The notes under the pieces were generated by a model. That model saw only the letters and a list, made by a program, of their open reading frames with translations, ran no database searches and was not told where the DNA came from. A program made the position numbers and the translations under genes. A stretch of DNA of 39,069 nucleotides, taken from the NCBI GenBank assembly GCA_022508735.1, contig JAFLUQ010000004.1:1-39069 (forward strand), in the 5' to 3' direction. This document shows, piece by piece, positions 1-39,069 of this stretch. Numbering within the stretch: position 1 is the first letter of the stretch; every line of letters starts with the position of its first letter. Source of the stretch: Oscillospiraceae bacterium. Lineage in GTDB: Bacteria > Bacillota > Clostridia > UMGS1883.

Positions 1-65
1 TCAGTTGGGAGAGCGCTTGCTTCGCATGTAAGAGGTCAGGGGTTCGAATCCCCTTGTCTCCACCA
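1..65 (+). tRNA. tRNA-Ala (anticodon CGC), 3' portion; the 5' end lies outside the window
   Basis: D-loop TCAGTTGGGAGAGC. Anticodon stem CTTGC/GTAAG with loop TTCGCAT, giving anticodon CGC. T-arm AGGGG-TTCGAAT-CCCCT. The acceptor 3' strand TGTCTCC carries the U70 expected for the G3:U70 Ala identity pair, followed by discriminator A and an encoded CCA at 63-65. Confidence 0.9.
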
Positions 66-99
66 GCGTTTTACATTTTAACTTCCTTTCTTTTGAACC

Positions 100-132
100 A
101 AAAACGGCCTTCCTTCAGGAGGGTCGTTTTTG
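100..132. terminator. Bidirectional intrinsic terminator between the tRNA and the convergent XRE gene
   Basis: AAAA-ACGGCCTTCC-TTCA-GGAGGGTCGT-TTTT. The stem is 10 bp including 2 G:U pairs, flanked by an A-tract and a T-tract, so it reads as a terminator on both strands. Confidence 0.7.
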
Positions 133-149
133 TCGTAAAAACAAATTAA

Positions 150-359
150 CTACTCCTCGTCAGGCACATATTCCATAAGGTCACCGGGCTGGCAGTTAAG
201 CAGGGCGCAGAGCTTGTTTATGGTTCGGGCATCAATACCGGCTGTCCCATTTTTTAATCCATAATATGTTCCCTGACTTATAATATTCTCTTGCTTCACC
301 CTGCTTGCTGTATACCCGTTTTCTGACAACAATTCAAACATCTTATCGTATTTGATCAC
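150..359 (-). CDS. Small XRE/Cro-CI family helix-turn-helix transcriptional regulator (69 aa, GTG start)
   Basis: The translation MIKYDKMFELLSENGYTASRV...INKLCALLNCQPGDLMEYVP has the typical short HTH_XRE layout, including the C-terminal LC..L.C.PGDL.EY motif. AAGGAG lies 8 nt upstream of the GTG. Confidence 0.8.
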   Translation of the reverse strand: MIKYDKMFELLSENGYTASRVKQENIISQGTYYGLKNGTAGIDARTINKLCALLNCQPGDLMEYVPDEE

Positions 360-405
360 TGTGCCATCTCCTTTTTATCAAAGATGTACAAATTACACAA
401 AATAT

Positions 406-455
406 TTCTCGTAATTACGTGAAACTTTACAGTTGCAATTCTCGTAGTTGCGAGA
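406..455. promoter_or_regulatory. Two operator-like 14-nt direct repeats upstream of the XRE gene
   Basis: TTCTCGTAATTACG (406-419) and TTCTCGTAGTTGCG (439-452) match at 12/14 positions with starts 33 nt apart. The first contains the palindrome CGTAATTACG. The second is part of TCTCG-N6-CGAGA (440-455). Confidence 0.4.
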
Positions 456-461
456 TATAAT
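433..461 (+). promoter_or_regulatory. Sigma-A-type promoter pointing away from the XRE gene
   Basis: TTGCAA (433-438), a 17-nt spacer, then TATAAT (456-461). The spacer is the TCTCG-N6-CGAGA palindrome. Confidence 0.5.
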
Positions 462-467
462 ATTATC

Positions 468-545
468 GTACCTACACGGTACTGTCGCTAAACAACTCCA
501 TATCGGGGAAACCTTCCGCCGCCGTGGGGCGGCGGGCAGGTTTTC
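468..545 (+). ncRNA. Candidate small non-coding transcript of about 75-80 nt, running from the orphan promoter to a terminator
   Basis: The predicted start lies about 7 nt after the -10. There is no ATG with an SD in the interval. It contains a GTACC-tacac-GGTAC hairpin and ends at the perfect 8-bp GC hairpin plus T-tract at 516-544. Purely predicted. Confidence 0.25.
509..544. terminator. GC-rich hairpin terminator just downstream of the aminopeptidase stop; usable on both strands
   Basis: CCGCCGCC-GTGG-GGCGGCGG (516-535) is a perfect 8-bp stem. It is extended by AAACC/GGTTT pairing, with TTTT at 541-544 on the plus strand. Confidence 0.55.
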
Positions 546-550
546 CTCAC

Positions 551-1798
551 TTATTTCCCCATAACAGCTTCAATTTCTTCAATGGAGCGCGGCGTAGCGG
601 CGGAGAGGTTTTCGCAGCCGTTCTCGGTCACGAGGCAGTTATCCTCCAGACGGAAGCCTATGCCCCACTCCTCGCAGTAAATTCCCACGTCCACGCAGAA
701 CACCATGTTCGGCGCGATAGGCATATCCGCGGGAGCATAGACCACGTCATGGGTGTCGTAGCCCACGTGGTGAGCGCCGCCGTGCCAGATGTACTTGCCT
801 ACGTCCTCAAACTTATCACAGAGGCCTATGGACTTTAGCTGCTCAAAATTATATTTACGGACGGTTGCGTCCACATCGCCCATGGCCATGCCTGGCTTAA
901 TTATGCTGAACATATAGTTCGAGGTGTTATAGGCGCACTGATAGAGCAGCCGCTGCTTCTCGCTGAACTTGCCGTTCACCGGCCACCCGCGCGAAACGTC
1001 GGTGCCCACATTGTCCCACACTGCACCAACGTCGTTAAGCACCATGTCGCCGTCCTGCGCCTGACCGCGGTAATCGTAGTAGTGGATGCAGAAGTTATTC
1101 TTGCCAGCACAGACGATAGACGGGAACATGGGCGCGAGCACGCCGTGCTGGGCCAGAGTATAGTCCCAAACGGCTTTGTACTGATACTCATACATACCGG
1201 GTTTTGAGGCCTTCATCATGGCGATTATGCCCTCGCGTGTTATGCTTTCGGCCTTGCGCATGGCCTCTATCTCACATGGCTTTTTGATGGTCCTGAGCAC
1301 GCGGATATGATGATTCAGGTTGCCGATTTTGAGATAGGGATACTTATCCCCGGCAAATTTGGCCATTTTATAGGCCTCTCGGTCCGGCTCGTCAAGGGTA
1401 AGCTTGTTAAGGTCAAGATAGAGATTTTCATAGCAGCCGCTCTCGGCAAGACGCTTGAGCTCAGCGTCAAGCTCGCCAATATAGCGGCAGTTCGATATGC
1501 CGGACTTTGCCAGCACCTCGTCGGCCTTGATGCGGGCGCCGTTCCAGCGCTCGGCATGGGCGTCGGGCGGCAGGATAAACATTGTCTCCTTCACGCCATC
1601 GGGGTCTATTTGCAGCAGCAATGCCAGCCCCTGATACTCAACGCCCGTCATGTAGACAAAGCTGCGGTCGGCAAAAAACGGGTAGTATTCGTCGGCGGTC
1701 TTGCGCGGGGCGCTGCCGCTGAACATCAGTGCCAGACTGCCCTTGGGCAGTCTTTCGGCAAGGTTTTTTCTGTTTTCAATGTGGAATGTTCTGTCCAT
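551..1798 (-). CDS. M24 family Xaa-Pro aminopeptidase (aminopeptidase P-like), 415 aa
   Basis: The N-terminal AMP_N-like region reads YYPFFADRSFVYMTG. The C-terminal pita-bread fold carries metal-ligand-type motifs (DGDMVLNDVG, HGGAHHVG, GIGFRLEDN). AAAGGA lies 9 nt upstream of the ATG. Confidence 0.85.
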   Translation of the reverse strand: MDRTFHIENRKNLAERLPKGSLALMFSGSAPRKTADEYYPFFADRSFVYMTGVEYQGLALLLQIDPDGVKETMFILPPDAHAERWNGARIKADEVLAKSGISNCRYIGELDAELKRLAESGCYENLYLDLNKLTLDEPDREAYKMAKFAGDKYPYLKIGNLNHHIRVLRTIKKPCEIEAMRKAESITREGIIAMMKASKPGMYEYQYKAVWDYTLAQHGVLAPMFPSIVCAGKNNFCIHYYDYRGQAQDGDMVLNDVGAVWDNVGTDVSRGWPVNGKFSEKQRLLYQCAYNTSNYMFSIIKPGMAMGDVDATVRKYNFEQLKSIGLCDKFEDVGKYIWHGGAHHVGYDTHDVVYAPADMPIAPNMVFCVDVGIYCEEWGIGFRLEDNCLVTENGCENLSAATPRSIEEIEAVMGK

Positions 1799-1813
1799 AC
1801 TTGATAGTCCTTT

Positions 1814-4678
1814 CTATTTATTATATATTTCGATGATCCATGTTTGATTTCCGTCGGCCCCAAGCTCCTCCTGTGTAAAGCGGCCGTCCTTTTCTGTCAG
1901 GTACAGGCCGGAAAGCTCAGACCTTATCAGGTAAGTTCCGCCCCCCTGCTTTTCGAGGAACCAGCGCTGATTTTCGCCTCCCGCTGTGCGATAGGCGATT
2001 ATGCCTATGCCCGGGTCGGGATTGTGGTTGAGCACGTCCAGCGCTCTCTTTTCGGTGGAGTCGCCGGCTTCAAACTCGGCGCTGCTCTCCACGATATATG
2101 AACCGGTGAGCGTGTATGTGAAGCTCCAGAGCTGCGTTTCACCGGAAGCAAATTCTGCTGTGGTGAGGGCTTCTACCATTGGCTGATCGGGGCTGTAGCT
2201 GAGCGCCGCGCCGTCTTTGCCGGTGATAGTATACAGAGGCTTCGCTTCTTCGGCCTTCTCAGCCTCCGGCTCGGAGGCTTTTTCTTCAGCCTCGGGATAG
2301 GTCAGCCCGAGCGGCTCGGCCTTGATATTCACGCCGTTTGCCTTTGATATCATTATCCAGCTTATAACCGGGTCAAGGTTTCCGGCTATTGCGTGCTGAT
2401 CGCGAACTGTGGAAACGGTTATCGTGCCGTCGGCGGCGATTATCCCGCTTCGTGATATAACCTTCTGCCCGGCAGCGGGCGCAAGGCCGTCGGCCGCAAT
2501 GTAACCCTGCACCTTGATGTCCACCTTGCGGGCCTTTTCGCCCCACGGGTCATATACTCCCACAAACACGTCATAGGCCTCGCTCGGGTCGACCTCGAAC
2601 TTATATGTCAGTCCGTCGCCCACCTTTCCGCCGTAATCATAGCGGACGGAGCGGAACATATTGCTGTCATCGCGGCGGCCGGAGCTGTTATCGGCAATAT
2701 AGCCCCATGTCTTACCCGTTTTTTCGTCAACGCCATAGGCCTGGTCGGGCACACTGTTAAGAAGCTCGCCGAGGCCGTTTATTACGTCAAATTCCGTCGT
2801 ATTATCTGCGCCGCAGTCGGCAAAGTAGATGAGGTTCTTGGGAATGTTATATATTTCGGCAGTTGTAGTAGTATCGGCAAAAAAACCTTCCACAAAATAG
2901 TGCCCGGGCATATTATAATCTATCCCTGCTCTGCTCCAGTCTACCGGGATATGCGATCTGAATCTTTCACCCTCTGCAAAAATAATGTCCGGGAGCTGTA
3001 CCGTCTCGCCGTATTTAACAAATATTGTATCAGGTTCGATAATCTTAACACCTATATCCTCCAGCGTCCACTCGTCTAACCAGTCTATGCGGATAGTTCC
3101 GTTCTCCTTCACCTCAATGGGCAGCCAGATAAAGCCGCTTTCGTCGTGGTGGGAGGGCCGCCAAGTGTCGGCAATGAAAATAAAGTGGCCTTTTTCGGCG
3201 TCTATGGGCAGGATATATGCGCTTTGACCGCCGTAGGTCAGGTCAGCGCCGTCACCCTTACACGGGTTGCCATGGCGCGTCCACGGGCCGAGAGGGCTCG
3301 GAGCCGTGGCATAGTCCGCCGCGTTAGGATCCCAGCCGGTGCAGCCGCTGGTTATCATATAATAGGTGTTGTTATACTTGAACAGCGCCGGGGCCTCGCG
3401 CCAGCCGCCGGGGATAGCATAGGTGGCCTCGCCCTCGCAGCTCAGGTAGTCGTCGCTCAGGCGGCAAACCGCCAGCGACGAATTCTCATCGGTAGAGAAA
3501 TATATGTAGGCCGCGCCGTCGTCGTCCTGATAAACGGTCATATCGCGCGACATTTTGTCGCCGGGGCGAAAGCTTTCAAGATACTCAAAGGGGCCGGTGG
3601 GGCTGTCGGCCACGGCCACGCCTGCGCGGCTGTAGCCGTACCAGCCGTTGTCGATGTGCATCCACATGACGTACTTGCCTGTCGCCTCGTTATAGAGCAC
3701 CTTGGGCCGCTCAAGCACCTCGCCCACGCGAATATCGCTCTCAGGATACTTTAGCGGCGCTTCGTCGGTACTTTCAAGCATTTCAAGAGCAAGGCCCTCA
3801 TAGGTCCAGTTATAGAGGTCAGAGGAGGAATAGCAGGCCACACCGATGCGCCAACCCCAGCCGGCATAGCGCTGAAGGTGCTCGGGCACCTCGGAGGCTC
3901 CTCTTGCCTCGCCGTACCAATAGTACTTCTGCGTGGCTTCGTCCCAGATAATTCCGCCGCCATGGGCTTGAACAAGGCCGCCGTTCTGATCATATATGGG
4001 AGCACTATTCATGAAGCGATCCCTTTCCGGGAACATGGCGCCGTAGGCCAGAGCAGTCAGCTCCTTAGCACGCGCTTTGTCGCTCTCGCTTCCGTTTATA
4101 AAGCGGTTAATGGCGTCATCATAGTATTTTTCTGCTATCGGAGCCATAAGCTTATTATCAAATTCATCTATATTATTGCGAATGTAATTCAGCATATGGT
4201 CGGTGTTATCGTCGCCAACAGTAACGGGCAATACCGCGGCGAGATCAAGCCTTGTTTCGATAAGCTCCTCAGCTACTTCGGCTGAAACAGTGCTTTGCGA
4301 GCCGTATTCCTCTGTAACTGAAGCAATTTCGCCCTCCCAATAAATAGGAAACTTAGTCAGATTGCGCTGCATAGCCATATACGCCATAGTCCAGGCTTCC
4401 ATGTAAGTTATGGTGTCATTCGGCCTGAATTTGCCGTCATCTATATTTATCACTCCCGCGGCGAGGGCACCCTCGACCATATCAGCATAGCCGTCTTTAG
4501 CGGAAACATCGCTAAAGCTGCCGGAATAAAGCCGTTCGCGAATATCAAAAGCGTCGGCCAGCTTCTCCAAAAATTCCACACGGGTTAAGGCCTCCTCCGA
4601 TCCGAACACCGCTGTCGGCATGGCAGACAGCACCAGCGACAGAGCCATAACAAGGCAGATAATTCGTATTTTTCTCAT
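1814..4678 (-). CDS. Secreted multidomain glycoside hydrolase: signal peptide, SLH-like repeat, GH43-like beta-propeller, malectin-like module, ricin-type (CBM13-like) beta-trefoil
   Basis: Start re-called to the ATG at 4678 (MRKIRIICLVMALSLVLSAMPTAVFG), which has GGGAG 6 nt upstream; the track start at 4705 has no SD. SLH-like segment: FSDVSAKDGYADMVEGALAAGVI...DGKFRPNDTITYMEA. GH43-like segments: GGGIIWDEATQKYYWYGE and ERPKVLYNEATGKYVMW. C-terminal QxW-type motifs: QRWFLEKQ and QTWIIE. Confidence 0.75.
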   Translation of the reverse strand: MRKIRIICLVMALSLVLSAMPTAVFGSEEALTRVEFLEKLADAFDIRERLYSGSFSDVSAKDGYADMVEGALAAGVINIDDGKFRPNDTITYMEAWTMAYMAMQRNLTKFPIYWEGEIASVTEEYGSQSTVSAEVAEELIETRLDLAAVLPVTVGDDNTDHMLNYIRNNIDEFDNKLMAPIAEKYYDDAINRFINGSESDKARAKELTALAYGAMFPERDRFMNSAPIYDQNGGLVQAHGGGIIWDEATQKYYWYGEARGASEVPEHLQRYAGWGWRIGVACYSSSDLYNWTYEGLALEMLESTDEAPLKYPESDIRVGEVLERPKVLYNEATGKYVMWMHIDNGWYGYSRAGVAVADSPTGPFEYLESFRPGDKMSRDMTVYQDDDGAAYIYFSTDENSSLAVCRLSDDYLSCEGEATYAIPGGWREAPALFKYNNTYYMITSGCTGWDPNAADYATAPSPLGPWTRHGNPCKGDGADLTYGGQSAYILPIDAEKGHFIFIADTWRPSHHDESGFIWLPIEVKENGTIRIDWLDEWTLEDIGVKIIEPDTIFVKYGETVQLPDIIFAEGERFRSHIPVDWSRAGIDYNMPGHYFVEGFFADTTTTAEIYNIPKNLIYFADCGADNTTEFDVINGLGELLNSVPDQAYGVDEKTGKTWGYIADNSSGRRDDSNMFRSVRYDYGGKVGDGLTYKFEVDPSEAYDVFVGVYDPWGEKARKVDIKVQGYIAADGLAPAAGQKVISRSGIIAADGTITVSTVRDQHAIAGNLDPVISWIMISKANGVNIKAEPLGLTYPEAEEKASEPEAEKAEEAKPLYTITGKDGAALSYSPDQPMVEALTTAEFASGETQLWSFTYTLTGSYIVESSAEFEAGDSTEKRALDVLNHNPDPGIGIIAYRTAGGENQRWFLEKQGGGTYLIRSELSGLYLTEKDGRFTQEELGADGNQTWIIEIYNK

Positions 4679-4718
4679 TCCACTCCCTCTTTCCCATGCA
4701 AACAATATATCTTATTTA

Positions 4719-4747
4719 ATTTTATCACATTATAGTGATTTTTTCAA
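4719..4747 (-). promoter_or_regulatory. Sigma-A-type promoter for the GH43 gene
   Basis: On the minus strand: TTGAAA (4747-4742), a 17-nt spacer, then TAAAAT (4724-4719). It lies about 40 nt upstream of the re-called start. Confidence 0.5.
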
Positions 4748-4825
4748 TAGCTATTTTTGCTGTATTGCCTCAGATTCACCTATCCGGGGCACACGGCGTA
4801 TTATGTAGCAAAAGGGGTGAGGGTC

Positions 4826-4990
4826 ATGGGCAGGCGCACAGGGCCAAGGCGCAGCTGCAGCCCGGTTGGAGTAGGCATACTGGCCTTCGTTTTTGGCATA
4901 TTTACGGCAATGATTCTGCCTGTCACTCTGCTTGCCGTTATAGAGGGCGGGCTTATAATCGTGCTGGGTATCATATTATTAAGGAGGTGA
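4826..4990 (+). CDS. Hypothetical small membrane protein (54 aa, two predicted TM helices)
   Basis: MGRRTGPRRSCSPVGVGILAFVFGIFTAMILPVTLLAVIEGGLIIVLGIILLRR. The strong SD AAGGGGTGAGGG lies just upstream of the internal ATG at 4826. Its stop TGA (4988-4990) directly follows the AAGGAGG (4981-4987) that serves the next gene. Confidence 0.5.
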   Translation: MGRRTGPRRSCSPVGVGILAFVFGIFTAMILPVTLLAVIEGGLIIVLGIILLRR

Positions 4991-4996
4991 CGGCAA

Positions 4997-5071
4997 GTGA
5001 AAATATACGTAGTCAGGCTTCCGAAGGTACTTAACGCCATTGCACGAATGTTTTTAAGAGTCAAAGATTAG
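4997..5071 (+). CDS. spoVM: Stage V sporulation protein M (SpoVM), 24 aa, GTG start; too short to appear in the ORF track
   Basis: The translation (M)KIYVVRLPKVLNAIARMFLRVKD matches B. subtilis SpoVM, recalled as MKFYTIKLPKFLGGIVRAMLGSFRKD, at K2, Y4, LPK, L, I, R, L and the terminal KD. AAGGAGG lies 9 nt upstream. A terminator follows. Confidence 0.8.
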   Translation: MKIYVVRLPKVLNAIARMFLRVKD

Positions 5072-5084
5072 GCATAAGAGAGTC

Positions 5085-5115
5085 AAAAGGGGACTGCCGA
5101 AGCAGTCCCCTTTTT
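5085..5115. terminator. Bidirectional intrinsic terminator shared by spoVM (+) and mini-ORF 1 (-)
   Basis: AAAA-GGGGACTGC-CGAA-GCAGTCCCC-TTTTT, a 9-bp perfect stem. Confidence 0.8.
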
Positions 5116-5132
5116 CTATGCTCGATTTGCTA

Positions 5133-5306
5133 TTACAGCCAACCCTCGCTTGCACCCATCCAAATTTCAGCCTTTGTTTCGTCAGTGTCAGAAACACTGC
5201 TCATATTGGATTTTTTATTAACCAGATTGGCTGACGCAGCCATCACGTCCGTATCAGGAGTGAGGGTTGTCATCTCAACCTCAGGAGTTTCAAAATACTT
5301 TCTCAT
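5133..5306 (-). CDS. Mini-ORF 1 (57 aa), acidic, no signal peptide; paralogue of 25810..25989; unknown function
   Basis: MRKYFETPEVEMTTLTPDTDVMAASANLVNKKSNMSSVSDTDETKAEIWMGASEGWL. GGAGG immediately follows the stop of the upstream giant gene, and the gap to the ATG is 15 nt. It shares M-[KR]-[KR]-YFE-x-P-x-V and a C-terminal IWxG with the second copy. It is absent from the ORF track, whose shortest listed ORF is 60 aa. Confidence 0.65.
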   Translation of the reverse strand: MRKYFETPEVEMTTLTPDTDVMAASANLVNKKSNMSSVSDTDETKAEIWMGASEGWL

Positions 5307-5321
5307 TTTTATTAATCCTCC

Positions 5322-8300
5322 TTATACTTCTTCAATAAAGTCGAGCTCGCCGGCAACAGTCTCGTCGGCAGCAGCTTCTTCAACCTCAAGAACGAATTCT
5401 ACGTCTTCAAGGTAGATAACAGCCTCAAGAGCCATAGCATCGCCGATCGTTATTGTCTTTCCGTCATTGGATACAGTAACGCCGCTCTTGATATCAGACT
5501 CTTTATCAGAAGCATACTTAATTGTGTCTGCGAATCTTACACCCGCATTGTAAACCTCTGCCTTAAGATCAATGGTGATCGTGTCATCATTATCTGTGAG
5601 GGTCATGAGCAGCTCCGCCTCAGCTGTAAGCTTTCTGTTAGTGAGATAGATACCGCCGTTATTCAGAACCTCCATAGCCTTAACAAGCTGATCCTCTTTA
5701 ATAACAGTATCAGCGTTCTTGGCTGCGAAGTCTGCTACTGCCTGTGCAACAAGGCTGTATACGCTGACAACAGCTGTTGCCTTGCTTTCAACTTCGTCGG
5801 TCACACCAACCGCCTGATAGCTGGCGTTAGTATCGGCAGTGGAGAAGGCCACGCCGGACTCACCGTTAAGCTCGCCAACTACGGGGTTCTCCTTATCGCC
5901 GTTCTTGTAAACCTTCACGCTGTCACCGCTGTAGGTGAAGTCGATAGTGAAGTCTTCAGCCTCATCATCCCAGCCAAGGCTTACGATAGGAGCGGGAATA
6001 GTTGCAGTTACTTCTTTGATCTCATCCTCACTGAGAGCAGTATTGAAGAACATGAAGTTGTCGATAGTGCCGTTGAAGTCCTGATTGTTGCCACGGTTAG
6101 CAGTATCAGTATACCACTGGCCACGACCGATGAGGTTGCGGTCTGTTGCGCCGGCGATCTGATATGCCTGATAGGTAACATTTGTGCCTGTAGCCTGAGT
6201 AACGATATTGTTATCACTGTCTACAGTATAAACTGTTGTTGTCTTTGTAGCAGCGTTATAGCTTGTAACAAGCCAATACTCGCCGCTAAGATATGCTCCG
6301 CCCTGAACCATAAGCGTTGTGCCGCCGGCATACTTGACACCCGCCTGATATCTGTTTCCGTCACGGGTATTAAGTCTGGTAAACATGCTGTTGCCGGAGT
6401 TCATTCCGAAGTCATAAAGTCTGGGATCCTGTCTGTCTGTACCACCGGAGATCTTCTGAACAACGGTGTAGCTGCGAACGCCCTTAAGGAAGTCATGAGG
6501 AACGTTCAGATAGCCGTTTGTATCCCAACCGTCAGCAGTGTTGGCGGTAAGGTCAAGCTTGCCGTTGTCAAAGTTAGCCTTGCTTCCCTTAACCTCGGCG
6601 TCAAGGCCGTTGCCGCTTACGTCGGGAACAATATTTCCGTCTACATTGTTGAAATCATAGTAGAACATAAGGTTCTCGTCCATAACGTCAACCTTTGCAA
6701 GCACGGTCACTGTGAACACCTTAGTGCTGTCGCCGGCCGAGGCTGTAAGAGTTACAACATGATCCTCGCCGTCACGGGTAACAGCGCCGGTAGCATCCAT
6801 AACGCCGTCGCCGTCTACAGTCCAGGTCACCGTCTTTCCGTCAGCCGTCTTAGTGGGAAGAACAAGGTCGGTAACAGTCTCAGACGGAATAGAGAGACCA
6901 TTGATAGTGTCAACACTGTCTTCATCAAACTCCTCGGCCGCGGCGCGAACCTCAGCCTGAGTGAAGGCCACATCGGCAGAGCGGAGATTGGTGATCATGC
7001 CCTCTCCGCCAAGTGTAACTGTGTCGCCAAGAGATACGTTCACGTTCTGCATGGTGGCGTCGATAAGGCCGTTTACATATGTAACGAGCTCAGAGCCGTC
7101 ATAGGTAATTGTGTAGTTGATCCAGCCGAGAGAACTCTGGCCCTTTGTGCCGCCGGTGCCGCCAAGACTGAAGTACCAGGCGGAGTCACTAAACAGATTC
7201 TGGCTCTTTTCAACAACACTGCCAACTGTGAGCTTGGGAGCCACAGCAGCATAATTGTGTGTGTTGTCAACTGTCTGCTTTTCAAGGTCGATCTTAAGGT
7301 TGCCGCTCTTGAGAAGAGTACCTTCGGCAGCCATATCGCTCTGGAGAAGCTCCAGAGAAATAGTGAACTCCTTGCCGGCAGTAATGGGAGCGGTCGCTGT
7401 AACGCCGTCGCCAACGCCGTAAATTTCTTCATCAACGCCGTCAAACTTGTTTACAACCGGAAGCTCCTTAAGCTCAGTTGTTGTCATCATCTGAACGGGA
7501 TAACCCAGACCGCCGTGCTGGTTGCTGTGGATCCAGTAGTAATAGTCACCGTTGAACCAGGTCAGGCGCAGGTCGCCTTCCTCGCTGCCGTTGGAAACGT
7601 AGGGACGGGCGTTATCCTTCATGGAATCCTTTGTGATAAATTCTTCGTCTGCAAGATCGGTGTAACTATCGTTAAGAGTCCATTTTACGATCTCCCAAAT
7701 TCTGCCGAATGCGCCGTCAACAGGAATAGATGCATAAACGATATGGGGATCAGCCTTATCAATGGACATACCGCCGCTGTAGCAGTTCTCAGTAGCGGGT
7801 GTCTGGTGGAAGAATGTGTTGAAGGAGGGATCGGGCAAATCGAAAATGTTCCAGCCACTGCCTGTATATGTAGCATAGTAGTAGTTGTGAACCTTTTTGC
7901 TGCCGTCGATCTTGACCATAGCTATAACAGGGAACTCAACCTTATTTTCACCTTCAACTCTTTCGTCAAGAGCGATCTCCCAAACCCAGTCACGGTAGTT
8001 GGCTGTACGATCTACCACATAATTGGGGTCGGTCTCGTTACCGCTTACAGTGTATACATTGCTCGATTTAAGGTCGCTGAGCTCGTTGCCCTTCATATCG
8101 TAAAGCTTGAGCTCGGGGATGCTGATATAGTTGCAGTAGATGGGGTTTGTACCTACATTGTCAGGATGTGTGCCGGTATAGGTGAGCCAGATCTTGTCCT
8201 TGCCGTTGGAAGCGTACTTGGCATAGGGCCTGATATTGCTGCCCAGAGTGGACTGCACGATCTGTCTGGGCCCCCAGGTAAATTTAGTTGTAAAGCCGTT

Positions 8301-9794
8301 ATCCTTAGAAGGCATTTCGAGCTGAGCGATCGTAGGATGCCATTCCACACCTCTCCATGTGAGATAGATGTGATCAGGGTCGCTTTCAAGAATAACAGGG
8401 TTGGGATATGTTGTATTCTTCTCCGTAGCGAGTCTGTGCTCCTCACCAAAGGTAGTAATATCATAGGCCTCCTTAGAGACTCTGTAGTAGAAGCAGGGTT
8501 CGTCGGTATGACGGGAGTAGAATATCATAATCTTATGGTCGGGGAGTTCGAGGAAGGTGGGGTTGTTATGGTCGTCGGGCTGCAGATTGCTGCGGACGAG
8601 TACTTCCTCGTAGTCGCCGGTAAGATTGTCATACTGTGTAGCTCTTACGTTACCTACGTTATCTATGTAGCCAATATAAGTGTAGTTCACGCCGTCACCC
8701 TTAACAGTAAGCGTTCTGGGATCGGCGAACCAGCAGGTGGCTCCGTCGGCGATAACGCTGCCGGTAATACCTGCGCCGTCAAATTTATTATACATGATCG
8801 TAATTACGTTGTCACTTCCTGCCTTAGGAGTTATAGTGAGGGTAGAATCCTTTTCACTATAGGTGTAGATGTCATCGCCGATTTTAATAGGCGCTGTGCT
8901 CTGGGGAACATATGTGAAGCTTTCTCCAACGGTAGCGAGAACCTCCTTATCATCCACACCGGAGGGGGTGCCGTCGGAAAGCACGGTCTTAACCGTCACC
9001 TTAACTACCTTTTCACTGTCAACATTAGCAGAGATCTTAAGTCCCTGAAGAGCCATAGCGGCATACTGGTTATTCCACTGAGGAATATTTGCGCTGATGC
9101 TGCCAAAGCCATTTATGCTGTCGATAGTCTCAGTTGTGATGACTTCAAATTCACCGTTTTTATCACTGTCATAGCTGTAGGTAACAGTATATGTTCCATC
9201 AGCAGCCTTTACCGCCTCAATGCGGAAAGGTACACCGCGCATACCGAGAACCTTGCTGCGATCATGGCTTACAAGAGCATATGCTGTACCGTTCACGCCG
9301 CCGATATCCATACCGGCATTCTGCACGCCGCCTGAGGTCGCGCTTCCCGCGTCAGTATAAACTGTGGCAAACTCTTTGCCGTCGACGTCAAGGAAATGCC
9401 ATCTCTGATACAAATCAGAGGCTTCCTGCGTTGCATAAGTGTACTCGATAACGATTTTATCGCTACCGGCGGTTATGGCGCCATCATCAAAGGTCGCAAC
9501 CTTTGTTTCGTCAGTTCCGTTTGCCCTTGCGCCTGTGCGGAAGAACATGAGTCCCGCAACACCCCATGGCGCAACGTTCCATGCGCCACCTGTGCTCCAC
9601 TGGGAACTGAACAGGGCACCACCCTCGTTGGCAGACCAGCCATAATCGGCAAGCTGGATATCGCCATGAGTGGCGGTGTCAATTTCGGCCGCGTCAAAGA
9701 CCACTGTTTCCTCAACAGCCGCAAATGCGTTAAGCACCGGGCATATTGAAAGAATCATTGCCAAGGCCACGACCAGGGAAATAAATTTTTTCAT
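5322..9794 (-). CDS. Giant secreted modular protein 1 (1490 aa): signal peptide, shared N-module, Ig-like domain, BNR_4-like beta-propeller, LamG, Ig-like, LamG, shared C-module
   Basis: Signal peptide MKKFISLVVALAMILSICPVLNAFA. BNR_4-like motifs QPDDHNNPTFLELPDHKIMIFYSRH. LamG_3-like segments LMFYYDFNN...GNGLDAEV and FNGTIDNFMFFNTALSEDEI. The C-terminal 221 aa are homologous to the C-terminus of 26003..30061. AAGGAGAG lies 7 nt upstream of the ATG. Confidence 0.85.
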   Translation of the reverse strand: MKKFISLVVALAMILSICPVLNAFAAVEETVVFDAAEIDTATHGDIQLADYGWSANEGGALFSSQWSTGGAWNVAPWGVAGLMFFRTGARANGTDETKVATFDDGAITAGSDKIVIEYTYATQEASDLYQRWHFLDVDGKEFATVYTDAGSATSGGVQNAGMDIGGVNGTAYALVSHDRSKVLGMRGVPFRIEAVKAADGTYTVTYSYDSDKNGEFEVITTETIDSINGFGSISANIPQWNNQYAAMALQGLKISANVDSEKVVKVTVKTVLSDGTPSGVDDKEVLATVGESFTYVPQSTAPIKIGDDIYTYSEKDSTLTITPKAGSDNVITIMYNKFDGAGITGSVIADGATCWFADPRTLTVKGDGVNYTYIGYIDNVGNVRATQYDNLTGDYEEVLVRSNLQPDDHNNPTFLELPDHKIMIFYSRHTDEPCFYYRVSKEAYDITTFGEEHRLATEKNTTYPNPVILESDPDHIYLTWRGVEWHPTIAQLEMPSKDNGFTTKFTWGPRQIVQSTLGSNIRPYAKYASNGKDKIWLTYTGTHPDNVGTNPIYCNYISIPELKLYDMKGNELSDLKSSNVYTVSGNETDPNYVVDRTANYRDWVWEIALDERVEGENKVEFPVIAMVKIDGSKKVHNYYYATYTGSGWNIFDLPDPSFNTFFHQTPATENCYSGGMSIDKADPHIVYASIPVDGAFGRIWEIVKWTLNDSYTDLADEEFITKDSMKDNARPYVSNGSEEGDLRLTWFNGDYYYWIHSNQHGGLGYPVQMMTTTELKELPVVNKFDGVDEEIYGVGDGVTATAPITAGKEFTISLELLQSDMAAEGTLLKSGNLKIDLEKQTVDNTHNYAAVAPKLTVGSVVEKSQNLFSDSAWYFSLGGTGGTKGQSSLGWINYTITYDGSELVTYVNGLIDATMQNVNVSLGDTVTLGGEGMITNLRSADVAFTQAEVRAAAEEFDEDSVDTINGLSIPSETVTDLVLPTKTADGKTVTWTVDGDGVMDATGAVTRDGEDHVVTLTASAGDSTKVFTVTVLAKVDVMDENLMFYYDFNNVDGNIVPDVSGNGLDAEVKGSKANFDNGKLDLTANTADGWDTNGYLNVPHDFLKGVRSYTVVQKISGGTDRQDPRLYDFGMNSGNSMFTRLNTRDGNRYQAGVKYAGGTTLMVQGGAYLSGEYWLVTSYNAATKTTTVYTVDSDNNIVTQATGTNVTYQAYQIAGATDRNLIGRGQWYTDTANRGNNQDFNGTIDNFMFFNTALSEDEIKEVTATIPAPIVSLGWDDEAEDFTIDFTYSGDSVKVYKNGDKENPVVGELNGESGVAFSTADTNASYQAVGVTDEVESKATAVVSVYSLVAQAVADFAAKNADTVIKEDQLVKAMEVLNNGGIYLTNRKLTAEAELLMTLTDNDDTITIDLKAEVYNAGVRFADTIKYASDKESDIKSGVTVSNDGKTITIGDAMALEAVIYLEDVEFVLEVEEAAADETVAGELDFIEEV

Positions 9795-9832
9795 GTAGTC
9801 TCTCTCCTTTTTTGATAAAATTACATAATATA

Positions 9833-9861
9833 ATTTTACACTATTATTCTTTTTTTGTCAA
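9833..9861 (-). promoter_or_regulatory. Sigma-A-type promoter for giant protein 1
   Basis: On the minus strand: TTGACA (9861-9856), a 17-nt spacer, then TAAAAT (9838-9833). Confidence 0.55.
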
Positions 9862-9942
9862 GCATTATTTGTTGATTTTGCACAAATATTCTCGCACATG
9901 AGCCTTTCGCACTTACCTCTTTATTTTGTAAACTTTTTTTCA

Positions 9943-9981
9943 CAAAATAACCCCTTTGTTTTTCACAAAGGGGTTATAAAA
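9943..9981 (-). terminator. Intrinsic terminator downstream of recA
   Basis: ATAACCCCTTTG / CAAAGGGGTTAT forms a 12-bp perfect stem with a 7-nt loop, followed by TTTT on the minus strand. Confidence 0.8.
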
Positions 9982-9993
9982 GCAATTATCTTT

Positions 9994-11070
9994 CTACTCC
10001 TCATCGCCCTCCGACGAAGATGGGATACCATAGGTCACCTCGGCTATCTTCATGCGTACAAGGCTGTCTATCATCTGAGTGAATTCGGGGTTTTCCTCCA
10101 TGTACTTACGAACGTTGTCGCGGCCCTGCCCGAGACGGTTGCCCTCATAGCTGAACCACGCTCCGCTGCGCTTTATTATGCCGAGCTCCTCGGCCACGTC
10201 AAGTATGCAGCCTTCTTGGCTGATGCCTTTGCCGTAGATTATGTCGAACTCCGCCTCCTTAAAGGGGGGCGCCACCTTATTTTTAACGACCTTAGCCCGG
10301 GTTCGGTTACCGATGAACTCAGCACCGTTCTTAATGGCGTCTATCCTTCTTATGTCAAGCCTTACCGAAGCATAGAACTTGAGAGCCCGGCCGCCGGCAG
10401 TGGTCTCGGGGTTGCCGTACATAACGCCGATCTTCTCACGGAGCTGATTTATGAAAATACAAACGGTGTTGCTCTTGTTAACCACACCTGCCAGCTTACG
10501 GAGAGCCTTGCTCATAAGACGGGCCTGAAGGCCCACATGAGAGTCGCCCATCTCGCCCTCGATCTCGGCCTGGGGCACCAGTGCGGCAACCGAGTCAACG
10601 ACTATAACATCCAGCGCACCGCTGCGGCACAGAGCCTCGGTTATTTCAAGGGCCTGCTCACCGGTATCGGGCTGAGAAACTATGAGGCTGTCAACGTCCA
10701 CGCCTATAGCCGCGGCGTAAACAGGGTCAAGGGCGTGCTCAGCATCTATAAAGGCCGCCTCTCCGCCGCGCTTCTGTGCCTCGGCCACCACATGAAGGGC
10801 GACCGTGGTCTTACCGCTGGACTCAGGGCCGTAAATTTCGATTATTCTGCCACGGGGAACGCCGCCGATACCGAGCGCCAGATCCAGACTCATGGCGCCG
10901 GTGGGGATCGCGTCCACATTCAGGCGCGGAGTCGCGCCAAGGCGCATAACGCTGCCCTTGCCGTATTGCTTCTCTATCTGGCCCATAGCGAGAGTAAGGG
11001 CCTCCTTTTTAGCTTCAGCCTCCTGTATGTCAACGACAGGGGCAATTTTTTTCTTATCATCTTTAGCCAT
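9994..11070 (-). CDS. recA: Recombinase RecA (358 aa)
   Basis: Unambiguous RecA sequence: [15 protein letters not shown], the Walker [20 protein letters not shown] and [23 protein letters not shown]. Confidence 0.98.
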
Positions 11071-11098
11071 TTTTATCTTCCTCCTTTTGTTTACTTAG

Positions 11099-11112
11099 CG
11101 AACATCTGTTCT
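11099..11112 (-). promoter_or_regulatory. LexA (Cheo/SOS) box overlapping the recA transcription start region
   Basis: The minus strand reads AGAACAGATGTTCG, a GAAC-N4-GTTC match to the Gram-positive SOS-box consensus CGAACnnnnGTTCG. It lies 2 nt downstream of the -10. Confidence 0.7.
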
Positions 11113-11113
11113 C

Positions 11114-11142
11114 ATTATATAACGAATTGTCCGATTTGTCAA
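11114..11142 (-). promoter_or_regulatory. Sigma-A promoter of recA
   Basis: On the minus strand: TTGACA (11142-11137), a 17-nt spacer, then TATAAT (11119-11114). Both hexamers match consensus. Confidence 0.7.
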
Positions 11143-11150
11143 TAATTTTT

Positions 11151-11633
11151 TTATATTTTATTTGAAGTGAGCCTGAGAGCCGCAAGCACGGTCTGCTTTC
11201 GTATTTCGTCGCGGCTTCCGCTTAGGTTCAGCTTTTCGGCCCAAGCGCCGCTCTCTGTAGATATACCCACATACACAAGACCAACCGGCTTTTCTGGAGT
11301 TCCGCCGCCGGGCCCGGCTATGCCGGTGACCGCAACGGCTATATCGGCTCCGCTCACCTTGCGCGCTCCCTCGGCCATTTCACGGGCAGTCTCGGGGCTC
11401 ACGGCCCCGTGCGAGAGAAGCGTATCGTGCCGCACGCCTAAAAGCTTCTCCTTTGCCTCGTTGGCATAGGTTATAAAGCCAAAGCCGTATACCTCGCTGG
11501 CACCGGGTACGCTCGTTAAACTCCCGCCTATCATGCCGCCGGTACAGCTTTCTGCGGTAGCCACGGTTTTGCGTTTTTCAGCCAACAGATCGACTAAATG
11601 TTTAGCCGAGGAAATGATCTCCTCATTTATCAT
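11151..11633 (-). CDS. cinA: CinA C-terminal-domain-only protein (PncC-type nicotinamide-nucleotide amidohydrolase family), 160 aa
   Basis: ATAESCTGGMIGGSLTSVPGASEVY...VAVTGIAGPGGG is the CinA/PncC signature. Start re-called to the ATG at 11633, with GAGGA 7 nt upstream; the track uses a TTG at 11660 inside the thiI stop region. It occupies the classic position upstream of recA. Confidence 0.8.
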   Translation of the reverse strand: MINEEIISSAKHLVDLLAEKRKTVATAESCTGGMIGGSLTSVPGASEVYGFGFITYANEAKEKLLGVRHDTLLSHGAVSPETAREMAEGARKVSGADIAVAVTGIAGPGGGTPEKPVGLVYVGISTESGAWAEKLNLSGSRDEIRKQTVLAALRLTSNKI

Positions 11634-11649
11634 TCCTAAATCCTCACTC

Positions 11650-12828
11650 CTAACCTTCAATCAACACCCATTCCGTCTCATCCACGGCCTTGTTGACCCA
11701 ATATTCCATATCTATCTTGCTTTGACTCTGGAGGACCTTGCCGAGCACGGGCTTTGTGGTCGGATGCTTAGGTACGAACACCGTACAGCAGTCCTCATAT
11801 GGCAAAATAGAGGTCTCAAAAGTGCCTATCTTTCTGGCAACGGAAACGATCTCGTCCTTGTCCATACCCACCAGCGGGCGGAACACAGGAAGATCCTTAA
11901 CAGCCTCATTTGTCACGCCGAGGGCGTGGATAGTCTGGCTGGCAACCTGCCCCAGGCTCTCGCCGGTTATCAGGGCAAGACTCTTGCTCTTTTTGGCCAG
12001 CCGCTCGGCTACCATCATCATCATGCGGCGCATTATGAGGGTCAGATGCTCCTCGGGGCAGTTGTCGCGAATAGCGAGCTGTTGCTCGGTAAAGGGAACG
12101 ATATACAGGCTGTACTTCCCTGTGTATCCCGCCAATATCCGCCCCAGCTCAATAACCTTTTCCTTGGCCAGATCGCTTGTATAGGGCGGGCTGAAAAAGT
12201 GAACAGCGTTCAGCTCAACGCCGCGCTTTGCCAGCATATAACCCGCAACGGGGCTGTCTATGCCTCCGCTGAGGAGCAGCGTGGCCCGGCCGTTGCTGCC
12301 GGTGGGCATACCTCCCGGCCCGGCGACGCGGGCAATGTCGGCATATACATAGGCCTCGTTTTCGCGTATCTCCACGCGGACTATGGTCCCCGGCTCGGCG
12401 ACGTTCACCTTAAGGTGACGGCTTCTGCGAAGCACCGCGCCGCCCATCTCGCGGCTTATGGCCGGAGAGTCAAAGGGGAACTTTTTGTCGCTGCGCTTGG
12501 CCTCTACCTTGAAGGTATCCACCAGCTCCATATACGGAGCCAGATACTCCGGGCCTTCCTTTAATATAACGTCCATGTCCTTCGGGAAAACTCCGGCACG
12601 GGCAATGAACACTATGCCGAATATCTTCTGAAGGCGGGCTATTATGTCGTCAACGTCAGCTCCATCGTCGGGCTCAACATAGGTTATGGCCTGAGATTTG
12701 CGCACGCTCTTGAAGCTGTCTTTAGGCAGAGCCTTTTTTATGTTGCCGATGAGCAGGTCCTCAAAGCGGCTGCGGTTCAGGCCCTTGAGAATGATCTCAC
12801 CGTATTTTATCAGGATTATTTCTCTCAT
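11650..12828 (-). CDS. thiI: tRNA uracil 4-sulfurtransferase ThiI (392 aa, no rhodanese domain)
   Basis: N-terminal ferredoxin-like/THUMP region MREIILIKYGEIILKG. PP-loop LLLSGGIDSPVA. Confidence 0.9.
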   Translation of the reverse strand: MREIILIKYGEIILKGLNRSRFEDLLIGNIKKALPKDSFKSVRKSQAITYVEPDDGADVDDIIARLQKIFGIVFIARAGVFPKDMDVILKEGPEYLAPYMELVDTFKVEAKRSDKKFPFDSPAISREMGGAVLRRSRHLKVNVAEPGTIVRVEIRENEAYVYADIARVAGPGGMPTGSNGRATLLLSGGIDSPVAGYMLAKRGVELNAVHFFSPPYTSDLAKEKVIELGRILAGYTGKYSLYIVPFTEQQLAIRDNCPEEHLTLIMRRMMMMVAERLAKKSKSLALITGESLGQVASQTIHALGVTNEAVKDLPVFRPLVGMDKDEIVSVARKIGTFETSILPYEDCCTVFVPKHPTTKPVLGKVLQSQSKIDMEYWVNKAVDETEWVLIEG

Positions 12829-12829
12829 T

Positions 12830-13936
12830 TTATCTTCTCCATTTCTCGGCAGCCTCTTTTACAGCTGCAACCGTCGCCTCAATTTCAGCCTCGGTGTTAT
12901 AGCGCGACAAACTGAACCGGACTGAATTGTCAGCCATAGCGCCCATAGCTTTAAGCACATGACTGCCGCCGGATTTAGCCGAGGCGCAGGCGCTGCCGCT
13001 GGATACGCCTATCCCGGCCGAATTCAGGGCGTTCAGCATGACCTCGCTGCGTATACCCTCAAAGGATATATTAAGGATATATGGGCTTTCGTTTTCACCG
13101 CCGTTATGCACTGTGCCGGGTATCTTCAGAACTTCTTCCATAAGTCGGGCCTTGAGCGCCGGAACATGCTCCCCGCCAGACTTCATCAGCTCCGCCGCCA
13201 TGGCAAGGCCGGCAATGGCCGGGAGGTTTTCTGTGCCGCTTCTGAGGCCTCTTTCCTGACCGCCTCCATAGACCGTTTCTTTAAGCGTCACGCCCTTTCG
13301 AACGTAAAGCGCGCCGATCCCCCGTGGGCCGTGTATTTTATGGCCGCTGATGCTGACCATGTCTACGCCCCAGCGGGCGAAATTCAGCGGTATGTGCCCA
13401 AAGGCCTGCACCGCGTCGGTGTGTAGGAGGGCCCTCGGCGCGGCCTTTTGCAGGATAGGCTTTATTTTATCCACCGGCATTATGGCTCCGGTCTCGTTGT
13501 TCACGGCCATGACCGACACGAGGCAGGTCTCGGCGTTAATGGCTTCGCGGAAGGTCTCAAGGGGCACAACGCCGTCTTTTCCGGGATTGAGGTATACCAC
13601 CTCAAACCCCTGCTCGCCTAACCGCTTCATGCACTCCAGAACAGCCGGATGCTCCACGGCAGTGGTAACGACGCGCTTTCCCTTTTTTATGTTAGCGCCG
13701 CCCAGCACCGCTATATTATCGCTCTCGGTGCCGCCGGATGTGAAGTATACCTCATCGGGCTGCACGCCCATGGTTTTTGCCAGCCTTTTCCGGCAGTCCT
13801 CAAGGTGCTTCGCGGCCTCGGCTCCGAGCCTGTGGCGGCTCGACGGATTGCCGGGATAGTACGTCATGCAGTCCACCATTTCACGGACTACCTCCGGCGC
13901 GGTCAGGGTAGTTGCGCTATTATCCAAATAAATCAT
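12830..13936 (-). CDS. iscS: Cysteine desulfurase (NifS/IscS class V aminotransferase), 368 aa
   Basis: MIYLDNSATT start, the PLP-lysine region SISGHKIHGPRGIGALY, and the active-site Cys loop SSGSACAS. There is a 1-nt gap to thiI, the conserved desulfurase-thiI pairing. Confidence 0.85.
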   Translation of the reverse strand: MIYLDNSATTLTAPEVVREMVDCMTYYPGNPSSRHRLGAEAAKHLEDCRKRLAKTMGVQPDEVYFTSGGTESDNIAVLGGANIKKGKRVVTTAVEHPAVLECMKRLGEQGFEVVYLNPGKDGVVPLETFREAINAETCLVSVMAVNNETGAIMPVDKIKPILQKAAPRALLHTDAVQAFGHIPLNFARWGVDMVSISGHKIHGPRGIGALYVRKGVTLKETVYGGGQERGLRSGTENLPAIAGLAMAAELMKSGGEHVPALKARLMEEVLKIPGTVHNGGENESPYILNISFEGIRSEVMLNALNSAGIGVSSGSACASAKSGGSHVLKAMGAMADNSVRFSLSRYNTEAEIEATVAAVKEAAEKWRR

Positions 13937-14448
13937 GTTTGATCCTTCTTTATTTTCTTATTGCGTACGATCTCAATGGCCTCTTTACCGGTCATGTGCT
14001 CGACGGTCATTTCCAGCATGCAGAGCCGATCATATTCCTTGTCTATTTCTGTATTCATATCTTCTTCGCTGCCCATAGGGTTATACCGCCGGGCAAGCAG
14101 CTCTATAGCGCGGCGCATTTCAGAGTCGTCGGTTATCTCGCGTATACGGCCGAATGCGATAACGCTGCGGAAAAGAGTTGTATACTTCTCCGGCACGACC
14201 TCGTCCTGAGCAATAACGCAGAATGAGGCCTTGTTACAATTTCGCACAGCATCCAGCTTGTGGCCGGACTTGGCACAGTGAAAATATATTTTTCCTCCAT
14301 TATATGTATAGCTCAGCGGCACGCCGTAGGGATAGCCTCCGTCGCCAAAAACGGACAGCACTCCCGAGGTGGCGCTCATGAGTATTTCCTCGGCGTCTGC
14401 ATCGGTAAGCTGCTGGGCCGAGCGCCGCATAGGGCGGAAGGTCGACAT
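13933..14448 (-). CDS. Pyridoxamine 5'-phosphate oxidase family protein (NimA-like flavin-binding split barrel), 171 aa
   Basis: MRRSAQQL...GVLSVFGDGGYPYGVPLSYTYNGGKIYFHCAKSGHKLDA is typical of the Pyridox_ox_2 family. GGAGGGG lies 6 nt upstream. The gene overlaps the desulfurase start by 4 nt. Confidence 0.75.
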   Translation of the reverse strand: MSTFRPMRRSAQQLTDADAEEILMSATSGVLSVFGDGGYPYGVPLSYTYNGGKIYFHCAKSGHKLDAVRNCNKASFCVIAQDEVVPEKYTTLFRSVIAFGRIREITDDSEMRRAIELLARRYNPMGSEEDMNTEIDKEYDRLCMLEMTVEHMTGKEAIEIVRNKKIKKDQT

Positions 14449-14460
14449 ACTGATCCCCTC

Positions 14461-16239
14461 CTAATTCAATTCATACTGGCTCGTACACAGTGAATAATAC
14501 GCGCCCTTCTTTGCCATGAGCTCTTCATGGGTACCGCTCTCGACTATTCTGCCGCCATCGATGTACATTATGCAGTCGGCTCCGCGGATAGTGGAGAGGC
14601 GGTGAGCGATAACAAAGCTTGTGCGTCCGGCAAGCAAGCGGTTAAGCCCCAGCTGAAGAGCCTGCTCGGTGCGGGTGTCGATAGACGAGGTGGCCTCGTC
14701 GAGGATAAGAATTCTCGGGTCAGCCAGAAGTGCGCGGGCAAAGCTGATGAGCTGGCGCTGGCCCACGCTCAGGCGGCTGCCGCGCTCGTTTACCTCGGTG
14801 TAGTATCCGTTTTCAAGGGTCTCGATAAACTCATGGGCGCAGACGGTCTTGGCCGCGGCGATAACCTCCTCGTCGGTGGCGTCAAGTCGGCCGTAGCGTA
14901 TGTTATCCATAACGGTGCCGCTGAAAATAAAGGTATCCTGCAGCATTACGCCCACCTGCGAGCGCAGGGAGTTAAGCGTATATTTTGTGATATTCTCGCC
15001 GTCAATGAGTATCTCGCCGCCCTGAATGTCGTAAAAGCGGCTGAGCAGATTGATTATCGTGGTCTTACCCGCGCCGGTGGGGCCTACGACGGCTATGGTC
15101 TGGCCCTTATCGGCCGAGAAGCTGAGTCCCTTAAGGATATCAACGCCCTCTTCATAGGCAAAGGTCACATTCTTAAAGTCAACACGGCCCTCAATGGGAG
15201 GCATTTCCACGGCTCCGGGCTTATCTGTCACAAGGGCGGGAGTATCCATCACCTCAAAAATGCGTTCAAGGTAGGCCGCTGTGTTGATGAGCTGATTGTA
15301 GTAGTTGCATAGCGACAGAACAGGCGTCCAGAACAGGTTTACATAACCCACAAAGGCCACCAGCGTACCGGCGGTTATCCCGCCGCCATTCAAAAGGTTC
15401 GCGCCGCCGATAAGGAACACGGCACAGGTGGTAATTGTGGATATAGTTTCAACCATGGGCCAGTTGCAGATGTCGATGATCTTTGCCTTCATATAGCTGG
15501 AGCGGACGTTTTCGCACTGGGTCTCAAATATCCGCTGATTTTCCTTTTCTCGGCTGAAGGACTGGGTAACCTTTATGCCGCAGATGCTCTCATGAATATA
15601 GGCGTTGAGGTTGCTCTGCTTGGCGCTGTAGTCCTGCCAGACGCGCCGCTGGCGGTTTTTCATGGCAAAGATTATGCCGCTGAAAACCACCACGCCGCAG
15701 AGCATGACAATACTCAGCTCAAGGCTGAGCGAGAACATCAGCAGCATCACGACGATAACCGTGAACAAATCGGTTATCAGGTTTATAAGTCCGCCGGTAA
15801 GGAGGTTATTTATGGAGTTAACATAGTTTATTACCCTCACCAATATCTTGCCGTGGGGGCGGCTGTCATAAAAGTCAAAGGGCAGCTCCTGCAAATGCTC
15901 GAATATATCCCTGCGCAAATTGGCAACGAGGTTCTGGCCCACGGTGGCCATGGCGCGCATGCGGAACTTCACGATTATGGCGTTGATAAGGTAGATAACA
16001 ACCAAAATTGCACCAAGAATCAGTATGCCGCGCATATCCCGCGCCGGGAGGCGCACGTCAATGGCCTCGCGGGTGATTATGGGCGCCAGCATATTCAGCA
16101 CGCTGGTCAGGAGCATAAGGCCGATGGTGAGCAGCATCAGCCACTTAAAGGGGATAAGATAGCGGGCCAGACGCTTAATATGGTCAAAGCTGAACTGACT
16201 TTCAAGTCTTTCGTCCACATCGAATTTATTTCTAGCCAT
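14461..16239 (-). CDS. ABC transporter ATP-binding/permease fusion protein (type I exporter half-transporter), 592 aa
   Basis: Six-TM exporter domain followed by an NBD with Walker A GPTGAGKTT, signature LSVGQRQ and Walker B ILILDEATS. Confidence 0.9.
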   Translation of the reverse strand: MARNKFDVDERLESQFSFDHIKRLARYLIPFKWLMLLTIGLMLLTSVLNMLAPIITREAIDVRLPARDMRGILILGAILVVIYLINAIIVKFRMRAMATVGQNLVANLRRDIFEHLQELPFDFYDSRPHGKILVRVINYVNSINNLLTGGLINLITDLFTVIVVMLLMFSLSLELSIVMLCGVVVFSGIIFAMKNRQRRVWQDYSAKQSNLNAYIHESICGIKVTQSFSREKENQRIFETQCENVRSSYMKAKIIDICNWPMVETISTITTCAVFLIGGANLLNGGGITAGTLVAFVGYVNLFWTPVLSLCNYYNQLINTAAYLERIFEVMDTPALVTDKPGAVEMPPIEGRVDFKNVTFAYEEGVDILKGLSFSADKGQTIAVVGPTGAGKTTIINLLSRFYDIQGGEILIDGENITKYTLNSLRSQVGVMLQDTFIFSGTVMDNIRYGRLDATDEEVIAAAKTVCAHEFIETLENGYYTEVNERGSRLSVGQRQLISFARALLADPRILILDEATSSIDTRTEQALQLGLNRLLAGRTSFVIAHRLSTIRGADCIMYIDGGRIVESGTHEELMAKKGAYYSLCTSQYELN

Positions 16240-17989
16240 TTAAAACGCCCCCTTTCGCGCCTATAGCGTCAAAGCTGCCGTACTGAGTGTCGTACACTTC
16301 TTTGTATCTGCCTCCTAATCGAAGCAGCTCCTCGTGAGTGCCGCGCTCGGCTATGCGGCCGTCCTCCATAACGAGAATGAGGTCGGCGTCCTTCACAGCG
16401 CTGATGCGGTGTGCTATAATAAAGGTGGTGCGGCTTTGTGAGAACTCTTTAAGAGTCCTCTGTATGTAATGCTCAGTCTCCATGTCCACACTGCTGGTAG
16501 TGTCGTCAAGAATGAGGATCGACGGATTTTTGAGTATGGCGCGGGCAAGGGCGATGCGCTGCTTCTGCCCGCCGGAGAGGCCCACTCCCCTCTCGCCGAT
16601 TATTGTGTCATACCCGTCGGGCATGGAGCGGATAAAGCCGTCGGCATCGGCCATCTTTGCGGCCTCGACGATTTCCTCCATGGGAGCGTCGGGCACACCG
16701 TAGGCGATATTGCCCTCGATGGTGTCAGAGAACAAGAAAATATCCTGCATGGCGATGGATATGCTTTGTCTCAGGCGGCGGAGGTTCAGGTGGCGCACGT
16801 CTACGCCGTCAACCTTGACGCTGCCGCTTGTGGCGTCATAGAACCGGCAGATAAGATTAGTCAGCGTGGATTTTCCGCTGCCGGTCTCGCCGATTATGGC
16901 CACTGTCTGGCCGGGCACGGCGGTGAAGCTTACGTCGCGGAGCACCTCCTCCTCGCCGTAGGAGAAGCTCACGTGGTCGAAGTCCACGCGGCCGTCAAAG
17001 CGGTCCTTTTCGGTATAGCCCTTTTCGGTGTGGATGACCGGCTTTTCAAGGGTGAATTCCATGATCTTTTCGCCGCTGGCCATGGCGTTCTGAGAGTCGT
17101 TGATGAGCCAGCCAACGTTGCGCATGGGGGTATTCAGCGCCCAGCTCATGGAGTTGAAGGTAACGAACTCACCGGGAGTCATGTCGCCGCGAACGACCAA
17201 AAAGCCGCCCACAACGAGCACGATCACGTTAAGAGAGTTGGCAAGAGTATCGAGGTACGGAATATGATTCTGCCAAATTCGGTTAGATTTGAGGTTGGCG
17301 TCACGGTATTCGAGGTTCGCGGCGTCAAATTTCTGCATTTCGTACTTTTCCCGCGCGAAGGCCTTTACCACGCGGTTGCCGGAAATATTCTCCTGCACAA
17401 CCGTATTGAGCATGCTGAGCCGCTGGCGGGCATTGCGGAAGGCCGGGCCTACCTTTGTGCCCATAGAGCGGGCAACGAAGGCTATGATCGGAGTGACGGC
17501 CAAAAGGCAGAGGGTAAGCTTCCAGTTGGTGAAGAAAAGTATGATAAGTGCCGAAAAGAACAGGCACACGTTCTCGAGTATTCCGTTCACGACCCAGGCC
17601 ACAAAGTGGCGCACGCTGTCGATATCGCCACTCATGCGGTTCATGATGTCGCCGGTACGGTTATGGTCAAAGAAGGGGAAGTCCAGCTTCTGGAGAGATT
17701 TGTACAGCTCCACGCGGATGTTGTAAACTATCCTCTGGCTGGTGCCCTCAAGAATGTAGTGGTCGATAATCCTGAAAATGTCCTTGAGCACAATGGACAA
17801 AAATATCAGCACCACAAGGATCATCAGCCGGTCTCTCATACCGTCATAGAACACCTCATCCACAATGCGGCCTGTCAGATAGGGTCGTACATTACTCAGC
17901 ACGGTGTTTATCATCGTCAGGCACAGGGCGAATATCGTACGCCCCAAATACGGCCTGATATAGCTGAATATCCATTTTAAAGTTTTCAT
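16232..17989 (-). CDS. ABC transporter ATP-binding/permease fusion protein, heterodimer partner, 585 aa
   Basis: Walker A GETGSGKST, signature LSGGQKQR, Walker B ILILDDTTS. An 8-nt overlap with the downstream half-transporter suggests translational coupling. Confidence 0.9.
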   Translation of the reverse strand: MKTLKWIFSYIRPYLGRTIFALCLTMINTVLSNVRPYLTGRIVDEVFYDGMRDRLMILVVLIFLSIVLKDIFRIIDHYILEGTSQRIVYNIRVELYKSLQKLDFPFFDHNRTGDIMNRMSGDIDSVRHFVAWVVNGILENVCLFFSALIILFFTNWKLTLCLLAVTPIIAFVARSMGTKVGPAFRNARQRLSMLNTVVQENISGNRVVKAFAREKYEMQKFDAANLEYRDANLKSNRIWQNHIPYLDTLANSLNVIVLVVGGFLVVRGDMTPGEFVTFNSMSWALNTPMRNVGWLINDSQNAMASGEKIMEFTLEKPVIHTEKGYTEKDRFDGRVDFDHVSFSYGEEEVLRDVSFTAVPGQTVAIIGETGSGKSTLTNLICRFYDATSGSVKVDGVDVRHLNLRRLRQSISIAMQDIFLFSDTIEGNIAYGVPDAPMEEIVEAAKMADADGFIRSMPDGYDTIIGERGVGLSGGQKQRIALARAILKNPSILILDDTTSSVDMETEHYIQRTLKEFSQSRTTFIIAHRISAVKDADLILVMEDGRIAERGTHEELLRLGGRYKEVYDTQYGSFDAIGAKGGVLNG

Positions 17990-18048
17990 TGAATATCAAG
18001 TCCTTTACATGTTATTGTAAGACTTTTTCAATTTCCCGTTTTTTTGAT

Positions 18049-20226
18049 CTATACTAGCGTAAGCTGTTCACTGGCTCCGTCCTCGCCCTTCAGATAGTAG
18101 CCCGACGAGGGCAGACTTTTAGCCCGATAGCTATCGGGGGTCTTGAGGGCATCCTCCGGCAGGAACATGGCCTTTAAGAGGCTCTTGCGCCGAAGGGTCA
18201 GAATCTGCACACCCTGCGCTGTGCGGCTGGTCTTGGTGAGGATATTGGCGGTGTTGAACACCACGCACTTGTCGATAGTGCTGATAAGCGCCACATCCCG
18301 CTCCTCGGGGATATACAGGCAGCCGATAAGATTTCCGCTGCCGTAGGCGCCGGTCAGGCGCTTGCGGTTGGTCTTGGTGGCGTAGCTGTTCATATCTATT
18401 TTGGCGACCTTGCCGCTGTCGAAGGCAAAGAGCATGAAGCCCTTGTAGTCGTATGCCGGAGTGGCGAAAACTATTCTCTCTCCCTCCTCCATGCCGAGGA
18501 TATTGGGCAGATAGTCTCCCATGACGGAGAGCTTGGAATCGCCGAAGGCGCTTAGCCGCATCTTGTAGCAGTTACGCTGATCGGAGAAGAACAGTATATC
18601 CTGAGCGTTGCCGGTCTCGGCCTCGCAGATAACCGCGTCGCCCTCCTTGAGCTTTTGTGTTCCGCCGTTACGAAGAGCTGTCAGCGGTATCTTTTTGAAG
18701 TAGTTTTCCTTCGTCATAAACACCTTAACGCGGTAGTCCTCAACCTTTTCCTCCTCGACCGGGGCGACAGTGACCTCATGAGCGGCAATTATTTCTGTCT
18801 TACGCGGCTTGCCGTATTTCTTGGCGATCTCCTTCAGCTGATTTATGATGACCCTGTGTATCAGCTTGTCGCTCTCAGCGGTGCGGCGCAGCTCGGCAAT
18901 ATCGCCCACCAGACTTTCGATCTCCGCAGTGCGCTTTAAAATATAGTCCTTGTTCAGATTGCGCAGCTTGATCTCCGCCACGAACTCGGCCTGTATTTTA
19001 TCGATGTCGAAGCCCTCCATGAGGTTTGGCACTACCATGGAGTCGTCGGGGGTATTTCGCACGATACGTATGGCCTTGTCAATATCAAGAAGTATTTTTT
19101 CAAGACCTCTCAAAAGGTGCAGCCTGGCCTCCTTGTTTTCCGCGTCGAATATGCACATGCGGCGGATGCTCTCGGTTCGGAAGTCGGTCCACTCCTTAAG
19201 TATCTCTTTGATACCCATGACGCGGGGTTCGCCGTCAATGAGAATATTGAAGTTGCAGCCGAAGCTGTCTTCAAGGGTGGTCTTGTCGTAGAGCTTGGCC
19301 ATGAGCTTATCCGGGTCAGTTCCGCGCTTAAGGTCAATGGTCAGGCGAAGGCCGCCCAGATCTGTCTCATCGCGAACGTCGTTTATCTCGCGGATCTTGC
19401 CGGACTTCATCAGCTCGGCTATTTTTTCGATTATTACCTCCACGGCCGTGGTATAGGGGATCTCTGTTATCTCTATGGTATTGCTCTTTTTCTCATATAC
19501 GTACTTTCCGCGCACCTTAAGGCTGCCGAGGCCTGTCTCGTAAACCTGCGCCCATGCCTCGGGGTTCTCTATGAGCTGCCCGCCGGTGGAAAAGTCGGGG
19601 CCAAGGATGTATTCCCTCAGGTCAGCCTTGTTGTCTTTGAGATAAGCTATGGTCGCGTCGCATACCTCTTTCAGGTTAAAGGAGCAGATCTTGCTGCCCA
19701 TGCCGACGGCTATGCCCATATTTGGGCTTACAAGGATATTCGGGAAGGCCGTTGGCAGAAGCACCGGCTCCTGAAGAGTTCCGTCATAGTTATCGATAAA
19801 GTCCACGGTGTTTTTCTCTATATCGCGGAATATCTCCTCACAGATAGGGGCCAGCTTGGCCTCAGTATATCTGGAGGCGGCGTAAGCCATGTCGCGGCTG
19901 TACTGCTTGCCGAAATTGCCCTTGGAGTCCACAAATGGGTGAAGCAGAGCCTCGTTGCCCTCTGTAAGGCGCACCATAGTCTCGTAAATAGCCGCGTCGC
20001 CGTGGGGATTGAGCTTCATAGTCTCGCCCACGATCGTGGCGCTCTTTGTACGCTTGCCGCGGAGCAGACCGCGCTTATACATCATAAAGAGCAGCTTCCG
20101 GTGAGCCGGCTTAAAGCCGTCGATCTCGGGAATGGCTCGGGAACGGATAACGCTCATGGTATAGGGCATATAATTTTTTTCAAGAGTCTCGGTTATTTTT
20201 TCGGGGGTCGCATAGTGCATGGGCAT
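18049..20226 (-). CDS. parC: DNA gyrase/topoisomerase IV subunit A family protein (short ParC-like form, 725 aa)
   Basis: N-terminal YMPYTMSVIRSRAIPEIDGFKPAHRKLL. Catalytic Tyr region YAASRYTEAKL. GGAGG lies 7 nt upstream. No B-subunit gene is adjacent. Confidence 0.8.
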   Translation of the reverse strand: MPMHYATPEKITETLEKNYMPYTMSVIRSRAIPEIDGFKPAHRKLLFMMYKRGLLRGKRTKSATIVGETMKLNPHGDAAIYETMVRLTEGNEALLHPFVDSKGNFGKQYSRDMAYAASRYTEAKLAPICEEIFRDIEKNTVDFIDNYDGTLQEPVLLPTAFPNILVSPNMGIAVGMGSKICSFNLKEVCDATIAYLKDNKADLREYILGPDFSTGGQLIENPEAWAQVYETGLGSLKVRGKYVYEKKSNTIEITEIPYTTAVEVIIEKIAELMKSGKIREINDVRDETDLGGLRLTIDLKRGTDPDKLMAKLYDKTTLEDSFGCNFNILIDGEPRVMGIKEILKEWTDFRTESIRRMCIFDAENKEARLHLLRGLEKILLDIDKAIRIVRNTPDDSMVVPNLMEGFDIDKIQAEFVAEIKLRNLNKDYILKRTAEIESLVGDIAELRRTAESDKLIHRVIINQLKEIAKKYGKPRKTEIIAAHEVTVAPVEEEKVEDYRVKVFMTKENYFKKIPLTALRNGGTQKLKEGDAVICEAETGNAQDILFFSDQRNCYKMRLSAFGDSKLSVMGDYLPNILGMEEGERIVFATPAYDYKGFMLFAFDSGKVAKIDMNSYATKTNRKRLTGAYGSGNLIGCLYIPEERDVALISTIDKCVVFNTANILTKTSRTAQGVQILTLRRKSLLKAMFLPEDALKTPDSYRAKSLPSSGYYLKGEDGASEQLTLV

Positions 20227-20318
20227 AACTTTACCTCCTGTGTTTGCCTATTTTTCCTAAAATATTATGATATCATATTATAGCGTGTTTGTCCAGTAAA
20301 AATTTATATATTTTGAGA

Positions 20319-20347
20319 TTGAATTTTTCATAAATATGTGGTAGAAT
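20319..20347 (+). promoter_or_regulatory. Sigma-A promoter (extended -10) for yqeG and aroE/aroK
   Basis: TTGAAT (20319-20324), a 17-nt spacer ending in TGg, then TAGAAT (20342-20347). Confidence 0.5.
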
Positions 20348-20373
20348 AAAGAAAAAACAGTTCGGAGTAAACA

Positions 20374-20889
20374 ATGAAAAACCTCTTTCCCGACGACTAC
20401 AAAAGCTCAATACTGGAGATAACGCCCGAGTATCTGAAAAAGCGAAAACTAAGGGGCGTTATTCTTGATATAGACAACACACTCATCGGTCACAACGTGC
20501 CGCTGCCGGACGAAAAGGTCAGCGCCCTGTTAGAGGAGTACCGGAGGGCCGGTATCGGTATGTGCGTGGTGTCGAACAACCGCCCTGAGAGGGTGGCTCC
20601 TTTTTGCGAAAAGATAGGTGTGCCTGACTTTGTTGCAGACGCTCTAAAGCCCGCAGCCAAAGGCTACATAAAAGCCGCCGAGGTGCTTGGCCTTCGCCCG
20701 GAGGAGACGGCAGCCATCGGCGATCAGATCTTCACCGATGTCTGGGGCGCAAGGCGCGCCGGCTGCTTCGCCGTCTTGCTTAAGCCCATTCACAAAGGCG
20801 GAGAGGGCGCGTTCATAGCCTTTAAAAGAATACTTGAAATACCCATACTTTGCTTAGTAAAGGCACATTTCAGACCCCCTAACTCCTAA
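20374..20889 (+). CDS. yqeG: YqeG-family HAD-IIIA phosphatase, 171 aa
   Basis: GVILDIDNTL (the HAD motif I DxD) and VVSNN...IGDQIFTDV. It shows conserved synteny with aroE. Confidence 0.85.
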   Translation: MKNLFPDDYKSSILEITPEYLKKRKLRGVILDIDNTLIGHNVPLPDEKVSALLEEYRRAGIGMCVVSNNRPERVAPFCEKIGVPDFVADALKPAAKGYIKAAEVLGLRPEETAAIGDQIFTDVWGARRAGCFAVLLKPIHKGGEGAFIAFKRILEIPILCLVKAHFRPPNS

Positions 20890-20911
20890 CTGTAATCATG
20901 GAGGTATCACA

Positions 20912-22243
20912 ATGAATATAACTGCAAAAACGGTGCCGCTTGGCGTGATCGGAAGCCCCATATCGCACTCGGTTTCGCCGGAGATGCACAATTTCCTGCT
21001 CGACAAGCTGGAGCTGAATTATTTTTACGCCGCATATCCGGTTCCGCCGGAGAGCCTCGACGCGGCCTTCGCCGGCGTGAAAGCGCTGGGAATACGCGGG
21101 CTGAACGTTACCGTACCCCACAAAGAAGGGGCATATCGCCTCTGCGACCGCCTTGACCCTTATGCCGCGGAGATAGGTGCGGTGAACACTGTAGTAAACG
21201 ACAACGGCCGCCTCTCTGGCTACAACACAGACGCACCCGGCTTTATCAAGAGCATTGCCCGTGAGGGTGTGGACCCTGCCGGGAAAAAGGCCGTACTTTT
21301 GGGAGCGGGAGGCGCCGCGAGAGGCGTGGCCTCGGCTCTGCTAAGAGCCGGAGTGGCCGAGCTCAGGATCATAAACCGCACCCGAGACAGGGCCGAAAGG
21401 CTGGCCGGAGAGCTTAATGCCCTCTACCCCGGAAAGGTGAAGGCGGCTGGTACCGCCGAGGGCGCGGAGCTGCTCATAAACACCACCTCTGCAGGTATGA
21501 AGAACAGCGAGAGCCCTTTCTCGGACTACGGTGTTCTATCGCCCGACTGCGTAGTCTGCGACATAGTATACTGCCCCAGAGAAACTGTTTTCCTGAAGGG
21601 CGCCAAGGCCGCCGGCCTCCGCACCGTGGGTGGCATCGGTATGCTCATATACCAGGCGGTCATAGCCTTTGAGCTTTTCACCGGAGTGCGCCCCGGCGAG
21701 GAGGAGATCGAGCAGCTATTCCGCCGCATGGAGATGAAGAAGTCCATCGCCCTGACGGGCTTCATGGGCTGCGGCAAGAGCGCCATAGGCCGTGAGCTTG
21801 CACAGATGAGCGCCGCGGAATACATCGACTGTGACGACTACATAGTAGAAAAGGCCGGAAAATCCATACCCGAAATTTTCGCCGAGGTAGGTGAAGCGGG
21901 CTTTCGAGATCTGGAAAGCCGCTGCATAGCCGAGCTCAGCGAGAAAAACGGCTGCGTGTTTTCATTGGGCGGCGGCGCGGTGCTCCGCCGTGAGAACATA
22001 GATCTGCTGCGCAAAAGCTGCAATGTGGTGCGCATAAAGGCGAGTGTGGAGAAAATACTCCGCAACACCGCCGGAGACACTAACCGCCCGCTTCTTAACG
22101 GCAAGACTCCCGAGCAGGTGACAGAGCTGCTTGCGGCCCGCGAGCCATACTATGAGAACTGCGACTTTACCGTGGACGTGACCCATACCTACCCCAATCA
22201 GTCCGCCCGCATAATTCTCGACAAAATCACGGAAAAGGCTTGA
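20912..22243 (+). CDS. aroE: Fused shikimate dehydrogenase (AroE) / shikimate kinase (AroK), 443 aa
   Basis: The N-terminal roughly 280 aa carry VIGSPISHSVSPEMHN, NVTVPHK and GAGGAARG (AroE). The C-terminal roughly 160 aa carry the P-loop GFMGCGKS plus FRDLE and GGGAV (AroK). A single uninterrupted frame covers both. Confidence 0.85.
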   Translation: MNITAKTVPLGVIGSPISHSVSPEMHNFLLDKLELNYFYAAYPVPPESLDAAFAGVKALGIRGLNVTVPHKEGAYRLCDRLDPYAAEIGAVNTVVNDNGRLSGYNTDAPGFIKSIAREGVDPAGKKAVLLGAGGAARGVASALLRAGVAELRIINRTRDRAERLAGELNALYPGKVKAAGTAEGAELLINTTSAGMKNSESPFSDYGVLSPDCVVCDIVYCPRETVFLKGAKAAGLRTVGGIGMLIYQAVIAFELFTGVRPGEEEIEQLFRRMEMKKSIALTGFMGCGKSAIGRELAQMSAAEYIDCDDYIVEKAGKSIPEIFAEVGEAGFRDLESRCIAELSEKNGCVFSLGGGAVLRRENIDLLRKSCNVVRIKASVEKILRNTAGDTNRPLLNGKTPEQVTELLAAREPYYENCDFTVDVTHTYPNQSARIILDKITEKA

Positions 22244-22268
22244 CAAAGCCGCATATATATGGTAATAT
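22240..22268 (+). promoter_or_regulatory. Sigma-A promoter for the riboswitch-folT-folC unit
   Basis: TTGACA (22240-22245), a 17-nt spacer, then TAATAT (22263-22268). Confidence 0.6.
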
Positions 22269-22271
22269 CTT

Positions 22272-22395
22272 TCTTGCAAAGTAGGATCACGCGCGTTAAG
22301 TGAGAGAGGGACGGGAAGTTGCCCTCTCTACGAAAGACTGAGGTCAAATTTTACTTCGTCTGCGGTGCGTGCTCCGCATTCCGTTGCTACGAGAA
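22272..22395 (+). promoter_or_regulatory. THF (tetrahydrofolate) riboswitch aptamer, THF-I class
   Basis: AGUAGGAUCACGCGCGUUAAGUGAGAGAGGGACGGGAAGUUGCCCUCUCUACGAAAG...GCGGUGCGUGCUCCGCAUUCCG aligns segment by segment with the THF-I aptamer as I recall it: ..CGCGUUAAGUG-hairpin-A(U/C)GGGA(U/A)GU(C/U)G-hairpin-ACGAAG...GCGGUG...GCAUCCG. It sits upstream of a folate ECF S-component gene. Confidence 0.85.
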
Positions 22396-22406
22396 GAATA
22401 TTGACC

Positions 22407-22453
22407 CACTATCCTTTTTGTAGTAATATTTACAGAAAGGATAGTGTTGTTTT
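22407..22453 (+). terminator. Riboswitch expression platform: terminator-like hairpin that also sequesters the folT SD
   Basis: CACTATCCTTTTTGTA / TACAGAAAGGATAGTG forms a 16-bp stem with one G:U pair and an 8-nt loop, followed by TTGTTTT that runs into the ATG at 22454. The AAAGGA SD lies in the 3' arm. Confidence 0.65.
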
Positions 22454-22972
22454 ATGCAAAAAAAACCGCAAATTTCCACCAAAATAATTGTGACCGTGGG
22501 TGTGCTCACAGCCCTCAGCGTGCTTTTCCGCCTCTTTCTGGGCTATCCGCAGACCGGGAACACCCGCTATGATCTGGGCTTTCTTCCGATCGCTGCCGTA
22601 GGGCAGATGTTCGGCGCACTCTGGGGCGGAGTCAGTTATGTGCTGGCGGATTTGGTTGGCACCTTTTTCACGGGGCAGTCTCCCTACCCTCCCATCACGC
22701 TGTGCAAATTCCTGTTTGGCGCCATATTCGGCCTTTATTTCTATGGGCGCAGGCTCTCGTTATCGAGAATACTCTTCTGCGTGCTGACCATATCCGTGGT
22801 CGTAGACCTCATCGCCATGCCTTTTGCCCTCTCCCCCCTTATGGGCGTGGGCGCTTATGCCATACTCGTGCAGCGGCTGGTTCAGGTGGCAGTTATGTTT
22901 CCGGTGCGCACCGTTTCTATCTGGCTGATGGACAGATACATCGGAAGGTATTATATGGAAAAATACAAATAA
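22454..22972 (+). CDS. folT: ECF transporter S component, folate family (FolT-like), 172 aa
   Basis: Multi-TM protein of S-component size and layout (KIIVTVGVLTALSVLFRLF...). It lies downstream of a THF riboswitch and upstream of folC. Confidence 0.75.
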   Translation: MQKKPQISTKIIVTVGVLTALSVLFRLFLGYPQTGNTRYDLGFLPIAAVGQMFGALWGGVSYVLADLVGTFFTGQSPYPPITLCKFLFGAIFGLYFYGRRLSLSRILFCVLTISVVVDLIAMPFALSPLMGVGAYAILVQRLVQVAVMFPVRTVSIWLMDRYIGRYYMEKYK

Positions 22973-22997
22973 AAACTATTTCAAGGAGATGAGCCGA

Positions 22998-24260
22998 ATG
23001 GCTTCTGACTTTGTTAAATACGCTAACAGCTTCCAGACCGTCATAAACCTCGGTCTCGGGCGCATATCGGCTCTGCTAAAGCTGATGGGAGACCCCCAGC
23101 GCGGGCAGCGGTTCGTGCACGTGGCCGGGACCAACGGCAAGGGCTCGGTCTGCGCCATGCTGGACGCCATACTGACAGCCGAAGGCCTCAAGGTCGGCCG
23201 ATACACCTCCCCAAACCTTGTCCGCGTGAACGAGCGCGTAGTTGTGGACGGTGAGGAGATACCCGACGAAGAGCTCAATCCTCTGCTTGAAAGGGTAGGT
23301 GCTCTATGCCCCGAGGTCGAACATATTACCGGCGAGTGCCCCACCCAGTTTGAGGTATGGACGGCAGCCGCCATGGAATACTTCAAAAACAAAAATTGCG
23401 ACATCGTCCTCCTCGAAGTGGGTCTCGGGGGGGAGTTTGACGCGACAAATGTGATAGACAAAAACGCGCTTGCCGTAATAACCCGCGTTGCTCTTGATCA
23501 CTGTGCCTATCTCGGCAATACCACCGCCGAGATTGCCAAAGCCAAGTGCGGCATAATGAAGCCCGGCGGCCTTACTGTGGCTCTTTCGCAAGAAGCGGAG
23601 GTCAACGCCGTGATCATGGACTGCGCAAAAAAAGCGGGCAACCGCCTTGTATTCGCCTGTGCCCCGGAAAGCGAGGGCCACGACGGACTTTCGGAAATTT
23701 TCAGCTATAAAAGCATGACCGGGCTTAAGAGCGCTCTGGGCGGCCCTCACCAAAGAGAGAACGCCGCCATAGCCATAGAGGCCGCACTGGCGCTGGGAGT
23801 GAGCGAAAGCTCCATAAGACAAGGGCTCGCCGCCACCCGCCACCGCGGGCGGCTTGAACCTCTCTCTGATGACATTATATTTGACGGCGCCCACAACCCT
23901 AACGGTGTGGAGGCCCTTTGCGCCGCGCTTGACCGCTGCTTTCCGGGCCGGGAGCGGACAGTTATCTTTGCCTGCATGAAAGATAAAGACATCATTCCCT
24001 CGCTGAAAATGCTCTCGGCCTCGGCCCGGCACTTTATATTTACCCGCGTGGTGGGAAATCCCCGTTCTATGACGGAGAACGATTTAAAGACGCTTGCTGC
24101 TGAAAACGGCATAGACGGCGAAGCCGCGCCTGATCTCGCAGCGGCACTCGAGCTTTCGGAAAAATATCCCGGCAGCCTTCGCGTGATCTGCGGTTCACTG
24201 TATCTGTACGAGTCAATTCCTAAAATTATTGACAATCCGCGTTATAAGTGTTATAATTAA
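22998..24260 (+). CDS. folC: Folylpolyglutamate synthase / dihydrofolate synthase FolC, 420 aa
   Basis: Mur-ligase-type P-loop HVAGTNGKGSV, and the LLEVGLGGEFDATNV and FDGAHNP motifs. Start re-called to the ATG at 22998, 9 nt after AAGGAG. The track's ATG at 22989 directly abuts the SD. Confidence 0.9.
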   Translation: MASDFVKYANSFQTVINLGLGRISALLKLMGDPQRGQRFVHVAGTNGKGSVCAMLDAILTAEGLKVGRYTSPNLVRVNERVVVDGEEIPDEELNPLLERVGALCPEVEHITGECPTQFEVWTAAAMEYFKNKNCDIVLLEVGLGGEFDATNVIDKNALAVITRVALDHCAYLGNTTAEIAKAKCGIMKPGGLTVALSQEAEVNAVIMDCAKKAGNRLVFACAPESEGHDGLSEIFSYKSMTGLKSALGGPHQRENAAIAIEAALALGVSESSIRQGLAATRHRGRLEPLSDDIIFDGAHNPNGVEALCAALDRCFPGRERTVIFACMKDKDIIPSLKMLSASARHFIFTRVVGNPRSMTENDLKTLAAENGIDGEAAPDLAAALELSEKYPGSLRVICGSLYLYESIPKIIDNPRYKCYN

Positions 24261-24290
24261 TAATAATTATTCCAAAAAGGCGGGAAAACA

Positions 24291-25112
24291 ATGTTCAAGG
24301 AGAACAAACAGTATATCGCTGTTATTATGATAGTTGTGCTGGCAGCGGCGATGGTCACTATGTATGCCGTGAACAGGCGCAATCAGCAAGCGCAATTAGC
24401 CGGCTATGCTGAGGCCGTTTCTCTCTTTCAGGAAAGGCAGGCGGCCCGAATTGCGGCCGCTGACGAGCGCGAACATCGTAGGGCGGAAGCAGCAGAAACC
24501 GTAGCCTTTGCGGCATCGGTGCACCTGCCCGGTGTGGCGTTTTACGGAACTAATTTAAGCTACAATGAGGTCGGCGCGAGTCTGCCTGTCTTAGTTGAGG
24601 CACTTATAGATCAGAATGTTTATGATTCGCCGGTGAGCACGGTAAATGTGCTTGACCCTCATGAAACGGCCCTGCAAAAGACATACCTTCCGGTAATATT
24701 TATCAATGCGGACGCGTGGGACGGCACCATCGATGGTCTTATTTCACGTCAGAACGAGCTTATTGCAGGCCGCGAGCGCTACATAGTTTTGGGTATGCCC
24801 ACCGGCAGCCGGGAAGAAATGATGTACGTCGAAGCCGCTATGCTTGCGGAATACGGCGAAAAGTATATAAATCTGCGCGAATATCTCAGCACCGACGGCA
24901 TGGCGAGCATAAGCCTGCCCATTTCCGAGGCGGACATGGCAGCTATGGCCGAGGGGCGCATCCCCCCCGGACTCCTGGCAAGCGACGGCGTAAACCTGAA
25001 CGAGTCCGGCTACAAGCTGGCGGCCTTTCTTACATACGACCGCATGTCAGAGCTGGGCTATTTCAACGAAGTGCTCAGCGCAATTGATGAGTACAACGAA
25101 AAAGTAAGCTGA
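24291..25112 (+). CDS. Membrane-anchored hypothetical protein with a degenerate SGNH-hydrolase-like domain, 273 aa
   Basis: N-terminal TM helix IAVIMIVVLAAAMVTMYAV. VAFYGTNLS sits where SGNH block I (GDSxx) would lie. DGVNLNESGYKLAA resembles block V (DGvHlN..Gy..lA) with Asn in place of His. Confidence 0.5.
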   Translation: MFKENKQYIAVIMIVVLAAAMVTMYAVNRRNQQAQLAGYAEAVSLFQERQAARIAAADEREHRRAEAAETVAFAASVHLPGVAFYGTNLSYNEVGASLPVLVEALIDQNVYDSPVSTVNVLDPHETALQKTYLPVIFINADAWDGTIDGLISRQNELIAGRERYIVLGMPTGSREEMMYVEAAMLAEYGEKYINLREYLSTDGMASISLPISEADMAAMAEGRIPPGLLASDGVNLNESGYKLAAFLTYDRMSELGYFNEVLSAIDEYNEKVS

Positions 25113-25161
25113 TAAAGCTCCCGTTTGGAGAATATTTTGCGCCTGTCTGGAGGATTTACGC

Positions 25162-25758
25162 TTGATAGACACAGTAGTTTTTGATATAGGCAACGTGCTT
25201 GCGGCTTTTGACTGGCCCGGCTTCATTCGGGGCTTCGGCTTCAGTCCAAAGGCCGAAAAGGAGATCGCAGAGGCGGTTTTTAAGAGTAATGAATGGAAGC
25301 AGGTGGACCTTGGTCTTAAGAGTGACGAGGAACTGATCGGGTTATTCACGGCCAACGCGCCTCAGTGGGCGGAAGAGATAAGGGCCATATTTGAAAAATG
25401 GCAGTATTCAGTGGTGGAGTATCCCTTTGCCGAGGGCTGGGTCAAGGAGCTCAAGGCCCAAGGCTTGAAAGTATATATCCTCTCAAACTACGGCCGGACG
25501 ATGTTTGAGTACGCTCGGAATAAATTCAAATTTCTTCGGCATATAGACGGCGGCGTGGTTTCCTATCAGATAAATAAAATCAAGCCTGATCCGGATATCT
25601 ATCGGACGCTTATAGAGAAGTACGATTTAGAGCCCGATCGGGCTGTATTCCTCGATGATCTGCCTGACAACATAAATGCCGCGGCCGCCTTAGGTTTTAA
25701 CACTATACTGGTGACAAACCACGACGCGGCGGCAGCGGAGCTTGAAAAATTATTATAA
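25162..25758 (+). CDS. HAD superfamily hydrolase (subfamily IA-like), 198 aa, TTG start
   Basis: Motif I VVFDIGNVL, motif II-like ILSNYG, and a motif IV-like FLDDLPDNI. GGAGGA lies 7 nt upstream of the TTG. Confidence 0.75.
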   Translation: MIDTVVFDIGNVLAAFDWPGFIRGFGFSPKAEKEIAEAVFKSNEWKQVDLGLKSDEELIGLFTANAPQWAEEIRAIFEKWQYSVVEYPFAEGWVKELKAQGLKVYILSNYGRTMFEYARNKFKFLRHIDGGVVSYQINKIKPDPDIYRTLIEKYDLEPDRAVFLDDLPDNINAAAALGFNTILVTNHDAAAAELEKLL

Positions 25759-25767
25759 AAATACCAA

Positions 25768-25807
25768 ACGTAAAAACAGTGGGCCATGCGGCCCACTGTT
25801 TTTACGT
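25768..25807. terminator. Bidirectional intrinsic terminator shared by the HAD gene (+) and mini-ORF 2 (-)
   Basis: ACGTAAAAACAGTGGGCC-ATGC-GGCCCACTGTTTTTACGT is an 18-bp perfect inverted repeat that includes the A and T tracts. Confidence 0.85.
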
Positions 25808-25809
25808 GA

Positions 25810-25989
25810 TCAATGATTAAAGCCTTTCCAGATACTGTAATCTTTGGAGGTGTCGTCAGTGAGTTTGTTACTGTAGTCAACGGCATTGATCTTTGCAAGA
25901 TTCATTGAAACAAGCGGCTCATCCATGATGGAATTAGCCGGATCCAGCGCCTCTATGCACACCTGGGGAATTTCAAAATATCTCTTCAT
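25810..25989 (-). CDS. Mini-ORF 2 (59 aa), paralogue of 5133..5306; unknown function
   Basis: MKRYFEIPQVCIEALDPANSIMDEPLVSMNLAKINAVDYSNKLTDDTSKDYSIWKGFNH. Start re-called to the ATG at 25989, with GGAGG 8 nt upstream. The track's start at 26055 would overlap the upstream gene. Confidence 0.65.
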   Translation of the reverse strand: MKRYFEIPQVCIEALDPANSIMDEPLVSMNLAKINAVDYSNKLTDDTSKDYSIWKGFNH

Positions 25990-26002
25990 GTTTATTACCT
26001 CC

Positions 26003-29000
26003 TCAGACTTCTTCCACGAAACTAAGCTCGCCGGAAACGGCCTCGTCCGCGGCACTTTCCGCTATATCCTCAAGCACGAATTCAATGTCCTCAAGGTAGA
26101 TGACAGCGGCCTCAAGGCCGATGCCGTTCAGGCCCACAATTTTGGCACTTGCGCCGTTTACCTCAACGGACAATGATGTTCCGTCAGAAGCCTCAACAGC
26201 CATTTTGTCGCCAAAGGTCAGGCCCGCCTTAACCACGTTTTCGTTGAGCGTGATCTCGTCGCCTTTGAGCTCCATGATTAGCGCAGCCTCATCGTTAAGC
26301 TTCCAGGCGCTATTCTCCTTGATGAGGTAGAAGCCGCCGTCATTGAGTACCTTGAGCGCGGCATCCTTCTGATCGGATTTGATAGGAGCATCAAAGTTCT
26401 TAAGAGCCTTAGCCACAAGGCTGTATACACTGGCAGGATCGCTGGCGTTAACGCCTACATAACCATTAGAGTCAGTCACCTTGGCGGTGTATATGGCGTT
26501 GGTGTGAACCGGAGCAACCGCAATACCCTTGATATCATCATTTACTGTAATATCCTTCTCGCCGATAGATGTAGTACCGTTAAATACTTCAACTGTGTAT
26601 GTTCCGGTCACGCCCTCGCCGAACAGGAAGTCAACAGTAAAGTTCTTACCATCCCAGCCAAGAGCAGGAGTTACACTGGCAACATCAACTGTCTTGCCAA
26701 CAATTTTAATGTCATTGCCTCTGAGTCTGTACAAACCACCGTGGCTGTCGCCGAAGATAACTACCTTTCCGCTTTCACCAATGATTCTGTTCATCTTTTC
26801 CGCATCAAGGGAAATGCTGACTGGAGTTGCGTCAGTGTTATCCGCATTAACACTATTAGTGTAGAAAGCCACCTTGTTTTCATCGGTAAAATTGGCAGTT
26901 ACTGCCGTAAAGTCGGAAATATCCAGTTTCTGATAATCCTCATAGCTGATTGCATAGAAATTCACATTGTTTGTACCGGTAGTATAGTCACGCAGTCTTG
27001 TTGCGTCAAGCGTGTAAGAATTATGTCCTCTTTCAACCTCAAGAATCGCAACACCGACACGTCTGTTATCGCTGGCTGCACCCACAGCACCCCAGTTATA
27101 TGCCGAAAAATTGGTATCCAATGTTCCGCCTTCGTAGTATGCCAGTGTGCGGCCTACAGTCTTGCGCTCGTCTTTCTGTATGGTGTAAACATTGCTCGGC
27201 AAAGCAGCAACCGTAAGATCGATACTTCCGTTATAGGGAACAGGTATAACTGCTGAACCTGCCGAAGTAGGCGTATCAGTAACAACGTAGTAGCCGTAGT
27301 CTCCACCCTTGAATAACTCGTGACCCTCGGTATAAAGCGTACCAACCATGAGCTGCTTTGTTTCGGACTGCTCGATCGTGCCTTTATAATTAACTGTAAT
27401 ATCCTGAGCCTCATTGCAGCTCTTGAGAAGTCTAACGATATCGTCAGTGTTTGACCCCGCATTATTGACCATAACAACAGGGAGCGAGGAAAGCCAGTTG
27501 GGATAGCTTGTTCCACTAAGGGCGCTGTACAAATTATTATTATCCGTAGTAGCCTGATTTACAAGGCTGGTAAGAATACTCTCTGACTGCGCCTGCATTA
27601 CGCGGAACATGTCAACGATCGGATGGTTTCCATCTCTTTTGCTCATTTTATCGATCTGATTGTTTATATAACCCGCACTGAAAGAACTCTGTATTTTTGT
27701 ACCAGATGAAGGCTCATAATTCGAGTAAAGCTTTCCGGCAAAGGATTCCGCACTGCTGTATCCGCGAAGAATAAATTTGCCGATACTTGAAAGAGTTGCT
27801 TTATCCCTGCCAAAAAGAACGATGTTTGCCTTTGTTCCGTTATTTGTAAGTCCTCCGTAGGTTTGTGCCGCTAAATCAGAATCCTTATTAAGGGTCACAA
27901 AATCATTTATTCCGGTTGTCGTCAGCAGGCTGTCAATGGCGCGCCATGTGTCAGGTGTACTGTTGCCATCGGAATTAACATTATCCCATGCCTCCTGAAA
28001 GTCAAGAACAATTATTTCGCCGGGATGCTCCTTAGCCCACTGTGCCACCGTAACCATTATCGGTGCAAATTCGCCGCTGAGGAATCCGTGCGTTGTGTAA
28101 AACACACTGTTTGTATGAGGTGCAGTATGTTTTGTTTTAAATATAATCCCAGTTTCTATAACGAAATCACTTGATGAGCGCGAAAGGCGAATGTCAAAAT
28201 AACGAACACCGCTGTCTAGCAGCCCAAGAGCATCCTTTTCCTGTGCCTTGCTTGCCGATGCTCCTGTGCCGCCATCAGCCTTTGTTACTGTTTGAGAACC
28301 CGTGTCACCCTGCTGACTTCCAGCTGCATCCATCTTATTCGTTATCTCCGCCGTGAACGCATCATGCGCCCCCAGCATATTAAGAGAAATAAAGGGCGTG
28401 TCATTGGCAACATTATCAAAGAAGCGTTCCGGTTTTGTTGCCTCATATGTAAGGGTTATGGTTTTGTCGCTTGTATTTACTTCCTTTTTCTTAAATACAT
28501 ATCCCTCTTTATACGGAATTACAAGGTTGGGGAATATCTTTTCTCCATTATATCCGAGGTCCGTCGATTCTGTCGTGGTAACTGTATATTCATCAGCCTT
28601 CACGCCGCTGAATTTAACCGTGTAATTCTGAATGCTGCTGGCCGCTTCGGGAGCGTAGAACTTAACGTTGCTTATCTTCAGGTCGCCGTTAGCGCCGCTG
28701 CCGTTGGTAAGCATGGTGATCGTGTTTATGTAATCGGAATCTGTACGGAAGTGACGTGTGCCGCTCTCATACGTGCTGCCGTCTGCCTTGGTAAGAGTAA
28801 GGTTATATTCATCTGTATAGGCATTGGCAGTCATAAAAATTCTATAAGTCTCGCCTGCCGCAACGGTAGTTATTGACGGAAGATTTGAATTATTACCCTT
28901 GCCATCACCGCCCGTGGGGCTAAAGCTGCCATTTGTGCCAAGACCGATCTGCCCGGCACCGAAAATCTTACCGTCCGCGCCTATCTGAACGGAGGAGTCA

Positions 29001-30061
29001 CGTATGGCGTTAACTGTCAGATCAAATTCCATGCTGAATTCCTGTGACAGACTGACGGGCAGATATACAACATTGCCCGGCTGTCCGTTGTAGGATTCCT
29101 GATCCGGCATGGCAAAGGTCATGGGGTAAACGACAATGGTGGTGCTTACGTCAGTCCCTCCGGCCGTACCTTTAAGTTCAAAGGTTTTTACATCTGAACC
29201 GGTTGTAAAATCAGCGTTTTCCCATGTGACAGGAGTCTCTGTTCCACGGATAGAAACTGTTTTAGGAAGAATGGGTTCGTTACCGCTGATCACGCTTATT
29301 GGTGCAACATAGGATTCCGGCATCACAGCACCGATTGTAAGGTCAATGAAACCGATATGCTCGTAATTATCCCAATAACCGCCAAGACCTTGAATCGCTC
29401 CAAAACCATTAATCACATCCGCAGCTGAATTATTTGTTGCAACCTTTTTACCGTCTACATAGTATTCAACGGTATGGGTGGCTCCGTCGGCATTGTTATA
29501 TGCAACAATAGCCATATCCGTGCCAATTTCAGGATAGCCCATAGCATAATATCCGTCGCTATTTGTTTCATCAGCAACCGTATGGTTTTTATCTAATTTA
29601 AGAAAAGCAATTTCTTTTCCGTTTGAATCTTTGAAGGAAAAGTCATAATAGCATGTGCCACCCGCACCCGGACCGACCTGCCCCTTATGCTTCCACTCAA
29701 TTATTACCTTTTCGGCACCTTTAGCCTGAGCAGCTGCAGGGGCGGAAACAGTCGCATTAAGGTCAGTATTAACCGGGCTGTAAAACTGCAAGGTTATTCC
29801 CTCATTATATGATCTCAGATTTGCATACCCGGCATTGACAGATGTCGACCAGCCCGACCAGTTCGACGCAACCGGCGCGTTACCATCGTTGTCTGTTCCC
29901 ACTAAGCTGTTGTCAGGAGCGCTCCATATTACGGTTGCACCTTCAATAGTGTTGATAACCGTAGTAGACGAAGCTGCCCCGGCGGTGATCGCCAATCCTG
30001 GGACCAGGGCCGTGATCATGGCTATTGCCAAAAGCATGGCCAAAAGTTTTTTGGTTTTCAT
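26003..30061 (-). CDS. Giant secreted modular protein 2 (1352 aa): signal peptide, shared N-module, Ig-like domain, LamG-like domain, PI-PLC X-domain-like module, beta-rich region, shared C-module
   Basis: Start re-called to the ATG at 30061 (MKTKKLLAMLLAIAMITALVPGLAITAGA), with GGGAGGA upstream. The track start at 30229 overlaps asnB. PI-PLC-like motifs: LGAHDAF, GVRYFDIRLS and YTTHGF. The C-terminal 220 aa are homologous to those of 5322..9794. Confidence 0.85.
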   Translation of the reverse strand: MKTKKLLAMLLAIAMITALVPGLAITAGAASSTTVINTIEGATVIWSAPDNSLVGTDNDGNAPVASNWSGWSTSVNAGYANLRSYNEGITLQFYSPVNTDLNATVSAPAAAQAKGAEKVIIEWKHKGQVGPGAGGTCYYDFSFKDSNGKEIAFLKLDKNHTVADETNSDGYYAMGYPEIGTDMAIVAYNNADGATHTVEYYVDGKKVATNNSAADVINGFGAIQGLGGYWDNYEHIGFIDLTIGAVMPESYVAPISVISGNEPILPKTVSIRGTETPVTWENADFTTGSDVKTFELKGTAGGTDVSTTIVVYPMTFAMPDQESYNGQPGNVVYLPVSLSQEFSMEFDLTVNAIRDSSVQIGADGKIFGAGQIGLGTNGSFSPTGGDGKGNNSNLPSITTVAAGETYRIFMTANAYTDEYNLTLTKADGSTYESGTRHFRTDSDYINTITMLTNGSGANGDLKISNVKFYAPEAASSIQNYTVKFSGVKADEYTVTTTESTDLGYNGEKIFPNLVIPYKEGYVFKKKEVNTSDKTITLTYEATKPERFFDNVANDTPFISLNMLGAHDAFTAEITNKMDAAGSQQGDTGSQTVTKADGGTGASASKAQEKDALGLLDSGVRYFDIRLSRSSSDFVIETGIIFKTKHTAPHTNSVFYTTHGFLSGEFAPIMVTVAQWAKEHPGEIIVLDFQEAWDNVNSDGNSTPDTWRAIDSLLTTTGINDFVTLNKDSDLAAQTYGGLTNNGTKANIVLFGRDKATLSSIGKFILRGYSSAESFAGKLYSNYEPSSGTKIQSSFSAGYINNQIDKMSKRDGNHPIVDMFRVMQAQSESILTSLVNQATTDNNNLYSALSGTSYPNWLSSLPVVMVNNAGSNTDDIVRLLKSCNEAQDITVNYKGTIEQSETKQLMVGTLYTEGHELFKGGDYGYYVVTDTPTSAGSAVIPVPYNGSIDLTVAALPSNVYTIQKDERKTVGRTLAYYEGGTLDTNFSAYNWGAVGAASDNRRVGVAILEVERGHNSYTLDATRLRDYTTGTNNVNFYAISYEDYQKLDISDFTAVTANFTDENKVAFYTNSVNADNTDATPVSISLDAEKMNRIIGESGKVVIFGDSHGGLYRLRGNDIKIVGKTVDVASVTPALGWDGKNFTVDFLFGEGVTGTYTVEVFNGTTSIGEKDITVNDDIKGIAVAPVHTNAIYTAKVTDSNGYVGVNASDPASVYSLVAKALKNFDAPIKSDQKDAALKVLNDGGFYLIKENSAWKLNDEAALIMELKGDEITLNENVVKAGLTFGDKMAVEASDGTSLSVEVNGASAKIVGLNGIGLEAAVIYLEDIEFVLEDIAESAADEAVSGELSFVEEV

Positions 30062-30115
30062 TTTCTGTTTTCCTCCCTTTTTGTTTTTAACTTGAACCAA
30101 TATTAACCTGAGTAT

Positions 30116-30144
30116 AGTATACCATAACCACACCCCGGACGCAA
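30116..30144 (-). promoter_or_regulatory. Sigma-A promoter (extended -10) for giant protein 2
   Basis: On the minus strand: TTGCGT (30144-30139), a 17-nt spacer ending in TGg, then TATACT (30121-30116). Confidence 0.55.
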
Positions 30145-30172
30145 GTGTTTTTTTGTTTTTTTGATAACGAAA

Positions 30173-30196
30173 CCCCGGGGCCGAAGGGCACCGGGG
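30173..30196 (-). terminator. Hairpin terminator downstream of asnB
   Basis: The minus strand reads CCCCGGTGCC-CTTC-GGCCCCGGGG, a 10-bp stem with one mismatch, followed by TTTCGTT. The T-tract is weak. Confidence 0.5.
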
Positions 30197-30206
30197 CGAG
30201 TCTATG

Positions 30207-32027
30207 CTATATTTCCACTTTAACATCATATTTTCTCATCCAATAGTTTATCTGCAGCATATATGCAATGGTCTGGGGCGTTGTCATGAGCTGGCCGTAC
30301 CAGGGCTGGGCCTTGTCGGCAGTGAACAGGCCCTCAAGGGCGGCCTTATCGGCGAGGCTGAGAAGAGGTGAGCCGCTGTCTTCAATAACCTCTCGGAGCA
30401 GGCCGGATACCGCCTTAAGATAACCGGGGTTATGGGTCTTCGGATAGGGACTCTTTTTGCGCCAGAGCACCTCCTCGGGCAGCAGGCCCTCCATGGCCTT
30501 GCGGAGCAGTCCCTTTTCACGCCCCTCGTAGTTCATATAATCCCACGGCACGCTGTACATATATTCCACGATGCTGATATCGCAGAAGGGCACACGGGCC
30601 TCCACGCCGCTGTACATGGTCATGAAGTCCTTGCGGCCAAGGAGCGTCTGCATGAACCAGTCAAAATTCAGGCGCATCATTTCCTTCATGCGGTCATCGG
30701 TGGGTGAATTGCCGCTGAGCTTATGAGCCTCGCTGACGGTCTTATAGTACCTTTCGGAAACATAATCCTGCGGTGCGATAAGGCTTTGCAGCTCAGGGCG
30801 GAGAAAGCTGTAGCGGTACATTGTGGACTGTGACCAAGGGAAGCCCTCGGCCATGCGGATAGTTTCGTCCCGATACCACGGATAACCGCCGAAGATCTCG
30901 TCGGCGCACTCTCCGCTGAGGCCCACCGAGAAATTCTTCTTTATCTCCCTGGCAAAGACTAAAAGCGAAGAATCCACGTCAACCATGCCGGGCAGGCCTC
31001 GGGCATCCACCGCCTCGAACAGGGCCTGAGTCAGCTCAGGCGTGTCAATAAGGATACGGTGGTTGGTCACGCCGAGAAAGCTGTTCATCATATTTATATA
31101 CGCTTCGTCGCTGTTAGGCTGGAACTTGCCGGGCGTAAAGTACTTGCCGTTGTCCACATAGTCTACGCTGTAGGTGTGGAGCTCCTTGCCGCGCGCGGCC
31201 AGCTCTTTGGCTGCCACAGCGGAAATTATGCTGGAATCCAGCCCACCGGAAAGGAAGGTAAAGATCGGTATATCTGACACTAACTGGCGCTTTATGGCAC
31301 TTACCACCAACTCCCGGGTGCGCTCTATGGTCTGCGGCAGAGTGTCGGTATGCTCGCGCTGTCGAAGCTCCCAGTATTTACGATAATTTAATTTTCCGTC
31401 CTTTACCATACCGCAGCAGGCCGGAGGCAGCTCCTTTATCCCCTTTAATACGCCACAGCCGGGCGTGCGTCCGGGGCCTATCAGGAACAATTCCTTTACA
31501 GAGCCTATGTCAATTATGGGTTTTATGTCTTTATGCCGGAGCAAAGCCGCCACCGATGAAGCAAACACGAAGCCGCCGCCTGTCTCAGCGTAAAAGAAGG
31601 GCTTAACGCCCATGCGGTCACGGGCGACGAACAGCTCATGACCGTTCCAGACGGCGAATGCAAAGATGCCGTTAAACAGGTTCAGGCAGTCCTCGCCCAG
31701 CTCCATATAGGCACGGAGAACCACCTCGGTGTCTGACGCGGTGGAAAATACCACTCCGCGCTCCTTGCATCTGTTACGTATATCGTCGGTGTTGTACAGT
31801 TCGCCGTTGTAGACTATGGTGTATCCGTCGCGAGTCATAGGCTGGAGACCGTTTTCCAGATCTATGACCGACAGGCGGGTGTGTATCAGCGCAGCGCCGT
31901 CATCGCTGAAAAAACCTCGCTGATCCGGCCCGCGCCTCCAGAGCTCCCGCTGCATCTCAAGCTGATAGTCCTCCATGGCAGTTTGTTTTTTTAGACGGGG
32001 GGAAATTTCCCCGGCAATTCCGCACAT
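30207..32027 (-). CDS. asnB: Asparagine synthase (glutamine-hydrolysing), 606 aa
   Basis: N-terminal nucleophile MCGI. GATase-2 region RLSVIDLENGLQPM...NGELYN. Synthetase PP-loop FLSGGLDSS. Confidence 0.9.
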   Translation of the reverse strand: MCGIAGEISPRLKKQTAMEDYQLEMQRELWRRGPDQRGFFSDDGAALIHTRLSVIDLENGLQPMTRDGYTIVYNGELYNTDDIRNRCKERGVVFSTASDTEVVLRAYMELGEDCLNLFNGIFAFAVWNGHELFVARDRMGVKPFFYAETGGGFVFASSVAALLRHKDIKPIIDIGSVKELFLIGPGRTPGCGVLKGIKELPPACCGMVKDGKLNYRKYWELRQREHTDTLPQTIERTRELVVSAIKRQLVSDIPIFTFLSGGLDSSIISAVAAKELAARGKELHTYSVDYVDNGKYFTPGKFQPNSDEAYINMMNSFLGVTNHRILIDTPELTQALFEAVDARGLPGMVDVDSSLLVFAREIKKNFSVGLSGECADEIFGGYPWYRDETIRMAEGFPWSQSTMYRYSFLRPELQSLIAPQDYVSERYYKTVSEAHKLSGNSPTDDRMKEMMRLNFDWFMQTLLGRKDFMTMYSGVEARVPFCDISIVEYMYSVPWDYMNYEGREKGLLRKAMEGLLPEEVLWRKKSPYPKTHNPGYLKAVSGLLREVIEDSGSPLLSLADKAALEGLFTADKAQPWYGQLMTTPQTIAYMLQINYWMRKYDVKVEI

Positions 32028-32042
32028 ATGATCACCTCACGG

Positions 32043-32933
32043 TTATATTATGCCGCACCGCTGCATTACGATACAAGCGAGCCCGGCCATGGCAGACGAG
32101 ATAATTTTCCCTATATAGTAATACCTCTTTGATAGATCAGGAGCGACGGCCTCGGTCTGGAAGTGCACACTGAGGCCGCCCCAGCTTAAGTACGCCGCTG
32201 ACAGCGGCAGGGCGGCTGAGCCGAAGCGTCCCAGCTCCTGCACGCCACGTGATACCTCTATCAACCCCACCATAAGCGGAAAGCGGCTGAGCCGCAGAGC
32301 TTCGATAATGGCGGAAAAGGTTATGATGAGCGCGCACACGCTGACTATGGCCGCGCCGCTCTCACGGGCGGCTCTTCCAAATAGCACACCTGCGCCGGGA
32401 GGCCTTACCCGCACCGGAGCCGTGCCGCTCCCCCTGCTGCCGCGCCCGAATACCAGCGCCGCGGCGACCGCCCCGATGCAGTGACAGAGGTAGAGCATTA
32501 ACCCTATCCTCGTGCTGCCGTATACATTAGCTCCGGCAGTGCCGATTATGAACAGCGGGCCGCTGTTGTTACAAAACGCCAACGCTTTTTCTCCGCTCGA
32601 TTTAGTCATGAGCCCGCCGTCCACCGCTGAGGCCACGGTCCGCGCGCCGCAGGGATAGCCGCCTATGAGCCCGGTCATGAGGCACATTGCCCCGGCGGAG
32701 TCTATGCCGAGCATCGGCCCGAGCATAGGGCTGAGGAGCCGCCCCAGTTTCAGACCCCAGCCGCTCTCCACAGCTATGGAGCTCAGCAGCATAAAGGGCA
32801 GCAGCGACGGCACCACAGCCCGGAGGCATATATCCAGCCCCAGCCCGGCTCCCCGAAGAGCCGCATCCGGGAAGATCACCAGCGCAAGGCAGAGGAATAC
32901 AGCATACACGCAAAAACTCCCTTTCGTTTTCAT
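32043..32933 (-). CDS. ylbJ: Sporulation integral membrane protein YlbJ-like (nucleoside-recognition/Gate domain)
   Basis: FPDAALRGAGLGLDICLRAVVPSLLPFMLLS and GGYPCGA parallel the B. subtilis YlbJ N-terminus as recalled. The start is uncertain: candidates are ATG 32966, ATG 32933, or GTG 32909, the last with AAGGGAG 7 nt upstream. Confidence 0.7.
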   Translation of the reverse strand: MKTKGSFCVYAVFLCLALVIFPDAALRGAGLGLDICLRAVVPSLLPFMLLSSIAVESGWGLKLGRLLSPMLGPMLGIDSAGAMCLMTGLIGGYPCGARTVASAVDGGLMTKSSGEKALAFCNNSGPLFIIGTAGANVYGSTRIGLMLYLCHCIGAVAAALVFGRGSRGSGTAPVRVRPPGAGVLFGRAARESGAAIVSVCALIITFSAIIEALRLSRFPLMVGLIEVSRGVQELGRFGSAALPLSAAYLSWGGLSVHFQTEAVAPDLSKRYYYIGKIISSAMAGLACIVMQRCGII

Positions 32934-33005
32934 TTGTATAATGTATGTTTTGCCTCGTAAAAACATAACATTTTAAGTAGATAAAGGTAAAGAGGTGTAG
33001 CACAG

Positions 33006-33242
33006 GTGAATTCAGACATAGATCAGGCCATCGGTCGATACTCGCTGATAACCATAACAGGCGGCAGCGAGATCATGGTAGAGGGGCTAAGAGGAATTCT
33101 TGATTATGATGCGGAAACCTTCCGCGTAAACACAATAAACGGCATAGTCGTCGTCACAGGCAGAAATTTGGAAATTTCCGCACTGACGGCGGAGGAGGTC
33201 ATTCTCAAAGGGAGGATTTCCTCGGTGGAATTTTGTTTGTAG
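33006..33242 (+). CDS. yqfC: Sporulation protein YqfC (YabP family), 78 aa, GTG start
   Basis: YabP-like pattern: ITITGGSEIMVEGLRGILDYDAETFRVNT...VVTGRNLEISALTAEEVILKGRISSVEF. AGAGGTG lies 8 nt upstream. It is followed by yqfD, as in Bacillus. Confidence 0.85.
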   Translation: MNSDIDQAIGRYSLITITGGSEIMVEGLRGILDYDAETFRVNTINGIVVVTGRNLEISALTAEEVILKGRISSVEFCL

Positions 33243-33254
33243 GGAGGCGACACT

Positions 33255-34394
33255 GTGCGCGATGTAACGCTTAAGCTTAAGAGCAGCTTCACGGTGGAAG
33301 TGAGGGGTGAGCGGCCGGAGCGGTTTCTGAACGTTGCAGCTGCAAAAGGGATATATGTTTCAGATGTCAGGCGGGTGGCGGGCGGGCTCAGGCTCCGGCT
33401 GAGCCGCGCGGCGCGGCGGATCATGGAGAAGGAAATGCCTCAGGGTCTCGAGATGGAGCCTGTGCGGGAACACGGAGCACCCAAAGTTATTCGGCGGTTT
33501 AAAAAGCGGTATCTTTTGCTTGGCGGCGCGGCAATGCTTACGGCAGCACTGATAGGCTTTTCGCAGTTTGTGTGGCGGGTGGAGCTATCGGGAGGAACGC
33601 AGGAGCTTCAGGCCGAGGCGGCGGCCTTTCTTGAGGAGCAGGGCATACACCCCGGCATACTTAAAAGCTGCATAAACCAGAACGAAATAAAACGAGAGGC
33701 TATTCTTGCCATGGACGATCTGATGTGGCTCTGGGTAGATCTGCAGGGCACAACGGCCTATGTGCGGCTGGCGGACCGCCGGCTGCCGCCGGAGAGCCTT
33801 GCCACTGAGCCGGGCAACGTCATTGCCTGCGAGACCGGAGTAGTGGAACAGCTGACGGTGCTGGACGGCAAAGCCGTCGTGGGTGAGCTGGAGACCGTTG
33901 AAAAAGGCAGCGTGCTCATAAGCGGCATCATCCCCAGCGACCGCATTGAGGAACCAATAATCCGTCACGCACGGGGAAGCGTTATAGCCCGCGTATGGCG
34001 CGACAAAACCGAGATAATTCCCAAAACTATCGAAAAAAGAAACAGAACCGGTGAAGCAAAAAACATAAAATCAATAAAAATAAAAAAATTTATTGTAAAT
34101 TTTTCATTAAACAGTAGCATTTTGTACCCAAAGTATGATAGAATAAGAACTAAGTATAGGCTGGGACCGGTAGAGCTTATAAACGACGAGTACGCTGAGG
34201 TAGAGACCGAGACAGAAACTGTAGACACCGAGGCCGAGGCAGCTCGCGCCCGTGAGGAGTTCGAACGGGAGATTTTGAGCAGCGGGGCCGAACTGATTTC
34301 AGTTACCGAAAGCCGCACAGACCTTGGCGACCGGTTAGAGCTGTCGATGACAGCCGAGTGTCTGGCTGATATAGCTATTGAAATGCCAATGTAA
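33255..34394 (+). CDS. yqfD: Sporulation protein YqfD, 379 aa, GTG start
   Basis: Size, the central TM segment (LLLGGAAMLTAALIGFSQFVWRVEL) and the position between yqfC and phoH match YqfD. GGGAGG lies 7 nt upstream. Confidence 0.8.
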   Translation: MRDVTLKLKSSFTVEVRGERPERFLNVAAAKGIYVSDVRRVAGGLRLRLSRAARRIMEKEMPQGLEMEPVREHGAPKVIRRFKKRYLLLGGAAMLTAALIGFSQFVWRVELSGGTQELQAEAAAFLEEQGIHPGILKSCINQNEIKREAILAMDDLMWLWVDLQGTTAYVRLADRRLPPESLATEPGNVIACETGVVEQLTVLDGKAVVGELETVEKGSVLISGIIPSDRIEEPIIRHARGSVIARVWRDKTEIIPKTIEKRNRTGEAKNIKSIKIKKFIVNFSLNSSILYPKYDRIRTKYRLGPVELINDEYAEVETETETVDTEAEAARAREEFEREILSSGAELISVTESRTDLGDRLELSMTAECLADIAIEMPM

Positions 34395-34429
34395 ATAAGG
34401 CAATAAATACAAAGGGGAAGAACAAAGTA

Positions 34430-35413
34430 ATGGAAAGAACCTATGAAGCAAAAAGCATGGACAGCGTAATGAGCGTGTTCGGCAGCTTCGACCAGAACGT
34501 CAAGCTCATTGAACGTGAAATGGACGTTAAAATATCCAACTCAGACAATGTGATAAAAATGACAGGCCCGGACGCCGACAAGGCTGCCCGGGTAGTTGAG
34601 CAGCTTGCCGAGACTGCCGAGAGCGGCGAGGAGCTGAATGAGCAGAACGTGCGTTATGCCATATTCATGGCGAATGAGGGCATTGAATATGTGCCCGCAG
34701 CCAAGGGAGACTACATCTGCCTGACCGGCAAAGGCAAGCCCATAAAGTGCAAGACCCAGGGCCAGAAGGACTATATCCAGAAGATAAAAGACAACGTTGT
34801 GACTATTGCCATAGGCCCTGCCGGCACCGGCAAGACCTATCTGGCCGTAGCCATGGCGGTGGACTCCTTTCGCCGCAAGGAGGTCAGCAAAATAATCCTG
34901 ACCCGTCCAGCTGTTGAGGCCGGAGAAAAGCTGGGCTTTCTGCCCGGAGACCTTCAGATGAAGGTAGACCCGTACCTGCGCCCGCTCTATGACGCGCTTG
35001 GGGACATGCTCGGCATGGAGAATTACCAGAAGTATCTGGAGCGCGGCATAATAGAGATCGCACCGCTGGCATATATGCGCGGCCGAACTCTGGACGACGC
35101 CTATATCATACTTGACGAGGCTCAGAATACCACCCCGGAACAGATGAAAATGTTTCTGACCCGAATAGGCTTTGGCAGCCATGCCGTCATTACCGGCGAC
35201 GTGACCCAGATCGACCTGCCCCGGGGCGTGAGAAGCGGCCTTAAGGACGCTGTAAAGATACTGAAAAACATTGAAGGACTTTCGGTAGTGACACTGACAG
35301 AAAGAGACGTTGTGCGCCACCCGCTGGTGCAGAAGATAATTGCAGCATACGAAAGGCATGAAAGAAGAGAAGAACGAAGAGAAGAGAGAAGGGAAACTCA
35401 CAATGCTCAGTAA
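34430..35413 (+). CDS. phoH: PhoH-family ATPase, 327 aa
   Basis: Walker A GPAGTGKTYLAVA, Walker B ILDEAQN, and GDVTQIDLP. There is an unusual Arg/Glu-rich C-terminal tail, ERHERREERREERRE. Confidence 0.9.
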   Translation: MERTYEAKSMDSVMSVFGSFDQNVKLIEREMDVKISNSDNVIKMTGPDADKAARVVEQLAETAESGEELNEQNVRYAIFMANEGIEYVPAAKGDYICLTGKGKPIKCKTQGQKDYIQKIKDNVVTIAIGPAGTGKTYLAVAMAVDSFRRKEVSKIILTRPAVEAGEKLGFLPGDLQMKVDPYLRPLYDALGDMLGMENYQKYLERGIIEIAPLAYMRGRTLDDAYIILDEAQNTTPEQMKMFLTRIGFGSHAVITGDVTQIDLPRGVRSGLKDAVKILKNIEGLSVVTLTERDVVRHPLVQKIIAAYERHERREERREERRETHNAQ

Positions 35414-37409
35414 AAAAAGAGCAGACTATGCCAAGGTGGGGCTTATAACCCTGCTGGCTTTTATGGCCCTGCTCTCCGTCAGCCTGACGTCCGGGCAGAC
35501 CGGCCAGTTTGAGCTATCCGCAGGGGATATATCTCCTGCCGACATCTATGCTCCCAGGGCTATTGTGGACAAGACTACCACCGCGGCTCTCAGGGACGCT
35601 GCCATGAAAAGCGTGCAGCCGGTCTACAGTCTGGATAACGACCTGACCGTGGCCGCCGTTGACCGCCTGAATGCCTTTTTCGCCGCCGCCACCACAGTGC
35701 GGGCCGAAGAGGAGTACGATCAGTCGGCACGGGCCATTCAGCTCGAGGCCCGTTCCAAGCTTGATATCGACGAGACCTGCTATACCGCCATTGCCGCCAT
35801 GTCCGATGCGGCCTTTGACAGGCTGAAGGGCGTTGTGGACTGTGTGGATTCGGTCATGAGCGAGGGCGTGGAGAATGCCGCCGACGGCATTGAGCTTTGC
35901 CGCGGCAAAATTGAAGCTCTGGGGCTGGCCGAGCCGGCCGAGGCCGTGGCCGTGGCGCTTGCACAGTCAGTCATAGCCGAAAACCTGCATATTGATGAAA
36001 GTGAAACGAGCAGCCGCCGCGAAGCCGCCGCAGGTGCCGTGGCTACTGTTGACTATAAAAAGAATCAGACTCTGGTGCGCAGGGGCGAGATAGTGACTCA
36101 GGCGCAGTTAGACATGATGTCTGAGCTGGGCCTCTTAAAGGGCTCCAGTCCTCTGAGCCGCCGCTATATAATCGGTATTTGTGTTACGCTCGTGCTCCTC
36201 TTCGGGATTTTTGCGGCGTACGTGCTGTTCTGCGATCAGGAGCTTGGGCATAGCCCAAACAAGCTCGTAATTATCGCCATCGTAAGCTTTATAGCCGTTG
36301 CAATGGAGTTTTACATAGGAAGAAACGTATCTGACTTTTTCCGCGCCATGCTGCCTGTGGGGCTGCTGGCGGCCATAATCACCATATTTGTGAACGCGCG
36401 TGTGGCACTCTTGGTAAATATGTGCGTCGGTGTGCTCGGAGCCATAGGTGCTCAGCACGACTGGGGCTATGGGATCTGCCTTATACTGAGCGGCAGCATA
36501 ACCGCATTCAGCTATAGCCGCGTTCGCCGAAGAACGCATCTTATCCCCGCAACGCTGCTCTGCTCAATCGGCAATGCGGTCGTGTTTGCCGCCATGGCTC
36601 TGCTGGAGACCGAAGACGGCAGAGGCATTGCAATGAACGCCTTTGCCGGGCTCCTTGGCGGATTTTTGTCAGGCATTATAACCGCCGGCTCACTGCCCTT
36701 CTGGGAGTGGGGCTTCGACGTACTGACGCCCATCAAGCTTGGTGAGCTGAGCAATCCCGAGAGCCGCCTGTTAAAGAAGCTGCTCATACAGGCCCCCGGC
36801 ACCTACCACCACTCTCTTACCGTGGCAAATATCGCCGAGATAGCCGCGCGTGAGATAGGGGCCGACAGTGTGCTTGCCCGCGTTGGAGCTTACTATCACG
36901 ACATAGGCAAGATAAATCATCCGCTTTATTTCAAAGAAAATCAGTATAACGAAAATCCTCATGACAACATGGAGTATGAGGACAGCGCAAAATCGATCAT
37001 TGCCCACGTGGAGGACGGAGCAGCCATTGCCCGCCAGCACCACCTGCCAAAGGGCATAAGAGATATAATCGCTCAGCATCACGGCACTACTGCCACCGGA
37101 TATTTCCTTAAACGCGCGCTTAAGGATAATCCGAACCGCGACACCTCGGTTTTCTACTATCCCGGCCCCAGGCCTCAAACACGGGAGGCGGCGATAGTCA
37201 TGCTCAGCGATGGCTGCGAGGCCGCTGTGCGGAGCCTCAGCAGCAAGGAGGAGGCCGAGATCGACAAAATGGTGCGCGGAATCATAAGCGCCCGCGTAAA
37301 TGAGGGCCAGCTCGACGAGTGTGATCTGACCTTCGGCGAGCTTAAAATAGTAACTGACACTATAATCAAGACCCTCGGCGGCTATTTCCACGAGCGGATT
37401 CAATATTAA
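35403..37409 (+). CDS. pgpH: 7TM-HD membrane phosphohydrolase (PgpH/YqfF family), 668 aa
   Basis: N-terminal extracellular domain, then 7 TM helices, then an HD domain with HHSLTVANIA and YYHDIGK. Start re-called to the ATG at 35403 (MLSKKRADYAKVGLI), overlapping the phoH end by 11 nt. Confidence 0.85.
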   Translation: MLSKKRADYAKVGLITLLAFMALLSVSLTSGQTGQFELSAGDISPADIYAPRAIVDKTTTAALRDAAMKSVQPVYSLDNDLTVAAVDRLNAFFAAATTVRAEEEYDQSARAIQLEARSKLDIDETCYTAIAAMSDAAFDRLKGVVDCVDSVMSEGVENAADGIELCRGKIEALGLAEPAEAVAVALAQSVIAENLHIDESETSSRREAAAGAVATVDYKKNQTLVRRGEIVTQAQLDMMSELGLLKGSSPLSRRYIIGICVTLVLLFGIFAAYVLFCDQELGHSPNKLVIIAIVSFIAVAMEFYIGRNVSDFFRAMLPVGLLAAIITIFVNARVALLVNMCVGVLGAIGAQHDWGYGICLILSGSITAFSYSRVRRRTHLIPATLLCSIGNAVVFAAMALLETEDGRGIAMNAFAGLLGGFLSGIITAGSLPFWEWGFDVLTPIKLGELSNPESRLLKKLLIQAPGTYHHSLTVANIAEIAAREIGADSVLARVGAYYHDIGKINHPLYFKENQYNENPHDNMEYEDSAKSIIAHVEDGAAIARQHHLPKGIRDIIAQHHGTTATGYFLKRALKDNPNRDTSVFYYPGPRPQTREAAIVMLSDGCEAAVRSLSSKEEAEIDKMVRGIISARVNEGQLDECDLTFGELKIVTDTIIKTLGGYFHERIQY

Positions 37410-37434
37410 AGTATACAAAGGAAAGAGGATCACC

Positions 37435-37923
37435 ATGATAGAATACATTATTGAAGATGAACAGGACAAAGTTGAATTTACTCCCGAGCTGGAGGAGATC
37501 GTGCAAAGCGCCGTTATGGCCACAATGGAGGTGCTGGAATGTCAGGACACCGACTGTGAGGTCAGCGTGCTGCTCACGGACAATGAGGGTATTCGGGCCA
37601 TAAACAGGGAGACACGGGATATCGACGCTCCCACCGACGTACTCAGCTTCCCTATTCTGGAATTTGACGACGACGGAGTTATGATCGAGGAAAGCGGGGA
37701 TTACGACGGAGATCTACTGCTGTTAGGCGATATTGTTATATCCCTCGAACGCGCCAAGGCTCAGGCTGAGGAGTACGGCCACAGCCTTAAGCGCGAGGTG
37801 GGCTTTCTCACCGCTCACAGCACACTTCACCTCATGGGCTTTGACCATCAGGGCGAGGAGGACACTCCTGTAATGCAGGCCCATGAAAGAGCTGTTATGG
37901 AAAAATTGGGCCTGACGAGGTGA
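37435..37923 (+). CDS. ybeY: rRNA maturation endoribonuclease YbeY, 162 aa
   Basis: Metal-binding motif HSTLHLMGFDH and the upstream TDVLSFP. Confidence 0.92.
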   Translation: MIEYIIEDEQDKVEFTPELEEIVQSAVMATMEVLECQDTDCEVSVLLTDNEGIRAINRETRDIDAPTDVLSFPILEFDDDGVMIEESGDYDGDLLLLGDIVISLERAKAQAEEYGHSLKREVGFLTAHSTLHLMGFDHQGEEDTPVMQAHERAVMEKLGLTR

Positions 37924-37926
37924 AAA

Positions 37927-38313
37927 ATGGCTAAGTCTCATTCACTATCCGAAAGCTTTCGCCATGCTATAGACGGCTTTGCGGACGCGGTAAAATCCGA
38001 GCGGAACATGAAGATACACTGCGCCGCCACGGTCATAATTACGGTTTTTGCCTTTACGCTGGGTCTCAGCATCGGAGAAAAGGCCGTGCTGCTGATTCTT
38101 TGCGGTCTTGTAATCGCGGCGGAGCTGTTCAACACCGCCCTCGAAAACACCGTTGACCTGGCCTCACCGGAGCTCCACCCTTTGGCAAAGCGCGCTAAGG
38201 ACAGCGCCGCGGCCGCGGTATTTATAATGAGCATAACCGCCGCCGTAGTCGGAATTATAATATTCTGGCCCTACGGCATGGAAATTTTAGATAATATACA
38301 ACATCTGATATGA
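37927..38313 (+). CDS. dgkA: Diacylglycerol kinase family protein (DgkA/undecaprenol kinase type), 128 aa
   Basis: Small 3-TM protein with SFRHAIDGF and AELFNTALE motifs. It occupies the conserved position between ybeY and era. Confidence 0.85.
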   Translation: MAKSHSLSESFRHAIDGFADAVKSERNMKIHCAATVIITVFAFTLGLSIGEKAVLLILCGLVIAAELFNTALENTVDLASPELHPLAKRAKDSAAAAVFIMSITAAVVGIIIFWPYGMEILDNIQHLI

Positions 38314-38323
38314 GAGGTGTAAC

Positions 38324-39069
38324 ATGGAAGATAAAAAACTTAAATCCGGTTTCGTGGCGGTGCTTGGCCGCCCCAACGTGGGAAAGTCCACACTTATCAA
38401 TGCTTTGACCGGGCAGAAGGTGGCGATAGTTTCGCCCAAGCCTCAGACCACCCGCAGCAATATGGTCGCCATTGACAACGGTGACGGCTATCAGATCATA
38501 TTCACCGACACTCCCGGCGTGCACCGCCCACGCACCCGCCTTGGCGAGTTCATGAATGACTCCGCACTTAAGGCCGCCGGAGACGTTGACTGTGCAGTGT
38601 TGGTTGTCGAGGCGGGCCGCGACGTCTATGACATAGAAAAAGAGCTGATCACCGGGTTGAAGGAGAAAAAAATCCCCGTTGTGCTGGTAATAAACAAAGT
38701 CGACACCGTCAGCCGTGAGGCCCTTCTTCCCCAGATAAGCGCCTTTGCGGAGCTCACTGACTTCGCCGCTGTTGTGCCGATCTCCGCCCGCCGACGCGAA
38801 GTCTCCGACGTGAGAAAGGAGATCCTCGCACTTCTGCCCGAAGGTCCGATGTACTACCCCGACGACATTGCCGCCGACCGTAGCCTGAGAGACATGTGCG
38901 CCGAGATAATCCGTGAAAAAATACTCCGCCTGCTTGACCGCGAAGTGCCCCACGGCACCGCCGTTGAGATAGAAAAAATGGAGGAGGGCGAGGAGCTTAC
39001 CCGCATCAGCGCGGTCATCTACTGCGAAAAGAGCAGCCATAAGCCCATAATCATCGGCAAGGGCGGCGA
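38324..39069 (+). CDS. era: GTPase Era, N-terminal roughly 248 codons; the gene runs off the window end
   Basis: My own translation gives MEDKKLKSGFVAVLGRPNVGKSTLINALTGQKVAIVSPKPQTTR...FTDTPGV...NKVD. G1, G3 and G4 motifs are present. AGAGGTG lies upstream of the ATG at 38324. The gene is not in the ORF track because no stop falls inside the window. The listed minus-strand ORF 38255..39040 is its antisense shadow. Confidence 0.9.
   Translation, partial: MEDKKLKSGFVAVLGRPNVGKSTLINALTGQKVAIVSPKPQTTRSNMVAIDNGDGYQIIFTDTPGVHRPRTRLGEFMNDSALKAAGDVDCAVLVVEAGRDVYDIEKELITGLKEKKIPVVLVINKVDTVSREALLPQISAFAELTDFAAVVPISARRREVSDVRKEILALLPEGPMYYPDDIAADRSLRDMCAEIIREKILRLLDREVPHGTAVEIEKMEEGEELTRISAVIYCEKSSHKPIIIGKGG

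Follow-up and report, generated by a model that had tools for sequence, protein, structure and literature searches.

The defining unit of the family described here comprises the last ~235 amino acids of a large secreted protein (the C-module) and a mini-ORF located a few nucleotides downstream of its gene, while the N-terminus shared by some of the large proteins lies outside this unit. The carriers belong to one uncultured, little-known lineage of gut Clostridia, in which the cassette is present many times per genome; two copies are found in the window, i.e. the whole stretch of 39,069 nucleotides that was analyzed. A literature search yielded no description of such a pair, and no names are attached to the database entries of family members, which suggests that the C-module and the mini-protein are a previously undescribed pair.

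Two paralogous cassettes in the window

The initial annotation had noted a large exoprotein gene followed by a mini-ORF, a layout repeated in the window on the same strand (-). Sequence comparisons confirmed that both large-ORF/mini-ORF pairs are paralogous cassettes, whose features are collected in Table 1. The large proteins (ORF1 and ORF2) are homologous at the C-terminal end (39% identity over 257 columns, E=2e-27) and at the N-terminal end (26% identity over 289 columns, E=3e-7), and so are the two mini-ORFs (30% identity, E=3e-7). Mini-ORF 1 starts 15 nt past the TAA stop of ORF1, and mini-ORF 2 starts 13 nt past the TGA stop of ORF2, with a GGAGG at 25998-26002. The true start of ORF2 is at 30061, with a Shine-Dalgarno sequence (GGGAGG) at 30072-30077; a longer form beginning at 30229 was discarded, since it extends into the asnB terminator and the promoter. 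Exoprotein 1 has syntenic relatives beside recA or GH43, namely P0016 (L130) and P0014 (L008).

Table 1. Position of the features of both cassettes within the window.
Feature	Position	Strand	Details
Cassette 1 promoter-like site	9833..9861	-	TTGACA-17-TAAAAT, 11/12 consensus positions; consensus match only
Large exoprotein 1 gene (ORF1)	5322..9794	-	1490 aa
Sec-type signal peptide, exoprotein 1	9720..9794	-	aa 1-25, MKKFISLVVALAMILSICPVLNAFA, by inspection
N-module, exoprotein 1	8985..9719	-	aa 26-270; common to ORF2 and a subset of the family
BNR_4 cargo domain, exoprotein 1	7839..8684	-	aa 371-652, Pfam E=2.5e-36
C-module part 1, FN3-like beta-sandwich, exoprotein 1	5778..5987	-	aa ~1270-1339
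C-module part 2, alpha/beta domain, exoprotein 1	5403..5777	-	aa ~1340-1464
Acidic disordered tail, exoprotein 1	5325..5402	-	aa ~1465-1490, end ...GELDFIEEV-COOH
Shine-Dalgarno GGAGG, mini-ORF 1	5317..5321	-	abuts TAA stop (5322-5324) of ORF1
Mini-ORF 1	5133..5306	-	57 aa, MRKYFETPEVEM...EIWMGASEGWL
Cassette 1 bidirectional terminator hairpin	5085..5110	.	GGGGACTGC-TTCG-GCAGTCCCC-TTTT, read from sequence
Cassette 2 promoter-like site	30116..30144	-	TTGCGT-17-(TGg)TATACT, read by eye; unflagged by promoter scan
Large exoprotein 2 gene (ORF2)	26003..30061	-	1352 aa, identical to P0012
C-module, exoprotein 2	26006..26725	-	aa 1113-1352, tail ...GELSFVEEV; E=1.7e-93 to profile
Mini-ORF 2 (P0008)	25810..25989	-	59 aa, MKRYFEIPQVCI...YSIWKGFNH
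Cassette 2 terminator	25768..25807	-	18-bp stem then T-run

The regulatory and genomic context was also as proposed in that annotation. Each cassette has a candidate promoter of its own, that of cassette 1 located by consensus scan and that of cassette 2 by reading, and each ends at a terminator: in cassette 1 a bidirectional hairpin shared with a convergent SpoVM-like ORF of 24 aa at 4997-5071(+), the 70 nt 3' of mini-ORF 1 having an MFE of -26.9 kcal/mol, and in cassette 2 the stem on the (-) strand. Besides the SpoVM-like ORF, the flanking core genes encoding RecA/CinA, HAD and AsnB were confirmed.

Exoprotein 1 consists, in this order, of the signal peptide, the N-module, BNR_4, aBig_2, a weak LamG and the C-module, and its N-terminus (MKKFISLVVALAMILSICPVLNAFA followed by AVEE) resembles on inspection a Sec signal peptide; in exoprotein 2, signal peptide and N-module are followed by ~840 aa of cargo and the C-module. 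The cargo initially assigned to ORF1 was a BNR_4 plus two LamG domains. BNR_4 (PF15892) was clearly recovered, with 125.9 bits vs a gathering cut-off of 27.3, one LamG was reduced to a single weak Laminin_G_3 match under the Pfam cut-off (aa 1094-1260, E=0.0014), and the Pfam search, which also placed aBig_2 at aa 973-1033, gave no second LamG. The LamG-like and PI-PLC-X-like domains proposed for ORF2 could not be reproduced and are unconfirmed, because its central 840 aa had no match in Pfam or among PDB sequences (phmmer).

Distribution and predicted structure of the C-module

An exhaustive HMMER profile search was needed to delimit the family, since word-index homology searches yielded only 2-3 proteins; it located the C-module in only ~70 protein clusters among 1.84 billion. 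In every one of the 72 matches listed, which include ORF2 of the window as P0012, the module occupies the extreme C-terminus and the cargo upstream is variable. The proteins span 335-1982 aa, and profile matches together with Pfam annotation of 63 members bore out the idea that the cargo is swappable, a constant C-module standing behind unrelated domains such as BNR_4, LamG, heparinase II/III, GH43, GH32, M60, CBMs, LRR/BspA and F5/8-C. At least 12 copies of the cassette were counted in one MAG. Tails of the type present in the window were not found in GTDB species representatives (five chance matches only) or in JGI metagenome contigs, and collections of plasmids and phages contained no match either.

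The N-module of ~230 aa had been considered part of the conserved device, and this view had to be abandoned: besides ORF2 itself, only seven of the 72 listed matches have it, and it has no counterpart in Pfam or among PDB sequences. The constant elements are instead a stereotyped signal peptide like that of exoprotein 1, which recurs across the family, the C-module and the mini-ORF.

According to the AF2 model, the C-module begins with an ordinary FN3-like domain of ~70 aa, with pLDDT >90 over strands 17-86 and with FN3 domains as the only top matches in Foldseek (probability of at most 0.97 and E about 1e-3). By sequence the resemblance is marginal, with weak monobody matches (E=0.3) and no Pfam fn3 match, and the profile of the C-module found nothing besides FN3 among PDB sequences. 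This domain is followed by a predicted alpha/beta domain, for which the best Foldseek results were E=0.12 and TM <=0.26 against the PDB, and E=0.02 and TM <=0.31 against BFVD, where a solved fold was taken as E<1e-3 or TM>0.5. Neither this second domain nor the mini-ORF matched a known family in Pfam, NCBIfam or Foldseek searches. Hence, of the earlier statement that the shared termini and the mini-ORF belong to no known family, what stands concerns the second domain, the mini-ORF and the N-module, and the FN3-like part has to be taken out of it. The C-terminal tail is predicted to be disordered (pLDDT <50) and carries a mean net charge of -8.6 over the last 28 aa. A VEFV stretch and a terminal motif, [DE]F[IV][PE]E[LIV], are conserved across the family, and both are unstructured in the AF2 monomer, as a binding motif should be.

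No classical anchor had been recognized in the window proteins, and this observation now extends to the family: Pfam searches of both proteins and of 63 members found none, with SLH, LPXTG, dockerin, CWB and LysM all absent from those members and WxL from members and window proteins alike. The C-terminus is acidic and has neither a hydrophobic segment nor a basic stop. Neighbouring exoenzymes of the same genomes do bear SLH, including another enzyme within the window (1814-4705). Minimal family members (367-373 aa) are made up of the signal peptide, ~120 aa and the C-module, and their genes start 15 nt downstream of that of an M60 peptidase bearing a dockerin (Dockerin_1 at aa 163-213, E=3.1e-7, 30.9 bits vs a cut-off of 22.9), a position that would match the one expected of an anchoring scaffold. 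A cohesin was considered as the N-terminal domain of these ~370-aa proteins and rejected, as profile searches gave no Pfam Cohesin match at E<=10 and none against PDB sequences.

The mini-ORF is a conserved, co-inherited gene

The mini-ORF is a real gene, conserved and inherited together with the C-module. Elsewhere it is kept beside 45 of the 46 distinct C-module genes with available context, at 12-23 nt past the stop codon; P0019 in L128 is one natural member that does not have it. Control DNA (569 kb of loci) contained no match to either element, and no orphan mini-ORFs were found. An AGGAGG Shine-Dalgarno sequence lies directly 3' of the stop in all distinct cases (44/44), and a strong hairpin follows within 70 nt of the mini-ORF in 40 out of 43. 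The gene is under purifying selection, with Ka/Ks of 0.08-0.36 in orthologue pairs (0.28 for mini-ORF 1 and its L008 orthologue), and it co-diverges with its neighbour, the pairwise identities of C-modules and mini-proteins being correlated (r=0.76).

The mini-proteins have 52-64 residues, typically ~55, and are mildly acidic on average. Their conserved motifs can be summarized as MKKxFxxPx[IV]...L...[VI]M...D...W[KG]G, and across paralogues both ends (22 aa at the N-terminus, W[KG]G at the C-terminus) are conserved and the centre is variable; those of the window type end in WxGxxxGW[ILV], an aromatic, glycine-rich sequence. They have no signal peptide and no membrane segment (maximum KD15 0.9).

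Several explanations for the origin or expression of the mini-ORF were discarded. A duplicated piece of the C-module is contradicted by an hhalign probability of 0.2%. Readthrough of the stop codon to give a fusion would be in frame in cassette 1, yet the gap is a multiple of 3 in only 26 of 45 cases, and no fused mini-protein exists among the representative proteins. A K-x3-W 'streptide-like' motif was noticed in the mini-proteins paired with the ~370-aa proteins and is absent from both of those in the window. Across 40 loci no accessory gene recurs beside the cassettes; neither does any transporter or peptidase, C39_2 having been seen once.

Possible roles of the pair and comparison with known systems

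We tentatively propose, with somewhat less than even confidence, that the cassette is a lineage-specific module for localisation or assembly, whose binding partner is obligate and coupled to it by translation, the binding, the compartment and the role in localisation being what we infer. The transcription unit would lead from the promoter through a Sec-exported multidomain protein targeting glycans or mucin, and an AGGAGG, to the ~55-aa protein and the terminator. The C-module would do the job held elsewhere by SLH, dockerin, CWB2 or the T9SS CTD, and the mini-protein would be its putative obligate cognate binding partner. A ribosome ending the tail may re-initiate 12-23 nt downstream, on the mini-ORF, and the mini-protein would therefore be made beside the fresh tail, in 1:1 amounts. 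Since it has no export signal, its binding to the tail and to the VEFV stretch, unpaired in the model, of its own large protein would most likely take place in the cytoplasm, where it might escort or chaperone the C-module in cis until this is translocated or handed on. The same lack of an export signal means that a simple role as an extracellular partner is not straightforward, and, the tail being strongly acidic and the mini-proteins mildly so, simple charge complementarity fails to explain binding. No other case is known to us in which the C-terminus of a Sec substrate has a cytoplasmic escort of its own. Alternatively, the C-module could have nothing to do with localisation and serve to bind carbohydrates or to form oligomers.

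A broader version of the escort proposal, which we regard as rather doubtful, is that the FN3, alpha/beta and acidic-tail elements form a signal on Sec substrates that is read together with a ~55-aa escort co-translated from the same ribosome, in a new sorting or surface-assembly pathway of monoderm bacteria. If true, this would be a new principle, in which a partner delivered in cis with each cargo determines the place at which a secreted enzyme is kept, or whether it is kept at all, and the modular tag and its partner would be reusable for surface display.

Among the rival explanations, the one that survives best, although we consider it unlikely, is that the mini-protein is itself exported by a leader-independent path, e.g. 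a dedicated ABC exporter reading the N-terminal motif, and acts outside as an adaptor or cap tying the C-module and tail to the wall, the membrane or the S-layer. Its conserved ends and variable centre fit recognition by a shared machine or a surface ligand, the linked large partner is extracellular according to its signal peptide, and the WxGxxxGW[ILV] terminus of window-type mini-proteins resembles a possible wall- or glycan-binding motif. However, the mini-protein is devoid of Sec and Tat signals and of hydrophobic segments, a cleavage motif of the GG type is not conserved, the neighbourhoods of the cassettes show no recurring transporter or peptidase, and the two ABC exporters of the window have no C39 domain.

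Much less probable is a mini-ORF product that works independently of the exoenzyme and is only co-expressed with it, as a leader-plus-core peptide of the RiPP, bacteriocin or pheromone kind. With its 52-64 aa, an N-terminus that is conserved and leader-like, a conserved Trp close to the C-terminal end and no Sec signal, the mini-protein is reminiscent of ComX-type or RiPP-type precursors. Against this, the 40 loci show no recurring gene for a modifying enzyme, a C39 peptidase or an exporter, no GG is conserved past the [VI]M motif, the sequence has none of the Cys, Ser or Thr patterns that RiPP cores typically show, and the mini-protein has no family match. More than ten 'pheromones', each co-diverging with the C-module of a different enzyme, would also be hard to rationalise.

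A toxin-immunity-like pair, in which the C-module would harm the producer before export and the mini-protein would neutralise it, seems slightly less probable still. A small co-diverging gene directly 3' of the gene for a large secreted protein is the layout given for polymorphic toxin-immunity cassettes in PMC3482391, a feature that by itself is unspecific. Polymorphic toxin systems combine an N-terminal trafficking part that is conserved with C-terminal toxin domains that are hypervariable; the conserved and variable ends are swapped in our family, with a C-module conserved in 72/72 matches behind variable cargo, and this cargo is CAZyme-like and of the nutrient-acquisition type (GH43, GH32, heparinase, M60, CBMs). 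Besides, the number of copies in one MAG (at least 12) argues against this explanation, no toxin family or fold was found with Pfam, NCBIfam or Foldseek, and a mini-protein of this length resembles two linear motifs with a variable linker. Least credible of all is that the act of translation alone matters (protection of the mRNA 3' end, or coupling to the termination hairpin) and the peptide is functionless: the tight spacing, the perfect Shine-Dalgarno sequence and the terminator directly after would suit it, but orthologue pairs have Ka/Ks values well below 1, residues are invariant across homologues of roughly 30% identity, and length and motif positions are kept.

The known surface retention of glycan-degrading enzymes in gut Firmicutes relies on few anchor types, namely SLH, sortase, cohesin-dockerin and CWB2. 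Here, a paralogous enzyme family has none of these anchors, and each C-module is genetically tied to a tiny protein devoid of signal. Should the pair act in localisation, a new principle of anchoring or escort would be gained, together with a compact tag and partner usable in display engineering; if it serves otherwise, e.g. in quality control or as a toxin-like safeguard, it still provides a rare conserved sub-60-aa protein with an identifiable partner, of a size readily missed by gene callers.

Regarding known systems, WXG100/T7SS substrates are helical hairpins of ~100 aa with a central WxG, whereas the mini-proteins have 52-64 aa with the WxG at the C-terminal end and no Pfam match to WXG100, and their large partners bear Sec signal peptides. 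FliS, the partner of flagellin, and T3SS chaperones are folded dimers of ~120-150 aa whose type III substrates have no Sec signal peptides. The mini-protein is likewise small, acidic, without an export signal and genetically tied to the disordered end of an exported partner, but those chaperones exist as one per substrate class, not per paralogue. The WxL/csc clusters of lactobacilli and enterococci, with a presumed action on plant glycans, are also lineage-specific and multi-copy; in them, a non-covalent surface module at the C-terminus is accompanied by small accessory proteins that bear signal peptides. Our cassettes share with them the multi-copy, lineage-specific arrangement in Gram-positive bacteria and the C-terminal module plus small accessory protein, and differ in having no match to WxL, DUF916 or LPXTG and a mini-protein with no signal peptide. 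As in the T9SS CTD cargo of Bacteroidota, a C-terminal module containing a beta-sandwich is present on dozens of unrelated secreted proteins, which it would mark for one common fate; unlike in that system, which has no partner gene per cargo, the hosts are monoderm, spore-forming Clostridia (SpoVM-like ORF), and there is no NCBIfam or Pfam CTD match. A further parallel in organization is that of the dockerin (cellulosomal) and SLH enzymes of Clostridia, many paralogous Sec-exported enzymes with unrelated cargo and one constant terminal module. In the C-module family, with no detectable dockerin, cohesin or SLH, that module is instead an FN3 domain, an alpha/beta fold without known relative and an acidic tail and, unlike in the known dockerin and SLH systems, nearly every cargo gene (45/46) is followed by a dedicated small gene.

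Two paralogous cassettes and their flanks

Re-deriving ORFs, spacing, homology, signals and flanks confirmed the two-cassette layout and the coordinates proposed in the initial annotation; window features are listed in the table. The real start of ORF2 is at 30061, with GGGAGG upstream. The homology claimed for the two large proteins at both ends holds in alignments of the C-ends (39% identity, 257 columns, E=2e-27) and the N-ends (26% identity, 289 columns, E=3e-7), as does that of the two mini-ORF products (30% identity, E=3e-7). Each cassette is bracketed by promoter-like sites and hairpin terminators and is flanked by housekeeping genes (RecA/CinA, a SpoVM-like 24-aa ORF, HAD, AsnB). The SpoVM-like ORF supports a spore-forming host and the spoVM flank named previously. 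The cargo assignments were less robust: in ORF1, BNR_4 was solid (as was aBig_2), but only one LamG match, a weak one, was obtained instead of two, and the LamG-like and PI-PLC-X-like domains attributed to ORF2 were not recovered, its central 840 aa having no match in Pfam or among PDB sequences. Mini-ORF 1 and ORF1 share the same frame, with TAA plus 12 nt between them (window 5304-5324); stop readthrough as a conserved trait was ruled out because only 26 of 45 cassettes are arranged in frame.

Features of the window
Feature	Position	Strand	Description
tRNA gene	1-62	+	5' end cut by window edge
GH43/SLH/RicinB gene	1814-4705	-	963-aa protein: GH43, one SLH domain, RicinB lectin
Small ORF	4823-4990	+	55 aa, strongly hydrophobic, just upstream of SpoVM-like ORF; no Pfam match
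SpoVM-like ORF	4997-5071	+	24 aa, GTG start, MKIYVVRLPKVLNAIARMFLRVKD
Hairpin	5085-5110		SpoVM-like ORF and mini-ORF 1 converge on it
Mini-ORF 1	5133..5306	-	57 aa; starts 15 nt past ORF1 TAA stop, behind GGAGG
ORF1, large exoprotein	5322..9794	-	1490 aa; typical Sec-type N-terminus
THF riboswitch	22275-22388	+	85.7 bits; upstream of ORF 22454-22972
Mini-ORF 2	25810..25989	-	59 aa; 13 nt past ORF2 TGA stop, behind GGAGG
ORF2, large exoprotein	26003..30061	-	1352 aa; same sequence as database protein P0012

A constant C-terminal module behind diverse cargo

A profile built from four C-modules (the last ~235 aa of the large proteins) retrieved 72 matches from 1.84 billion representative proteins, with E<1e-10 for 61 of these. 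Matching proteins span 335-1982 aa, and in full-length matches the alignment reaches the very last residues. At the N-terminus they have a stereotyped signal peptide, whose consensus among the matching proteins P0011-P0075, M..KK[IL]LS[LF]AVVLAMV..V[VI]P.FGL.ASA, is unusually uniform despite unrelated cargo; inheritance with the cassette seems to cover both protein ends, beyond the C-module alone. Between them lies highly diverse cargo (Laminin_G_3, aBig_2, Big_4, LRR_5/BspA, BNR_4, heparinase II/III, GH43, GH32N, M60, F5/8-type-C, CBM4_9, CBM96, MucBP, beta-helix), which bears out the cargo swapping initially proposed: as a Sec substrate, the large partner carries exchangeable cargo directed at glycans or mucin. 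The ~230-aa N-module common to ORF1 and ORF2, previously counted among the shared termini, recurs in only seven other members and is a separable domain outside the constant device. As had been noted for the window, classical anchors were absent, here from all 63 family members scanned. Adjacent enzymes in genomes carrying C-module proteins use SLH, and the GH43/SLH/RicinB protein beside the cassette indicates that the organism anchors some enzymes via SLH and uses the C-module on others. This gene also follows the orthologous cassette in locus L008.

The constant part consists of FN3, a novel domain and an acidic tail. An AlphaFold2 model from a 25-sequence alignment (pLDDT 84, pTM 0.80) divides into an FN3-like sandwich, an alpha/beta domain with two helices plus some seven strands, and a disordered stretch of the final ~26 residues. 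The FN3-like part, with Foldseek matches to FN3 domains only, is the only described fold in the module; the alpha/beta domain, also modelled alone (pLDDT 80), had no significant structural neighbour (best E=0.12 in PDB, 0.02 in BFVD). Tails average a net charge of -8.6 over 28 aa and fall into two types, the window type ...YLEDVEFVL...ADExVSGELDF[VI]EE[VI] and a second, ...LSLDSVNIEFVETLIEE.EA.GADA..DF[IV]PEL.

The window-type tail, not found in GTDB species representatives or JGI metagenomes, is contained in ENA and Logan assemblies and in the rabbit MAG GCA_947629615.1, where recA (88.6% identical to that of the window), a BNR_4 exoprotein and a mini-ORF follow in the window's order; identity of the window RecA to any species representative is at most 74-79%. 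The 33 GTDB-genome loci trace to no more than five MAGs of 'uncultured Clostridia' from rabbit gut, and at least 12 cassette copies lie in one of them. Plasmid and phage collections gave no match, and no source names these proteins.

Minimal members of ~370 aa comprise a signal peptide, a ~120-aa domain and the C-module, and start 15 nt behind an M60 peptidase of ~1780 aa with an N-proximal Dockerin_1 (aa 163-213). This position hints that they serve as scaffold or anchor; sequence searches of their N-domain gave no cohesin signal. Peptidase, ~370-aa protein and mini-ORF form a three-gene operon in L001 (616-7311), and likewise in L003, L004, L006, L007 and L009, followed in most of these loci by sbcD/sbcC.

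Linkage and evolution of the mini-ORF

Loci were collected by looking up exact proteins and by scanning GTDB genomes with a profile; every ORF of 30 aa or more in them was scored against mini-protein and C-module HMMs. A same-strand mini-ORF homologue starts 12-23 nt past the stop in 45 of 46 distinct C-module genes, so the pairing suggested from the window extends to other genomes. (A)GGAGG directly after the stop codon precedes all distinct minis (44/44), and a strong hairpin lies within 70 nt downstream in 40 of 43. The sole exception is P0019 in locus L128 (1158-7170), where an unrelated gene begins 58 nt downstream; its cargo is heparinase II/III, CBM96, MucBP and LamG, the downstream gene is GCS2-family and an SLH protein lies further on. 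No mini-ORF homologue was found apart from a C-module in the loci scanned, nor in 569 kb of control loci. Other than the pair, no gene family recurs beside cassettes; a RelB/YoeB pair (247-763) and a Peptidase_C39_2 gene (6019-7074) flank one cassette in L135, a single occurrence.

Across pairs, C-module identity correlates with mini identity (r=0.76), and therefore the pair duplicates and diverges as a unit. Ka/Ks is 0.08-0.36 for orthologous minis and ~1.06 for two within-genome paralogues of one MAG (L010 4718-4897 and L011 4724-4903), whose changes cluster in the central region. The gene pair is thus conserved, co-evolving and, by its coupling signals, translationally coupled.

The N-terminus is conserved among minis (MKKxFxxPx[IV]xxxx[LF]xxxxx[VI]M), the middle varies save for one conserved Asp, and the C-terminus is again conserved ([YF]xxW[KG]G), with a second Trp (...GW[ILV]) in the window type. 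Neither a signal peptide nor a hydrophobic segment was found. The mini-protein, which the initial annotation could not place, had no match in Pfam, NCBIfam or PDB sequences; kinship with the C-module was rejected, the two showing no similarity. The C-terminal [DE]F[IVT][PE]E[LIV] of the large proteins resembles the mini N-terminal x-F-xx-P-x-[IV] family-wide (window 5325-5345 and 5277-5306), which, judged from sequence, may reflect mimicry or strand pairing, or be due to chance.

Possible roles of the pair

Our tentative preference is that the C-module replaces SLH-type anchors as a localisation or assembly module, with the mini-protein as its putative cognate binding partner. The mini-protein would be made by re-initiation right after tail release and may escort the tail and an unpaired 'VEFV' strand in the cytoplasm; such a cis-acting escort would be the most economical model, since the mini has no export signal and re-initiation would follow the tail.

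An exported adaptor would fit the conserved mini termini, but both export signal and exporter are lacking and we consider it unlikely. An independent RiPP or pheromone peptide is highly improbable, as maturases and exporters are lacking and the co-divergence of mini and C-module would be left unexplained. A toxin-immunity pair, whose gene order fits, is more improbable still: its polarity is wrong, conservation lying at the C-terminal end in this family (compare PMC3482391), cargo type and copy number are unfitting, and there is no toxin fold. A purely translational or regulatory role, contradicted by purifying selection, is the least probable.

That the pair embodies a new principle of sorting or escort is less likely than not, yet a real prospect. 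Domain 2 of the C-module, the tail motif and the mini-protein all lack a match among curated families and solved structures. Dockerin, SLH, CWB2 and the T9SS CTD are known cases in which numerous exoenzymes carry one constant terminal module, and in this the cassettes resemble them; what sets the cassettes apart is an obligate, signal-less, per-cargo mini-partner, for which we know of no precedent.

Follow-up and report, generated by a model that had tools for sequence, protein, structure and literature searches.

What does a reading frame of only 57 codons, placed directly behind the gene of a very large secreted protein, do for that protein? Microproteins are widely missed by annotation or left as 'hypothetical', and few of them come with a clear genetic partner that makes their function testable. 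The frame at positions 5133-5306 on the minus strand of the 39,069-nucleotide stretch analysed here (the window, from an Oscillospiraceae genome) has such a fixed partner, a module of about 235 residues which is itself unannotated. This C-terminal module (CTM) is carried by very large secreted proteins of gut Clostridia, some of which probably degrade glycans, and one of which belongs to an iron/heme-uptake operon. Neither the small protein (the mini) nor the CTM belongs to any curated family. If the pair served specifically for export, masking or anchoring, this would account for the handling or display of such exoproteins in this lineage without SLH or sortase signals, and two new families would be defined. 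The scope is narrow, the mini-CTM pair being rare and lineage-restricted.

Two related mini-protein genes in the window

The original prediction described two uncalled ORFs of 57 and 59 codons as homologous genes, and both proved to be real ORFs. Mini gene 1 (5133-5306, minus strand; 57 codons, ATG-initiated) encodes MRKYFETPEVEMTTLTPDTDVMAASANLVNKKSNMSSVSDTDETKAEIWMGASEGWL, a protein of pI 4.3 and net charge -5 that begins with MRKYFETPEV and ends with IWMGASEGWL. It matched the family HMM with an E-value of 6e-26, and its orthologues at two of the loci described below, L001 and L002, are 70% and 56% identical. A six-frame motif scan of the window returned exactly one further copy, mini gene 2 (25810-25989, minus strand), whose 59-aa product, MKRYFEIPQVCIEALDPANSIMDEPLVSMNLAKINAVDYSNKLTDDTSKDYSIWKGFNH, has a pI of 4.75, matched the family HMM with an E-value of 6e-21 and is 64% identical to its orthologue at L006. 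BLASTP aligned the two minis over their whole length with 17 of 56 positions identical (30%; E 3e-7, for a single pairwise comparison). The alignment confirmed the predicted identity of six of the first ten residues (M1, Y4, F5, E6, P8 and V10) and, further on, L15-x-P17, M22 and I-W-x-G. This similarity is far beyond chance, and a profile search returned 16 full-length representatives of 55-60 aa. As had also been predicted, both proteins are acidic and lack a signal peptide and a Cys-rich core, with 0 and 1 cysteines, respectively; neither has a hydrophobic segment.

Each of the two genes has a GGAGG Shine-Dalgarno sequence 8-10 nt 5' of its ATG and is followed by an intrinsic terminator. 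The hairpin behind mini gene 1 (5085-5115, minus strand) consists of GGGGACUGC-UUCG-GCAGUCCCC followed by UUUU, with a dG of -23.8 kcal/mol and a z score of -5.9 against shuffles, and is kept in L001; the one behind mini gene 2 (25768-25807, minus strand) has an 18-bp stem and a U-run (dG -31.8 kcal/mol, z -7.5, computed in the same way). No Rfam family was found over either mini region. One word of the original prediction did not hold: the two ORFs are not 'uncalled', because public records already call the gene. Both window proteins and their relatives are present in NCBI/nr as hypothetical proteins (e.g. MCH5188768.1), and the mini is thus uncharacterised rather than uncalled. We conclude that 5133-5306(-) is a genuine protein-coding gene.

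A rare family under purifying selection

A HMMER pass over 1.84 billion (1.84e9) representative proteins returned 16 representatives at E <= 1e-3, which placed the family outside this genome as the original prediction needed. All 16 were 55-60 aa long and aligned end to end, and none formed part of a larger protein. When both window sequences were used as queries, a word-seeded search of 5.8 billion proteins added one member (P0003, 69% identical). A second one with 20 query sequences gave 19 proteins, mostly singletons from Logan, ENA and NCBI assemblies, among which the only source name was 'hypothetical protein [Oscillospiraceae bacterium]' (MCH5188768.1). A scan of species-representative genomes yielded one more member, in a MAG of uncultured Clostridia whose sample bears the label Lapin-024. 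In total, about 25 sequences were found among 15 billion proteins, all carried by uncultured or poorly studied Oscillospiraceae, so that the family is real but rare and belongs to Oscillospiraceae/Clostridia. Scans of the JGI metagenomes with the mini and with the CTM gave no match. Nor did the family match anything in viral contigs (IMG/VR) or in phage and plasmid collections, which argues against reading the pair as a mobile-element or phage tail-fibre/chaperone system. Literature string searches with the conserved peptides found none.

Assignment to a known, unrelated small-protein family, which would have told against the predicted genes, was not obtained: Pfam-A and NCBIfam gave 0 families for both window minis, 20 members scanned at E <= 10 gave just scattered single chance matches, and the best match of a PDB sequence profile search had an E-value of 0.72. 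Across 20 members, M1, F5, P8, S25, W49 and G51 were invariant, and the family consensus reads MKKyFExPxVN...L....DvM.ASA.L, then about 15 variable residues, then D......[IL]WkG.GeGW[LIV]. The predicted signature, M-[KR]-[KR]-Y-F-E-x-P-x-V near the start and I-W-x-G near the end, therefore stood in F5, P8, W49 and G51 and failed in Y4, E6 and I48, which vary; the motif valid for the whole family is M-[KR]-[KRN]-x-F-x-x-P-x-[VI] ... [ILM]-W-x-G. The expected purifying selection was seen in dN/dS ratios of 0.11-0.64 (Nei-Gojobori, with synonymous sites at or near saturation in several pairs). Taking W1 and W2 for the two window copies, the ratios, from orthologous or near-orthologous pairs, were 0.28 for W1-L001, 0.26 for W1-L002, 0.11 for L001-L002, 0.27 for L002-L003 and a relaxed 0.64 for W2-L006.

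In 8 of the 9 members examined the mini had a pI of 4.1-4.75 and a net charge of -3 to -6. The lone non-acidic one, at L005, has a net charge of +1, and the CTM tail of that locus is also the least acidic. The minis contain 0-1 Cys and no hydrophobic stretch (maximum 15-residue Kyte-Doolittle mean <= 1.3), and no signal peptide, lipobox, double-glycine leader or transmembrane segment was found in any member. An AF2 model from an 18-sequence alignment (pLDDT 57, pTM 0.16) held one short, low-confidence helix at residues 21-32; as modelled, the mini has no autonomous fold.

The mini gene always follows a gene that ends in the CTM

Genomic context was retrieved for eleven further family members, which together with the window copies W1 and W2 made 13 distinct loci (W1, W2, L001, L002, L003, L005, L006, L009, L010, L011, L013, L014 and L015). 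The predicted tie to the large protein upstream was borne out in full: in 13 of 13 the mini follows a gene ending in the CTM, and the partner is in every case a Sec-signal protein whose last ~235 aa form this one conserved module. The CTM HMM recognised it in 12 of the 13 loci, with E-values from 3e-16 (a 43-residue fragment) to 1.6e-95; at L013, where only the last 29 upstream residues are available, the tail (...SGAALDFEEIL) was recognised by eye and not by the HMM. What precedes the CTM differs: BNR_4/LamG in W1, L001 and L002, LamG/aBig_2/GH43_rel in L003, and no Pfam domain in W2 and L009. At L005 (GCA_964442035.1, 1-6606) the CTM protein has 564 aa and lies in an operon of iron/heme-uptake type, in the order Peripla_BP_2, FecCD, ABC ATPase, CTM protein, mini, NEAT/FMN_bind; here the 3' end of the mini gene overlaps the next gene. 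Among the sequences examined there was no orphan CTM and no orphan mini. Since the mini was the entry point to every locus, there may be CTM proteins that lack one; a word search of the 5.8-billion-protein collection with the CTM gave 8000 candidates, none of which scored.

The junction between the two genes is as constant as their order. The mini gene starts 13-20 nt 3' of the large gene in all 13 loci, and in all of them a Shine-Dalgarno sequence stands at proper spacing. In 12 of these the stop codon of the large gene runs directly into it (TAAGGAGG or TGAGGAGG), and in the thirteenth it lies 6 nt further from the stop. In the window, junction 1 (5307-5324, minus strand; TAAGGAGGATTAATAAAA) has a spacer of 15 nt and junction 2 (25990-26005, minus strand; TGAGGAGGTAATAAAC) one of 13 nt, in a different frame; at both, the stop codon abuts the Shine-Dalgarno sequence of the mini gene, an arrangement which implies translational coupling. 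With spacers of 13, 14, 15 and 20 nt, the frame of the mini relative to that of the large gene varies between loci. In W1 and L001 (5307-5324(-) and L001 4861-4875), the mini happens to be in frame, separated by one TAA and five sense codons (GGLIK), so that stop-codon read-through would yield a fusion protein. Such a fusion was rejected, as the spacer is in frame in these two loci only and measures 13, 14 or 20 nt elsewhere; the differing frames indicate that the mini is a separate cistron and not a read-through extension. With a promoter-like site upstream of large gene 1 (9833-9861, minus strand; TTGACA-17-TAAAAT, 11/12, a consensus match only), mini gene 1 is the second and last cistron of a two-gene operon made up of promoter, large exoprotein, mini and terminator.

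Mini and CTM have also changed together. Their pairwise identities correlated with r = 0.84 and had similar absolute values (28 non-independent pairs), which suggests that the pair diverged as a unit. The two mini-CTM pairs of this genome are 30-41% identical, and each CTM paralogue keeps a mini of its own, the two minis here sharing only 30% identity. Profile-profile comparison of mini and CTM found no relationship, by which we rejected the idea that the mini is a detached copy of part of the CTM.

The large proteins and their C-terminal module

Large protein 1 (5322-9794, minus strand; 1490 aa) consists of a Sec signal peptide, the Pfam domains BNR_4, aBig_2 and Laminin_G_3, and the CTM, of about 236 aa (5325-6032, minus strand). 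Large protein 2 (26003-30061, minus strand; 1352 aa) has no Pfam domain, and its CTM lies at 26006-26740 on the minus strand. The mechanically called ORF of the latter (26003-30229, minus strand; 1408 aa) is over-extended and seems to overlap the AsnB-like gene upstream; the true start is most likely the ATG at 30061, behind GGGAGG, which gives a typical Sec signal peptide beginning MKTKKLLAMLLAIAMITALVPGLAITAGAA.

Two blocks are common to the large proteins, and the original prediction took both as candidate contacts of the mini. The C-terminal block of ~250 aa is 39% identical (E 2e-27) and does travel with the mini. The N-terminal block does not: it covers ~270 aa directly after the signal peptide (window ~8990-9720(-) and ~29110-29880(-)), is more weakly conserved (25% identity, E 2e-6) and matches nothing in Pfam, and the CTM proteins of L003, L005 and L009 lack it.

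No Pfam, NCBIfam or PDB sequence match was obtained for the CTM. In its AF2 model (pLDDT 66, pTM 0.64, from a two-sequence alignment only), residues 16-90 form an FN3-like domain of seven strands, behind which come a part of mixed alpha/beta structure and, at 217-236, the acidic tail, which is disordered. A Foldseek search of this model against the PDB gave generic FN3/Ig matches only, with E >= 0.018 and within the first ~90 residues, and no match beyond them. The acidic tail, ...VIYLEDVEFVLE...GELDFIEEV in large protein 1, follows the consensus ...[VI]YLE[DE][VI]EFV[LF][ED]...ADE.VSGE[LI].F[VI]EE[VIM]-stop and carries a net charge of -11 to -12. Mini and CTM tail are thus both strongly acidic, which makes simple charge complementarity unlikely. 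The invariant residues of the CTM (alignment A4) are hydrophobic, Gly, Ser/Thr/Asn/Gln or Glu, and no H, C, K, R or D is invariant. This argues against a catalytic or toxin domain, and the CTM, judged by its conserved residues, is probably non-catalytic.

The sole hydrophobic segment of the large proteins is the N-terminal signal, from which it follows that the CTM is exported. A membrane-tethered model, with the CTM kept in the cytoplasm behind a transmembrane helix, was rejected on the same ground. Neither SLH nor LPXTG anchors are present in the large proteins, while a neighbouring gene carries SLH.

Genes around the two operons

Operon 1 has cinA-recA directly upstream, and a GH43/SLH protein and an M24 peptidase downstream. 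Further on, the window contains thiI, an iscS-like gene, ABC exporters, parC/gyrA-like genes, aroE/aroK, HAD hydrolases, yqfD, phoH and ybeY; no radical-SAM, PqqD, transglutaminase-like peptidase, prenyltransferase or T7SS gene was found in it. Two long plus-strand ORFs were discarded as genes: the one of 415 aa at 9898-11145(+) is an antisense artefact of recA (9994-11070(-); Pfam RecA E 1.5e-140), and the one of 946 aa at 6495-9335(+) is an artefact opposite large gene 1. At positions 1-62(+) the window edge truncates a tRNA gene, of which the 3' part is left (Rfam RF00005, 44 bits). A coherent folate regulon is made up of a THF riboswitch at 22275-22388(+) (Rfam RF01831, 85.7 bits) and, directly behind it, the genes of an ECF-transporter S component (22454-22972) and of a FolC-like Mur ligase (22989-24260).

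Upstream of large gene 2 lies an asparagine-synthase homologue (AsnB-like; 30207-32027, minus strand) which starts with MCGIAG (Cys2) and has an intact GATase domain. The AsnB-like unit is ended by its own hairpin terminator at 30189-30172, large gene 2 has a new start, and the AsnB-like gene is absent from the other complete mini loci examined. A role as lasso cyclase was rejected, as the MCGIAG start and the intact GATase domain are those of a canonical glutamine-hydrolysing enzyme and the unit has its own terminator. At L003, the region downstream of the mini (10270-18345) contains Stealth and glycosyltransferase genes along with those of an NTP_transf_5 protein of 919 aa and of a protein of 385 aa that matches PqqD/ScmC weakly; these genes are probably unrelated, since they were seen at no other locus.

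A proposed cytoplasmic partner of the CTM

As the mini always comes directly after large secreted proteins of gut Oscillospiraceae that share the CTM, it is most likely the dedicated partner of this module. The shortlist of the original prediction (chaperone or adaptor, inhibitor, co-exported subunit) is still the right one, and within it we favour a cytoplasmic, stoichiometric partner. In this reading, to which we give a probability of about 0.4, the mini is a cognate, translationally coupled protein that binds the CTM in the cytoplasm before export. Translation of the mini would fall to ribosomes coming straight from the end of the CTM and would give roughly 1:1 amounts; disordered alone, the mini would fold onto its cognate CTM through hydrophobic anchors at both of its conserved ends (F5-x-x-P8-x-[VI]10 ... 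L15, and [IL]W49-x-G51 ... GW[LIV]). The mini would thereby act as a customised pre-export escort or mask that keeps the last-made module soluble, unfolded or non-interacting, and Sec translocation would strip it off, leaving the mini itself inside the cell. Its role might be mainly to aid export, or mainly to block a binding activity of the CTM that is harmful inside the cell. The possession of an own, diverged mini by each CTM paralogue, together with the conserved coupling at the stop codon, makes a generic, diffusible role unlikely and points to a partner produced in cis, one per molecule. For Sec substrates general chaperones are normally enough, and private ones are not normally needed. 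This habitual independence of Sec substrates and the predicted acidity of both partners weigh against a cytoplasmic partner and keep our preference for it tentative.

A broader proposal, which we consider rather unlikely, is that gut Oscillospiraceae possess, in CTM and mini together, a device of two parts for biogenesis or surface display that had not been recognised before. If it were true, a coupled, disordered microprotein would be obligatory for the export, folding or positioning of a class of large exoproteins (glycan-degrading enzymes and iron/heme-uptake receptors), and the CTM would be a new C-terminal sorting module.

The best surviving alternative, itself improbable, places the same contact outside the cell: the mini would exit by an unrecognised route or by lysis and bind the exported CTM as a co-subunit, cap or anchoring adaptor, in the service of surface display of large enzymes and receptors. 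The exported CTM does resemble a non-catalytic binding or anchoring module on diverse surface proteins, one of them in an iron/heme-uptake operon, and its carriers, unlike their SLH-carrying neighbour, lack SLH and LPXTG anchors. The conserved Trp/Gly C-terminus of the mini could serve as a binding motif, and a 1:1 gene pairing suits a subunit. Against this stand the absence of any export signal or transmembrane segment from all the minis and the lack of a dedicated transporter conserved beside the pair; moreover, a separate chain cannot ride along through Sec.

Much the same contact inside the cell, with a different purpose, would make the mini a reporter of export. An unexported CTM would hold the mini, and after translocation the freed mini would act on a transcription factor or another target. 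The evidence for cytoplasmic 1:1 binding serves this reading equally, a stoichiometric leftover peptide needs a fate, and in T3SS chaperone-coactivator circuits freed type III secretion chaperones act as regulators. No regulator gene is conserved beside the pair, however, a sigma-70-like gene (L010) and a response regulator (L013) being found at one locus each, and the idea is wholly inferential; we hold it to be quite unlikely.

No better placed is the reading of the mini as a RiPP or pheromone precursor, in which F-x-x-P-x-[VI] would be the leader bound by a RiPP recognition element and the Trp-containing C-terminus the core, with maturases encoded elsewhere. The size of 55-60 aa, the acidity, the conserved ends around a variable middle and the lack of a signal peptide and of an autonomous fold would all suit such a precursor. 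ComX carries a Trp near its C-terminus, of which the conserved Trp of the mini is reminiscent. Lasso cores obey rules: T (rarely I/V) at -2, G/A/S/C as core residue 1 and Asp/Glu at core position 7-9. When P8 is counted as -14, position -2 of the mini is mostly D, core residue 1 is M in most members, and core positions 7-9 show no conserved acidic residue (alignment A3), all of which departs from these rules. The leader resembles the lasso motif YxxPxL, found at positions -17 to -12 (PMC10368454). Lasso precursors and minis are alike in their ~40-60 aa, in lacking a signal peptide and in an N-terminal M-K-K followed by aromatic-x-x-P-x-aliphatic; F5-x-x-P8-x-[VI]10, with F5 and P8 invariant, is a conservative variant of the motif, a six-residue resemblance that by itself is weak evidence. 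The genes for lasso B (transglutaminase-like peptidase), RRE/PqqD and C (Asn-synthetase-like cyclase) proteins are absent from the window and the loci, and at none of the 13 loci is the mini flanked by a conserved radical-SAM, PqqD/RRE, transglutaminase-like peptidase, cyclase, prenyltransferase or export gene; the AsnB-like gene close to mini 2 is the canonical, separately terminated enzyme described above, and the NCBIfam RiPP models gave no match. Nor is there a reason why a signalling peptide should be duplicated and tied strictly to every CTM gene. A lasso precursor was accordingly rejected, on the core rules, the lack of B, C and RRE genes nearby and the strict coupling to a large exoprotein.

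Lastly, it is very improbable that the ORF arose by chance within a conserved 3' UTR or terminator region: it is short and one pair stands at a dN/dS of 0.64, but an intact, full-length frame of 55-60 aa is kept in every relative (16 representative clusters) at identities down to ~30%, dN is low while dS is high or saturated, a well-spaced Shine-Dalgarno sequence is present in 13 of 13 loci, the DNA 3' of the stop is not conserved between L002 and W1, and Rfam gave no match.

Comparison with known systems

Minis share with ComX-type precursors and WXG100 proteins a Trp-x-Gly near the C-terminus, acidity and the lack of a signal peptide. ComX-type isoprenylated pheromones are encoded within comQXPA, next to the polyprenyl transferase ComQ and the sensor kinase ComP, and this identity was rejected, as no comQ/comP genes flank either mini or any relative. 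WXG100 proteins are helical hairpins of ~100 aa with a central WXG and require a T7SS. The mini, rejected as one of them, has 55-60 aa, its WxG lies about 7-9 residues from the C-terminus and its AF2 model shows no helical hairpin; there was no Pfam match to WXG100 (PF06013) even at E <= 10 and no FtsK/EssC-like or T7SS gene in the window.

In polymorphic toxin/immunity pairs the N-terminal delivery region is conserved and the C-terminal toxin domain varies, and the cognate immunity gene comes next. In the mini-CTM pair this architecture is reversed, the N-terminal and central parts being variable and the C-terminal module conserved, and no match to a toxin domain was obtained; such a pair was therefore rejected.

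Customised secretion chaperones, such as type III class I chaperones, and the phage tail-fibre assembly proteins whose genes lie just behind those of their clients come closer. Like the mini, they are cognate, small and acidic, are encoded next to their client and act on one defined client region. Their setting, however, is T3SS or phage assembly, and they are folded dimers of at least about 130 aa, whereas the client of the mini uses Sec, its loci have no T3SS or phage context, and the viral, phage and plasmid collections held no match.

The nearest functional parallel is offered by staphostatins (ScpB/SspC), IFS of S. pyogenes SPN and Spi of SpeB, which are cytoplasmic partners of secreted enzymes and, like the customised secretion chaperones, set a precedent for small acidic cytoplasmic proteins in 1:1 complexes with cognate secreted proteins (PMC1298937). 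Staphostatins and IFS are co-expressed with the gene of a Sec-exported protein and bind it 1:1 in the cytoplasm; the mini is likewise small, acidic, without signal peptide and predicted to be co-transcribed with a Sec-exported partner. They differ from it in being folded proteins of 13-18 kDa that block catalytic sites, whereas the mini has 6 kDa and no predicted fold of its own, and there is no sequence similarity between them. Their targets differ as well, since the CTM lacks conserved catalytic-type residues and the catalytic parts vary between partners, the CTM alone being shared. By analogy, the mini, while a member of no such family, would work most like these small acidic cytoplasmic partners of secreted proteins.

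Follow-up and report, generated by a model that had tools for sequence, protein, structure and literature searches.

A conserved C-terminal module on secreted proteins of gut Clostridia and the micro-protein gene that accompanies it

Introduction

Why should two otherwise different secreted proteins of one bacterium end in the same domain? The window analyzed here, 39,069 nucleotides of contig JAFLUQ010000004.1 from an Oscillospiraceae bacterium, encodes two such proteins, and the original prediction took their common end for a candidate novel sorting, anchoring or partner-binding domain. For uncultured fibre- and mucin-degrading Clostridia, the retention of enzymes at the cell surface by means beyond cohesin-dockerin pairing, SLH domains and sortase is largely unexplained.

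Results

Two different proteins share a C-terminal module

The two genes and their shared regions are placed as follows.

5322..9794, minus strand: gene of protein 1, 1490 aa (open reading frame with translation, and Pfam)
8973..9728, minus strand: shared N-terminal domain of protein 1, aa 23-274, uncharacterized
26003..30061, minus strand: gene of protein 2, 1352 aa from MKTKKLL; the open reading frame extends to 30229, and P0002 is an identical product
29276..29959, minus strand: shared N-terminal domain of protein 2 (sequence comparison)
26003..26686, minus strand: module of protein 2, 227 aa plus stop codon (alignments; HMM E = 7.8e-63)

Protein 1 runs from a signal peptide, called by inspection and a regular expression only, through the shared N-terminal domain, BNR_4 (aa 371-652), aBig_2 and a Laminin_G_3-like region to the C-terminal module. 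Protein 2 has a signal peptide, the shared N-terminal domain, an Ig-like region, a PI-PLC-X-like region that is detected only in a family relative, and then the module. Translation of protein 2 probably starts at the ATG at 30061 (MKTKKLL…) and not at 30229.

Comparison of the full-length proteins by BLASTP gave a single C-terminal alignment with E = 2e-27; over its 257 columns, 39% of positions are identical and 53% are positive. This is far beyond chance and bears out the similarity along the whole module that had been proposed from short matches. The homology spans approximately 225-240 aa, and its onset lies some 10-15 residues upstream of LGWD. The segments originally marked out are correctly placed, 5322-5987 encoding 221 aa plus the stop codon and 26003-26665 encoding 220 aa plus the stop codon. 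Every pair of strings quoted for them is present: SVYSLVAQA and SVYSLVAKA, VLNNGGIYL and VLNDGGFYL, VIYLEDVEFVLE and VIYLEDIEFVLE, GELDFIEEV and GELSFVEEV. The description of both segments as starting at LGWD holds to within 1-3 residues, the translations beginning IVSLGWD in protein 1 and ALGWD in protein 2.

A second region common to the two proteins is an N-terminal domain of approximately 270 aa (25% identity, E = 3e-7, BLASTP), found in about half of the full-length module carriers. This domain, the minus-strand orientation of both genes and the small open reading frames downstream of them had not been part of the original prediction.

The module has three parts and its end piece is the most conserved

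Three parts make up the module: a sandwich of Fn3-like character, an alpha/beta subdomain, and an end piece of 36 aa.

5766..6005, minus strand: subdomain 1 of protein 1, Fn3-like beta-sandwich, module residues 1-80, with the LGWD and TN..Y motifs
5436..5765, minus strand: subdomain 2 of protein 1, alpha/beta, module residues 81-190, with the motifs SVYSLV, N.VL..GGIY and AG[LI].F
5325..5435, minus strand: end piece of protein 1, module residues 191-227, with VIYLEDVEFVLE at 5385-5420, an acidic linker and GELDFIEEV at 5325-5351
5322-5324, minus strand: stop codon of protein 1
26006-26116, minus strand: end piece of protein 2, with VIYLEDIEFVLE at 26069-26104 and GELSFVEEV at 26006-26032

Subdomain 1 is modeled with a pLDDT of approximately 95 (AlphaFold model m5810519a8c59). 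Its Foldseek matches to Fn3 domains are weak, the best having E = 3.5e-3 with a probability of 1.0 and a target-normalized TM score of approximately 0.46-0.53, and it has no match to Pfam fn3. One of these weak matches is 3mpc, an Fn3-like protein of Clostridium thermocellum. Subdomain 2 has a pLDDT of 80-97 in the same model; Foldseek found no fold match for it in the PDB or BFVD, and there was no PDB profile match. The invariant positions of the module are L, N, Y and G, none of them of catalytic type. Net charge is -5 to -21 in the core and -5 to -11 in the tail.

The end piece contains a short amphipathic strand of beta-hairpin-like character (h-x-h-[ED]-x-V-x-h-E-F-V), followed by an acidic linker free of Lys and Arg and a fixed C-terminal hexapeptide, the acidic tail of 22 aa ending [DE]-F-x-[EP]-E-[VIL]-COOH. 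Over these last 22 aa there are on average 7.9 D and E, against 0.13 K and R. The strand lies at a fixed 21-25 aa from the C-terminus, and 52 of the 54 complete C-termini carry the terminal motif. Conservation across the family peaks in the end piece, at 2.2-2.8 bits per column compared with 1.8-2.0 in the core. AlphaFold nevertheless leaves this piece unpacked, with a pLDDT of 50-67 compared with approximately 95 for the core. High conservation, the fixed length and motif of the tail, and a low pLDDT relative to the core together mark the end piece as the predicted functional hot-spot of the module.

Among identical residues within the conserved 3′ end, the codon is the same in only 64%. Conservation therefore acts on the protein and not on the DNA, and this variation at synonymous sites rules out a DNA or RNA element, or gene conversion, as its origin.

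Within a genome the tail keeps to one variant, but the variant changes from lineage to lineage, being …PEL in some and …EEV, EEI or EIL in others, as expected if it were co-evolving with a shared partner. The acidic …EEV tail noted at the outset is present, although the hot-spot takes in the last 36 residues and a second lineage variant ends in …PEL.

The module matches no described family

We compared the module with known families at the level of sequence, profile and fold. No family match was found in Pfam (E ≤ 10), NCBIfam, the PDB by single sequence or profile, or Foldseek (the PDB with two models, and BFVD). NCBIfam gave nothing on the two window modules and no consistent family over 38 modules. 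The original remark that the domain resembled nothing recognized is upheld by these searches, which returned no described anchoring, cohesin, dockerin, SLH or T9SS family. A literature search for this module or an equivalent returned papers on T9SS and CBM37 and general papers only.

Individual candidates can be rejected on specific grounds. The dockerin (PF00404), a duplicated Ca2+-binding F-hand of approximately 60-70 aa, is absent from the window proteins and modules at E ≤ 10, from 44 carriers and from the Foldseek matches; the Dockerin_1 model does detect dockerins in neighboring M60 proteins. There is no Pfam or Foldseek match of the module to cohesin (PF00963), a nine-stranded jelly-roll of approximately 140 aa, and Pfam detects no cohesin in the 44 carriers. 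SLH (PF00395), which usually occurs as three repeats of approximately 45-55 aa, is found neither in the modules nor in the 44 carriers, and here too the model works in the same genomes, detecting a GH43 neighbor (E = 2.6e-6) and an L006 protein (2.7e-33). Both SLH and dockerin thus occur on other proteins of module-bearing genomes. The T9SS C-terminal domain, a beta-sandwich of approximately 80-100 aa from Bacteroidota, gave no NCBIfam match, and the host carries Firmicute sporulation genes. No member has LPxTG within its last 60 aa, and the tail is acidic and not basic, which excludes a sortase signal. WxL, LysM, choline-binding and CWB2 domains gave no matches in the 44 carriers (E ≤ 1e-4) or in the modules (E ≤ 10).

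The module is carried by many secreted proteins of a narrow clade

A word-indexed search for homologues of the module gave only one or two matches, and the family is therefore visible only by exhaustive search of representatives. A profile search over 1.84 billion proteins yielded about 66 clusters at 50% identity, with 67 representatives passing E ≤ 1e-3 and 52 passing E ≤ 1e-10. The module lies no more than 3 aa from the C-terminus in 54 of 63 members. In the profile search each protein has one module stretch, never a tandem or triplet. N-termini resembling signal peptides are present in 48 of 63 carriers, the remainder being mostly truncated gene calls. At least eight copies occur within a single MAG, and the clusters are spread over several MAGs and samples and many architectures.

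The carriers are diverse. Across 44 of them there are 23 different Pfam families, and they include glycoside hydrolases, polysaccharide lyases, M60-like peptidases, PI-PLC-like enzymes, BspA-type LRR proteins and lectin-domain proteins. The module is thus real, conserved and C-terminal on otherwise different signal-peptide proteins, as was first suggested. Both a match to a known anchoring or cohesin domain and a restriction to two paralogues were looked for; no such match was found, and the distribution is wider than two paralogues.

Scans with the tail of the window (…EEV) gave no matches in species-representative genomes, and scans with both variants (…EEV and …PEL) gave none in JGI metagenomes, indicating a family that is rare and narrowly distributed. 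The module is specific to a narrow group of uncultured gut Clostridia, labeled Oscillospiraceae or Clostridia.

In four loci a protein of 367-370 aa, barely more than the module, is encoded directly behind an M60 enzyme bearing a dockerin. The module can thus be supplied in trans from such small carriers. Their 125-aa N-domain can be rejected as a cohesin on sequence grounds, having no Pfam or PDB-profile match and a probability of 0.2% when aligned by hhalign with a verified CipA cohesin. A fused M60-module protein (P0018) was compared with the dockerin-bearing M60 proteins, and the catalytic core alone aligns (23% identity, E = 1e-7). A Rosetta-stone link between them is therefore weak.

A micro-protein gene follows the module gene

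Directly downstream of each window gene there is a small open reading frame, and the two are homologous to each other.

5133..5306, minus strand: micro-protein gene 1, 57 aa, MRKYFETPEVEM…EIWMGASEGWL (HMM E = 4.9e-34), called as gene P0118
25810..25989, minus strand: micro-protein gene 2, 59 aa, MKRYFEIPQVCI…SIWKGFNH, a called gene in L008 and also P0117
25768..25807, minus strand: terminator-like hairpin, an 18-bp stem then a T-run, directly after micro-protein gene 2

Micro-protein gene 1 starts 15 nt past the stop codon of protein 1, preceded by AAGGAGG, and micro-protein gene 2 starts 13 nt past the stop codon of protein 2, preceded by GAGGAGG. The module gene and the small open reading frame are not separated by any terminator-like site, and the hairpin at 25768..25807 is predicted to close a two-gene operon of protein 2 and its micro-protein.

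This arrangement holds across the family. Counting from the module, 27 of 29 module genes have an open reading frame of approximately 57 aa directly downstream; counting from the peptide, all 20 loci (4/4 and 16/16) sit behind a module gene. The micro-protein gene lies 12-19 nt downstream of the module gene with a GGAGG site. By this order and spacing the two genes are judged to form a conserved, translationally coupled two-gene cassette. The module genes L002 and L003 lack a micro-protein gene, and the micro-protein is therefore not universally required in cis.

We find 44 independently called micro-protein genes encoding 53-61 aa, with many divergent copies per genome. The products share the pattern MKKxFxxPx[VI]E…WxG and have no Cys and, as judged by inspection, no signal peptide. 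A conserved N-terminus (MKKxFxxPx[VI]E…[VI]M) and a conserved WxG end flank a variable middle, and F5, P8 and W49 are invariant. Variation at the C-terminus of the micro-protein does not track the tail variant of the module. Precomputed Pfam annotation shows no domain in any of the 44 members, and no PDB match was found. The WXG100/ESAT-6-like proteins (PF06013) are helical hairpins of approximately 100 aa with a central W-x-G; the micro-protein, at 53-61 aa with its W-x-G 3-10 residues from the C-terminus, is not one of these. The module and the micro-protein are two previously undescribed families.

The two window module genes sit among the housekeeping genes recA, asnB, parC and thiI. The neighbors also include an iscS-like gene, an ABC exporter pair lacking a C39 domain, shikimate genes, a folC-like gene, yqfD and phoH. 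Within the window there is no gene of ordinary size for a partner, receptor or third component. The host encodes the sporulation proteins YqfD and YabP and is a spore-forming monoderm Firmicute. The asnB-like gene upstream of protein 2 was considered as a lasso cyclase and rejected; its GATase domain is intact and the gene is absent at other loci.

Discussion

A proposed docking device with a dedicated partner

Taken as a whole, we tentatively read the module as a clade-specific device for docking or surface retention with a dedicated micro-protein partner, and we give this reading slightly less than an even chance. The module would substitute for SLH or dockerin. The interaction epitope may be its exposed end piece, which would donate a strand or tail either to a receptor shared by the carriers or to further module copies and so hold the enzymes on the cell surface or within a multi-enzyme assembly. 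The micro-protein, made directly after the C-terminus of the carrier, would be the one-to-one partner of the end piece; it is linkage of their genes that suggests direct contact between the two. The micro-protein would most likely serve as a cap or chaperone in the cytoplasm and hold the reactive C-terminus inert and fit for export until Sec translocation. A difference of compartment counts against this reading: of the two proteins only the carrier bears a Sec signal peptide, and they could meet only prior to export, or else the peptide would have to exit by a different route. The two module genes lacking a micro-protein gene, the variation at the micro-protein C-terminus that does not follow the tail variant, and the housekeeping surroundings of the window genes count against it as well.

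Five known systems bear comparison. One of them, CBM37, is a precedent for this reading as well as for the wall anchor considered below. Dockerin-cohesin systems of cellulosomal Clostridia and Ruminococcus, including XDoc (X-module plus dockerin), likewise use a C-terminal assembly tag on many paralogues, with a supporting domain before the interacting element, and dockerin proteins occur in the same genomes, one of them adjoining a module-only protein. They differ in that our module has no Dockerin_1 or Cohesin match and no duplicated F-hand, Foldseek giving none. The T9SS C-terminal domain is similarly a conserved signal containing a beta-sandwich at the end of unrelated signal-peptide proteins and serves in surface attachment (PMC4804311, PMC9143113). 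The module is twice as long, has an acidic tail and a monoderm Firmicute host, and gives no match to that domain.

The micro-protein invites comparison with FliS, which binds the C-terminus of flagellin and stops its premature polymerization (PMC8306008). By analogy it would be a small protein of the cytoplasm devoted to the interacting C-terminal region of its exported cargo, and it would prevent association from occurring too early; it differs in having no homology to FliS and other substrate-specific cytoplasmic chaperones, a Sec and not a type III cargo, and its own copy for each paralogue. Staphostatins, beta-barrel protease inhibitors of approximately 110 aa that act on staphopains inside the cell (PMC8443034), share the arrangement in which a secreted protein and then a small partner lacking a signal peptide are encoded in a single operon. 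They target a catalytic domain, whereas the micro-protein tracks a non-catalytic C-terminal module on unrelated enzymes.

Alternative readings

The module might instead be a non-covalent wall anchor, its folded core binding a wall glycopolymer or peptidoglycan in the manner of CBM37, SLH or WxL domains and its tail either acting through cation bridges or being accessory, with the micro-protein as no more than a folding or export helper. We consider this unlikely. Secondary wall polymers are usually anionic, and the module is strongly acidic throughout, which argues against direct binding to them. Moreover, conservation peaks in the unstructured acidic end piece and not on the surface of the core, and there are no tandems or triplets. 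What speaks for an anchor is the protein of little more than a module adjoining a dockerin enzyme, together with a distribution like that of CBM37: restricted to a lineage, C-terminal, on many enzymes and exclusive of dockerin and SLH.

The comparison with CBM37 concerns the logic of distribution only. CBM37 of Ruminococcus albus is a C-terminal module for surface attachment that is confined to its species and seldom occurs together with dockerins (PMC4081043). It is lineage-restricted like our module, with tens of C-terminal copies per genome on glycoside hydrolases, polysaccharide lyases, carbohydrate esterases and non-catalytic proteins (PMC4081043; Ezer 2008), and it holds enzymes at the cell surface in place of the dockerins of related bacteria. 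CBM37 is approximately 100 aa, may be tandem and binds polysaccharides, whereas the module is approximately 225 aa, single and terminal, with an acidic end and a coupled micro-protein.

It is improbable that the micro-protein is the point of the cassette, as an exported pheromone or a RiPP-like or bacteriocin-like product that the module processes, presents or merely accompanies in expression. The layout of conserved N-terminus, variable core and conserved end fits such a product and recalls rap-phr-type cassettes and scattered RiPP precursors; the presence of many divergent copies in each genome fits it too. The F-x-x-P-x-[VI] of the peptide resembles the YxxPxL leader motif, as a lead only. 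However, the peptide lacks both Cys and a signal peptide, its acidic residues occupy no consistent ring-forming position, and on inspection no double-glycine register fits. There are no maturase, RRE or C39-transporter genes beside the cassettes in the window or in L108-L116, although distant maturases are possible. One-to-one linkage to a protein domain is also foreign to known RiPP systems.

There is an equally small chance that the module is a carbohydrate-binding module or adhesin for host or plant glycans with the Fn3-like part as a spacer. Many carriers are carbohydrate-active, C-terminal CBMs and Fn3 spacers are common, and the weak match to 3mpc is of this kind. But M60 peptidases, PI-PLC-like enzymes and BspA-type LRR proteins carry the module too, the alpha/beta fold has no CBM match, and the terminal peptide and coupled micro-protein would be left unexplained.

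We think it very improbable that the pair is one of inhibitor and immunity, in which a module harmful or self-assembling when folded in the cytoplasm is neutralized by the micro-protein as antidote, with no surface docking. Sec-dependent polymorphic toxins have the same gene order. An exported protein followed by a small partner without signal peptide is also the order of scpAB and sspBC (PMC8443034). Against this, the invariant residues (L, N, Y and G only) are not of catalytic type, it is the shared part that is conserved and the N-terminal cargo that varies, opposite to the pattern of polymorphic toxins, and at least eight copies per genome sit on ordinary enzymes.

Recent duplication of two paralogues, or chance, had nothing in its favor beyond the initial observation of two copies and is refuted with near certainty by 39% identity, about 66 clusters and occurrence in several MAGs and samples and in many architectures.

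Significance

The docking reading can be carried further, to a display or assembly system of monoderm gut Clostridia, hitherto unknown and specific to this clade. The donor hairpin and acidic tail of its C-terminal docking module would plug into a receptor or into one another, and the micro-protein coupled to each carrier gene would cap that C-terminus in the cytoplasm. Such a system would be a Sec analogue of flagellar and type III chaperone-substrate pairs and a functional replacement for cohesin-dockerin. In this extended form we regard the proposal as possible but doubtful.

The module marks the secreted-enzyme repertoire of one clade, with at least eight carriers in a MAG, and so offers a practical handle for finding these enzymes in metagenomes. 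The module, the micro-protein and the uncharacterized N-terminal domain merit database entries, and the C-terminal peptide with its compact module is a possible display or assembly tag. It is unusual for Sec substrates to be so strictly paired with a micro-protein devoid of a signal peptide. Should this micro-protein be a cap or chaperone specific for the C-terminus, it would be among the few micro-protein families with an obvious partner and would represent a new class of export helper.

A C-terminal domain common to two secreted proteins

Two proteins encoded in the window end in a similar domain of ~225 aa, here called the module. Their reading frames are

5322-9794, minus strand: protein 1 (1490 aa)
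26003-30229, minus strand: long reading frame of protein 2 (1408 aa)

The original prediction gave the shared C-terminal stretches their correct coordinates and was right that they are coding; their strand, which it left unstated, is minus for both. Translation on that strand gives 221 aa from IVSLGWD and 220 aa from ALGWD, in agreement with the proposed start at LGWD, and all the peptide strings quoted as similar are present. When the full proteins are compared by BLASTP a single C-terminal alignment results, covering 257 columns at 39% identity (E = 2e-27), and thus the similarity is real. A second common region, of 25% identity in 291 columns (E = 3e-7), lies just past the signal peptides.

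The start of protein 2 is most likely the ATG at 30061 (MKTKKLL…). The public record has a 1352-aa product beginning there, as does the signal peptide. The 56 codons upstream (30061-30229, minus strand), which overlap the end of an asparagine-synthase-like gene, are probably untranslated. Pfam finds BNR_4, aBig_2 and a LamG-like region in protein 1, and in protein 2 only a weak Big_4.

Directly after the signal peptides lies a domain of ~230-270 aa with an INGFGSI motif:

8973-9728, minus strand: N-terminal domain of protein 1
29276-29959, minus strand: N-terminal domain of protein 2

It is found in 26 of 69 module carriers (proteins that end in the module), and has no match in Pfam or in a PDB-profile search. 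As both terminal domains are conserved, many carriers have 'bookends' flanking a variable middle.

Genomic setting

The window comes from the chromosome of a spore-forming Firmicute, and an ENA metagenome contig of 89.7 kb matches it. The genes around the two carriers have housekeeping functions: pepP-like, thiI, class-V aminotransferase, cinA, recA, an ABC exporter pair, parC/gyrA-like, shikimate genes, an ECF S-component, folC-like, asnB, yqfD, phoH, ybeY and dgkA. Three neighbouring genes are relevant here:

1814-4705, minus strand: GH43/RicinB secreted enzyme with an N-terminal SLH domain
9994-11070, minus strand: recA (RecA Pfam E = 1.5e-140)
30207-32027, minus strand: asparagine-synthase-like gene, directly upstream of protein 2

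RecA is just 74-79% identical to those of the nearest species-representative genomes (UBA1234, Candidatus Ornithomonoglobus, uncultured Clostridia), so that none of these representatives is close. A 415-aa ORF antisense to recA (9898-11145, plus strand) was rejected as a shadow ORF. Lasso-peptide cyclases are AsnB homologues. The asnB-like gene was rejected as such a cyclase, having an intact glutamine amidotransferase domain and being absent from the other loci of the module cassette, and is probably housekeeping.

A rare and clade-restricted family

When 1.84 billion representatives are searched exhaustively with a profile, 67 relatives of the module are found at E ≤ 1e-3, 52 at E ≤ 1e-10 and 22 at E ≤ 1e-30; one of the 67, the glycine-rich repeat protein P0064, looks spurious. 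Confinement to the two window paralogues, which would have pointed to simple recent duplication, is therefore not what we find, since the relatives come from several MAGs. The module's occurrence among species-representative genomes is limited to a few uncultured Clostridia/Oscillospiraceae MAGs, most of them from rabbit gut, and two scans of JGI metagenomes gave no match. There are at least 8 copies in Lapin-008__bin63 and at least 7 in Lapin-021__bin62, as counted with narrow patterns. The family is thus rare, clade-restricted and multi-paralogue.

The C-terminus lies within 3 residues of the module in 54 of 63 members; those where it is not terminal are mostly fragments, or have an HMM envelope ending short of the canonical tail. 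A signal-peptide-like N-terminus, called by regex and inspection rather than by SignalP, is present in 48 of 63, the remainder being mostly 5'-truncated gene calls. The 44 full-length carriers contain 23 different Pfam families, including Laminin_G_3, Big_4, aBig_2, BspA-type LRR, CBM_4_9, BNR_4, heparinase II/III with CBM96, beta-helix, F5/8-C, GH43, GH32N, Peptidase_M60, PI-PLC-X and MucBP. This distribution follows the same logic as that of CBM37 of Ruminococcus albus (PMC4081043). Substrate binding and anchoring to a wall polymer are rival explanations for the module. Pfam detects no SLH, dockerin, cohesin or wall-binding domain in any of the 44, and within one polypeptide the module and SLH or dockerin exclude each other. 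The SLH domain of the GH43/RicinB neighbour indicates that the organism uses SLH anchoring too, on proteins other than carriers.

In four assemblies the module can be supplied in trans, as part of a three-gene unit:

L001 3732-10373; L004 2612-9289; L005 4181-10915; L006 4160-10861: M60 protein, small carrier, micro-protein

The first protein (~1790 aa) contains Dockerin_1, fn3 and Peptidase_M60. The second, of 367-370 aa and encoded directly behind it, comprises a signal peptide, an uncharacterised 125-aa domain and the module. A cohesin was expected for the 125-aa domain, and is unsupported by sequence tests. That the triple is conserved suggests a module that can be added separately and that the secreted enzymes of this clade need.

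The module matches no known family and has a conserved end piece

The prediction that the module matches no described anchoring domain is borne out, and no clear match to a cohesin-type domain emerged. The isolated window modules have no Pfam match even at E ≤ 10, and nothing in NCBIfam or among PDB sequences. Searching the PDB with a 38-member profile yields no match, and NCBIfam gives only scattered one-member chance matches over all 38. The listed public clusters are named only 'hypothetical protein [Oscillospiraceae bacterium]', with no functional name.

The AlphaFold model (38-sequence alignment) has pLDDT 87 and pTM 0.78, and is divided as follows:

residues 1-80: beta-sandwich subdomain, pLDDT ~95
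residues 81-190: alpha/beta subdomain, pLDDT ~95
last ~37 residues: end piece, unpacked, pLDDT 50-67

Foldseek finds nothing at E ≤ 1e-3 (PDB with two models; BFVD). The best matches are Fn3 domains covering the first subdomain only, and the alpha/beta subdomain has no match in either database. We conclude that the module represents a C-terminal domain family not described before.

The end piece, although unpacked in the model, is conserved more strongly than any other part of the module. Conservation is 1.79 bits per column in the Fn3-like subdomain, 1.96 in the alpha/beta subdomain, 2.56 in the last strand, 2.24 in the linker and 2.79 in the terminal nine residues. The end piece reads …VIYLEDVEFVLE-(acidic 10)-GELDF[IV]EE[VI] in the window lineage and …LSLDSVNIEFVETLIEELEAEGADAAQDF[IV]PEL in the rabbit MAGs, with 21-25 residues from the EFV strand to the C-terminus in every case. 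Conservation reaches at least 90% at a Phe five residues from the end. Of 54 complete C-termini, 52 have a relaxed form of the terminal motif and 41 the strict one, [DENS][FL][IVTL][EP]E[VIL]$. Over the last 22 residues there are on average 7.9 acidic residues and 0.13 basic ones, and the core is acidic too. Each genome has a single kind of tail, differing across lineages. Identical residues of paralogue tails use the same codon in only 64% of cases, with ~80% nucleotide identity, which indicates selection on the tail peptide. An RNA or DNA element as the cause is rejected, as is recent gene conversion; the terminal peptide is under strong protein-level constraint.

A micro-protein gene follows the module gene

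Gene callers place a ~60-aa gene just past the module gene in the loci L001 and L008, and the window has one after protein 1 too; the three products, here called micro-proteins, are homologous. An HMM search of all loci finds that 27 of 29 module genes are followed on the same strand by an ORF of 54-64 aa, 12-19 nt past the stop codon and behind GGAGG. The two exceptions are heparinase II/III-like lyases, with otherwise canonical tails (…GEVDFVEEI and …GEIDFVEVI), where the stop codon is directly followed by

L002 10684-10760; L003 10711-10790: GC-rich terminator-like hairpin

Searching from the peptide gives the same association: four database micro-proteins follow, at 17-18 nt, a gene that ends in the module, and all 16 genomic loci with the MKKEFKA pattern likewise lie behind such a gene. 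A terminator with an 18-bp stem closes the unit of protein 2 and its micro-protein. In L017 (3-3321) two cassettes lie in tandem, the first micro-protein having a GTG start. The spacer between the module gene and the micro-protein gene is semi-conserved beyond the Shine-Dalgarno sequence in many paralogues (…GGAGGCTGATTGA[ACT]ATG; L009-L027, e.g. L009 3136-3155), which may be mere common descent.

The micro-protein consensus is MKKxFxxPx[VI]E..x[LF]…[VI]M…D…WxG, with M1, F5, P8 and W49 invariant. The 44 database clusters, all of 53-61 aa, have no Pfam domain and no name, and there is no relative in the PDB. Orthology among the micro-proteins tracks the gene upstream, as where the small carriers of four assemblies are followed by similar peptides. 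The pairs are therefore old and stable, and the module gene and micro-protein gene form a near-obligate two-gene cassette. The sequences lack Cys, and contain no stretch resembling a signal peptide or a transmembrane segment. An exported peptide product is a rival explanation for the micro-protein. Another is that module and micro-protein are an inhibitor/immunity pair, on the staphostatin model (PMC8443034).

Discussion

We tentatively propose, with slightly less than even confidence, that the module serves in docking or surface retention, for which the end piece would provide the interaction epitope, and that the micro-protein is the module's dedicated partner. The micro-protein would cap or chaperone the freshly made carrier C-terminus in the cytoplasm, the role that FliS plays for the C-terminus of flagellin (PMC8306008). 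This reading accounts most economically for the tight coupling, the presence of one micro-protein per paralogue and the missing signal peptide. The carrier would be a Sec cargo whereas the partner lacks a signal peptide, a compartment mismatch that would weigh on their pairing.

Tags that are reused at the C-terminus of secreted enzymes are already known. The fold of the module, its acidic signal at the terminus and the micro-protein coupled to it are without known precedent in the libraries and literature searched, where neither component has a homologue among protein families or structures, or a description. We see a substantial, though less than even, chance that the cassette is a distinct new system for display or assembly.

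Follow-up and report, generated by a model that had tools for sequence, protein, structure and literature searches.

A predicted secreted PI-PLC-like protein of a gut Clostridia bacterium carries a C-terminal module coupled to a downstream micropeptide gene in diverse extracellular proteins

The dockerins of cellulosomes, SLH and WxL modules, LPXTG signals and the C-terminal domain (CTD) of the T9SS of Bacteroidota are generic elements found at the very C-terminal end of numerous secreted enzymes and adhesins with Sec signals. The protein described here ends in a module (the C-module) that shares these traits and, like the T9SS CTD, contains an Ig/FN3-like sandwich, but it matches none of these systems in sequence or in Pfam. 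It lacks LPXTG, a hydrophobic anchor and the Ca-binding repeats of dockerins, and it differs from all of them in a unique acidic tail registered to the free C-terminus. We know of no dedicated downstream micropeptide in the dockerin, SLH, WxL, LPXTG or T9SS CTD systems. The described bacterial PI-PLCs (Listeria PlcA, 2plc/1aod; S. aureus, 3v16/4s3g; B. cereus, 1ptd; PF00388, PI-PLC-X) are secreted single-domain enzymes of about 300 aa. The catalytic domain reported here has their fold and is likewise predicted to be secreted, but it shares only 12-18% identity with them and is embedded in a 1352-aa multidomain protein.

The small peptides encoded directly after C-module genes (mini-ORFs) invite comparison with RRE-dependent RiPP precursors, such as those of lasso peptides and of the linear polyphosphorylated peptides (LPPs) of Bacillota. 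The RRE-binding leader motif is documented as [Y/W]xxPx[L/V/I/F/A] (PMC13381572, section 6; PMC10368454), which the FxxPx[IV] of the mini-ORFs linked to the C-module fits except for F in place of Y/W. Mini-ORF peptides resemble such precursors in being short (53-61 aa), in lacking a signal peptide and in joining an N-terminal aromatic-xx-P-x-aliphatic motif to a variable C-terminal part. They differ in having no neighbouring genes for an RRE, peptidase, cyclase, kinase or transporter at any of the loci, the mini-ORFs being coupled to large secreted-enzyme genes instead, and in that the ring-forming Asp/Glu of lasso peptides is not conserved. The ComX competence pheromone precursor of Bacillus is also leaderless, about 55 aa long and modified at a Trp near its C-terminus. 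The mini-ORF peptide resembles it in length, in the absence of a signal peptide and in a conserved Trp a few residues from the C-terminus. No relationship to ComX was detected by hhalign (probability 0.3%, with an approximate ComX query); the ComX Pfam family does not match the mini-ORF, and no ComQ-like prenyltransferase gene lies adjacent to mini-ORFs.

The window, the whole 39,069-nucleotide stretch that was analysed, encodes two proteins with the C-module, copy 1 and copy 2. The copy 2 locus is a chromosomal two-gene operon of an uncultured gut bacterium of the Clostridia (Oscillospiraceae-like, spore-forming), and its features are as follows.

30072..30077, minus strand: RBS of the copy 2 gene, GGGAGG, 10 nt 5' of the ATG at 30061, read from the sequence
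26003..30061, minus strand: large gene, copy 2 (P0001), for a 1352-aa predicted secreted multidomain protein; the range includes the stop codon
29972..30061, minus strand: predicted Sec-type signal peptide, about aa 1-30, MKTKKLLAMLLAIAMITALVPGLAITAGA/AS
29315..29980, minus strand: N-module, aa 28-249, beta-rich (BLASTP against copy 1, family HMM, alignment)
29156..29296, minus strand: Big_4-like Ig domain, aa 256-302 (sub-threshold PF07532; homologues carry PF07532)
28646..29149, minus strand: conserved beta domain, aa 305-472, called LamG-like in the preliminary description (recurrence in homologues)
27404..28441, minus strand: PI-PLC-like (PLC-like phosphodiesterase TIM-barrel) catalytic domain, aa 541-886 (profile and predicted fold)
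26474..26674, minus strand: C-module part 1, FN3-like beta sandwich, aa ~1130-1196 (AlphaFold pLDDT >90; Foldseek FN3 matches)
26135..26428, minus strand: C-module part 2, small alpha/beta subdomain, aa ~1212-1309 (motifs SVYSLV..A.., VL..GG.Y, GL.F)
26006..26125, minus strand: C-module part 3, acidic C-terminal tail, aa ~1313-1352, ..VIYLEDIEFVLEDIAESAADEAVSGELSFVEEV-COOH (alignment, AlphaFold)
25998..26002, minus strand: mini-ORF RBS, GGAGG, inside the 13-nt intergenic gap, from the sequence
25810..25989, minus strand: mini-ORF, 59 aa, MKRYFEIPQVCIEALDPANSIMD...SIWKGFNH, with FxxPx[IV] at residues 5-10 and WxG near the C-terminus
25768..25807, minus strand: intrinsic terminator, 18-bp stem and T-run, closing the two-gene operon

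The unadjusted open reading frame of copy 2 (26003..30229, minus strand) encodes 1408 aa, and its 56 additional codons 5' of the ATG at 30061 cross the asnB terminator hairpin (30189..30172). The preliminary description had re-called the start to 30061; the GGGAGG, the asnB hairpin upstream and public gene calls, which also give 1352 aa, all back this choice. It had also placed a signal peptide at the N-terminus, which to judge from sequence reads as Sec type. From the family-specific N-terminal beta module the protein runs through Ig-like and beta domains and the PI-PLC-like TIM barrel to the C-terminal module. The Ig-like domain claimed earlier stands only in part, as the Big_4 match in copy 2 is sub-threshold (E 0.031, 14.2 bits against a cut-off of 22.1) while homologues carry PF07532. 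The LamG label was not confirmed; aa 305-472 form a real conserved domain that recurs in P0003-5, P0007, P0009, P0016, P0039 and P0044, but Pfam and PDB profiles give no LamG match to it.

A profile of aa 541-886 matched bacterial PI-PLCs in the PDB (E 2e-9) across the GxRYxDxR...HG core. The AlphaFold model of the domain (pTM 0.83) has low-pLDDT long inserts at segments 38-62, 92-108 and 244-249, and Foldseek returned the same bacterial PI-PLCs (E 4e-9, TM 0.57-0.70), so profile and fold bear out the PI-PLC X-domain-like region first proposed. As a single sequence the domain does not reach the Pfam threshold for PF00388. Across 13 homologues GAHxAF, GVRYFDxR and the ..THG.. histidine, H118, do not vary, and the catalytic His/Arg/His positions of the TIM barrel are conserved in the family alignment. 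Copy 2 reads as a PI-PLC-like enzyme of a gut Clostridia bacterium, predicted to be secreted by its Sec-type signal peptide.

Copy 1, whose architecture is paralogous, and its mini-ORF lie elsewhere in the window.

5322..9794, minus strand: copy 1, 1490 aa, with signal peptide, N-module, BNR_4, aBig_2, LamG and C-module
5133..5306, minus strand: copy 1 mini-ORF, 57 aa, MRKYFETPEVEMTTLTPDTDVMA...EIWMGASEGWL, 15 nt 3' of the stop codon; AAGGAGG and a terminator present

Comparison of copy 2 with copy 1 by BLASTP yielded two separate matches at 26-39% protein identity, one to the N-module (26% over 277 columns, E 4e-8, including DVINGFGAI in copy 2 against DSINGFGSI in copy 1) and one to the C-module (39% over 257 columns, E 2e-27, extending to the last residue of both). 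An N-module HMM built without copy 1 recovered it at E 2.8e-14. Together these results establish that both modules are common to the two proteins, as had been claimed, and rule out low-complexity sequence or a generic Ig match as the source of the similarity. The module borders coincide, with the N-module directly after the signal peptide and the C-module running from the LGWD...FT[IV]DF strand through to the final residue. As described, the payloads are different, a PI-PLC-like TIM barrel in copy 2 against BNR_4/aBig_2/LamG in copy 1. Each gene is followed by a homologous mini-ORF, and the two peptides align with 19 invariant columns.

The C-module (~235 aa) consists of an FN3-like domain followed by a small alpha/beta domain and, at its end, an acidic tail of ~40 aa, and has no sequence match to any family in Pfam, NCBIfam or the PDB. 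In an exhaustive profile search, counted as representative clusters, it lay at the extreme C-terminus in 50 of 50 clusters, in proteins of 335-1982 aa, nearly all full-length members having a Sec-type signal peptide. The cargos (GH43, GH88, heparinase II/III, BNR_4, M60, LRR_5, F5/8C, CBMs, LamG) are, judging by their domain content, diverse extracellular glycan-active or binding domains. AlphaFold models the module at pLDDT 87.6, with the FN3 and alpha/beta parts folded and the tail, which is predicted to be unstructured when alone, at pLDDT ~60. Despite this low pLDDT the tail is better conserved than any other part; P0001 and P0022 share 92% identity over the final 40 aa and 38% over the folded part. 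The ~40 residues carry a net charge of about -12 and end in the consensus ...ELDF[VI]EE[VIL]-COOH. Counted back from the free C-terminus, their register hardly varies (D/E at -5, F at -4, E at -1, V/I/L/M at 0); the final residue is V/I/L/M in all 46 complete C-termini, 41 of which have F or Y at position -4. Such register points to specific recognition rather than to a passive binding domain.

The mini-ORF of copy 2 starts 13 nt past the TGA with its own RBS, confirming its earlier placement. Across different metagenomes and MAGs, mini-ORFs lie directly 3' of the C-module gene at 8 of 9 loci (both window loci, L002, L003, L005, L007, L008 and L009), with gaps of 13, 14, 15, 17, 18, 18, 19 and 23 nt; none was found after the P0018 gene. 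The frame relative to the first gene varies, so the peptide arises by its own translation and not by read-through. The copy 2 peptide has no signal peptide or membrane segment, and the family has no match in Pfam, NCBIfam or the PDB. Seven columns are invariant across the 8 homologues (M1, F5, P8, L15, M22, W54, G56), although these share just 28-35% identity with the copy 2 peptide. The N-terminal 22 residues are conserved (MKKxFxxPx[IV]xxxxLxxxxx[IV]M), followed by a variable polar middle and a conserved WxG near the end. Over 8 loci the mini-ORF has kept its frame open, its RBS and, at this level of identity, seven invariant residues, which implies purifying selection on the peptide. A mini-ORF HMM found no further matches in roughly 130 kb of the window and loci. 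The coupling of C-module and mini-ORF is tight and recurrent, and was given too little weight in the preliminary description; the conserved unit is the C-module with the mini-ORF, attached to many extracellular enzyme or binding cargos.

We infer a docking or assembly function of the C-module for secreted enzymes. In the reading we favour, at somewhat short of even odds (probability about 0.45), the two-gene operon pairs the C-module, as docking or assembly handle, with the micropeptide as second component. The C-module would be a generic C-terminal handle, and its free-carboxylate-registered acidic tail a short linear docking motif, folded only once bound to a partner. The latter would retain or assemble the enzyme, on the cell surface or within a complex, a role that may be likened to that of dockerin, SLH or WxL modules elsewhere. 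The co-translated micropeptide would engage its partner by beta-strand addition via FxxPx[IV], its target being either the C-module (or its tail) or a receptor or exporter that is shared and encoded at another locus. The catalytic domain probably acts on a host- or diet-derived substrate, cleaving a phosphoinositol or sugar-phosphodiester linkage. Against docking, the C-module matches no known anchoring family in Pfam/PDB sequence searches, and the micropeptide, having no signal peptide, cannot meet an exported C-module barring some other export route. The P0018 gene without a mini-ORF, the missed PF00388 threshold, a second class of mini-ORFs and a Mantel r of about 0 (both below) were also counted against it.

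The preliminary description proposed instead a modular scaffold, a dedicated frame of N- and C-modules within which enzymatic payloads are swapped as a unit. The two window proteins and six others (P0002, P0003, P0025, P0031, P0044, P0063) do join both modules around differing middles, and the homologous terminal modules and coincident borders stand. The N-module (~230 aa, with an invariant ...INGF... motif and no family match in Pfam, NCBIfam or the PDB), however, was found by HMM in only 8 C-module proteins (4 of 49 new representatives plus P0001, P0002, P0003 and copy 1). Copy 2 recovered 14 further N-module proteins (P0002-P0015), of which just P0002 and P0003 have the C-module end; the others terminate in GH88, a BNR_4/LamG-type end or another C-terminal module. 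No evident repeats, integrase or other mobility signature was noticed among the neighbouring housekeeping genes at the window loci, and the identity between the two copies is just 26-39% at the protein level. A frame with swappable cargo is therefore only partly right and, as one fixed cassette, largely refuted and very improbable, because the two modules are independent, separately shuffled domain families; their combination is, as far as sequence comparison tells, ordinary domain shuffling and not a scaffold. That shuffling might be the whole story, with the modules acting as non-catalytic carbohydrate or surface binders and a mini-ORF without a role in enzyme biology travelling with the gene 3' end, for example recombined along with C-module and terminator. 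In its favour, extracellular enzymes of Clostridia typically have modular, beta-rich architectures, the cargos are standard CAZyme/adhesin content, the N- and C-modules are found independently, one C-module gene has no mini-ORF, and mini-ORF and C-module divergence are uncorrelated (Mantel test, r about 0, n=8). We nevertheless think this improbable, given the purifying selection on the mini-ORF and the registered tail.

A rather unlikely account is that the mini-ORFs are RiPP or peptide pheromone precursors, their leader cut after the conserved [IV]-M to free a C-terminal core with WxG, matured by an exporter and RRE-dependent enzymes whose genes lie in other parts of the genome; their place after secreted-enzyme genes would then reflect co-expression or signalling and no physical partnership with the C-module. 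Consistent with it are the absence of a signal peptide, the layout of conserved N-terminus, variable middle and short conserved C-terminal motif, and FxxPx[IV] at residues 5-10 (YxxPx[VF] in class 2), a position shared with lasso and LPP leaders. The L007 peptide has F, P and I at -17, -14 and -12 from the conserved M, the lasso-leader spacing (PMC10368454), and Ile/Val at -2 is on record for some lasso leaders (PMC10368454). Class 2 mini-ORFs, which share the N-terminal motif, follow the N-module proteins P0008 and P0006. These two proteins end in another C-terminal module, so the peptide family extends beyond the C-module and the link is not exclusive to it. On the other side, no RRE/PqqD, cyclase, radical-SAM enzyme, kinase or leader peptidase is encoded in the 39-kb window or at the 8 other loci, and the Asn synthase next door (30207..32027) is a genuine AsnB (MCG.., GATase_7, own terminator). 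The putative ~35-aa cores have no consistent Asp/Glu at positions 7-9 and are thus not lasso peptides, and, unless there is a functional link, it is difficult to account for the coupling to one gene family, at 13-23 nt, in 8 of 9 loci. The order of a large secreted protein and an immediately following small ORF also recalls toxin-immunity pairs, in which a C-terminal effector is paired with a small downstream immunity protein. This is hardly credible here: in polymorphic toxins the C-terminus is the variable part, whereas here it is conserved and the middle varies, the C-module (FN3 and small alpha/beta) has no toxin-family match, and the micropeptide looks largely unstructured and polar, unlike a folded immunity protein.

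Both window loci stand apart, among housekeeping genes, and the neighbours at these and the 8 other loci are unrelated housekeeping genes that differ at every locus. The mini-ORF is called by independent gene callers, and NCBI has one as a hypothetical protein.

The two large genes of the window, copy 1 and copy 2, encode proteins with common terminal regions, here called the N-module and the C-module, and with cargo domains in between. Each gene is followed by a mini-ORF, whose product is also termed a micropeptide. The C-module represents a rare domain family that is always terminal and has a hyper-conserved acidic tail; genetically, the module is coupled to a conserved, leader-like micropeptide. 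The features of the two loci are:

26003..30229 (-), mechanical ORF of copy 2, 1408 aa
30077..30072 (-), ribosome-binding site GGGAGG of copy 2, upstream of ATG 30061, read from the sequence
25810..25989 (-), mini-ORF of copy 2, 59 aa, 13 nt past the TGA, with GGAGG ahead
25807..25768 (-), intrinsic terminator with an 18-bp stem, directly 3' of the copy-2 mini-ORF
5322..9794 (-), copy 1, 1490 aa, and 5133..5306 (-), its mini-ORF, 57 aa, in the same layout as copy 2

The preliminary description had moved the start of copy 2 to 30061, giving 1352 aa. This start is upheld by the GGGAGG ahead of it and by the public gene calls, in which the product (P0001) also has 1352 aa, and the 56 codons 5' of ATG 30061 cross the terminator hairpin of the asparagine synthase gene that precedes copy 2. 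The N-terminus of the product resembles a typical Sec signal sequence, in agreement with the signal peptide proposed earlier, and the mini-ORF is present at the position and spacing first reported. No terminator separates the copy-2 large ORF from its mini-ORF, so the two form a two-gene operon. Copy 1 and copy 2 sit apart on a Clostridia chromosome, each among housekeeping genes; the window carries yqfD, phoH, recA, cinA, thiI, a topoisomerase subunit A gene, a shikimate pathway gene and others. The asparagine synthase gene directly upstream of copy 2 (30207-32027, -; GATase_7 and Asn_synthase, start MCG) has its own terminator at 30189-30172. On the opposite strand, a 273-aa ORF between Mur-ligase-like and HAD hydrolase genes (24291-25112, +) adjoins the copy-2 operon and has no Pfam or NCBIfam match. 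Antisense 'shadow' ORFs lie opposite copy 1 (6495-9335, +, 946 aa) and opposite recA (9898-11145, +, 415 aa; no Pfam or NCBIfam match), and as both are absent from the public contig's gene calls they are not to be counted as genes.

BLASTP of copy 1 against copy 2 returned two separate matches, one over the N-terminal ~250 residues (26% identity, E 4e-8) and one over the C-terminal ~245 residues that extends to the last residue of both proteins (39% identity, E 2e-27). With other family members as input, an HMM of the N-module recovered copy 1 (E 2.8e-14), and the alignment of the two mini-ORFs has 19 invariant columns. The two BLASTP matches and the HMM establish the N- and C-modules as common to both proteins, and together with the mini-ORF alignment they rule out a similarity confined to low-complexity or generic Ig-like segments.

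Copy 2 had been described as carrying a PI-PLC X-domain-like region, and both a homologue profile and a fold model agree with this. As a single sequence the region has no Pfam match at E ≤ 0.1 and none in NCBIfam or PDB. A profile of 13 homologues matches the PI-PLCs of Listeria, S. aureus and Bacillus (E 2e-9 to 3e-4), and distant homologues match PF00388 at 22.5 bits, just under the cut-off of 23.1. The AlphaFold model of aa 541-886 (pTM 0.83, pLDDT 72.8) predicts the TIM-barrel fold of bacterial PI-PLC, and bacterial PI-PLCs account for all of its best 22 Foldseek PDB matches (E 4e-9 to 7e-6, TM 0.53-0.70). The catalytic His/Arg/His of PI-PLC are H32, R69 and H82 in B. cereus numbering. Family alignment A5 shows GAHxAF, GVRYFDxR and H118 (in ..THG..) without variation. 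In the profile match, IDIR...YHG of Listeria PI-PLC is aligned with the Arg and the second His, and the first His is equated with that of GTHDS by motif resemblance only. The copy-2 large protein is a modular extracellular enzyme of the PLC-like phosphodiesterase superfamily, both already known kinds. Within an enzyme family associated with virulence, its PI-PLC-like domain forms a divergent branch, in this case found in a commensal.

The other domain assignments fared less evenly. The Ig-like domain at aa 256-302 scores below threshold for PF07532 (Big_4; 14.2 bits against a cut-off of 22.1, E 0.031), yet precomputed PF07532 matches are present in the homologues P0003, P0004 and P0010-12. The 'LamG-like' label for aa 305-472 is not supported: the protein has no Pfam match here and nine homologous segments have none at E ≤ 1, including to the LamG/ConA-like PF13385 (Laminin_G_3), and there is no PDB profile match. 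The region itself is nevertheless a real domain, possibly a jelly-roll, that recurs in homologues. Single-sequence and profile searches found no Pfam or PDB relative of the N-module, nor did a single-sequence search of NCBIfam.

The search for more family members, suggested at the outset, yielded 15 relatives with full-length copy 2 as query and 50 clusters with the C-module profile. P0002 and P0003 have the N-module, PLC domain and C-module in common with copy 2; P0004 and P0005 have the N-module and PLC domain and different ends. P0006-P0015 have the N-module (44-51% identity), some also the aa 305-472 domain, and end in GH88, BNR_4 or other domains, and P0016 is a weaker relative (32% identity) unconfirmed by the N-module HMM. 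An exhaustive HMMER search over 1.84 billion representatives placed the C-module in those 50 clusters only, always at the extreme C-terminus of proteins of 335-1982 aa, nearly all of which, where full-length, have Sec-type signal peptides. Its partners (LamG, aBig_2, LRR_5, F5/8C, Big_2/4, BNR_4, GH88, GH43, heparinase II/III, beta-helix, peptidase M60, CBM4_9/96 and PI-PLC-X) are extracellular glycan-degrading or binding cargo. Only eight C-module proteins also contain the N-module according to its HMM, indicating that the two modules are independent and shuffled. The proposed modular scaffold is thus no fixed N+C frame but one combination that recurs, the two modules mostly occurring apart.

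In pattern scans for the C-module, a pattern from alignment A4 matched one locus in the GTDB genomes, in a rabbit-gut Clostridia MAG, and a pattern from A1 matched none; A3 was too divergent for pattern design. No C-module match was found in the JGI metagenomes or in IMG/VR viral contigs, and the latter result gives no sign of a phage origin.

The C-module was modelled by AlphaFold on a 40-sequence alignment (pLDDT 87.6), with the following parts:

model residues 13-79, FN3-like sandwich (Foldseek returns FN3 matches only)
model residues 95-192, small alpha/beta subdomain (AlphaFold)
last ~40 residues, tail, unstructured in the model (pLDDT about 60)

The tail is the best-conserved part, P0001 and P0022 being 92% identical there compared with 38% in the folded part. 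All of 46 complete C-termini end in V, I, L or M; E occupies position -1 in 38 of them, F or Y occupies position -4 in 41, and D or E position -5 in 37. Mean net charge over the last 40 residues is -12. A tail that is disordered alone and kept in register with the free carboxyl end suggests a C-terminal linear docking or recognition motif. Single C-module sequences have no match in Pfam, NCBIfam or PDB, profile searches were also silent, and the 40 C-modules searched against Pfam at E ≤ 1 gave no consistent match. Among these 40 there is no profile match to dockerin, SLH, WxL, LPXTG or CWB anchoring modules. Copy 2 ends in ...SGELSFVEEV, without LPXTG or a hydrophobic stretch, and C-module proteins differ from classically anchored ones in lacking sortase, SLH and dockerin signals. 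No paper came up in literature searches for the tail motif strings, and a general search on C-terminal sorting and small ORFs in Clostridia found nothing relevant.

An ORF of 53-61 aa starts 13-23 nt past the stop in eight of nine C-module loci with downstream DNA (two in the window, and L002, L003, L005, L007, L008 and L009 from other metagenomes or MAGs). At the ninth, L006 (7162-8391), the heparinase II/III-like C-module gene P0018 has no mini-ORF; the genes that come after it encode a GCS2 protein (carboxylate-amine ligase family) and, next, an SLH protein. The eight peptides (alignment A8) share the consensus MKKxFxxPE[IV]xxxELxxxxx[IV]MA, a variable polar stretch and [IVM]WxG, with M1, F5, P8, L15, M22, W54 and G56 invariant, and have no hydrophobic segment, signal peptide or conserved Cys. 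Stop-to-start gaps are 13, 14, 15, 17, 18, 18, 19 and 23 nt, each containing GGAGG. The frame of the mini-ORF relative to the large ORF differs among loci, which means that the peptide is translated independently, and the varying frames and individual GGAGG sites exclude a read-through or frameshift fusion. As single sequences the mini-ORFs match nothing in Pfam, NCBIfam or PDB, and a Pfam profile search was also silent. Their HMM found no further match in the window or loci and a pattern scan of JGI metagenomes found no relative; an annotated homologue occurs in an Oscillospiraceae MAG. The end of the tail (DF[IV]PEL) bears some likeness to the start of the mini-ORF (F.xPE[IV]), an idea dropped because the spacing differs (F-x-P versus F-x-x-P).

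Residues 5-10 of these peptides, FxxPx[IV], resemble the motif [Y/W]xxPx[L/V/I/F/A] by which lasso-peptide and LPP leaders bind RiPP recognition elements (RREs; PMC13381572, PMC10368454), with F where the motif has Y/W. A second class of mini-ORF, ~48-55 aa, has YxxPx[V/F], an exact match to the RRE-binding motif, and a C-terminus that is very acidic and closes with EF.FNF or DFNF. Its two members lie downstream of N-module proteins with a different C-terminal module (...YVNQ.GIRL...NNNNS...):

L010 5604-5771, second-class mini-ORF downstream of P0008, MRKTYVSPLFAELELE...EFDGEDEFEFNF
L012 4793-4939, second-class mini-ORF downstream of P0006, MKKKYVSPLVEALELE...EFDGEEDFNF

The EFDGEE of this class is echoed by the tail of P0006 itself (..GGFDGEEIPLG). 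No mini-ORF was found at the P0004 and P0010 loci.

We favour, at a probability of about 0.45, the reading that the C-module is a generic handle whose tail would dock the secreted enzyme to a partner, with the micropeptide as the second component of the docking device. Several observations speak against it: the micropeptide has no export signal, which sits awkwardly with the topology; the P0018 locus has a C-module but no mini-ORF; the second micropeptide class accompanies another C-terminal module; and there is no co-evolution signal in eight pairs, although the Mantel (mirror-tree) tests that compared mini-ORF divergence with that of the C-module or the tail (r = 0.006 and 0.10; n=8, not significant) are uninformative. 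The main rival, which we consider unlikely, sees the micropeptides as precursors of a RiPP or a pheromone, with maturation by unlinked genes. The leader-like motif fits such a role; an RRE or maturation genes (B1/B2/C, SpI peptidase, cyclase, kinase, dedicated transporter) were not found in the window or in L002, L003 and L005-L009, where the neighbours are unrelated housekeeping genes, different each time. Lasso cyclases are members of the Asn synthase superfamily. The Asn synthase encoded beside copy 2, a full AsnB (GATase domain, Cys2), has its own terminator and no counterpart at other loci, and was rejected as a cyclase. Assuming cleavage after the conserved M, the Asp/Glu of a lasso core at positions 7-9 is present in only two of the eight peptides in A8. 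As for pheromones, comparison of the mini-ORFs with ComX (PF05952) gave an hhalign probability of 0.3%, the mini-ORFs have no Pfam match at E ≤ 10, and no ComQ or polyprenyl-synthase-like gene is among the window neighbours.

Two other candidates were discarded. WXG100/ESAT-6 proteins are ~100-aa helical hairpins with a central WxG, whereas the micropeptides have 53-61 aa with WxG 1-8 residues from the C-terminus; there was no Pfam match to this family and the window contains no T7SS genes. Polymorphic toxins combine a conserved N-terminal body with a variable C-terminal toxin and a cognate immunity gene, whereas C-module proteins have the reverse polarity, a conserved C-terminus with varying upstream domains.

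A broader proposal, which we regard as somewhat unlikely, is that the C-module, its invariant ...ELDF[VI]EE[VIL]-COOH tail and the translationally coupled micropeptide might form an undescribed two-component sorting, docking or assembly system of gut Oscillospiraceae-type Clostridia. RRE-style FxxPx[IV] would then have been recruited outside RiPP biosynthesis for protein-peptide assembly, and the YxxPx[V/F] sister class (acidic ...EFDGE..FNF ends) would serve another C-terminal module. Literature and Pfam searches found no described counterpart of the pairing of C-module, tail and micropeptide, and it is this pairing that deserves further work. Among the glycan degraders of the gut, uncultured Oscillospiraceae-type Clostridia are abundant. 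If the C-module is indeed a handle, it and its obligatory micropeptide would offer a new route of display or assembly for GH43, GH88, heparinase-like, M60, BNR_4 and PI-PLC-like enzymes, and a function for a conserved ~55-aa small-protein family now annotated as hypothetical only. The occurrence of FxxPx[IV] outside RiPP clusters also matters for RiPP genome mining, where they are false positives to be recognised as such or, alternatively, belong to an unlinked pathway as its precursors.

Just downstream of the copy-1 mini-ORF, a gene at 1814-4705 (-) encodes a protein of 963 aa that combines SLH, GH43 and ricin-B lectin domains, showing that the organism also anchors extracellular enzymes by SLH; SLH proteins likewise occur near loci in L003, L006 and L010. 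The G+C content of both large genes is 0.45-0.50 (5001-10000 and 26001-30000) against mostly 0.51-0.60 in the surrounding housekeeping genes, a difference that may stem from the amino-acid make-up of Thr/Asn/Ser/Lys-rich extracellular domains or from a foreign origin. Near the family members a single mobility-related gene was seen, which codes for an IS200-type Y1 transposase (L010 294-1037) and lies immediately upstream of the N-module protein P0008.
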